Notes under the pieces: generated by a model
Seen by the model: the letters and a program-made list of their open reading frames with translations, nothing else
What the model was told of the DNA's origin: nothing
Database searches by the model: none
In this document: positions 1 through 15,865 of the stretch, piece by piece
Layout: every line of letters begins with the position of its first letter
How positions within the stretch are numbered: position 1 is the first letter of the stretch
Assembly: GCA_048938005.1 (NCBI GenBank)
Contig: JBHLMQ010000064.1
Coordinates: 1-15,865 of the forward strand
Reading direction: 5' to 3'
Length of the DNA stretch: 15,865 nt
Source: Promethearchaeota archaeon
Lineage (GTDB): Archaea; Asgardarchaeota; Lokiarchaeia; Sigyniarchaeales; SOKP01
Position numbers and translations under genes: made by a program

Positions 1-930
1 ATCGTCATCATTCGGATCTGTTAAATAGGTGGTCACTTCTTCCCCATCTGTTAGGCCATCATCATCGGAATCGTCATTGTTCGGATCTGTTAAATAGGTG
101 GTCACTTCTTCCCCATCTGTTAGACCATCATCATCGGAATCGTCATCATTTGGATCAGTACCATTGCTATATTCATCTAGGTTTGAAAGTTCATCGCCAT
201 CTGGATCGCCATCAGAATCATCAGCCAGTGGATCTAACCCATTTAATATTTCCCATCCATCAGGCATACCATCATCTTCCGAATCATCATCGTTCGGATC
301 TGTTAAATAGGTGGTCACTTCTTCCCCATCTGTTAGACCATCATCATCGGAATCATCATCGTTTGGATCTGTTAAATAGGTGGTCACTTCTTCCCCATCT
401 GTTAGGCTATCATCATCGGAATCATCATCGTTTGGATCTGTTAAATAGGTGGTCACTTCTTCCCCATCTGTTAAGCCATCATCATCGGAATCGTCATCGT
501 TCGGATCTGTTAAATAGGTGGTCACTTCTTGTCCATCTGTTAAGCCATCATCATCAGAATCGTCATCGTTTGGATCTGTTAAATAGGTGGCCACTTCTTG
601 TCCATCTGTTAAACCATCATCATCAGAATCGTCATCGTTTGGATCTGTTAAATAGGTGATCACTTCTTCCCCATCTGTTAGGCCATCATCATCGGAATCG
701 TCATCGTTCGGATCTGTTAAATAGGTGGTCACTTCTTCCCCATCTGTTAAACCATCATCATCAGAATCATCATCGTTTGGATCTGTGCCATTATTATATT
801 CCTCCAGGTTTGAAAGTCCATCGCTATCTTGATCTCCTCCTGAATCACTAATTAACGGGTCAAATCCATGTGTAATTTCCCAACCATCAGGCATACCGTC
901 ATCATCAGAATCAGAATCGTTTGGATCTGT
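1..930 (-). repeat. Coding tandem repeat: 69-bp (23-aa DPNDDDSDDDGLTDGEEVTTYLT) units punctuated by 144-bp (48-aa) units; TSP3-like DxDxDG calcium-binding repeats
   Basis: The anchor ggatc recurs at 14, 83, 152, 296, 365, 434, 503, 572, 641, 710, 779 and 923. Spacing is 69 bp except for two 144-bp intervals (152-296 and 779-923). Confidence 0.95.
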
Positions 931-3210
931 GCTATATTGATTCTCCGAGTATTGTGATAGCATATCAAAATCTATATCAATTATTTGATGGTTTCTGTGA
1001 CCAAAAAATGAATAATCTCCATATATTCCCTGCCATTCTATTCTTTTACCAGAATTACTTGTTTCTATGGTATACACTCCGTTATCATTACCAGCATCTC
1101 CACCTGTTACAACAACTTCAAGATCAGAATCGCCATTCAAATCACCAAGTGCAATCCCCACAGGAAGGGCGTCTATCTGATATATCCATGAAATAAGTCC
1201 GTTCTCACCGTTCAAAGCATAAATCTTGTTATCTTTACCTCCTATAACCACCTCCACTTTACCATCACCATCTACATCCCCTAATGATGGATCAGTATTT
1301 AGAGAATTTTCATAAGTCCATAAAACACTTCCATCTTCTCCATTTAAAGCAAATAGGGTTCCCATACCAAGTATTACTACTTCTAGATTCCCATCACCAT
1401 TTATATCACCAACTGCAGGGCTAGAATAAAAACCAAAATAAGGGCCTGCTCCTTCATAAACCCATAATATGCTCCCGTCTTCACCATCTAATACATAGAT
1501 AGTTCTATCACTGCTTCCCACCACCACTTCGAGTTTACCATCTTTATTTAAATCAGCCAGGAGGGGAGAAGAATATATAGAATCTCCTGTTTGAAAAACC
1601 CATAATAAGCTTCCATCTTCACCATTTAATGCATATACATACTGATCAAGAGACCCGACTACTGCTTCAAATTTTCCATCATTATCTATATCTCCTAAAG
1701 CTGGAGAACCCCATATTTCATCTCCTGTTTGATAAGTCCATGTTGTAGTATCAGCTTCGCAATTAAAAGAATATATATTGTGATCATCAGATCCTACAAC
1801 CGCTTCAAGATTTCCATCTCCATCTATATCTCCTAATGCTGGAATACCCCTAACAACACCTCCCACATCATATACTCTTATAAAATTTCCATCCTCAGCA
1901 TCCAATTGATAAAGTAATCCATTAATCTCCGCTATAAGAATTTCAAGCTTGCCATCATTATCCATATCTCCCAATACTGGGGATGAAAAAACCCAATCAT
2001 AGGTATAGATATCCCAAAGTGTAGTTCCATCTTCCCCATTTAAAGCAAGAATACAATAACTCCCACCTAATTTCCCAAAGACGACTTCTAACTTACCATC
2101 CATATCTATATCTGCTAATGCTGGAGAACCAACTATATCATAGAAGTATTGCGAAGTTTTCCATAATAATCTTGGGACTATTATCTTTGAGAGATCAGCA
2201 ATTGCTAATCCCGAATTATAATCTGCTATATATGCATAATCTCCACTCACATAAACACTACGTGCACTTCCAATCGTATCCTCATATACAGGAATTCCTG
2301 GATTTGTTGGGTTAGAAATGTCAATGACAGCCAACCCATAATCATAATCCGCGACATAAGCACAATCCCCACTTACATAAACTCCAGTTGCATACCCCTT
2401 TGTATCCTCATAAATTGGAGTTCCAGGATTCGTTGGGTCAGAAACATTAATGATTGCTAAACCACTAAGATCATTCGCTACATAGGCGTAGTTTCCACTC
2501 ACACGAACTTCTGTTGCATAGTCAGGAGTACTACGATACAATGGAGTTCCTGGATTCATTGGGTCGGAAACATCAATGATTGCTATTCCCGAAGTATACG
2601 TAGCTACATAAGCATACCCCCCACTCACGTATACATCCCATCCATAACCATTCGTATCTCTATATATAGGATCTCCTGGGGTTGTAGGATCAGAAACATC
2701 AATAATGGCTAAACCTGAAGTAGAAACTGCTACGTAAGCATACCCTCCGCTTACGTAGACGCCTAATGCTTGCGCATTTGTATCTTTATATACAGGATTT
2801 CCTGGGTTTGTAGGATCAGAAACATCAATAATAGCTAAACCTGAATAGGAAACCGCTATATAAGCATATCCTCCACTTACGAAAATATCCCCTGCAAATC
2901 CATTGGTATCCCTATAAATAGGAACTCCAGGGTTTATAGGATCAGAAATGTTGACGATGGCTAGTCCAGAATTTCCATCAGCAACATAGGCATAATTTCC
3001 ACTTACAAATACATCCACTGCAACCCCTGTAGTATTTTGGTAATATATAGAAGATTTTTTAAGCTCTTGTGGTATATTATTTACATCTACATGAATATTA
3101 TTAGAGAAATCAAATTTATTAATCAATAAGTTTGAGTTTAGAAGAAAAGGAAAGTTAATGATTAAAAGCCCTAATAAGAGTATTAAATATACTTTTTTCA
3201 AATTTTTCAC
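1..3210 (-). CDS. Large secreted/cell-surface repeat protein (signal peptide + LVIVD beta-propeller + FG-GAP/PQQ-like beta-propeller + TSP3-like Ca2+-binding repeats); 3' end beyond the window
   Basis: Manual minus-strand translation from GTG at 3210 (MKNLKKVYLILLLGLLIINFPFLLNS..., basic then hydrophobic N-terminus) stays open to base 1, giving 1070 codons. It contains 7 x 'VSGxYAYVA...GLAIIDVSDP' units, 8 x 'P(A/V)LGD(I/L)DxDGKLEVV' units and 'DPNDDDSDDDGLTDGEEVTTYLT' repeats. The start codon choice is inferred. Confidence 0.93.
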   Translation of the reverse strand, partial: MKNLKKVYLILLLGLLIINFPFLLNSNLLINKFDFSNNIHVDVNNIPQELKKSSIYYQNTTGVAVDVFVSGNYAYVADGNSGLAIVNISDPINPGVPIYRDTNGFAGDIFVSGGYAYIAVSYSGLAIIDVSDPTNPGNPVYKDTNAQALGVYVSGGYAYVAVSTSGLAIIDVSDPTTPGDPIYRDTNGYGWDVYVSGGYAYVATYTSGIAIIDVSDPMNPGTPLYRSTPDYATEVRVSGNYAYVANDLSGLAIINVSDPTNPGTPIYEDTKGYATGVYVSGDCAYVADYDYGLAVIDISNPTNPGIPVYEDTIGSARSVYVSGDYAYIADYNSGLAIADLSKIIVPRLLWKTSQYFYDIVGSPALADIDMDGKLEVVFGKLGGSYCILALNGEDGTTLWDIYTYDWVFSSPVLGDMDNDGKLEILIAEINGLLYQLDAEDGNFIRVYDVGGVVRGIPALGDIDGDGNLEAVVGSDDHNIYSFNCEADTTTWTYQTGDEIWGSPALGDIDNDGKFEAVVGSLDQYVYALNGEDGSLLWVFQTGDSIYSSPLLADLNKDGKLEVVVGSSDRTIYVLDGEDGSILWVYEGAGPYFGFYSSPAVGDINGDGNLEVVILGMGTLFALNGEDGSVLWTYENSLNTDPSLGDVDGDGKVEVVIGGKDNKIYALNGENGLISWIYQIDALPVGIALGDLNGDSDLEVVVTGGDAGNDNGVYTIETSNSGKRIEWQGIYGDYSFFGHRNHQIIDIDFDMLSQYSENQYSTDPNDSDSDDDGMPDGWEITHGFDPLISDSGGDQDSDGLSNLEEYNNGTDPNDDDSDDDGLTDGEEVTTYLTDPNDDDSDDDGLTDGEEVITYLTDPNDDDSDDDGLTDGQEVATYLTDPNDDDSDDDGLTDGQEVTTYLTDPNDDDSDDDGLTDGEEVTTYLTDPNDDDSDDDSLTDGEEVTTYLTDPNDDDSDDDGLTDGEEVTTYLTDPNDDDSEDDGMPDGWEILNGLDPLADDSDGDPDGDELSNLDEYSNGTDPNDDDSDDDGLTDGEEVTTYLTDPNNDDSDDDGLTDGEEVTTYLTDPNDDD
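1060..2170 (-). repeat. Eight FG-GAP-like / PQQ-like beta-propeller blades within the surface protein
   Basis: LADIDMDGKLEV, LGDMDNDGKLEI, LGDIDGDGNLEA, LGDIDNDGKFEA, LADLNKDGKLEV, VGDINGDGNLEV, LGDVDGDGKVEV and LGDLNGDSDLEV; most are followed by an ALNGEDGS(L/V)LW-type motif. Confidence 0.85.
2190..3045 (-). repeat. Seven LVIVD repeats (42-aa / 126-bp period) within the surface protein
   Basis: GNYAYVAD, GGYAYIAV, GGYAYVAV, GGYAYVAT, GNYAYVAN, GDCAYVAD and GDYAYIAD, each followed by a GLAIIDVSDP-like sequence at 126-bp spacing. Confidence 0.9.
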
Positions 3211-3383
3211 TTTTTTTTACATTATTTTTTATTAGATTTTGACAACTAGCAATTTATTCACTTAATTATTAAATCAATAAGGAATGATTTTTTACAATTT
3301 TATAAAAATGCTTATATTAGGTTGTATATAATAAAATATTGGAGGATTCAGATATCTCAAAAATGCTAAAGTAAATCCAAAAA
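3211..3383. promoter_or_regulatory. Divergent AT-rich promoter region between the surface protein and the wHTH regulator
   Basis: 173-bp head-to-head intergenic region with TATA-like boxes (e.g. tttataaa around 3298-3305). Exact promoter elements cannot be assigned. Confidence 0.45.
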
Positions 3384-4166
3384 ATGTCAACTGAAAAACA
3401 AATAACTATTATGAATCAAGCATCAATTGTTTCTAACATTAGTTTAAAGCACCCGAATGTTCAGAGAGTAATAAAAATTGCCGAAGAGATCGTTTCAGAA
3501 GATAAGATTTTATCTTTAGAAAATTTATATTATAAGGCAAAACGAAGGTTAAAAATTCCCCGTAAAGGGTTGAGGTTCATAATCCAGTATTTAGTCAATA
3601 AAAAGGTGTTGGTTGACCAATCAAAATTTACCCGACATTCAATTTTAGAACATCCTCTTAGAAAGTCAATTTATTATTTTATAAAGGATAATTTGGGTGT
3701 TCATTTATCTACTATTCGAAACTATTTCCATTCTGAAAATACGGGAACAGGGCAACTACTTTGGCATTTAGATATGCTATTAAAATTTAATTACATAAAA
3801 TCCATAAAAATGAAGAAATATTTAATATTTCTTCCCCGAGAGATTGATGATGAATCTGGGATCATCTATTTCTTGCTTAGAGATGAATTAAACTTTAGAA
3901 TTGTTCAATTATTATTAAAAAAAAAAGAATTAAAAAGATCAGATATCTATAAGAAGCTAGCAGAATCCCGTGAATTAGTATATTATCATCTAAATAATCT
4001 AATAGATGATAAGTTGATTAAAATTAAAGAAGATAAATATGTCTATATTAACCCTAAAAAAGTTTTATTTTGTGTTCCAATATATTCCATGAAGTTTTAT
4101 GAAGACACCCAAGATGCTTTGGAATTCAGGGATGGAAAAAAAATGTCTGATAAAACTCAAGAATAG
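3384..4166 (+). CDS. Winged helix-turn-helix transcriptional regulator (tandem wHTH, ArsR-like C-terminal domain)
   Basis: 260 aa, basic. The segments LEHPLRKSIYYFIKDNLGVHLSTIR...GQLLWHLDMLLKFNYIK and LRDELNFRIVQLL...RELVYYHLNNLIDDKLI match the archaeal tandem wHTH pattern. The N-terminal ~60 aa may be a third wHTH. Confidence 0.8.
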   Translation: MSTEKQITIMNQASIVSNISLKHPNVQRVIKIAEEIVSEDKILSLENLYYKAKRRLKIPRKGLRFIIQYLVNKKVLVDQSKFTRHSILEHPLRKSIYYFIKDNLGVHLSTIRNYFHSENTGTGQLLWHLDMLLKFNYIKSIKMKKYLIFLPREIDDESGIIYFLLRDELNFRIVQLLLKKKELKRSDIYKKLAESRELVYYHLNNLIDDKLIKIKEDKYVYINPKKVLFCVPIYSMKFYEDTQDALEFRDGKKMSDKTQE

Positions 4167-4171
4167 AATAA

Positions 4172-4190
4172 TTTTTTTCTTTTTTCTTTC
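4172..4190 (+). terminator. Oligo-T archaeal-type terminator after the wHTH gene
   Basis: T-rich tract (T runs interrupted by single C) starting 6 nt after the TAG stop at 4164-4166. Confidence 0.5.
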
Positions 4191-4272
4191 TATGATTTAC
4201 TGGGTGATAACCATCTCACAAGCGATAGGAATACAATGCTTTCATCCTTCATTTAAAGAAAAAGGGGGAGAT

Positions 4273-4479
4273 ATGATATTAAACAATGGTCTTTTTATTA
4301 TTCTTAATATTACTACATTTATTATCAGTTTATATCTTTTATTTGCAGTAATTTTACCTCTAGGTCCTCCATCTGAAGTTTTGATGGTCTATCTAGCATT
4401 ACCTCCATTATTTATTGGAATAGGAACCGTAACTCCATTGATATATTTTGGAATTAAAAAATTGAGTAAGATTGAATAA
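4273..4479 (+). CDS. Small two-TM-helix membrane protein (68 aa), hypothetical
   Basis: Same frame as track ORF 4099..4479, but ATG 4273 follows a purine-rich GGGGGAG motif and lies downstream of the wHTH terminator. Two hydrophobic segments are linked by GPPSE, with a basic tail. Confidence 0.6.
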   Translation: MILNNGLFIILNITTFIISLYLLFAVILPLGPPSEVLMVYLALPPLFIGIGTVTPLIYFGIKKLSKIE

Positions 4480-4494
4480 CTTACCAAAAAATAA

Positions 4495-6312
4495 TTATTT
4501 TATATAACTTCCAAATTGATCAAGTTTTCTTAATTGTTCTGAATTGAAAATAGGTCCATCTTTACAAACAGATACATCATTATTTTCACCAATACAACAT
4601 GAACCGCATAATCCTACACCACATTTCATTTTCCTTTCAAGTGATGCCTGTATTTCAATATTATTTGAATCAGCGATCTCAAGTACCCGCTTCATCATTA
4701 CTTCTGGACCGCACGTTATAATTAGGTCAATATTATTCTCTACTAATATATCTTCAATAGTATCAGTAACAAAGCATTTTTTCCCAACTGATCCATCATC
4801 TGTACTACACATCGTATTAGGAATAAGATCAATTAATCTATCACCAAATATCAATGATGCTTCATCTTTTGCGCCTATTGTGACAATCATGTTTTTCTTA
4901 TTTAATTTTAAAGGTTTAATTAGTGATGTTAGAGCAGCAATTCCCATACCACCACCAACTATAAGAATATTGGATGCATCTTCGTAATCCCAAGAATTCC
5001 CGAAAGGACCTCTAATACCAATATTATCGCCTTCATTCAGTTCAAATAATTTAGTGGTACCTTCACCTATTTTTTGTACAGTAATTTCAATAAGATTGCC
5101 ATCTATATTTGAGATAGACATTGGCAAAAAATCAATATCTGGAAGCCACAAGATCACGAACATTCCTGGTCTATATGCTCTTGCAATTCTTTCGTTCCTA
5201 ACAATGAAACTTTTAATTTCTGCGGAATGTTCTATTATAGATTCTATTTTTACTAAATCTGTTTTATATCGAGTAATATTTAAAACCATTTCCTCATTAT
5301 CTTTTGTTAAATCCTTTTGTTCTAGAATCCCCTTTTCAAGTGCTAAATCGTAAATTTCCTTTCCTCGTTCTGTTCTAACTATTAATGTCCTCCACCCCTC
5401 TTCACTCCCTATATTTCCTACGGAGATATCTGCAAATGATGCTGTATAATCAGAACATGAAAAACAAGCATTTCGAATAGCTTTATCATAAATAAAATTA
5501 AGTGGAATTTCTTTAGGAGAATTGTTAGTAATAATTTTCATTTTAAAGTTACTTTTTTCAGTGGTAATTTTAGAAATCTCATTAGAATTTATATCATATT
5601 GTTTAAAACATTCAGATAACAACTGATTATGATATGTCCCAAAGCAAAAAGTTCCAATTGACAATGTTACTAGATCAAATGCTTCAAAATCAAATCTTGG
5701 ATGATATTGCATTTTTCTAAGAGCTTGTATTTGACAAGGTGTACCAATTACAGCAATATCAGCAAATTCTTTATTTATTGCATCACCTATTAAAGAAAGA
5801 GTTGGACTTTGACTTGGTTTATATCCAACACTTTTGTATAATTCCTGTTGATTTATAGCAATTACAGGGAACGGTCTAAATTCTTCATCTTTATCAGTGA
5901 CTATAGCCGCATCAATCATTTTTGCTTCTAGAGCTATAGATAATAATGCAGTTATAGGCCCAGTTTCCATTGGGAGCTTGCCTTTAGCTTTATCAGTTAA
6001 TTTAACTGACACTATCCTAATATAATGCCCTAAAATTTTATCCTGTTTTTTACCAAATACCCATTTGTCTAACAATGATAGAGATATTTGATCTAATCCA
6101 GTTTTTGGACATAAATTATAACATAAACCGAATCCATCTCGACATGTACTCAAATCTTTACAAGATCCATCCTCAATAGGTATTTCTTTATCATAATCAA
6201 ACCTAATATTCGCACAAAATGCTCCACATGCCCCACAGTACAAACATTTACCAGTTTTAATTATTTCCGAATCTAATTCTTGCCAGCCTTTTTTAATTTT
6301 ATCAATATACAT
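4495..6312 (-). CDS. pyrK: Fusion protein: N-terminal ferredoxin + FrhB/FdhB/FpoF-type F420-binding domain joined to a C-terminal PyrK-type (dihydroorotate dehydrogenase electron transfer subunit; FAD/NAD/[2Fe-2S]) domain
   Basis: N half: CLYCGACGAFC, GLCYNLCP, VIGTPCQIQALRK, IGTFC, CFSCSDYTASFADISVG and LIVRTERG (FrhB family). C half, from about 5255: RPGMFVILW, IRGPFGN, VGGGMGIA, CGPEVMM, SLERKMKCGVGLCGSC and VCKDGPIF (PyrK/FNR family). Confidence 0.88.
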   Translation of the reverse strand: MYIDKIKKGWQELDSEIIKTGKCLYCGACGAFCANIRFDYDKEIPIEDGSCKDLSTCRDGFGLCYNLCPKTGLDQISLSLLDKWVFGKKQDKILGHYIRIVSVKLTDKAKGKLPMETGPITALLSIALEAKMIDAAIVTDKDEEFRPFPVIAINQQELYKSVGYKPSQSPTLSLIGDAINKEFADIAVIGTPCQIQALRKMQYHPRFDFEAFDLVTLSIGTFCFGTYHNQLLSECFKQYDINSNEISKITTEKSNFKMKIITNNSPKEIPLNFIYDKAIRNACFSCSDYTASFADISVGNIGSEEGWRTLIVRTERGKEIYDLALEKGILEQKDLTKDNEEMVLNITRYKTDLVKIESIIEHSAEIKSFIVRNERIARAYRPGMFVILWLPDIDFLPMSISNIDGNLIEITVQKIGEGTTKLFELNEGDNIGIRGPFGNSWDYEDASNILIVGGGMGIAALTSLIKPLKLNKKNMIVTIGAKDEASLIFGDRLIDLIPNTMCSTDDGSVGKKCFVTDTIEDILVENNIDLIITCGPEVMMKRVLEIADSNNIEIQASLERKMKCGVGLCGSCCIGENNDVSVCKDGPIFNSEQLRKLDQFGSYIK

Positions 6313-6906
6313 TTAATTTCCCTCCTGGAGTTGCTCCATGAATTCTTGAGCTTCTTTTTTTCCAAGTTCGAATGCTTCTAGATTTTTTTCCAAAGTAGAA
6401 CTAGGTACAAATTTTTTAATTGTTTGAATTGCAGATTCTTCAGAAATGATTCCAGAAAGGATTGAAAATGCCCCAAATAAGATTGAGTTACCATATACTA
6501 TGTTTCCGAATTTTTCAACAGCTAATTTCTGAACAGGAATGCTTAAAGATTTTAAGCTTTTTGCAGATTTGAACTCTCTAATAGTTGATGGATCCCATAT
6601 TAAAAAACCTGTATTATTGTCTTGCTTTAAATCACCTTTTTTGACCCCATCCGCAGATGCTTGAGATAATATGATTAAGAAATCATATGGTTTTAATGCT
6701 TTAGGATAATCTATTATTTTTACATTTTTATCTAAATCAACAACGACTTCTGCCCAACATCTACCACCCCGTGCTTCTGCTGAATATGCTTCAGTTTGAG
6801 TGGCTGCTAAATTCTCATACAGTGCACTTGCAGTAATAATCATCTTACTGAGAGTTATAACACCTTGTCCTCCAAAACCAGAGATACGTATTTCAAATCT
6901 AGCCAT
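6313..6906 (-). CDS. korC: 2-oxoacid:ferredoxin oxidoreductase gamma subunit
   Basis: EIRISGFGGQGVI, YSAEARGG, NSILFGAF and NLEAFELG motifs; follows the beta subunit. The symbol reflects family and gene order; the substrate is unproven. Confidence 0.9.
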   Translation of the reverse strand: MARFEIRISGFGGQGVITLSKMIITASALYENLAATQTEAYSAEARGGRCWAEVVVDLDKNVKIIDYPKALKPYDFLIILSQASADGVKKGDLKQDNNTGFLIWDPSTIREFKSAKSLKSLSIPVQKLAVEKFGNIVYGNSILFGAFSILSGIISEESAIQTIKKFVPSSTLEKNLEAFELGKKEAQEFMEQLQEGN

Positions 6907-6908
6907 CT

Positions 6909-7826
6909 TTACTTGCCCTCTAATGCAATATTCTGAATTTTAGCATATTGTTCTGAATATTCTGGTTTATCGGGGTCGTATCTGAATTCTCCAATAACAT
7001 ATTTATTAAATAGTTCATCATTAGTCATGAATTTGGCACGATTTATCCTTACGCAATTTCTTTTTATCCAATCTATCATGATTCCTGTATTGTCCATTAT
7101 TTCACCTTCTTCTCCCATATCTTCCGTTCCTAGACTATCTAAATTTTTTCTTCCAAAATATGTAACACAGGGAATAATTACTTCAATAACAGAAGTTCCT
7201 TTATGCCTTAATGCTTTTTTAAAATATTTCATTAAAGTTCGAGGATGGGCAACCGTAGTTCTTGCCACATAGGTTGCTCCAGCAGCAAGAGCAAGGTTCA
7301 CACCGTCACTTCTACTTTCAAACATTTTATACGGTGTTGTTGAACTAATTGCTCCATATAAAGTTGTTGGTGCGCTTTGTCCTCCAGTCATAGCATAAAT
7401 ACTATTATTAAACACTAATATGACACAATCTATGTTTCTTCGACAGATATGAATAAAATGATTTCCACCAATTCCTAAAGCATCTCCATCCCCAGAAAAT
7501 ACTATAGGTTTCATTTTAGGATTTGCCATTTTCATACCGGTTGCCATTGCTGGTGCTCTACCATGAAGTGCTAGAAATTTCTGTGAAGCGTGATGTACCA
7601 ATAATAATAATTGACTATAACAACCTATACCAATTATTACAGGATATAATTTAGGATCTAATTTTTCATCTTCAAAAACACGAGTGAATAGATGTCCTAT
7701 TATTCCATAGCCACATCCTGCACAGAATCTAGATGAATATGTGCCCAATAAATGTCCTCCCAAAGAATGCATTACGTAAGGATGCTCTAATTTTTCTTTT
7801 GGATACCTAGGTCCTAACCCTGACAT
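6909..7826 (-). CDS. korB: 2-oxoacid:ferredoxin oxidoreductase beta subunit (TPP-binding)
   Basis: FCAGCG, GIGC, LHGRAPAMATG, SGDGDALGIGGNH...NNSIYAMTGGQ and PCVT motifs; GGAGGT SD and TAATG overlap with the alpha subunit. Confidence 0.92.
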   Translation of the reverse strand: MSGLGPRYPKEKLEHPYVMHSLGGHLLGTYSSRFCAGCGYGIIGHLFTRVFEDEKLDPKLYPVIIGIGCYSQLLLLVHHASQKFLALHGRAPAMATGMKMANPKMKPIVFSGDGDALGIGGNHFIHICRRNIDCVILVFNNSIYAMTGGQSAPTTLYGAISSTTPYKMFESRSDGVNLALAAGATYVARTTVAHPRTLMKYFKKALRHKGTSVIEVIIPCVTYFGRKNLDSLGTEDMGEEGEIMDNTGIMIDWIKRNCVRINRAKFMTNDELFNKYVIGEFRYDPDKPEYSEQYAKIQNIALEGK

Positions 7827-9007
7827 TATTTGGCCACCTCCCTTATAACTTTTAAAATATCATTTGGGTGATGGAAGTCGACTACTTTCGGAATTCTTAT
7901 AATGGGAGTTTCAAGTTTAGTAACCCTTTCAACTTGTTCTGCTATAAAACCGGTATAATTTAATTCTGGTACTATGATTGCCTTAGCATCTTTGACTACA
8001 TTTCTTACTTTATCATCTGGAAAAGGCCATACTGTTATTAATCTAAATATTCCAACTTTTATCCCTTCTTTGCGAGCGACATCAACAGCTCGATAGCTCG
8101 TTCTTACTGGTAAACCATAGGAAATAATAACTATATCTGCATCATCCAACTTATATGTTTCTGTTAAAGAAATTTTATCCATATTAGACCTTATTTTCTC
8201 AAATAACGTTTCTGTATATTCTAATACCCTAGAAGTTGGAAGTCCTATTGAATTATGAGGTTGATGAAGAAACATTAATGGGCAATAATCTGTCCCTATT
8301 ATTGGAGGTTTTGGGATAATATATTCTCCAGTATTCTCATCTTTATATGAAAATTTATTTTTAAAATCTTTCGGTAATTCACGATTAATTACTCTCTTCA
8401 ATATTTCTTCACTTGATGGAATATTAACTGACTCATGAAGATGACCTAAATACGCGTCAGAAATAATAAATACAGGACAACGATAAGTTTCAGCAAAATT
8501 AAATGCAGTAATGGTTAAATCGAAAAGTTCTTGGCAATTCATCGGTGCCAAGGCAATAACTTGAAATTCTCCATTTCCAGGGAAACGTATCATCCCTAAA
8601 TCATTATGATGTGGTTCTGTGACGAATCCAGTTCCAGGCCCATTTCTCATAACATCTGCAAAAACAAAAGGGATTTCAAGATTAGCTGCCATGCTTATTG
8701 TTTCGACCATTAAAGAAAATCCAGGTCCTGAGGTGGCTGTCATGGATTTTGCTCCTACTAATGATGCTCCAATAACTGCATTAATGGATGCTAATTCATC
8801 CTCCATCTGTATACAACAACCACCTATTTCGGGTAATCGTTTAGCAAAATGTTCGATAACTTCCGTACTTGGAGTAATCGGATATCCTCCAAAAAATTTA
8901 AGACCTGCTGCAATAGCTCCTTCTGCCATAGCAACATTACCCATTAAAACATGGGTGCCCTCTGGTAAAAATTTCATACTTTTTTCTCCACTCAATCTAT
9001 TCACCAT
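7826..9007 (-). CDS. korA: 2-oxoacid:ferredoxin oxidoreductase alpha subunit
   Basis: GNVAMAEGAIAAG, GYPITPSTE, QMEDELAS, TATSGPGFSLM and RLITVWPFP motifs. Confidence 0.92.
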   Translation of the reverse strand: MVNRLSGEKSMKFLPEGTHVLMGNVAMAEGAIAAGLKFFGGYPITPSTEVIEHFAKRLPEIGGCCIQMEDELASINAVIGASLVGAKSMTATSGPGFSLMVETISMAANLEIPFVFADVMRNGPGTGFVTEPHHNDLGMIRFPGNGEFQVIALAPMNCQELFDLTITAFNFAETYRCPVFIISDAYLGHLHESVNIPSSEEILKRVINRELPKDFKNKFSYKDENTGEYIIPKPPIIGTDYCPLMFLHQPHNSIGLPTSRVLEYTETLFEKIRSNMDKISLTETYKLDDADIVIISYGLPVRTSYRAVDVARKEGIKVGIFRLITVWPFPDDKVRNVVKDAKAIIVPELNYTGFIAEQVERVTKLETPIIRIPKVVDFHHPNDILKVIREVAK

Positions 9008-9008
9008 A

Positions 9009-9284
9009 CTAAATTTTTACTTTTTCAGTCGCAATTTCTTTTTCTTCTTCTAAAACATAAATACTCCAATCAGGACAGCAATATTCACATCTACGGCACC
9101 CAGTGCAATACGCCGCTTTCCCTTCTTTTACTTTAGGGATATATGCAATTCTATAATTTAATTCATCACTCATTTCCAAAATACCTGTTGGACATATAAC
9201 TACGCAAGCCCTGCAACCACCACATCTGTCCCTATTTAGGAATAAAGAAAAGTTTTTTTCTTTATTTTCTATTAATTTCGGCAT
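9009..9284 (-). CDS. korD: 2x[4Fe-4S] ferredoxin / 2-oxoacid:ferredoxin oxidoreductase delta subunit
   Basis: CGGCRACVVICP and CTGCRRCEYCCPD motifs; 1 bp from the alpha subunit start. Confidence 0.88.
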   Translation of the reverse strand: MPKLIENKEKNFSLFLNRDRCGGCRACVVICPTGILEMSDELNYRIAYIPKVKEGKAAYCTGCRRCEYCCPDWSIYVLEEEKEIATEKVKI

Positions 9285-9314
9285 TTTATCAACTTTTAAG
9301 AAGAGTACTTAATT

Positions 9315-9325
9315 AAAAAAAAAAA
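9315..9325 (-). terminator. T11 tract, possible terminator after the MttB-family gene
   Basis: Eleven consecutive A on the + strand (T on the minus strand), about 30 nt downstream of the TGA stop at 9355-9357. Confidence 0.5.
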
Positions 9326-9354
9326 TCTTTGAATTGTTATTAATTTAGGGAAAT

Positions 9355-10782
9355 TCACTTTAAATGTTCATTTGCAATTTTATCCAATTCTTTTACGAGT
9401 TCTTCACTAATGGGTTTAATTGGCGATTTATTTAGCAATTTTGAAGCTTGCTCTTTTGCCCTCTGTCTTGCAGATTTGGATCCTGCCTCTCTCCACGAAT
9501 CACGAGTCATTCTGTCAATAATTAAACTAGGGAGGAACAATTCTTTTTTAAAATATTTCAAAGTTGAAGGATGAGATAATAATTCTTCTTTATCTCCATA
9601 ATCTTTCAGGATTTCTGACGCAAAGGGGGATCCATAATCTTCAATACCTTGGAGAAATCTCTTAACCATCCCTATAATTTCATTATCAATTATTAACTTT
9701 TCAATACTCTGCGTGGATTCAAAATCAAGCATTCCGGGCCCAGAAACCATATTAATTCCTGCTAATCCTGCTAATAATGCTCCCATTCCCGCCTCGAAAC
9801 CAGCTTGACTATCAGGAATTTTAGAATCACTTAAACTCATATAAGCATGAGTAGGTATGTTCAAAAACTTTCCTATCTCAATATCACCTAAATTTATCAT
9901 CATTGTTTCAATTGCCCCCATAGGAGTTGTTCCGTATTTCATATCAAAAACAGCAGGAGAACCACCCCATATCAATGGCGCTGCCTTTTTCGTTAATTGA
10001 ACAATTACTACTCCTGCAAGGCATTCAGCACAGTGTTGGGTAATAGATCCTATTAAAGTGATTGGAGCATTAGCGCCAGCTAACGGCATTGAAACAAATT
10101 CCGAAGGGATCATACTTTTAGCTGCATCAATTAAAGATTGAGTTGTAAGATCAGACCATTTAAGAGGGGGGCTAGGACAAGCATCAAATATGGCTAATGG
10201 CTTTCTTGCTAAATCAACTTCTGATAATCTACATGCTAAAAGGATTTTTTGCATAATCGAAAAACTTTCTTTACGAAATGTTCCAGTTACAATAGGCTTA
10301 TAACAGTTAGATAAAGCAATATATAATCTATGCCAATCTTGGGCTTTTTTTGGAACATCCTGATAAATTAAAGCTGTACTTTGAGCATCAATATATTTTA
10401 ATTGCTCAACAACCTTTGAAAATCTGATAAAATCTTTTGATAAACCCTCTCTAATTTCTCCTGTTTCCTCATCAAGTATAAAAATAGCAGCGGATCCAGG
10501 ATCAAAATTAACATTATCTTTCTTTAGTGAAATATGTTTATTACCCTCTCGATCATAAAGATTAATTTCACTTGGTACAGTTTTTAAACATTTATCAATC
10601 AAATCTGGTGGAATAAAAAAACGTGAATCCTTATTGTCTATATTATGTTGATTAAATAGTTCAATTGCCTCTTGATTCTCAATAAAGATGCCTTGAACTT
10701 CAAGAATAGATTTTGCTTCCTCTAGGATTAATTTTTTATGTTCGTCATCTAAAATTTTTATCTTTGGTCGAATAATAGGCAT
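9355..10782 (-). CDS. mttB: Trimethylamine methyltransferase (MttB) superfamily protein, non-pyrrolysine type (amine/betaine:corrinoid methyltransferase)
   Basis: 475 aa. SPPLKW, GANAPITLIGSITQHCAECLAG, DMKYGTTPMGAIE, SDSKIPDSQAGFE and GMLD...SIEKLIIDNEI are MttB-family motifs. There is no in-frame TAG; Leu (TTA 9832-9834) precedes SDSK at the Pyl-equivalent position. Confidence 0.9.
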   Translation of the reverse strand: MPIIRPKIKILDDEHKKLILEEAKSILEVQGIFIENQEAIELFNQHNIDNKDSRFFIPPDLIDKCLKTVPSEINLYDREGNKHISLKKDNVNFDPGSAAIFILDEETGEIREGLSKDFIRFSKVVEQLKYIDAQSTALIYQDVPKKAQDWHRLYIALSNCYKPIVTGTFRKESFSIMQKILLACRLSEVDLARKPLAIFDACPSPPLKWSDLTTQSLIDAAKSMIPSEFVSMPLAGANAPITLIGSITQHCAECLAGVVIVQLTKKAAPLIWGGSPAVFDMKYGTTPMGAIETMMINLGDIEIGKFLNIPTHAYMSLSDSKIPDSQAGFEAGMGALLAGLAGINMVSGPGMLDFESTQSIEKLIIDNEIIGMVKRFLQGIEDYGSPFASEILKDYGDKEELLSHPSTLKYFKKELFLPSLIIDRMTRDSWREAGSKSARQRAKEQASKLLNKSPIKPISEELVKELDKIANEHLK

Positions 10783-10809
10783 TTAGATATTCTCCCTTAT
10801 TTTATAATT

Positions 10810-11688
10810 CTAAAGAGAATCAATAATTCTTCGGATTTCTTTAATTGTTTTTGGAGATGTGCCACAACATCCCCCAACGATTTTTGCTCCTAGTTCAATC
10901 ATTTCTTGAATGTCATTAGCAAATCGCTTTATAGGTTGTTCATAATAAGTTTTATCCCCTTTAATTATAGGTTGACCTGCATTAGGTTTTACTGAAAGTG
11001 GTTTATTGGTAACTTCTACTGCATCCTTTAACAATTCAAGCATATCATTGGATCCTAATGTACAATTTGCTCCAATTACATCTACATTCTCATTATCTAA
11101 AGCTTTGATACATTTTTCCAATGAATTTCCCATTATTGTAAAGAAACCTCTTTTAGTCTTTTTATATGTAATTGAGGCAATTAAAGGTTTCTTAGAGACT
11201 TCTCGTACTGCTTTAATTGCTGTTAACATTTCTTCAAGATCCGAAATTGTTTCAATATGCCAAAGATCAACACCTTTTTCCAACAATTTTGCTTGAGTCG
11301 AGAAGCTAGAATACCATTGCTCATTAGAAGCATTTCCTATTGGTGGTCTAAATTCTCCTGTAGGCCCGATATCACCTACAATCAAGCATCTAGAAGGGCA
11401 TACCTTTTTTATATTTTTTAAAGCATTTTCTATAATCTCTTCAATTCGACTTTCAAGATTATGATGACTTAAATTCAAAGGAGTTGAGCCAAAAGTATTT
11501 GTTTGACACATATCTGAGCCAGCATCATAATATGATTTATGAATTTCAGAAATTATTTCTGGTTGTTCGATATTTAAGATATCTGGAATTTTCCCAGATG
11601 TTACCTTTCTTTTAATTAATTCAGTTCCAAATCCTCCATCGAAGAGTATGATCTTGGAATCATCATTTAACCAATCTTGAAATGACAT
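10810..11688 (-). CDS. Stand-alone homocysteine S-methyltransferase (MetH N-terminal / BHMT-type Zn-binding domain)
   Basis: LFDGGFGTEL, IHKSYYDAGSD, TNTFG, GDIGPTG, IETISDLEE, IGANC, KPNAGQP and IVGGCCGTSP motifs (three Zn-ligand Cys). At 292 aa it has no pterin- or B12-binding domain. Confidence 0.92.
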   Translation of the reverse strand: MSFQDWLNDDSKIILFDGGFGTELIKRKVTSGKIPDILNIEQPEIISEIHKSYYDAGSDMCQTNTFGSTPLNLSHHNLESRIEEIIENALKNIKKVCPSRCLIVGDIGPTGEFRPPIGNASNEQWYSSFSTQAKLLEKGVDLWHIETISDLEEMLTAIKAVREVSKKPLIASITYKKTKRGFFTIMGNSLEKCIKALDNENVDVIGANCTLGSNDMLELLKDAVEVTNKPLSVKPNAGQPIIKGDKTYYEQPIKRFANDIQEMIELGAKIVGGCCGTSPKTIKEIRRIIDSL

Positions 11689-11720
11689 ATTTTATTTAAT
11701 CACTCCAAAAACTATAAAAA

Positions 11721-12368
11721 TTACTTATTTATAAGAGATTTAACTAATTTGACAGCTTCAATAGCATTTTCAGCAAATCCATCAGCATTACACTCTTCTA
11801 CCCATTTGCTTGTTACAGGAGCACCTCCGAGAATGACCTTGAACCTGTCAGCCATTTTTTTTTCTTTTAAATGATCAATAACTTTTTTCTGTCCAATCAT
11901 GGTAGTTGTTAAAAGAGCAGAAACACCAATTATGTTAGCATCTTTTTCTATAGCTTTTGCGATAATTGTTTCAACAGGAACATCCGCACCTAAATCATAT
12001 ACTTCATAACCATAAGCTCTTAACATTGTAGCTACAATAGTTTTTCCGATCGAATGAATATCTCCCTCTATTGTTGCCATTACAACGATACCACGGGAAA
12101 TTTTGTTCAATGTATCTTGAAGATGTGGAATTAGAAGATCTAAACAATTTTGCATTATTTGTGCTCCACGCATTAACTCGGGTAAGAAATATTCACCATC
12201 TTCCCATAATTCTCCAACTTTCCGAATTCCAGCGGCAAATCCGTTTTCAATAACATCAAGTAAATTCATACTTTCCTTTATGGCTTTATTTGCATATTCA
12301 AGGGCTTTTTCTTCGTCTAAATTTACGATAGCTGATGATATCTCTTCATAAACTTCTTCTTTTGACAC
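11721..12368 (-). CDS. Methyltransferase cognate corrinoid protein (MttC/MtbC/MetH cap + B12-binding domain)
   Basis: VGELWEDGEYFLPELM cap motif, EGDIHSIGK (DxHxxG base-off His-on), SALLTTTM and GGAPV; GTG start preceded by GGAG. Confidence 0.93.
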   Translation of the reverse strand: MSKEEVYEEISSAIVNLDEEKALEYANKAIKESMNLLDVIENGFAAGIRKVGELWEDGEYFLPELMRGAQIMQNCLDLLIPHLQDTLNKISRGIVVMATIEGDIHSIGKTIVATMLRAYGYEVYDLGADVPVETIIAKAIEKDANIIGVSALLTTTMIGQKKVIDHLKEKKMADRFKVILGGAPVTSKWVEECNADGFAENAIEAVKLVKSLINK

Positions 12369-12515
12369 TTTGATTTCTCCAGAAAATTAGTTAAATCATA
12401 ATTAAAAGTAAAAATATTACTTATTTACATATATGAAATTAATAAAACCTTTTTGTTAAATCGAAAAAAATATTTGTTAATGTTCTTTTTTAAATTCAGT
12501 TCTAAATAAACAAAA
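12369..12515. promoter_or_regulatory. Divergent AT-rich promoter region (methyltransferase cluster / hisS)
   Basis: 147-bp head-to-head intergenic region, very AT-rich, with several TATA-like stretches; no structured riboswitch is evident. Confidence 0.45.
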
Positions 12516-13892
12516 TTGAGTGATTGGATGTCTAAAAAGTTTTCTAAAGAACCACTTAGAGGAATGGATGACTATTACCCAGCTGATTTGCGCGAGGTTA
12601 ATTGGATAATTGAAAACATTAAAGATGTTGCAGAAAGATATGGTTATGAAGAATATGAAACTCCACAAATAGAGCCTGTTGAAATTTTTGCTGCTAAATC
12701 TTCTGATGAATTGGTTAATGAACAATCATTTATAATGGAAAAAAAAGAAGGAGAAAGACTTATTTTAATCCCAGAACTTACTCCCTCTTTAGCTCGAATG
12801 GTTGCAAAGAAAAGCCAAGAGCTCAAGAAACCTATTCGGTGGTTTTCTATACCAACATGTTTCAGATATGAAAGACCTCAGAAGGGTCGCCGAAGGGCTT
12901 TCATTCAACCTAATATAGATATTTTAGGTGAAGAAAGTCTTTATGCGGATCTTGAGATCTTCAACATAATTGTAGATATTTTTACTCAATTTGGAGCTAC
13001 TTCAGAGCAATTTCAAATTTATTATAATAGCAGACGATTTATGGACTCAGTATGTAAGTATATACTTGAAATAAGAGAAGATATGTCGCCTTTAGTTTTC
13101 AAAATATTAGATAAATCTGATAAAATGGATGATACTGAATTTGAAAAACTTGTAATTGAGACATTTCAAGATGAAGTTATAATTCAAGGCATATTAAAAT
13201 TGAAAGATGCTAAAGGTGTTAGTGAGTTATTAAAAAAATTTGATAATATACCAGAAGGATTTTATGAGTCTAAAGGTTATCTCGAATTGATAAATTTTGA
13301 ACAATTAATAAAAGAAGTAGATATTTCTAATTACTGTACATTTTCTTCAGGAACAGTCAGGGGACTTGATTATTATACTGGAATAATTTATGAAGTATTT
13401 GATACTGGAAAAGAAAATATAAGAAGTATTTTTGGAGGAGGTCGCTATGATGACCTTCTATCAATATTTTCAGATGAAAAAATAACTGGTACAGGATTTG
13501 GTATGGGAGTTTATATGTTTTCCTTGTTTTTAAAAACTTACAATTTAATTCCAGAGGAAATTAAAGAGAAAGACTATAGTGATACAATATACATTGCATC
13601 TATAAATGAAGATATGTCAACATATGCATTTGAACTTGCTAGAACTATCCGGGACGAAGATTTTCCATGTATTATTGATTATAGATTTAAAAACCTAAAA
13701 AATCAATTAAAAAAAGCCAGTGATTTAGGAATTATTATCGTTTTAATTTTAGGACCAGAAGAATTAGCAGAAAGAAAAGTAACAATTAGGAATATGATCT
13801 CTGAAGAACAAAAAACTATTTTTTTCGATGAAGTAATAGATGAGATCTACCAAATTATTGATGAATTTAGCGATAATAAATTTGACCAATAA
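12516..13892 (+). CDS. hisS: Histidine--tRNA ligase
   Basis: RGMDDY, PELTPSLAR, FRYERPQKGR, VRGLDYYTG, GGGRYDDL and GFGMG motifs plus a C-terminal anticodon-binding domain. The start is TTG 12516 or ATG 12528. Confidence 0.96.
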   Translation: MSDWMSKKFSKEPLRGMDDYYPADLREVNWIIENIKDVAERYGYEEYETPQIEPVEIFAAKSSDELVNEQSFIMEKKEGERLILIPELTPSLARMVAKKSQELKKPIRWFSIPTCFRYERPQKGRRRAFIQPNIDILGEESLYADLEIFNIIVDIFTQFGATSEQFQIYYNSRRFMDSVCKYILEIREDMSPLVFKILDKSDKMDDTEFEKLVIETFQDEVIIQGILKLKDAKGVSELLKKFDNIPEGFYESKGYLELINFEQLIKEVDISNYCTFSSGTVRGLDYYTGIIYEVFDTGKENIRSIFGGGRYDDLLSIFSDEKITGTGFGMGVYMFSLFLKTYNLIPEEIKEKDYSDTIYIASINEDMSTYAFELARTIRDEDFPCIIDYRFKNLKNQLKKASDLGIIIVLILGPEELAERKVTIRNMISEEQKTIFFDEVIDEIYQIIDEFSDNKFDQ

Positions 13893-14003
13893 ATATTTTA
13901 TTTTATGATATCAGATATTGGATTTAAAATACCCGAAGAGATTAAAAGGAATCCAGAATCGAAACTGGGTCTCTTCTTAAATTAATCGAGGTTTATAATT
14001 AAT

Positions 14004-14972
14004 ATGAATAATTGGTTAAAAAAGTTGAAATATGATCCTTTATCCAGTTTATCTAGTACAAAAAATAAAGCAATTCAATATTTCGTCAAGCGAGATCTAT
14101 TAGAAGAGGAGGTTGAGCCAATCGAAACGATTTGGGAAGAATTATACGCACAAAAAATAATACGGAAGCAATTAACCGATGGATCATGGAAACCAACCGG
14201 AAAATCTAGTCAATATAACGAGAATAGGCACTTATGGGCGGTTTTTAAGAGTCTGAGAGAGTTAATACCTAAGTATGGCTTAAATAAAAAGCACGAATGT
14301 GCGCAAAAAGCCGCTGAGTTTATTTTTAGATGTCAAACAGAGGAAGGTGATATTAGAGGTATTTACGCGAATCAATATATGCCTAATTATATGGGTGCTT
14401 TGATGGAACTCTTAAATAAAGCAGAATTCCACGACGATCCAAGAATGGAGAAGGGATTTCAATGGTTTCTCTCGATGAGACACATGGATGGAGGTTGGGG
14501 ATTGCCTATGTTAACAAAATCCCTTCCTTGGCAAGAGGTTTACACCTTACCCAAACCAATTTCCCCTGATAAAACAAAACCTTCCTCGCACTGGTTAACA
14601 GGAATGGTGCTGCGAGCGTTTGCCACTCATCCTAAATACAAAAATTGTAAAGAGGCAAAAGAGGCGGGAACTCTTCTAATTTCCCGATTTTTTCAAAGAG
14701 ATAAATATAGTTCACGACAAGATAAAAGTTATTGGGTCAAATTTTACATTCCATTTTTTTGGACCGACATTTTATCGGCTTTGGATACAGTTTCAAAGCT
14801 AGGATTTTCTAAAGACGAGCCTAAGATTAAAGAAGGGCTTCAATATTTTATAGACGAGCAACAATCAGATGGTCGTTGGAGTTTGCACTTTATGATGATG
14901 AAGAACGATCCTGATAACTCTTATTGGTTCGATTTGGAAGTCTGCCGGGTTTTTAAGAGGTTTTATAATTAA
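14004..14972 (+). CDS. Prenyltransferase/squalene-cyclase (QW) repeat alpha/alpha-barrel protein, function unknown
   Basis: QW-like motifs KQLTDGSW, CQTEEGDI, MRHMDGGW and EQQSDGRW; GAGGT SD upstream; 322 aa (one barrel); no DxDD cyclase motif in the expected context. Confidence 0.72.
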   Translation: MNNWLKKLKYDPLSSLSSTKNKAIQYFVKRDLLEEEVEPIETIWEELYAQKIIRKQLTDGSWKPTGKSSQYNENRHLWAVFKSLRELIPKYGLNKKHECAQKAAEFIFRCQTEEGDIRGIYANQYMPNYMGALMELLNKAEFHDDPRMEKGFQWFLSMRHMDGGWGLPMLTKSLPWQEVYTLPKPISPDKTKPSSHWLTGMVLRAFATHPKYKNCKEAKEAGTLLISRFFQRDKYSSRQDKSYWVKFYIPFFWTDILSALDTVSKLGFSKDEPKIKEGLQYFIDEQQSDGRWSLHFMMMKNDPDNSYWFDLEVCRVFKRFYN

Positions 14973-15057
14973 TAATTATTAATTAAAAAAATTGATTTCA
15001 ATAAGAAGGCATTCAAATCGCTAATTTTTTTAGAAACTACCTCCTATTTATATTCAG

Positions 15058-15122
15058 ATAGAACATTTTAAGAGATTTAAGGATAAAATATCCTTGCCAA
15101 AAATTTCTAAAATGTTGACTAT
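15058..15122. other. Long imperfect inverted repeat / hairpin upstream of pyrF
   Basis: aaggata(15079-85)-aaa-tatcctt(15089-95) is a perfect 7-bp stem. It is enclosed by gagattt/aaatttc and by the perfect 9-bp pair aacatttta(15062-70)/taaaatgtt(15108-16), extendable by atag/ctat. Confidence 0.55.
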
Positions 15123-15188
15123 TCATTGTTAAAAATTATTAAGTGCATTATCAAGATTATTTAAAATTAACAAAAATCTTTACTAATT

Positions 15189-15865
15189 ATGAATTTTGTC
15201 GAGGATTTAATTCAATCAATAAAAGAAAAGAAAAACGTTATTTGTATGGGACTTGATCCTAGAATGGATAATGAGGGAGAAATTCCTCAATATTTAATTC
15301 GAGAATTAGAAGAACCAGATAAAATTATTTCTGAATTTAACAAAATTTTAATTGAAAATACCTATGATTTAATTCCAGTTATTAAACCCCAAATAGCCTT
15401 TTATGAAAAGTATGAAGCTCTAGACGCATTAAAAGAAACCGTAAGATTTGCTCATAAAAATGATTTATTAGTTATATTAGATGCAAAGCGAAATGACATC
15501 GGGAGCACATCTGAAGCGTATGCATATTCTTTATATGAAAATTTTAATGCAGACGCGTGTACGATAAATGCTTACTTAGGATTTGATGGTGTAAAACCAT
15601 TTTTGCATTATAAAGAAAGGGGGGTTTTCATTCTTGTAAAGACATCAAATCCAAGTAGTACAGAATTTCAGGATTTATTTAGTGTAAGATTGGAAGATAT
15701 TTCTAACGATATTGTTCAATATAAAGCTGAAACACAAATTTTAAAGAGGAATTATATCCAAATCGCAGAATTAATAAATAAATGGAGCAAAAATCTATCA
15801 CGATTTTCTGATTTCACTAATTTAGGAGCAGTAGTGGGGGCAACTTTTTCTCAAGAATTAAAAAA
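15189..15865 (+). CDS. pyrF: Orotidine-5'-phosphate decarboxylase, type 2 subfamily (partial; runs off the window)
   Basis: Manual translation MNFVEDLIQSIKEKKNVICMGLDPR...KPQIAFYE...ILDAKRNDIGST...TINAYLGFD...VKTSNPSS...GAVVGAT, with the catalytic DxKxxD motif. It is absent from the ORF track because there is no stop in the window. Confidence 0.95.
   Translation, partial: MNFVEDLIQSIKEKKNVICMGLDPRMDNEGEIPQYLIRELEEPDKIISEFNKILIENTYDLIPVIKPQIAFYEKYEALDALKETVRFAHKNDLLVILDAKRNDIGSTSEAYAYSLYENFNADACTINAYLGFDGVKPFLHYKERGVFILVKTSNPSSTEFQDLFSVRLEDISNDIVQYKAETQILKRNYIQIAELINKWSKNLSRFSDFTNLGAVVGATFSQELK

Follow-up and report, generated by a model that had tools for sequence, protein, structure and literature searches.

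A conserved operon in Asgard archaea couples a 2-oxoacid oxidoreductase to an FrhB-PyrK fusion that may serve as its electron module for F420 and NAD(P)

This locus raises the question of what a 605-aa protein, named in databases as a dihydroorotate dehydrogenase subunit, does at the end of an operon for a 2-oxoacid oxidoreductase. In the window, by which we mean the whole 15,865-nucleotide stretch of Promethearchaeota DNA that was analysed, the open reading frames give five co-directional genes on the minus strand (9284-4495), in the 5' to 3' order delta, alpha, beta, gamma and an FrhB-PyrK fusion. We propose that these five genes form one functional unit, in which the fusion is a dedicated electron module linking the oxidoreductase to F420 and NAD(P). 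We hold this proposal, in which binding, cofactors and direction are all deduced, with evenly balanced confidence.

The genes follow one another almost without spacing, all on the minus strand. The delta gene (9009..9284, 91 aa) ends in TAG one nucleotide before the ATG of alpha (7826..9007, 393 aa), if alpha starts at the first ATG of its reading frame; a start at codon 11, a second in-frame ATG (nt 8977), would widen this gap to 31 nt. Alpha and beta (6909..7826, 305 aa) share one base in TAATG, 2 nt separate the TAA of beta from the ATG of gamma (6313..6906, 197 aa), and the TAA of gamma abuts the ATG of the fusion gene (4495..6312) as TAAATG. Gamma contains, at its 3' end, a Shine-Dalgarno-like GGAGGG (6320..6325, minus strand), placed 7 nt upstream of the ATG of the fusion gene. 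An earlier sequence-only reading had described each of these junctions, and all of them read as it claimed; its domain identities were confirmed by Pfam and NCBIfam.

The limits of the transcript can be placed with less certainty. On the minus strand, a run of 11 T (9325-9315) lies 3' of the upstream mttB-like gene. It overlaps the sequence TTTTTTAATTAA (9320-9309), which is rich in A/T, resembles a TATA box and is placed some 30 nt upstream of the ATG of delta. We infer that 9309..9325 is a combined terminator and promoter boundary, which would make delta the first cistron of its own transcript. In archaea a first, leaderless cistron usually lacks a Shine-Dalgarno motif, while internal genes have one. 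Such a motif precedes delta in just 2 of 34 loci among those listed, and the delta of the window is without one, whereas the internal genes of the operon mostly have it; delta therefore looks like a first, leaderless cistron. At the other end, the fusion stop is directly followed by a T6 run (4486..4491, minus strand) that may act as an archaeal terminator; it lies in the 15 nt that separate the fusion gene from a convergent one.

The identity of the first four genes is consistent across models and structures. Delta matches Fer4 families in Pfam and has two CxxCxxCxxxCP motifs for two [4Fe-4S] clusters, with 8 of 8 cysteines invariant in an alignment of 26 sequences; it is presumed to be the electron exit of the oxidoreductase. 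Its best NCBIfam match is OorD (62.8 bits, under the cut-off of 93), and among solved structures it is closest to 8ys5_D, from a 2-oxoglutarate:acceptor oxidoreductase (E 9.3e-14). Alpha (POR_N and PFOR_II in Pfam) scores 406.4 bits against PRK08659, whose cut-off is 411, and its solved relatives are 1yd7_A (E 2.5e-78) and 8ys5_A (E 3.5e-69). Beta (TPP_enzyme_C) contains a TPP-binding domain with a GDGD...NN motif, together with Cys35, 38, 69 and 220 for a [4Fe-4S] cluster; these cysteines and the GDG and NN residues are likewise invariant in 26 sequences. In NCBIfam, beta comes closest to a model for the beta subunit of 2-oxoglutarate ferredoxin oxidoreductase (191.7 bits, short of its cut-off), and 8ys5_C (E 3.9e-44) and 5b46_B are solved relatives. 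Gamma, a POR domain protein, is related to 3on3_A, 8ys5_B and 3g2e_A (OorC). All four fall under the NCBIfam equivalog cut-offs. Judged by these matches, they are an OorDABC/KorDABG-type TPP-dependent 2-oxoacid oxidoreductase, most like the 2-oxoglutarate enzymes; the 2-oxoacid that it uses is itself a deduction.

Is the fusion gene a regular part of this operon or a chance neighbor? Among the 120 best matches of the fusion protein, one is the window's own protein and the other 119 clusters are 71-92% identical to it over the full length, a conservation on par with that of alpha and beta. Related loci numbered 76, drawn from 80 of 244 matching genome stretches, and all of them belong to Asgard or otherwise archaeal MAGs. 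Where a listed locus includes the N-terminus of the fusion and no less than 620 nt of upstream sequence, the stop codon of gamma is found, without exception (66/66), between -2 and +13 nt relative to the fusion start. With at least 3,050 nt upstream the whole operon can be evaluated, and a contiguous delta-alpha-beta-gamma block precedes the fusion in 49 of 53 such listed loci; two others have all four genes with an insertion, and the remaining two (L018 and L034) keep fusion and gamma, with alpha and delta missing beside the fusion. Gene order is unchanged even at two loci (L067 and L076) where the fusion is merely 42% identical. The upstream gamma is 63-93% identical to that of the window in every listed locus that has one, which is to say that a single orthologue group of oxidoreductases is involved.

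Spacing is conserved as well. Among the listed loci, alpha and beta overlap by 1 nt in 44 of 53, the beta-gamma gap is 2-4 nt in 48 of 54 and the gamma-fusion gap is 0-10 nt in 50 of 50; of the 58 listed orthologous loci, 45 have GGAG or GAGG between positions -4 and -18 relative to the fusion start. Because the alpha-beta, beta-gamma and gamma-fusion spacings recur in this way across related loci, the five-gene arrangement exceeds chance. The sequence-only reading had considered that fusion homologues might generally be unlinked to oxidoreductase genes, or might sit beside pyrD; the linkage counts point the other way, and dihydroorotate dehydrogenase is absent from the 27 ORF families, 22 of which lie outside the operon, found in at least 5 of the 76 listed loci.

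The fusion itself comprises an N-terminal domain for two [4Fe-4S] clusters, an FrhB-like F420-reductase domain and a PyrK-like FAD/NAD/[2Fe-2S] domain. The ferredoxin-like domain (residues 1-88; 6049..6312, minus strand) has eight invariant cysteines (23, 26, 29, 33, 51, 57, 64 and 68), which suffice for both clusters. In alignment it corresponds to residues 1-83 of 8riu_B, which form the ferredoxin domain at the N-terminus of that chain. This part of the fusion presumably acts as a docking and electron-bridge domain. The FrhB-like domain (residues 90-345; 5278..6045, minus strand) is above the Pfam cut-offs for FrhB_FdhB_N (E 1.4e-11) and FrhB_FdhB_C (9.8e-37) and is predicted to bind FAD and a [4Fe-4S] cluster on Cys193, 223, 283 and 286, all four invariant. 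Its sequence matches 8riu_B (E 4.5e-53) and 8rja_E (1.8e-43), and its fold 8riu_B (E 1.1e-24, target TM-score 0.68). These F420-reductase add-on subunits, the best solved relatives of fusion residues 12-362, are the ACDS zeta subunit (8RIU chain B) and FwdI (8RJA chain E) of Ca. Ethanoperedens thermophilum (Lemaire, Wegener, Wagner 2024, PMC11493965). The half is nevertheless below the curated cut-off of every named F420 enzyme model (FrhB 159 vs 331.5; PRK09325 186 vs 269; FpoF 100 vs 475) and is therefore a member of none of them, and the QDGG-like stretch conserved in F420 enzymes is ETGP in the fusion.

The PyrK/NfnA-like domain (residues 350-605; 4498..5265, minus strand) consists of an FAD barrel, an NAD(P) Rossmann fold with GGGMGIA, and a [2Fe-2S] site on Cys564, 569, 572 and 583, and it matches DHODB_Fe-S_bind (E 6.3e-12). 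Its relatives PyrK, NfnA and sulfhydrogenase gamma are NAD(P)-linked output or partner modules, with sequence matches to NfnA (4ylf_A, E 1.8e-32; 5jca_S, E 2e-30) and fold matches to 5ksw_B (TMt 0.84), 5jca_S (0.82) and 9nf0_C (0.79). The structure model has pLDDT >90 over most of this half and moderate confidence in the N-half. All 20 cysteines given as needed for three [4Fe-4S] clusters and the [2Fe-2S] cluster are conserved, 19 of them invariant in both alignments and Cys564 invariant in one and nearly so in the other. Homology thus suggests F420 as one substrate of the fusion, and its PyrK, NfnA and sulfhydrogenase-gamma relatives suggest NAD(P) as another. As for the F420/NAD-linked oxidoreductase with a dedicated partner that the sequence-only reading had put forward, synteny strongly supports the functional link, and the F420 and NAD(P) parts come from homology.

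Hypothetically, electrons would pass from TPP through the beta [4Fe-4S] cluster to the two delta clusters, and from there to the two clusters of the fusion's ferredoxin domain. They would then reach the [4Fe-4S] cluster of the FrhB domain and its FAD, for hydride exchange with F420, while a side branch through the PyrK-domain [2Fe-2S] would lead to the second FAD and hydride exchange with NAD(P). In other words, oxidation of 2-oxoacid and CoA would be coupled to reduction of F420 and/or NAD(P)+ in place of releasing reduced ferredoxin. All F420 biosynthesis genes are described in Loki-, Heimdall- and Helarchaeota, and Mtd, Mer and Fno occur in Asgard archaea (accessible part of PMC8498797); where fermenting archaea that have the Wood-Ljungdahl pathway obtain their F420H2 is treated as open in the accessible part of PMC10667645. 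If our proposal is true, fermenting Asgard archaea would gain F420H2 for Mtd and Mer, the F420-dependent steps of that pathway, and it could explain the balance of redox carriers in these relatives of eukaryotes.

Other readings of the same genes must be weighed. Synteny and translational coupling speak of co-expression and not of contact, and the fusion could be a soluble ferredoxin:F420/NAD(P) oxidoreductase, co-regulated without binding, that re-oxidises free ferredoxin from this and other oxidoreductases. Soluble FqoF/FpoF-type ferredoxin:F420 oxidoreductases have been proposed in other archaea (PMC10667645, in part), and L018 and L034 keep fusion and gamma without alpha and delta. We consider this unlikely, as linkage is confined to one oxidoreductase orthologue group among the listed loci, such strict linkage has no obvious use for a general ferredoxin oxidase, and the ferredoxin domain is the anchoring part of the homologous zeta subunit (PMC11493965, in part). 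Rather more doubtful is the idea that the 2-oxoacid oxidoreductase depends on NAD(P)+, with F420 unused and the FrhB-like domain serving as a mere FAD/Fe-S relay. NADH-dependent phenylglyoxylate dehydrogenase models of NCBIfam, on the same scaffold, weakly match alpha, beta and gamma, and the FrhB half, as noted, is under all F420-enzyme cut-offs. The 2-oxoglutarate:NADP+ oxidoreductase of Azoarcus evansii, cited in PMC8163825, is reportedly an NAD(P)-linked relative. The closest characterised relatives are all F420 users, however: the family member that does not use F420, HCAR (5dqr), matches far lower (E 2.7e-12, 49 bits) than 8riu_B (183.7 bits), and in sulfhydrogenase (9nf0_C) the PyrK module alone is enough for NAD(P) output.

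A plain output module would need only one of the two flavin domains, yet both are retained in every full-length homologue among the matches listed. This would fit Nfn-like flavin-based electron confurcation or bifurcation, with the FrhB-domain FAD as branching flavin: on one side a low-potential [4Fe-4S] chain would lead to the oxidoreductase, on the other the [2Fe-2S]/FAD path to NAD(H). The reaction would be 2-oxoacid + CoA + NADH + 2 F420 -> acyl-CoA + CO2 + NAD+ + 2 F420H2; in reverse, F420H2 with NAD+ as co-acceptor would drive reductive carboxylation. The set of cofactors mirrors that of NfnAB: NfnA finds its match in the PyrK-like half (TMt 0.80-0.82), and the FrhB half and ferredoxin domain give FAD and a [4Fe-4S] chain, like NfnB. 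F420 (-340 mV; PMC11493965 and PMC10667645, both in part) is near NADP in potential. Taking textbook potentials, we calculate about +70 mV over 4 electrons for reaction in the confurcating direction. Dual specificity may simply explain the two acceptor sites, however, and we know of no FrhB-type flavin that bifurcates; we regard this mechanism as improbable, if a shade less so than an enzyme indifferent to F420. By far the least credible reading is the one in the database name, that the fusion serves dihydroorotate dehydrogenase B as its electron-transfer subunit (PyrK). Residues 352-603 do pass the curated cut-off of the PyrK equivalog NF000796 (261 vs 224 bits), stand-alone PyrK proteins are 38-49% identical, and pyrF lies 9 kb off in the window and is also present in L037. 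Against this, dihydroorotate dehydrogenase is in 0 of the 22 recurrent non-operon families, among the listed loci the oxidoreductase operon always closes with the fusion gene as its final cistron, and the extra 350-residue F420-reductase module has no role in dihydroorotate dehydrogenase; the name is probably wrong.

Each part of the proposed unit has a counterpart among known systems. The four-subunit 2-oxoglutarate:acceptor oxidoreductase OorDABC/KorDABG (8YS5/8YS6) is the best or second-best solved relative of each oxidoreductase subunit and has the same cofactor motifs as the Asgard enzyme; to our knowledge it has no fifth gene product. PyrK of dihydroorotate dehydrogenase B (1EP3, 5KSW) shares fold, cysteine ligands and NCBIfam model with the C-half, but the Asgard domain is fused, in another operon and, among the listed loci, never beside pyrD. 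NfnAB (NADH-dependent reduced ferredoxin:NADP+ oxidoreductase; 4YLF, 5JCA), like the fusion, combines a PyrK-like small subunit (FAD, [2Fe-2S]) with a flavin/[4Fe-4S] module whose hydride carrier has a potential near -320 to -340 mV. In NfnAB that module is a separate NfnB/GltD-type subunit and the low-potential partner is free ferredoxin, whereas the Asgard protein has a fused FrhB-type domain and its proposed partner is the delta subunit.

A FrhB-type partner for a 2-oxoacid oxidoreductase is not wholly new in kind, given the FrhB6 paralogue of ANME-1, which likewise lies in a conserved cluster with such an enzyme, pyruvate:ferredoxin oxidoreductase, and for which a dedicated F420-reducing system was proposed (Chadwick et al. 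2022, PMC9012536, in part). That cluster differs in its pyruvate enzyme and its Syntrophoarchaeales host, and the accessible part of the paper mentions no PyrK fusion. The closest likeness is to ACDS zeta and FwdI, whose crystal structures and assays show CO dehydrogenase and formylmethanofuran dehydrogenase made to reduce F420, with the zeta ferredoxin domain anchoring the subunit to CO dehydrogenase (accessible part of PMC11493965). ACDS zeta and FwdI share with the Asgard fusion a two-[4Fe-4S] ferredoxin domain followed by an F420-reductase domain ([4Fe-4S] and FAD), and in each case the gene belongs to the operon of an enzyme for which ferredoxin is the normal partner. The partner differs, a 2-oxoacid oxidoreductase in place of CO dehydrogenase or formylmethanofuran dehydrogenase, and where ACDS zeta and FwdI end in a short dimerisation tail (350-370), the fusion has a whole PyrK-like FAD/NAD/[2Fe-2S] domain.

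The five genes of the operon lie on the minus strand at window positions 9284-4495, where G+C is low (about 31%), and ORF tracing gives products of 91 (delta), 393 (alpha), 305 (beta), 197 (gamma) and 605 amino acids, the last being the FrhB-PyrK fusion protein (6312-4495). The nearly gapless junctions described in the sequence-only reading are all confirmed in the DNA: the TAG of delta is separated by 1 nt from the ATG of alpha, alpha and beta overlap by one base (TAATG), 2 nt lie between the TAA of beta and the ATG of gamma, and the TAA of gamma touches the ATG of the fusion (TAAATG, gap 0), with GGAGGG at 6325-6320, 7 nt upstream of that ATG. An alternative in-frame ATG at codon 11 of alpha (nt 8977) would give a delta-alpha gap of 31 nt, and the alpha start is the sole soft point among these junctions. 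Their tightness is conserved across related loci in other genomes: the 1-nt alpha-beta overlap is kept in 44 of 53 loci, the beta-gamma gap is 2-4 nt in 48 of 54, and the gamma-fusion gap is 0-10 nt in 50 of 50. Shine-Dalgarno-like motifs (GGAG or GAGG) precede beta in 56/57 loci, gamma in 44/59 and the fusion in 45/58, but delta in only 2/34, which fits delta as the first, probably leaderless, cistron. The operon's putative transcript boundaries in the window are, about 30 nt upstream of the delta ATG, an 11-T run with a TATA-like stretch and, directly after the fusion stop, a T6 run.

The linkage between the fusion and the oxidoreductase is strong. A scan of species-representative genomes yielded 76 loci from the best 80 of 244 matching stretches, which were analyzed by tblastn with the window's proteins and by ORF tracing. 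All of these 76 are MAGs of Asgard or unnamed archaea, labelled Promethearchaeota or Promethearchaeia (54 loci), Hodarchaeota (4), Thorarchaeota (2), Hermodarchaeota (2), Odinarchaeota (1), Sigynarchaeum (1) or "uncultured archaeon" (12). The operon is conserved in lineages labelled Loki-, Thor-, Hermod-, Hod-, Odin- and Sigynarchaeota. The sequence-only reading proposed that the fusion belongs with the oxidoreductase, and this arrangement, rather than homologues lying unlinked or beside pyrD, is what we found: in all 66 loci where the fusion N-terminus is present along with 620 nt or more of upstream sequence, gamma adjoins the fusion, its ORF stop falling at -2 to +13 nt (exactly 1 nt in 37). 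Under a stricter criterion, which requires the gamma alignment to reach to within 60 nt of the fusion, the count is 64/66; in L067 and L076, a 42%-identity pair, the alignments end about 80 nt short, and the gamma ORFs continue to 1 and 9 nt upstream of the fusion. The sequence of the fusion is as conserved as that of the core oxidoreductase.

Of the 53 loci whose upstream sequence spans 3,050 nt or more, 49 have delta, alpha, beta and gamma contiguous. In two further loci, L002 and L029, the four genes are all present and an insertion separates beta from gamma, and in two others, L018 (1-3815) and L034 (3000-7400), the fusion and gamma are retained while alpha and delta are absent. L018 also lacks beta, and its gamma is truncated N-terminally. 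Large unrelated ORFs replace the missing genes in both, and these loci may have arisen by rearrangement, as second copies or through chimeric assembly.

Gamma itself is broken in some loci by frame-breaking, hairpin-forming inserts of about 26-31 nt (L029:7490-7525, L027:798-833, L002:7375-7410 and 7505-7535). One site, the codon after TQTEAYS, is common to L027/L029 and L002, where the insert sequence differs; the second insert of L002 follows GFGGQ. When the 31-nt inserts of L002, L027 and L029 were checked as bulge-helix-bulge introns, their folds did not surpass those of shuffled sequence (z -1.24, -0.04 and 0.73), and the inserts may represent mini-introns, tiny mobile elements or artefacts of assembly. 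L027, labelled Odinarchaeota, and L029, labelled Hodarchaeota, are 94.5% identical over 5.3 kb, which casts doubt on one or both of their taxonomic labels or bin assignments.

The surroundings of the operon are less constant. Clustering of 898 ORFs from the loci gave 27 families present in at least 5 loci, 22 of them non-operon, and dihydroorotate dehydrogenase (DHO_dh) is absent from these families recurring in at least 5 of 76 loci. The variable upstream flank holds LUD/CCG lactate-utilization-like genes, an MttB-corrinoid-methyltransferase set that is also found in the window, aconitase-family subunits, a galactarate-dehydratase-like gene and aldehyde:ferredoxin oxidoreductase; EamA, ABC-transporter and Rce1-like genes lie downstream. 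The OorDABC-type oxidoreductase is the sole constant partner of the fusion in these loci.

Directly upstream of the operon in the window (9355-12368, minus strand) are genes for a corrinoid protein (MtgC/MtbC-like), an S-methyltransferase-domain protein and an MttB-superfamily methyltransferase. The ORF of the last is complete at 475 aa and is not interrupted by a stop codon in frame, which makes it a non-pyrrolysine member; the set is probably a methyl-transfer system of the quaternary-amine or betaine type. MttB homologues lie upstream of the operon in 14/76 loci. On the plus strand, 14004-14972 encodes a 322-aa protein with weak squalene-hopene-cyclase-like repeats, followed by pyrF (15189-15863); in L037, pyrF lies near the operon on the opposite strand, with hisS in between. 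Also on the plus strand, within 3384-4479, an HTH protein with an HVO_0163-like N-terminal domain overlaps by 68 nt a 126-aa ORF that is convergent with the fusion 3' end, has hydrophobic stretches and no family match, and has relatives adjoining the operon in about 19 loci. The minus-strand gene at 1-3210, which continues beyond the window, encodes a protein longer than 1,070 aa that has a signal-like N-terminus, LVIVD and FG-GAP/beta-propeller repeats and a long acidic-repeat array of the form TDPNDDDSDDDGLTDGEEV; G+C there (about 0.38-0.41) is above that of the rest of the window.

Pfam and NCBIfam models make it clear that delta, alpha, beta and gamma constitute a four-subunit 2-oxoacid:acceptor oxidoreductase of the OorDABC/KorDABG type. 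Alpha contains POR_N and PFOR_II and gamma a POR domain, all scoring above the Pfam cut-offs, and delta has two CxxCxxCxxxCP motifs. The TPP domain of beta has G112-D113-G114 and N140-N141, invariant in 26 sequences, as are Cys35, 38, 69 and 220, four for a [4Fe-4S] cluster; by the alignment offset, their spacing agrees with that of 5b46_B. The four-chain 2-oxoglutarate:acceptor oxidoreductase 8YS5/8YS6 is the best or second-best solved relative of each subunit. All four miss the NCBIfam equivalog cut-offs, alpha most narrowly (406.4 vs 411 bits; beta 191.7 vs 364, delta 62.8 vs 93), and the top-scoring named models and structures are 2-oxoglutarate enzymes, though with scores below those cut-offs. 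The enzyme type is clear, and 2-oxoglutarate is a candidate substrate.

The fusion divides into three parts. Residues 1-88 contain eight invariant cysteines, sufficient for two [4Fe-4S] clusters. Residues ~90-345 match FrhB_FdhB_N (44.8 bits, cut-off 22) and FrhB_FdhB_C (126.6 bits, cut-off 23.3), with the invariant Cys193, 223, 283 and 286 as candidate [4Fe-4S] ligands beside the flavin. Residues 350-605 are PyrK-like, with an FAD barrel, a GGGMGIA nucleotide-binding motif and [2Fe-2S] ligands Cys564/569/572/583; Cys569, 572 and 583 are invariant in both fusion alignments, Cys564 in one and nearly so in the other. This half reaches 261.4 bits against the PyrK model NF000796 (curated cut-off 224). 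The FrhB half reaches no curated F420-enzyme cut-off in NCBIfam (TIGR03289, 159.4 vs 331.5; NF040616, 100.1 vs 475; NF006808, 97 vs 444), and by these scores the fusion falls outside the named orthologue groups FrhB, FpoF and FqoF. An AlphaFold2 model built from a 127-row alignment has a mean pLDDT of 80.5 and a pTM of 0.67, with very high confidence in the PyrK half and moderate confidence in the cluster-binding N-half. The N-half is closest to the zeta subunit (8riu_B; sequence E 4.5e-53 over residues 12-362, fold E 1.1e-24) and FwdI (8rja_E; sequence E 1.8e-43, fold E 7.3e-23) of Ca. Ethanoperedens thermophilum. The C-half matches PyrK (5ksw_B; sequence E 9.5e-27, fold TMt 0.84), the NfnI small subunit (5jca_S; 2e-30, 0.82), sulfhydrogenase I gamma (9nf0_C; 4e-22 via the same-sequence 9nez_C, 0.79) and, by fold, 4ylf_A (TMt 0.80). 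Fold similarity suggests that the FrhB-like domain may bind FAD and turn over F420.

In a collection of 5.8 billion clustered proteins, the best 120 matches to the fusion comprise the window's own protein and 119 clusters of 591-624 aa and 71-92% identity, and the named clusters among them come from Asgard MAGs. Matches P0011-P0109 carry the public label "dihydroorotate dehydrogenase electron transfer subunit", apparently because the C-terminal 250 residues pass the NF000796 cut-off; judged by operon context, this label is probably wrong. In the library of 50%-identity representatives, the only full-length clusters besides fragments are P0121 (70% identity) and P0123 (43%), and the remaining listed relatives cover a single half of the fusion. 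True stand-alone PyrK proteins, some from other Asgard lineages, are 38-49% identical. Short stand-alone forms more than 69% identical were rejected as fusion fragments at contig ends. The search found no longer fused forms (1,060-3,025 aa), which is weak evidence. No description of an FrhB-PyrK fusion was found among the listings and openly readable texts covered by a literature search; the fusion is absent from the accessible part of the archaeal fusion survey PMC11237513 and from PMC6646929, which does not mention F420, frh or oxoacid.

We hypothesize, at about even chances, that the fusion is the oxidoreductase's built-in electron outlet to F420, with a branch to NAD(P). Electrons would leave the delta clusters, pass through the three [4Fe-4S] clusters of the fusion and reach the F420-facing FAD, while a side branch would run through the [2Fe-2S]/FAD module to NAD(P). 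The F420H2 thus made would feed Mtd and Mer in Asgard fermenters. Complete sets of F420 biosynthesis genes occur in Loki-, Heimdall- and Helarchaeota, and Mtd, Mer and Fno in Asgard archaea, according to the available sections of PMC8498797. The interpretation in the sequence-only reading is supported in part, by the strong linkage; the F420 and NAD(P) cofactors and the subunit status are what we infer. The absence of alpha and delta from L018 and L034 speaks against a built-in outlet; the fusion might instead act as a soluble ferredoxin:F420/NAD(P) oxidoreductase, co-expressed with the enzyme but separate from it, which we consider doubtful. Against F420 as a substrate stand the FrhB half's scores, all below the curated cut-offs, the replacement of the conserved QDGG-like stretch of F420 enzymes by ETGP, and the existence of FrhB-family members that do not use F420, such as HCAR (5dqr). 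An enzyme that uses NAD(P) alone, its FrhB domain serving as a relay, would accommodate these points, but the nearest solved relatives of that domain belong to F420-reducing complexes, and we regard this reading as quite improbable.

A different use of the same cofactors is Nfn-like confurcation, in which the five proteins would merge low-potential 2-oxoacid electrons with NADH to yield two F420H2. An FAD, a [4Fe-4S] chain and a PyrK-like [2Fe-2S]/FAD module reproduce the Nfn cofactor layout, and by our own arithmetic with -500, -320 and -340 mV, textbook values except for F420, the reaction is downhill by ~70 mV over four electrons. The F420 potential is that in the accessible text of PMC11493965. 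We consider confurcation unlikely. That the fusion is a true PyrK is very improbable; it passes the PyrK model, but its constant neighbor is the oxidoreductase.

The preferred reading, an electron outlet to F420, matters because electron disposal from amino-acid and organic-acid fermentation in Asgard archaea underlies models of eukaryote origin. The Asgard Wood-Ljungdahl pathway needs F420H2, and this operon could supply it. Fermentation itself yields no F420H2, and its source in fermenters with the Wood-Ljungdahl pathway is treated as open by reviews (PMC10667645, in the parts available). The recently demonstrated principle of an F420 reductase mounted on a ferredoxin enzyme would gain a third class of enzyme and, in this case, an additional module for NAD(P). 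If confurcation were true, glutamate passing through glutamate dehydrogenase and the oxidoreductase would yield exactly the two F420H2 consumed by Mtd and Mer, a missing link from amino-acid fermentation to the Wood-Ljungdahl electron sink across Asgard archaea, and this would be the first flavin-based bifurcation on an FrhB-type flavin. Systematic mis-annotation as a pyrimidine-synthesis subunit would distort metabolic reconstructions. The operon is of good interest because it combines Asgard-wide conservation, likely mis-annotation and a directly testable redox hypothesis.

Judging by the molecule names of solved structures, dihydroorotate dehydrogenase B, Nfn and sulfhydrogenase each face NAD(P) through a PyrK-type module. 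The fusion resembles the PyrK of dihydroorotate dehydrogenase B in its sequence-model match and [2Fe-2S] cysteines, but is not paired with pyrD in the families recurring in at least 5/76 loci. It shares with NfnAB the NfnA-like part (5jca_S, TMt 0.82; 4ylf_A, 0.80), whereas the NfnB/GltD-type subunit with the bifurcating FAD has no counterpart in it (no GltD-like domain), an FrhB-like domain being present instead. The closest parallel in domain order, a ferredoxin domain followed by an F420-reductase domain, is with zeta and FwdI, and the fusion is likewise encoded in the operon of a normally ferredoxin-using enzyme. In the available portion of PMC11493965, 8RIU chain B is zeta of the CO dehydrogenase component and 8RJA chain E is FwdI of formylmethanofuran dehydrogenase, both from Ca. 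Ethanoperedens thermophilum. Zeta there comprises a ferredoxin domain (1-83, two [4Fe-4S]), an F420-reductase domain (84-349, [4Fe-4S] and FAD) and a short dimerizing tail; its N-terminal domain anchors the subunit, which connects the enzyme's distal cluster to the FAD, and both purified complexes reduce F420, with ferredoxin reduction eight-fold slower. In ANME-1, an FrhB paralogue clusters with pyruvate:ferredoxin oxidoreductase, and Chadwick et al. 2022 (PMC9012536) propose a system dedicated to F420 reduction; a connection between an FrhB module and a 2-oxoacid oxidoreductase is thus not a new idea in kind. The novelty lies in the Asgard lineage, in a partner of the OorDABC type and, most of all, in the PyrK module that is fused on.

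Follow-up and report, generated by a model that had tools for sequence, protein, structure and literature searches.

A predicted electron-output subunit combining FrhB- and PyrK-type modules in a 2-oxoacid oxidoreductase operon of Asgard archaea

The fusion gene, its domains and its distribution

The window, meaning the whole stretch of 15,865 nucleotides analyzed from contig JBHLMQ010000064.1 of a Promethearchaeota archaeon (GCA_048938005.1), carries a conserved korDABG operon whose fifth and last cistron encodes a fusion protein (Table 1). An earlier note, made from the DNA letters alone, had described one uninterrupted frame joining a ferredoxin and FrhB-type half to a PyrK-type half; a 605-aa ORF with an ATG start was found at 4495..6312 on the minus strand, and this architecture was upheld by Pfam and NCBIfam profiles. 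The note gave no strand, and the junction that it placed at 5255-5270 fits the minus strand only, close to the position obtained here (∼aa 344-352, nt 5257-5283).

Table 1. Features of the kor operon and of the fusion gene in the window.
Feature	Position	Strand	Basis
Whole fusion gene, 605 aa + stop (stop codon 4495-4497)	4495..6312	-	ORF list, domain profiles
N-terminal ferredoxin-like domain, aa 1-90, two four-Cys motifs	6043..6312	-	Invariant Cys; alignment to 8riu_B residues 11-83
FrhB-type F420-reductase domain, aa 91-343	5284..6042	-	Pfam, invariant Cys, 8riu_B match
Short conserved junction between halves, aa 344-352	5257..5283	-	Alignment of 29 fusions
PyrK-type module, aa 353-605: FAD barrel, NAD(P)-binding Rossmann and C-terminal Cys4 [2Fe-2S] domain	4498..5256	-	NF000796, structure matches
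korG, gamma subunit of 2-oxoacid oxidoreductase	6313..6906	-	POR domain, E 4.9e-24
korB, beta subunit, TPP-binding	6909..7826	-	TPP_enzyme_C, E 1.7e-30
korA, alpha subunit	7826..9007	-	POR_N, PFOR_II
korD, delta subunit, 2 x [4Fe-4S] ferredoxin-like	9009..9284	-	Fer4 families

Both Pfam halves of the FrhB/FdhB/FpoF family scored above their gathering cut-offs, FrhB_FdhB_N at aa 117-175 (E 1.4e-11, 44.8 bits against 22) and FrhB_FdhB_C at aa 185-337 (E 9.8e-37, 126.6 bits against 23.3), which assigns the N-terminal half to this family by profile. The FrhB models of NCBIfam span aa 92-355, and all remained under their cut-offs; because these include TIGR03289 (frhB; 159.4 bits against 331.5) and NF040616 (FpoF; 100.1 bits against 475), the fusion can be placed neither with the hydrogenase beta subunits nor with FpoF. 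In the C-terminal half, the PyrK equivalog NF000796 was passed across aa 352-603 (261.4 bits, cut-off 224) and DHODB_Fe-S_bind matched aa 559-594 (E 6.3e-12), and NAD_binding_1 matched aa 452-543 at 19 bits, under its 22-bit cut-off (E 0.0023). The scores of an AlphaFold2 model of the entire chain (pLDDT 92.5, pTM 0.88) are compatible with a fixed arrangement of both halves.

All 16 of the presumed cluster-ligand Cys were invariant among the aligned fusions. The two four-Cys motifs in the N-terminal ∼90 residues (C23/26/29/33 and C51/57/64/68; 29/29 fusions) presumably bind two [4Fe-4S] clusters, and the ferredoxin-like domain that they form is presumed to serve for docking and electron entry. 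C193, C223, C283, and C286 of the FrhB domain, also invariant in 29/29 fusions, occupy the same alignment columns as the PC.IQ and C..C motifs conserved in 8riu_B and 3zfs_C, and we infer that they are [4Fe-4S] ligands; this domain is presumed to hold FAD in addition to the cluster, as well as an F420 site. In the PyrK-type module, G453, G454, G455, and G457 of the GGGxG NAD motif and C564, C569, C572, and C583 were likewise invariant across the 29 fusions. Conservation was nearly even over all domains (0.74-0.84), and the linker region at aa 341-365 had a mean column identity of 0.78, with no indels and no length variation in the 29 fusions.

An assembly chimera, an objection raised in the earlier note, was excluded by contigs from two other studies that span the junction, one covering 4753-5446 with 0 differences (X5 record 12) and the other covering 5036-6171 with 2 differences (X6 record 20). 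The best 120 database relatives listed were 591-624 aa long and matched at 71-100% identity and 98-100% coverage. In total, 86 of 400 Asgard genomes contained the fusion, every one in a single order, and an exhaustive search of representatives confined the FrhB + PyrK architecture to the fusion's own family; representative matches of odd length were examined for other FrhB + PyrK architectures and none was found. One of these odd-length matches, P0188, is a PyrK-PyrD fusion. The top scores in the ESM Atlas (0.75-0.76) were to bacterial Fer4_22-PyrK fusions and fell under the level of a usable lead. A literature search returned no description of the FrhB-PyrK pairing; thus, the statement that no characterized enzyme has it stands, and the pairing is previously undescribed.

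The kor operon and its co-occurrence with the fusion

Upstream of the fusion, all four subunits of a 2-oxoacid oxidoreductase are encoded: alpha (POR_N), beta (TPP_enzyme_C with Cys), gamma (POR), and delta (two Fer4). All four fell short of the respective NCBIfam equivalog cut-offs: KorA scored 406.4 bits (NF006412; cut-off 411), KorB 191.7 (364), KorG 125.7 (235), and KorD 62.8 (93). Across 28 sequences, C35, C38, C69, and C220 of KorB were invariant and presumably bind a [4Fe-4S] cluster, as were eight Cys of KorD, from which the fusion presumably takes its electrons directly.

In the window, the korG TAA abuts the ATG of the fusion directly, with GGAGGG upstream. To survey the neighborhood more widely, 38 fusion loci from species genomes were searched by tblastn with the window's own proteins. 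korG lay directly upstream on the same strand at all 34 fusion loci with upstream DNA, and the distance from the korG stop to the fusion start was 0-5 nt (median 1; 29 loci), with a GGAGG-like motif within korG. The complete korD-A-B-G set was present in 27 of the 28 loci having at least 3 kb upstream, including that of the most divergent fusion (L062, 41% identity), and f2 and f4, the latter a 38%-identity family, have the same korD-A-B-G-fusion order. In one genome (G197, locus L039), a 1036-aa ORF with a LAGLIDADG domain stands between korB and korG, an observation that counts against reading the fusion as a Kor subunit. The MttB/corrinoid/methyltransferase cluster upstream was considered as an obligate partner and rejected, as only 10 of the 27 full-kor loci have it. 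A promoter scan gave 44 sigma-70-like sites against 49.2 expected, under a model that is not applicable to archaea.

Co-occurrence was hand-counted from tables for the 135 genomes of the window's family, in which KorA matches were bimodal (orthologs at least 71% identity, paralogs 38-45%). The fusion and the KorA ortholog occurred together in 77 genomes and were both missing from 51. Four genomes had the fusion without the ortholog, all four cut by contig ends, and three had the ortholog without the fusion, two of them at contig ends and one with the operon truncated inside korB; where the fusion and kor were on separate contigs, this was traced to contig breaks within the operon. Approximately half of the genomes, even within the same genus, lack the whole kor-fusion unit, which is thus accessory; this, too, counts against the Kor-subunit reading. 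The earlier note had mentioned KorD only as a docking idea, and both the operon position of the fusion and its co-occurrence with kor went unseen there. As the translationally coupled fifth gene of korDABG that also co-occurs with kor, the fusion is indicated to be a dedicated Kor subunit; operon and co-occurrence together point to this rather than to a free-standing enzyme.

Predicted electron path and alternative readings

With moderate confidence, we propose that the fusion is an electron-output subunit linking 2-oxoacid oxidation to F420 and/or NAD(P)+; its binding to Kor, its activities, the acceptor, the 2-oxoacid concerned, and the way in which electrons run are all putative. The TPP site of KorAB would carry out the oxidative decarboxylation of a 2-oxoacid, and single electrons would pass from the KorB cluster to the two KorD clusters and from there to the two clusters in the N-terminal ferredoxin domain of the fusion. 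The ferredoxin domain would hand them to the [4Fe-4S] cluster and then the FAD of the FrhB domain, where F420 would be reduced by hydride transfer, and the PyrK-type module, from [2Fe-2S] to FAD, would form a second outlet or inlet of the same flavin center to NAD(P)+/NAD(P)H. Such a complex would bypass free ferredoxin, reducing F420 and/or NAD(P)+ with electrons from the 2-oxoacid, and could in addition bring F420H2 and NAD(P)H into equilibrium. Counting against the proposal, energy would be wasted if the low-potential electrons of 2-oxoacids went straight to F420 or NAD(P)+, and a physiological reason for this is needed.

The same chain might instead, although this is rather unlikely, work without binding Kor, either as a soluble hub that reduces F420 and/or NAD(P)+ with electrons taken from free ferredoxin in its reduced form or as a one-chain F420H2/NAD(P)H transhydrogenase. 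All the cofactor sites needed are present in one chain, gene order and coupling are also compatible with a soluble partner fed by free ferredoxin, and Methanosarcina has a soluble FpoF with ferredoxin:F420 oxidoreductase activity. Additionally, the Fno-family matches in the genome stayed short of the 149.8-bit cut-off (100 and 82.6 bits), so that another F420-NAD(P) link would be useful. However, neither the strict tracking of one kor ortholog (77 both, 51 neither) nor the translational coupling to korG in 29/29 measured loci is expected of a general hub, and the closest solved relatives are, as far as the accessible part of their description goes, bound subunits anchored via the same N-terminal domain. 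The transhydrogenase and ferredoxin-hub options of the earlier note may survive as partial descriptions, with the link to the kor operon favoring a dedicated subunit. An F420-dependent, Nfn-like bifurcation or confurcation hard-wired to Kor is unlikely; it would place the FrhB FAD at a three-way junction between F420 hydride exchange, a low-potential [4Fe-4S] chain to Kor, and a [2Fe-2S]-FAD arm to NAD+, for the reaction 2 F420H2 + NAD+ + acyl-CoA + CO2 <-> 2 F420 + NADH + 2-oxoacid + CoA. NfnA and NfnI-S were among the top matches of the C-terminal half, and the same genome has an NfnA-like protein beside a 915-aa FrhB-NfnB-like fusion, which indicates that the source organism combines Nfn parts with F420 modules; on the other side, we know of no FrhB-family flavin that bifurcates. 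According to the accessible portion of PMC8097209, NfnAB combines two [4Fe-4S] clusters and a hydride-accepting FAD with a PyrK-like [2Fe-2S]/FAD subunit, to which the cofactor topology of the fusion is similar. That portion also ties the Asp(Cys)3 ligation of NfnA to the unusually high potential of its [2Fe-2S] cluster, whereas the fusion has Cys4 as in PyrK, without Asp(Cys)3. If bifurcation were true, it would mean F420H2-driven reductive carboxylation of acyl-CoA in an Asgard archaeon or, in reverse, the merging of 2-oxoacid and NADH electrons into F420H2, and a new, FrhB-module-built class of flavin-based bifurcating enzyme.

Use of F420 by the FrhB half is proposed by analogy, at ∼30% identity, and it is quite unlikely that this half does without F420, acting as an FAD/Fe-S wire or on another substrate in a unit that would then be a 2-oxoacid:NAD(P)+ oxidoreductase. 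Some FrhB-family members do use ferredoxin rather than F420, among them HCAR, which matched the fusion (E 2.7e-12, TM 0.57); the FrhB half scored under the NCBIfam cut-offs for F420 enzymes; and NAD(P)-linked 2-oxoacid oxidoreductases with an additional flavoprotein subunit occur in Azoarcus. Nevertheless, proven F420 reducers were nearest by far (E ∼1e-53 against ∼1e-12 for HCAR), a full flavin domain would be needless for a plain wire, and F420 biosynthesis is order-wide, with CofE matching in 153 of the order's 154 genomes. In the source genome, the check for F420 biosynthesis genes that the earlier note had suggested returned CofD, CofH, and CofE above their profile cut-offs; a search for Mer gave only matches below the cut-off. 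It is hardly credible that the fusion is an ordinary PyrK, an NAD-linked electron-transfer subunit of dihydroorotate dehydrogenase B with an inert or accessory N-terminal extension, even though it passes NF000796, the genome's canonical PyrK is the nearest paralog of its C-terminal half (39% identity), and pyrF lies 9 kb away in the same window (15189-15863). The absence of pyrD from the window, claimed earlier, was confirmed by Pfam search, and no pyrD adjoined the fusion in the 38 loci searched by tblastn with the window's own proteins only. A separate pyrK beside pyrD, which the note had proposed to look for, was found on another contig of the genome (C57) as a canonical overlapping pair (283 and 308 aa), effectively refuting its option of a dihydroorotate dehydrogenase subunit. 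An ordinary PyrK with an inert N-terminal domain, which it had named as a possible refutation, is close to refuted; the N-terminal half is, moreover, conserved as strongly as the C-terminal half, with every cluster Cys invariant. Furthermore, a quick tree grouped the PyrK halves of 11 fusions in one clade (SH-aLRT 91), with canonical PyrK outside it. The public name "dihydroorotate dehydrogenase electron transfer subunit," carried by the named records among the 120 relatives listed, most of which are unnamed, is probably a misnomer for the fusion, and the label would wrongly register it as pyrimidine biosynthesis in metabolic reconstructions.

No known organisms are more closely related to eukaryotes than the Asgard archaea, and the way in which these archaea get rid of reducing power when they ferment or live in syntrophy is something on which models of eukaryote origin depend. 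Reading the fusion as a dedicated Kor subunit yields a new prediction for one large uncultured order: a 2-oxoacid oxidoreductase would pass its electrons to F420 and/or NAD(P) directly and not to ferredoxin, a routing that would change how much ferredoxin, H2, and formate is expected from the breakdown of amino acids or organic acids.

Comparison with known systems

The C-terminal half has the fold of PyrK of dihydroorotate dehydrogenase B (1EP1-3, 5KSW; TM 0.85 to 5ksw_B) and shares its Cys4 [2Fe-2S] motif as well as passing its equivalog cut-off; however, the fusion is not beside pyrD, and is joined to an F420-reductase module within a kor operon. Matches to NfnA (4ylf_A; E 4.1e-33, TM 0.80) and NfnI-S (5jca_S; E 4.3e-31, TM 0.83) reflect a logic common to NfnAB and NfnI (4YLF, 5JCA), namely two [4Fe-4S] clusters, a hydride-site FAD, and a PyrK-like [2Fe-2S]/FAD arm. 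The fusion differs in being a single chain tied to the kor operon, with an FrhB domain in place of the GltD-like NfnB, and the first [2Fe-2S] ligand position is Cys in the fusion and Asp in both 4ylf_A and 5jca_S. NfnA identity was accordingly rejected on the missing Asp(Cys)3 and on the partner domain, which is FrhB and not GltD-like. A precedent for an N-terminal ferredoxin and FrhB unit fused to another redox unit is Fsr (7NP8, 7NPA; E 7e-29), although a sirohaem sulfite reductase stands there in the place of the PyrK module, and the N-terminal half alone superposes (whole-chain rmsd ∼14 Å).

The addition of a flavoprotein subunit for direct reduction of pyridine nucleotides is an idea in common with Azoarcus, in which phenylglyoxylate:NAD+ oxidoreductase (PadEFGHI) and 2-oxoglutarate:NADP+ oxidoreductase (KorABC) are OFOR-type enzymes with such an extra subunit; those enzymes are bacterial, and no F420 or FrhB domain is known in them. 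No Pad model of NCBIfam matched the fusion; PadE, PadG, and PadI matched only KorG, KorA, and KorB, respectively, and weakly. Nearer in proposed role is the ANME-1 "FrhB6," which, in the accessible part of PMC9012536, lies in gene clusters with pyruvate:ferredoxin oxidoreductase and is assigned a proposed role in F420 reduction. As far as that account goes, it is likewise an FrhB gene clustered with an OFOR and predicted to couple oxidative decarboxylation to F420, but it is a separate gene without a PyrK module, in another phylum and beside Por-type rather than Kor-type genes.

The top sequence and fold matches of the N-terminal half were the zeta subunit of CO dehydrogenase (8RIU chain B) and FwdI (8RJA chain E) of Ca. 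Ethanoperedens thermophilum, to which it aligned end to end (E 8.7e-53, TM 0.83, and rmsd 2.4 Å to 8riu_B; E 9.4e-44 and TM 0.80 to 8rja_E); TM to FrhB chains was 0.79-0.83. In the accessible part of PMC11493965, both complexes, a CO dehydrogenase and a formylmethanofuran dehydrogenase, couple substrate oxidation to F420 reduction, and the region of residues 11-83 of 8riu_B is a ferredoxin domain with 2x[4Fe-4S] through which the subunit is anchored. With these subunits attached, an enzyme of the ferredoxin type reduces F420 instead, and, as in the N-terminal half of the fusion, a ferredoxin domain with two [4Fe-4S] clusters is followed by an FrhB-type domain with [4Fe-4S] and FAD. The fusion has the same plug-in-subunit architecture, with ferredoxin and F420-reductase domains encoded beside the partner genes, here directly after korG. 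The closest stand-alone relatives of the N-terminal half, the P0126 family, sit directly after cdhA in four of six scanned loci, with cdhB between in three, so that the N-terminal half belongs to the plug-in clade. The two systems differ in that identity is only ∼30%, the putative partner is a 2-oxoacid oxidoreductase and not a CO dehydrogenase or formylmethanofuran dehydrogenase, and a full PyrK module stands in the Asgard fusion where the Ethanoperedens subunits have a short C-terminal dimerization tail. The plug-in F420-reductase principle, recently proven for CO dehydrogenase and formylmethanofuran dehydrogenase, is thereby predicted to extend to 2-oxoacid oxidoreductases.

Architecture and integrity of the fusion

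The 605-aa protein is encoded by a single uninterrupted frame with an ATG start (ORF listing of the window), which contains both FrhB domains and a PyrK module (see the table). The PyrK equivalog model NF000796 covered residues 352–603 with 261.4 bits (cut-off, 224), and the F420-hydrogenase beta and FpoF models spanned residues 16–355 with scores below their cut-offs (NCBIfam); two four-Cys motifs lie within residues 1–90. These results bear out the earlier note, which had read an FrhB/FpoF-PyrK fusion in one frame from the sequence alone; its coordinates stand, it left the strand unstated (minus), and its junction estimate of 5255–5270 is close to the computed one (residues ∼344–352, nt 5257–5283).

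Features of the window and domains of the fusion protein (nucleotide positions unless given as residues)
Feature	Position	Strand	Basis
Large repeat protein, running off the window	1–3210	−	
ORFs opposite the repeat protein	3–659		
Protein of 260 aa	3384–4166	+	
Hydrophobic ORF, 126 aa	4099–4479	+	
Fusion	4495–6312	−	ORF listing
FrhB_FdhB_N	residues 117–175	−	Pfam
FrhB_FdhB_C	residues 185–337	−	Pfam
NAD_binding_1	residues 452–543	−	Pfam, sub-threshold
DHODB_Fe-S_bind	residues 559–594	−	Pfam
korG	6313–6906	−	Pfam + NCBIfam
korB	6909–7826	−	Pfam + NCBIfam
korA	7826–9007	−	Pfam + NCBIfam
korD	9009–9284	−	Pfam + NCBIfam
Methyltransferase/corrinoid cluster	9355–12368	−	
hisS	12516–13892	+	
pyrF (OMP decarboxylase)	15189–15863	+	

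An assembly chimera, raised by the earlier note as a possible objection, is contradicted by junction-crossing contigs from two other studies (0 and 2 differences) and by full-length relatives, and the gene is real. The stretch was present in runs of nine studies of sediment and mangrove metagenomes, and the best 120 of 311 scored relatives (from 8000 candidates in a 5.8-billion-protein collection) were all 591–624 aa long, with 71–100% identity and 98–100% coverage. In an alignment of 29 fusions with identity down to 43%, 16 Cys were invariant in four groups (C23/26/29/33, C51/57/64/68, C193/223/283/286, and C564/569/572/583), as was the GGGxG motif of the nucleotide-binding domain; mean column identity was comparable among all domains (0.74–0.84), and the linker between the halves showed zero length variation. 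Judged from these sequences, the fusion appears to be under selection as a whole. An AlphaFold2 model of the whole chain, built on 101 sequences, had a mean pLDDT of 92.5 and a pTM of 0.88, consistent with two halves fixed relative to each other.

When 1.84 billion 50%-identity representatives were searched exhaustively with HMMER, 11,357 matched, and the best 150 of these included full-length fusions in two clusters only, P0121 (70%) and P0123 (43%), besides fragments; the others were separate FrhB-like or PyrK-like proteins. Taxonomic distribution, another check that the earlier note had proposed, was confined to one order: the fusion occurred in 86 of 400 genomes of the phylum (hand count, E < 1e-80), namely 81/135 in the window's own family (f1), 1/1 in f2, 4/4 in f4, and 0/14 in the sister family f3, and in none of the 246 genomes outside the order at the same threshold.

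Coupling to the kor operon

The four genes directly upstream on the same strand, korD, korA, korB, and korG, encode, by their family matches, a four-subunit 2-oxoacid:ferredoxin oxidoreductase (OFOR), with scores below all equivalog cut-offs (NCBIfam). The ATG of the fusion abuts the korG stop codon, with GGAGGG a few bases upstream. Among 38 fusion-bearing loci from species genomes, four start inside the fusion gene, and korG lay directly upstream on the same strand in all 34 that hold upstream DNA, with a gap of 0–5 nt (median 1; 29 loci measured). Of the 28 loci extending 3 kb or further upstream, 27 carried complete korDABG, the most divergent locus (L062, 41% identity) among them; two further families of the order, at 38–54% identity, share the five-gene order. 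The exception, L039 of genome G197, carries a 1036-aa ORF with a LAGLIDADG domain (LAGLIDADG_3) between korB and korG (L039:13–3120 and L124), a possible mobile insertion into the operon; there, korG has a TTG start and begins near residue 14 of the KorG encoded in the window, and the korDAB part is on a separate contig.

Matches to KorA in f1 were bimodal (orthologs at least 71% identical, paralogs 38–45%). Of the 135 genomes, 77 had both fusion and KorA ortholog and 51 had neither; four had the fusion without the ortholog, each cut at a contig end, and three the ortholog without the fusion (two at contig ends, one with the operon truncated inside korB). Cases with the two on different contigs reflect contig breaks inside the operon. 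These counts are descriptive and carry no statistical test because related genomes are not independent. Of five f3 genomes searched, two had a KorA match at E ≤ 1e-40; in one of the two, which is complete, a distant korDABG (40–50% identity) precedes an MFS transporter gene, and the fusion is absent.

Upstream of korD, the window encodes a cluster found at only 10 of 27 loci with the full kor operon: an MttB-family methyltransferase with no in-frame stop (475 aa; TIGR02369, 366.9 bits vs. a cut-off of 525), a methyl-transfer protein of homocysteine-S-methyltransferase type (292 aa), and a corrinoid protein (215 aa). At L108 (genome G188, C1:1703000–1715000), the operon is kept from the corrinoid gene through korA, the korB match ends after residue 169, with neither korG nor the fusion present, through either a deletion or an assembly join. 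Past the methyltransferase cluster are hisS and pyrF, which are near the operon in L055 too. Converging on the 3′ end of the fusion are a gene with weak HTH matches (HVO_0163-type, TrmB), all below cut-offs, and an overlapping ORF without family. The large repeat protein, which has a signal-like N-terminus, carries seven LVIVD repeats, a region of FG-GAP/beta-propeller type, and an extended run of acidic D- and T-rich repeats; it is probably a cell-surface protein, and the opposite-strand ORFs are likely shadows of its repeat.

F420 and FrhB modules in the genome

CofD, CofH, and CofE were found above cut-offs in the same genome, answering the earlier note's question about F420 biosynthesis, and 153 of the order's 154 genomes matched CofE. 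This match covers 244 model positions (C97:175157–175930 in the window's genome) and lies inside open frames of ∼470 aa in most f1 genomes, so CofE seems fused to another domain here; in genus g2 the frame measures ∼265 aa. FrhB-family matches number 12 in the genome, 11 above the Pfam cut-off, several in HdrA/HdrB-like/MvhD clusters. Contigs C12, C78, and C63 (loci L113, L114, and L106) carry five more FrhB paralogs (374–500 aa) in clusters with ∼1000-aa double HdrA, CCG-domain HdrB-like, and MvhD (FlpD) genes, and additionally an NiFe-hydrogenase large-subunit gene (C78) and a 279-aa PyrK-like gene (C63). On the minus strand of C95 (C95:10871–14489; L105:4872–8490), a 915-aa gene in which a ferredoxin/FrhB module is joined with an NfnB/GltD-like unit (Fer4_20 + Pyr_redox_2) overlaps a 294-aa NfnA-like gene of the PyrK family, and two glutamate dehydrogenase genes lie directly downstream; the pair may form an F420-linked Nfn-type or glutamate-synthase-type complex. 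FrhB modules thus serve repeatedly as plug-ins in this organism.

Relatives of the two halves and proposed role

The N-terminal half aligned end to end with 8riu_B (E = 8.7e-53; Foldseek TM 0.83, rmsd 2.4 Å) and 8rja_E (E = 9.4e-44; TM 0.80, 3.5 Å), and was much more distant from hydrogenase FrhB (about 1e-33) and HCAR (2.7e-12). According to passages of PMC11493965, the CO dehydrogenase (CODH) of Ca. Ethanoperedens thermophilum has 8riu_B as its zeta subunit, which comprises a ferredoxin domain (residues 1–83, two [4Fe-4S]), an F420-reductase domain (84–349, one [4Fe-4S] and FAD), and a short C-terminal tail; it confers F420 reduction on the enzyme, and FwdI has the equivalent role in formylmethanofuran dehydrogenase. 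In the stand-alone family closest to the N-terminal half (P0126; 30–36% identity to that half, 28 metagenome loci), cdhA lies directly upstream in four of six Pfam-scanned loci, with cdhB between cdhA and the FrhB-like gene in three of these four, as in Ethanoperedens; the remaining two had other neighbors. One metagenome contig (L147:2021–10291) has five same-strand genes in a row, cdhA, FrhB-like (402 aa), OFOR gamma-alpha fusion (555 aa), OFOR beta (303 aa), and a dihydrolipoamide-dehydrogenase-like flavoprotein (455 aa); OFOR, F420 module, and NAD(P) flavoprotein, the three ingredients of the fusion locus, are all there in separate genes.

The C-terminal half matched NfnA (4ylf_A, E = 4.1e-33), NfnI-S (5jca_S), and PyrK (5ksw_B, 1ep1_B), with TM 0.80–0.85 to these structures; no solved chain among the structure matches covered both halves. 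At the first [2Fe-2S] ligand position, this half has the Cys of PyrK and not the Asp of NfnA, a feature described in passages of PMC8097209. The PyrK halves of 11 fusions formed one clade in a quick tree (SH-aLRT 91).

In the most economical reading, which we favor on balance, the fusion would bind Kor as its fifth subunit. Electrons from the presumed 2-oxoacid substrate would leave the TPP site, pass the KorB and KorD clusters, enter the ferredoxin domain of the fusion, and continue through the FrhB-domain [4Fe-4S] and FAD to F420, the presumed direction of flow; the PyrK arm ([2Fe-2S]-FAD) would join the same FrhB center to NAD(P), with NAD or NADP as putative partner. A soluble hub that interacts with free ferredoxin could use the same modules, as could a simple F420H2:NAD(P)+ transhydrogenase, but this alternative is rather unlikely, and the coupling to korDABG speaks against it. 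An Nfn-like bifurcating or confurcating version is doubtful: the cofactor topology parallels NfnAB as portrayed in part of PMC8097209, but the Cys4 [2Fe-2S] argues mildly against it.

That the FrhB half does not use F420 is improbable; some FrhB-family proteins, HCAR among them, work with ferredoxin in place of F420, but the nearest match is an F420 reductase. An ordinary PyrK is scarcely credible: contig C57 carries a canonical pyrK (283 aa) that overlaps pyrD (308 aa), the separate pair that the earlier note had proposed to look for, so no other PyrK is needed, and the product of this pyrK is the nearest paralog of the C-terminal half in the genome (39% identity). With pyrF in the neighborhood, the PyrK-like half could be misread as part of pyrimidine synthesis.

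For ANME archaea, passages of PMC9012536 note two FrhB paralogs, one clustered with pyruvate:ferredoxin oxidoreductase genes and the other with CODH alpha/epsilon genes, in complexes proposed to run oxidatively and reduce F420, with the argument that F420H2 at about −340 mV is unable to drive the reverse reaction. The CODH-linked F420 reduction has since been proven, and the OFOR-linked case remains a proposal. In the literature on FrhB, PyrK, F420, and Asgard, judged partly by title, neither the fusion nor an Asgard F420-linked Kor was described; the supplementary FrhB-paralog and gene-cluster lists of PMC9012536 and PMC11493965 might contain related cases. In passages of an archaeal fusion-protein survey, FrhB is mentioned only for Fsr (PMC11237513). 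The public name "dihydroorotate dehydrogenase electron transfer subunit" is probably wrong for the function of the fusion. Ferredoxin-type enzymes with a plug-in F420 reductase are already known, as are NAD(P)-linked OFORs; what is new is that FrhB is paired with PyrK and that the pair is attached to a Kor operon.

Follow-up and report, generated by a model that had tools for sequence, protein, structure and literature searches.

A candidate split cobalamin-dependent methionine synthase in Asgard archaea, with an MttB-superfamily protein and no pterin module

Introduction

The window studied here, a stretch of 15,865 nt from a Promethearchaeota archaeon (contig JBHLMQ010000064.1), includes adjacent genes for a corrinoid protein, a homocysteine-binding protein and an MttB-superfamily protein. 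This raises the question of whether the three products share one reaction and, if so, from which donor to which acceptor a methyl group would be passed. An earlier note on this DNA had interpreted the trio as a modular methionine synthase in which the MttB-family protein replaces the methyl-folate domain, and had linked it to a neighbouring redox operon.

Organisation of the gene cluster

Three co-oriented open reading frames (ORFs) on the minus strand were located from the ORF listing and the sequence. The first (11721–12368; GTG start) encodes a B12-binding corrinoid carrier protein of 215 aa that is MttC/MtmC/MtbC-like. The second (10810–11688; ATG start) encodes a stand-alone MetH-type homocysteine-binding zinc barrel of 292 aa, the methyl acceptor module (MT2). 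The third (9355–10782; ATG start) encodes a non-pyrrolysine MttB-superfamily TIM-barrel protein of 475 aa, presumed to be the methyl-donor:corrinoid methyltransferase (MT1). The spacers on the same strand are 32 nt (11689–11720; GGAG at 11706–11703, 14 nt before the ATG) and 27 nt (10783–10809; GGAG at 10795–10792, 9 nt before the ATG), and a further GGAG at 12380–12377 lies 8 nt ahead of the GTG of the corrinoid gene. The layout described in the earlier note, with a GGAG before each start, was thus reproduced.

An AT-rich divergent intergenic region of 147 nt (12369–12515), read from the sequence and the ORF table, lies between the trio and hisS and is presumed to be the promoter region of the trio. 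At the other end, a T11 run (9315–9325, minus strand) is found 30 nt past the mttB stop codon. Oligo-T tracts end archaeal transcription, and this run is a likely termination signal that would part the trio from the ferredoxin and oxidoreductase genes. A scan for bacterial sigma-70 promoters and for terminators, which is inapplicable to archaea, gave 14 promoter-like sites and 1 terminator-like site, where 17.4 and 2.0, respectively, would be expected.

The genes beyond the T11 run form a 2-oxoacid:ferredoxin oxidoreductase neighbourhood (4495–9284, minus strand), assigned from Pfam and NCBIfam, that consists of a 4Fe-4S ferredoxin (9009–9284), the alpha (7826–9007), beta (6909–7826) and gamma (6313–6906) subunits of the oxidoreductase, and an FrhB-like/PyrK-like fusion (4495–6312). 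That they come after the trio, both in the window and at 10 related loci, would suit a catabolic role, in which the MttB-family and corrinoid proteins strip environmental amines for energy, coupled to the oxidoreductase, and the homocysteine-type barrel methylates another, coenzyme-M-like thiol or serves as an overflow sink. In other lineages of Asgard archaea, MttB-like and MtbC-like genes have been interpreted as methylotrophy on quaternary amines (PMC11291895, available in part). However, of 41 contiguous-type loci with at least 4 kb of downstream sequence, 10 have the oxidoreductase genes after the trio and 31 lack them. This distribution and the T11 run count against the catabolic role and leave the redox-operon link put forward in the earlier note weak; the block of oxidoreductase genes is probably a neighbour outside the trio module.

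Conservation of the cluster

The 80 best of 109 relatives revealed by a scan with the homocysteine protein were examined, 60 of their loci being archaeal by record title and 20 bacterial. Among these best 80 of 109, all three genes lie together on one strand in 56 of the 60 archaeal loci, and in the remaining four (L038, L046, L049 and L054) a contig end cuts the cluster. The contiguous arrangement of the window, with the homocysteine gene between the corrinoid gene and mttB, recurs in the same set at 49 loci. At nine of the 20 bacterial loci in the set, the homocysteine gene is accompanied by an MttB gene of the same clade; the corrinoid gene is present in five of these nine, and none was seen in the other four. 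Thus, the trio is one conserved module and not a chance neighbourhood, and its treatment as a unit in the earlier note was borne out by this survey.

In a quick tree of the homocysteine protein, Loki/Thor-type sequences (51 rows) separated from Heimdall-type and bacterial ones (29 rows). In a quick MttB tree, in which a very long outgroup branch served as the root, the 54 archaeal rows formed a single group (SH-aLRT 93). In 21 Loki-type loci with full-length copies, identity to the window is 80–86% for mttB, 73–86% for the homocysteine gene and 74–85% for hisS, which adjoins the trio in 28 loci. By these comparisons the conservation of the trio appears housekeeping-like. Such conservation and the proximity of hisS would also fit an ordinary de novo methionine synthase, in which the MttB-clade protein is a methyl-pterin module using methyl-H4MPT or methyl-tetrahydrofolate from the C1 pathway of the cell.

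Corrinoid and homocysteine modules

The corrinoid protein is identified in Pfam by PF02607 (75.8 bits) and PF02310 (96.7 bits), both far over chance, and comprises a helical cap and a Rossmann domain with the ligand triad Asp103-His105-Thr156. It passes TIGR02370, the model for cognate corrinoid proteins of methylamine methyltransferases (221.6 bits, cut-off 215.3), and is under the cut-offs of the substrate-specific models MtgC (210 vs 310) and MtbC (206 vs 350). The closest solved structure is MttC (7xcn_M, E 6.4e-49), whereas cobalamin modules of MetH reach only ~1e-26. The triad aligns with D105, H107 and T158 of MttC, and D103, H105, G108 and T156, which make up the DxHxxG motif and the triad, are invariant in 64 sequences.

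The homocysteine protein matches PF02574 with 219.1 bits (E 1.4e-64). Its top NCBIfam matches span only the homocysteine halves of YitJ-type and metH models, as with the YitJ-type NF006396 (244 bits, profile positions 9–285 of 611). Residues 11–289 match the MetH homocysteine module 1q7m_A, the best solved relative (E 1.5e-57), the cysteines of which have aligned counterparts in Cys209 (GANCTLG) and Cys274-Cys275 (GGCCGT); hence, the zinc-thiol site is present. The zinc-thiol homocysteine domain assigned to the MT2 slot in the earlier note is accordingly a MetH-type barrel. Across 64 sequences, E146 and C209 never vary, and the conservation of C274 and C275 is 90% or more. The protein keeps the LFDG consensus motif as well as E146 and the three cysteines, all of which align with MetH and presumably have roles in homocysteine binding; their retention argues against a catabolic role with another thiol as acceptor. 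A complex prediction for the homocysteine protein with the B12 domain of the corrinoid protein (residues 88–215), made without controls, scored 0.01 in each of two runs (mark, 0.32), which bears on binding in neither direction.

PF02574 also takes in corrinoid-independent enzymes, namely BHMT and S-methylmethionine (SMM)- or SAM-dependent homocysteine methyltransferases, which the homocysteine protein matches more weakly (E 1.7e-14 for the corrinoid-independent homocysteine S-methyltransferase 5dml_A and ~1e-11 for BHMT chains). The 292-aa protein might therefore be an SMM/SAM enzyme like MmuM, and the MttB-family and corrinoid proteins would then serve an MT2 elsewhere, the genes being neighbours without a shared reaction. 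Longer or fused MttB forms that reach E 1e-10 were not found among 7998 scored candidates, which is weak evidence in the same direction. Such independence is very unlikely, as the similarity to the MetH module is ~40 orders of magnitude above that to corrinoid-independent enzymes, and the homocysteine gene not only lies between the other two at 49 loci but also stays with both in distant phyla. Two apparent fusions were dismissed: the 226-residue N-terminal extension of a 590-aa representative (P0329) has no second Pfam domain, and an 814-aa 'MttB' ORF at L073 is an upstream ORF extension that overlaps an activation-domain gene in a separate frame.

The MttB-family protein and its pocket

The third protein matches PF06253 with 241 bits (cut-off 25, E 2e-71), residues 6–467 corresponding to profile positions 29–489 of 500. 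Its ORF is free of internal stops and covers positions 3–467 of 469 in TIGR02369, with a score of 366.9 bits under the cut-off of 525. Leu317 aligns to X (pyrrolysine 334) and Ser347 to Tyr364 of 7xcl_A. Hence, the earlier label 'non-Pyl' is correct, and an assignment as trimethylamine methyltransferase MttB sensu stricto was rejected, given the lack of Pyl334 and Tyr364 equivalents and the low TIGR02369 score.

Among solved structures, the protein is related to 7xcl_A (E 1.2e-53) and 2qne_A (1.7e-49). An AlphaFold2 model (pLDDT 94.4) has the same fold as MttB of the MttB-MttC system of Methanosarcina barkeri (7xcl, 7xcn; TM-score 0.95 to 7xcl_A) and MtgB of Desulfitobacterium hafniense (9yce, 2qne; 0.92–0.93), and an ESM Atlas search returned MTTB-family clusters only. 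Remote structural matches of the model include dihydropteroate synthase pterin barrels (TM ~0.55–0.60, normalised to the target; E ~5e-5), which could be taken in favour of a methyl-pterin substrate; however, this is the level of a generic TIM-barrel match.

In MtgB, betaine is bound by Y97 and F356 through cation-pi contacts and by R312 and H348 at the carboxylate (PMC13080624, available in part). These positions were mapped via the 2qne alignment (2qne numbering = native + 16) and correspond in the MttB-family protein to S97, E355, H312 and a gap beside S347-G348, respectively. With all four betaine-binding residues replaced, an assignment as glycine betaine methyltransferase MtgB was rejected. 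The corrin-contacting Gly-Thr/Ser position (G96-S97) and Met232 (MttB Met249) are retained. S97, Y314, S347, F354 and E355 are invariant in a clade set of 61 sequences (54 archaeal and 7 bacterial, identity 48–88%), in which H312 is found in 60 of 61 and 85 positions are invariant overall. The invariance of the pocket suggests one substrate for the whole clade.

G96-S97, H/Q312, Y314 and S347-G348 were considered as a clade signature and discarded, since they are also common in the best ~70 of 150 listed library representatives and are thus unspecific to methionine-synthase-linked genes; F354-E355 is more restricted than the other pocket positions among the same 150 representatives. An EamA-family transporter gene recurs beside the cluster and lies inside it at one locus (L074).

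The replacement of every residue that defines betaine or trimethylamine handling would suit a methyl-pterin substrate, as would the neighbourhood, in which no betaine transporter (BCCT, OpuAC) or dimethylglycine-catabolic gene was found among 245 neighbour entries searched against Pfam (at least 3 repeats). The class of the donor is also made less certain by Arg312, which is reported to be conserved in all characterised members, where it pairs with the acid group of the substrate (PMC13080624, available in part), and which is His here. Against a methyl-pterin, every characterised member of the MttB superfamily uses an N-methyl ammonium compound, according to the available part of PMC13080624. 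Furthermore, the pocket does not vary between folate-using bacteria and archaea, for which H4MPT would be expected; a small universal donor would fit this better than two different pterins. A full folate-dependent MetH is also present in the bacteria in which the cluster was originally described (PMC9324843, available in part), and the recurring EamA-family transporter could point to a small molecule that is imported or exported. We infer that an N-methyl ammonium compound is the most likely donor, though neither glycine betaine nor free trimethylamine handled as in the known enzymes.

Reactivation and pterin-binding genes

A gene for the SAM-binding MetH reactivation domain (PF02965, 214–266 aa) was found in the cluster at 17 of the 80 loci, nine Heimdall-type and eight bacterial. 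In six of the Heimdall-type clusters, the homocysteine and MttB genes flank it directly. Its position inside Heimdall-labelled and bacterial clusters ties the module to methionine synthase. As a domain useful only to a cobalamin enzyme, it also argues against a corrinoid-independent homocysteine protein, and its co-clustering speaks against the catabolic role, which we consider quite improbable. PF02965 was found neither in the window nor in any Loki/Thor-type locus, and no activation protein was found in the 20-kb loci of Loki-type genomes. In a profile search of the database for PF02965, Promethearchaeota were absent among the 120 matches listed of 4639 (E ≤ 1e-5), which is weak evidence as many names are missing or partial; the names visible among those 120 are Heimdall, 'Asgard group' or Cloacimonetes. 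A RACo/RamA-type activase occurs at only one of the 80 loci (L077). Thus, the required corrinoid repair function is unaccounted for in the Loki/Thor-type loci.

No PF00809 pterin-binding barrel is encoded among the 14 proteins of the window. Among the 80 loci, PF00809 was found only at L059 and L066, both without MttB, where it follows the homologous homocysteine gene; this suggests that MttB and the pterin module occupy alternative slots. No pterin-binding gene was found beside any MttB-containing locus or within 10 kb of any trio. Likewise, no MtrH, MtaA/MtbA-type or PF00809 gene was seen adjoining the trio, which further disfavours catabolic methylotrophy. At L077 (19.7 kb), genes for the homocysteine and corrinoid proteins, mttB and mttB2 follow directly after cooS-acsB-cooC-acsD-acsC-RACo, and no PF00809 methyltransferase was seen in that locus, an arrangement in line with a methyl-pterin substrate. 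On that reading, the MttB-clade protein would be the first user of a methyl-pterin in its superfamily (methyl-H4MPT in Asgard archaea, methyl-folate in the bacterial carriers), and Asgard archaea would depend on the trio as their main B12-dependent enzyme for de novo methionine synthesis, which is possible but doubtful.

Discussion

As far as sequence can tell, the trio is probably a single operon encoding a cobalamin-dependent, MetH-like methionine synthase that is split and has no folate or pterin module. The MttB-family barrel would move a methyl group from a small donor onto Co(I) of the MttC-like corrinoid protein, the methyl-Co(III) form of which would dock on the zinc/homocysteine barrel. 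There, the zinc-activated homocysteine thiolate would accept the methyl group to give methionine and regenerated Co(I). We infer this methyl flow, and methionine as its product, from the domain identities, the intact catalytic and ligand residues of the corrinoid and homocysteine proteins, the strict co-occurrence and the gene order. These were observed directly, the last two across Asgard lineages and several bacterial phyla, as was the clustering with a MetH reactivation domain in part of them. The breadth of PF02574 and the absent activation domain point against the split methionine synthase, as does the lack of betaine-transporter and dimethylglycine-catabolic genes among the 245 neighbour entries; the replacement of Arg312 by His and of Y97 and F356 by Ser and Glu makes the class of the donor uncertain. 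The interpretation given in the earlier note is thus supported in part, as to the conserved module, the MetH-type MT2 and the lack of an adjoining pterin gene; it is tentative as to the amine donor and unsupported as to the redox operon.

The known MetH structures (1q7m, 8ssc, 8g3h, 9cbr) share with the trio the three zinc cysteines and the B12 Asp-His-Thr triad, as well as, in Heimdall-type and bacterial versions of the cluster, the activation domain. Unlike MetH, the trio is split into separate proteins, has no PF00809 barrel and includes a corrinoid protein closer to methanogen MttC. In the MttB and MtgB systems, MT2 is MtbA (coenzyme M) or MtgA (tetrahydrofolate), whereas in the trio it is a homocysteine barrel.

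The closest precedent is a cluster in Ca. Electryoneota and 'diverse bacteria', described in the available part of Williams et al. 2022 (PMC9324843), that includes a non-pyrrolysine MttB/MtgB homologue, a homocysteine S-methyltransferase, a corrinoid protein and an activation protein. The authors hypothesised corrinoid-dependent methionine synthesis, with the methyl donor unknown. The same three protein families are clustered there, with no pterin module and the same hypothesis as here, and the MttB homologue belongs to an uncharacterised clade nearer MttB than MtgB, in agreement with the 367-bit TIGR02369 score. Three of the four genes of that cluster are present in the window; the SAM-binding activation protein is missing from the window and the Loki/Thor-type loci and occurs only in Heimdall-type and bacterial relatives, and the hosts here are archaea.

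A second precedent is MtgBCDE of Ruegeria pomeroyi and Phaeobacter inhibens (Mausz et al. 2025, PMC12478193, available in part). In R. pomeroyi, one corrinoid protein serves both an MttB-family protein and a homocysteine-binding subunit, so that, as in the trio, it is a hub between a PF06253 donor module and a stand-alone homocysteine subunit. That system was tested genetically, and loss of the corrinoid protein led to methionine auxotrophy. However, MtgBCDE uses glycine betaine as the donor, operates in aerobic hosts and needs the pterin-binding MtgD for both functions, whereas the Asgard trio has no pterin gene nearby and lacks the betaine-binding residues. The MtgBCDE genes are also mostly dispersed, with mtgE usually away from mtgBCD, and the Asgard trio is contiguous.

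No description of the Asgard trio was found in the literature searched, and the available part of Price et al. 2021 (PMC7857596) does not mention MttB, Asgard or Lokiarchae. The occurrence of the trio in Asgard archaea thus appears to be unreported. The novelty is lower than the earlier note assumed, as the cluster and the hypothesis had already been published for bacteria (PMC9324843, available in part).

If the trio is such a methionine synthase, the methionine of most Asgard archaea, and with it every SAM methyl group, would be made or regenerated by a B12 enzyme that bypasses folate-type carriers. This would bear on the vitamin B12 dependence of Asgard archaea, on culture supplements and on the methyl compounds drawn from sediments. 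It is common practice to take MttB homologues as markers for methylotrophy on trimethylamine or quaternary amines. In one paper, they were taken as a methyl source for mercury methylation (PMC12484752, available in part). For this clade, such inferences would be unsafe, given its biosynthetic methionine-synthase context and the absence of the residues for known substrates. Should the doubtful methyl-pterin assignment prove true, counts of 'mttB' in sediment metagenomes would overstate methylamine use. The methyl donor of the trio is a well-posed and directly testable biochemical question.

Gene organisation and protein assignments

Three minus-strand genes lie in a row in the window, which has a G+C content of ~31%. 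They encode a corrinoid protein (11721-12368; 215 aa, GTG start), a homocysteine protein (10810-11688; 292 aa, ATG start) and an MttB-family protein (9355-10782; 475 aa, ATG start). They are separated by 32 and 27 nt, and GGAG is found 8, 14 and 9 nt ahead of the first, second and third starts, respectively. The GTG start of the corrinoid gene is backed by a consensus N-terminus, MSxExFY, across 64 homologues.

The corrinoid protein has a cap-plus-Rossmann architecture (Pfam PF02607 and PF02310) and passes TIGR02370, the family of corrinoid proteins cognate to methylamine methyltransferases (221.6 bits; curated cut-off 215.3). Its nearest solved relative is MttC in the MttB-MttC complex (7xcn_M, E 6.4e-49), whereas the cobalamin modules of MetH match only at ~1e-26. 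Asp103, His105 and Thr156 are invariant in 64 sequences and align with Asp105, His107 and Thr158 of MttC, reported as its ligand triad (PMC9842639).

The homocysteine protein is a stand-alone barrel (PF02574, 219 bits). Among solved structures, the N-terminal half of a MetH fragment comes closest (1q7m_A, E 1.5e-57; residues 11-289 aligned to 13-287), well ahead of a corrinoid-independent homocysteine S-methyltransferase (5dml_A, 1.7e-14) and BHMT (~1e-11). Its cysteines (GANCTLG and GGCCGT), Glu146 and FDGG motif align with MetH and are presumably the zinc and homocysteine binders, as in MetH and BHMT. Conservation is complete at E146 and C209 and reaches at least 90% at C274 and C275. A database search gave 1938 relatives at E<=1e-20 from 2763 candidates. 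The best 120 of these are 73-100% identical and 279-301 aa long, and the named ones among them are from Asgard MAGs. A public protein identical to the homocysteine protein carries the NCBI label Promethearchaeota archaeon.

The third protein is an MttB-superfamily barrel (PF06253, 241 bits). Its predicted structure (pLDDT 94.4) has a TM-score of 0.95 against Methanosarcina barkeri MttB and of 0.92-0.93 against D. hafniense MtgB. It scores 367 bits with the pyrrolysine-MttB model, under the cut-off of 525, and Leu317 takes the place of Pyl334. The earlier note had described three co-oriented genes with these gaps and a GGAG at each start, an observation that is correct and matches the open reading frames and sequence exactly. 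Its placing of a homocysteine-binding domain in the MT2 slot and its designation of the MttB as non-pyrrolysine likewise agree with the assignments given here.

Conservation of the gene cluster

One genome per species was scanned with the homocysteine protein, giving 109 relatives, of which the top 80 were taken forward with flanks of up to 10 kb (loci L001-L080; 60 archaeal by title, 20 bacterial). The open reading frames in each locus were matched against the window proteins. Genes for all three proteins are on one strand in 56 of the 60 archaeal loci, and the remaining four (L038, L046, L049 and L054) stop at a contig edge exactly there. The neighbourhood survey proposed in the earlier note thus finds the trio conserved. 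Two complete chromosomes (CP070805.1 and CP070831.1) are among the records with the trio. It is contiguous and in the order of the window in 49 archaeal loci, and other genes lie between its members in seven Heimdall-labelled loci. In the homocysteine protein tree, Odin-, Hod- and Hermodarchaeota labels from one MAG series nest within Promethearchaeota; therefore, the clusters are named Loki/Thor-type and Heimdall-type. A divergent hisS gene is upstream in 28 loci.

Among the bacterial loci, the homocysteine gene is accompanied by an mttB of the same clade as that of the window in nine (Zixibacteria, KSB1, Cloacimonadota, Acidobacteriota and Aminicenantales), five of which also have the corrinoid gene. 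A PF00809 pterin-binding gene replaces mttB in two (L059 and L066), only the corrinoid gene is present in one (L068), and none of the three is found in the other eight.

Four Thor-, Hod- or Hermod-labelled loci (L047, L048, L057 and L080) have a GFO/IDH/MocA oxidoreductase or OsmC-like gene upstream of the trio, and genes for a 575-aa thioredoxin-like protein and an Ldh_2-family dehydrogenase (PF02615, about 400 bits) downstream.

Relation to methionine synthase

Neighbouring genes were scanned with Pfam, and a profile built from the PF02965 matches was then searched over the loci. A gene for a MetH reactivation domain (PF02965; 214-266 aa) was found in 17 loci, nine of Heimdall type (L049-L055, L061 and L067) and eight bacterial (L063, L064, L069, L070, L073, L074, L078 and L079). 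Six of the Heimdall-type loci place this gene immediately between those for the homocysteine protein and MttB, with an HxlR-type regulator upstream of it; the cluster (e.g. L050:8848-13052) runs from the HxlR regulator through the corrinoid protein, the homocysteine barrel and the PF02965 activation protein to MttB. The activation protein includes an invariant RFSPGY..W segment and, outside the Pfam match, an invariant C-terminal CxxCxxxxC. A reactivation domain is not known to serve anything but a cobalamin enzyme.

MttB and the pterin-binding gene take alternative positions beside homologous homocysteine genes, and no PF00809 gene was seen beside mttB among the neighbours in the 80 loci. Given the reactivation domain and the alternative placement, the natural reading of these gene clusters is that the trio would be a MetH in which MttB stands in place of the folate module. 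At the level of architecture, the modular methionine synthase put forward in the earlier note is therefore well supported by the comparative evidence. The activation domain is absent from the window and from all Loki/Thor-type loci, and L077 alone among the 80 loci yielded a RACo/RamA-type activase. No fused MttB forms were found, which is weak evidence.

Substrate pocket and methyl donor

In the window protein, MttB Tyr364 is replaced by Ser347; this tyrosine is reported to be needed in pyrrolysine chemistry, with Y364F lowering Vmax about 28-fold (PMC9842639). The corrin-contacting Gly110-Thr111 and Met249 of MttB correspond to Gly96-Ser97 and Met232. Glycine betaine in MtgB is described as held in cation-pi contact by Y97 and F356, with R312 and H348 binding its carboxylate (PMC13080624). 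Alignment with 2qne, the numbering of which is native plus 16, places Ser97, Glu355, His312 and a gap next to Ser347-Gly348, respectively, at these positions. According to the same source, every family member with an established function keeps R312, and the substrates of all of them are acidic quaternary amines.

The clade alignment comprises 61 members (54 archaeal, including that of the window, and seven bacterial) at 48-88% identity. S97, Y314, S347, F354 and E355 are among 85 positions invariant over all members, and H312 is present in 60. Because the pocket is invariant, the whole clade seems to have one conserved substrate. The residues fit neither known substrate type, that of MttB or that of MtgB, and with the substrate residues of both replaced, the substrate is unlikely to be glycine betaine or free trimethylamine if handled as by the known enzymes. 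As a caution, part of the signature (G96-S97, H/Q312, Y314 and S347-G348) is shared by many of the top library representatives, for which there is no genomic context.

A possible clue to the donor is an EamA (DMT) transporter gene, which 32 archaeal loci (among L001-L046 and L076) carry downstream of mttB at a distance of up to about 7 kb; none is present in the window. In Zixibacteria locus L074 such a gene (1764-2681) is inside the operon (hcy-activation-EamA-orf-mttB), and in L079 (14102-15001) it is near the cluster. The archaeal copies form two sets with no mutual BLASTP match at 1e-3, of which one shares 29-35% identity with the L074 protein, so the association may have more than one origin. 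The best named model, 'carboxylate/amino acid/amine transporter', is matched below its cut-off. No BCCT or OpuAC betaine transporters and no dimethylglycine or sarcosine enzymes were found by Pfam among 245 neighbour entries (104 + 70 + 59 + 12, with a few repeats).

The earlier note took an amine as the methyl donor. A methyl-pterin as donor of the MttB-clade protein is kept in play by a single case, an Aminicenantales record (L077:365-14616) in which cooS-acsB-cooC-acsD-acsC-RACo is directly followed by homocysteine, corrinoid and clade mttB genes and a second mttB, a distant paralogue (24% identity; 430 bits on TIGR02369); no PF00809 methyltransferase was seen across this 19.7-kb locus. However, all characterised family members are reported to use N-methyl ammonium compounds (PMC13080624), the first-described bacterial carriers are stated also to possess a normal MetH (PMC9324843), and the pocket is invariant across presumed H4MPT users and folate users.

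Other genes in the window

Downstream of the trio are genes for a 4Fe-4S ferredoxin, the alpha, beta and gamma subunits of a 2-oxoacid:ferredoxin oxidoreductase and an FrhB-like/PyrK-like fusion. Of the 41 contiguous-type loci with at least 4 kb downstream, only 10 have such a redox block behind the trio (L013, L020, L021, L023, L028-L031, L035 and L076). In the window, 11 consecutive T residues occur 30 nt past the mttB stop, and oligo-T tracts are of the kind that ends archaeal transcripts. The functional link between trio and redox operon suggested earlier is not upheld, and there is no good reason to tie the two together.

The fusion (4495-6312, minus strand; 605 aa), directly after the four oxidoreductase genes, combines an F420-hydrogenase/dehydrogenase beta-like part (PF04422 and PF04432) with a PyrK-like part for FAD/NAD and 2Fe-2S electron transfer (PF10418; NF000796, 261 bits), and may be an electron outlet for reduced ferredoxin. 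The same five-gene block with the fusion recurs in L013, L021, L028, L029, L031 and L076.

A minus-strand gene open at the window edge (1-3210) encodes a repeat protein of >1070 aa with seven LVIVD repeats and an FG-GAP/PQQ-like propeller region. Window positions 1-786 form a 69-nt tandem repeat of 11.3 copies encoding acidic DPNDDDSDDDGLTDGEEV units. On the plus strand, 14004-14972 encodes a 322-aa protein, far shorter than a cyclase, with only a partial squalene-hopene cyclase repeat match (PF13243, 48 bits, residues 86-166). The gene for an HVO_0163-type HTH protein (3384-4166, plus strand; 27.6 bits, cut-off 31) runs into the beginning of a hydrophobic open reading frame of 126 aa (4099-4479, plus strand) with no family match.

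Relation to previous work

Williams et al. (2022) reported, in Ca. Electryoneota and 'diverse bacteria', a gene for a non-pyrrolysine MtgB/MttB homologue clustered with those for a homocysteine S-methyltransferase, a corrinoid protein and an activation protein, and proposed that the cluster makes methionine by a new corrinoid-dependent route from an unknown methyl donor (PMC9324843). Hence, the concept of MttB-linked methionine synthesis is not new, having already been proposed for bacteria. The window trio appears to be an archaeal member of that cluster type, with three of its four genes and no activation domain. Genetics in Ruegeria (Mausz et al. 2025) is reported to give one corrinoid protein a double role, in demethylating glycine betaine and in making methionine; a pterin-binding subunit is needed there (PMC12478193), in contrast to the MttB-containing loci here with no PF00809 gene alongside. 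A term search of Price et al. (2021), who treat methionine synthases that do not depend on folate, gave no mention of MttB (PMC7857596).

In the Asgard papers searched, MttB-like genes are treated as methylotrophy genes (PMC11291895; PMC9723677), and no published description of the trio in these archaea was found in the literature searched. The interest of the finding is moderate, and lies in the identity of the methyl donor and in a trio that is near-universal and highly conserved in Asgard archaea.
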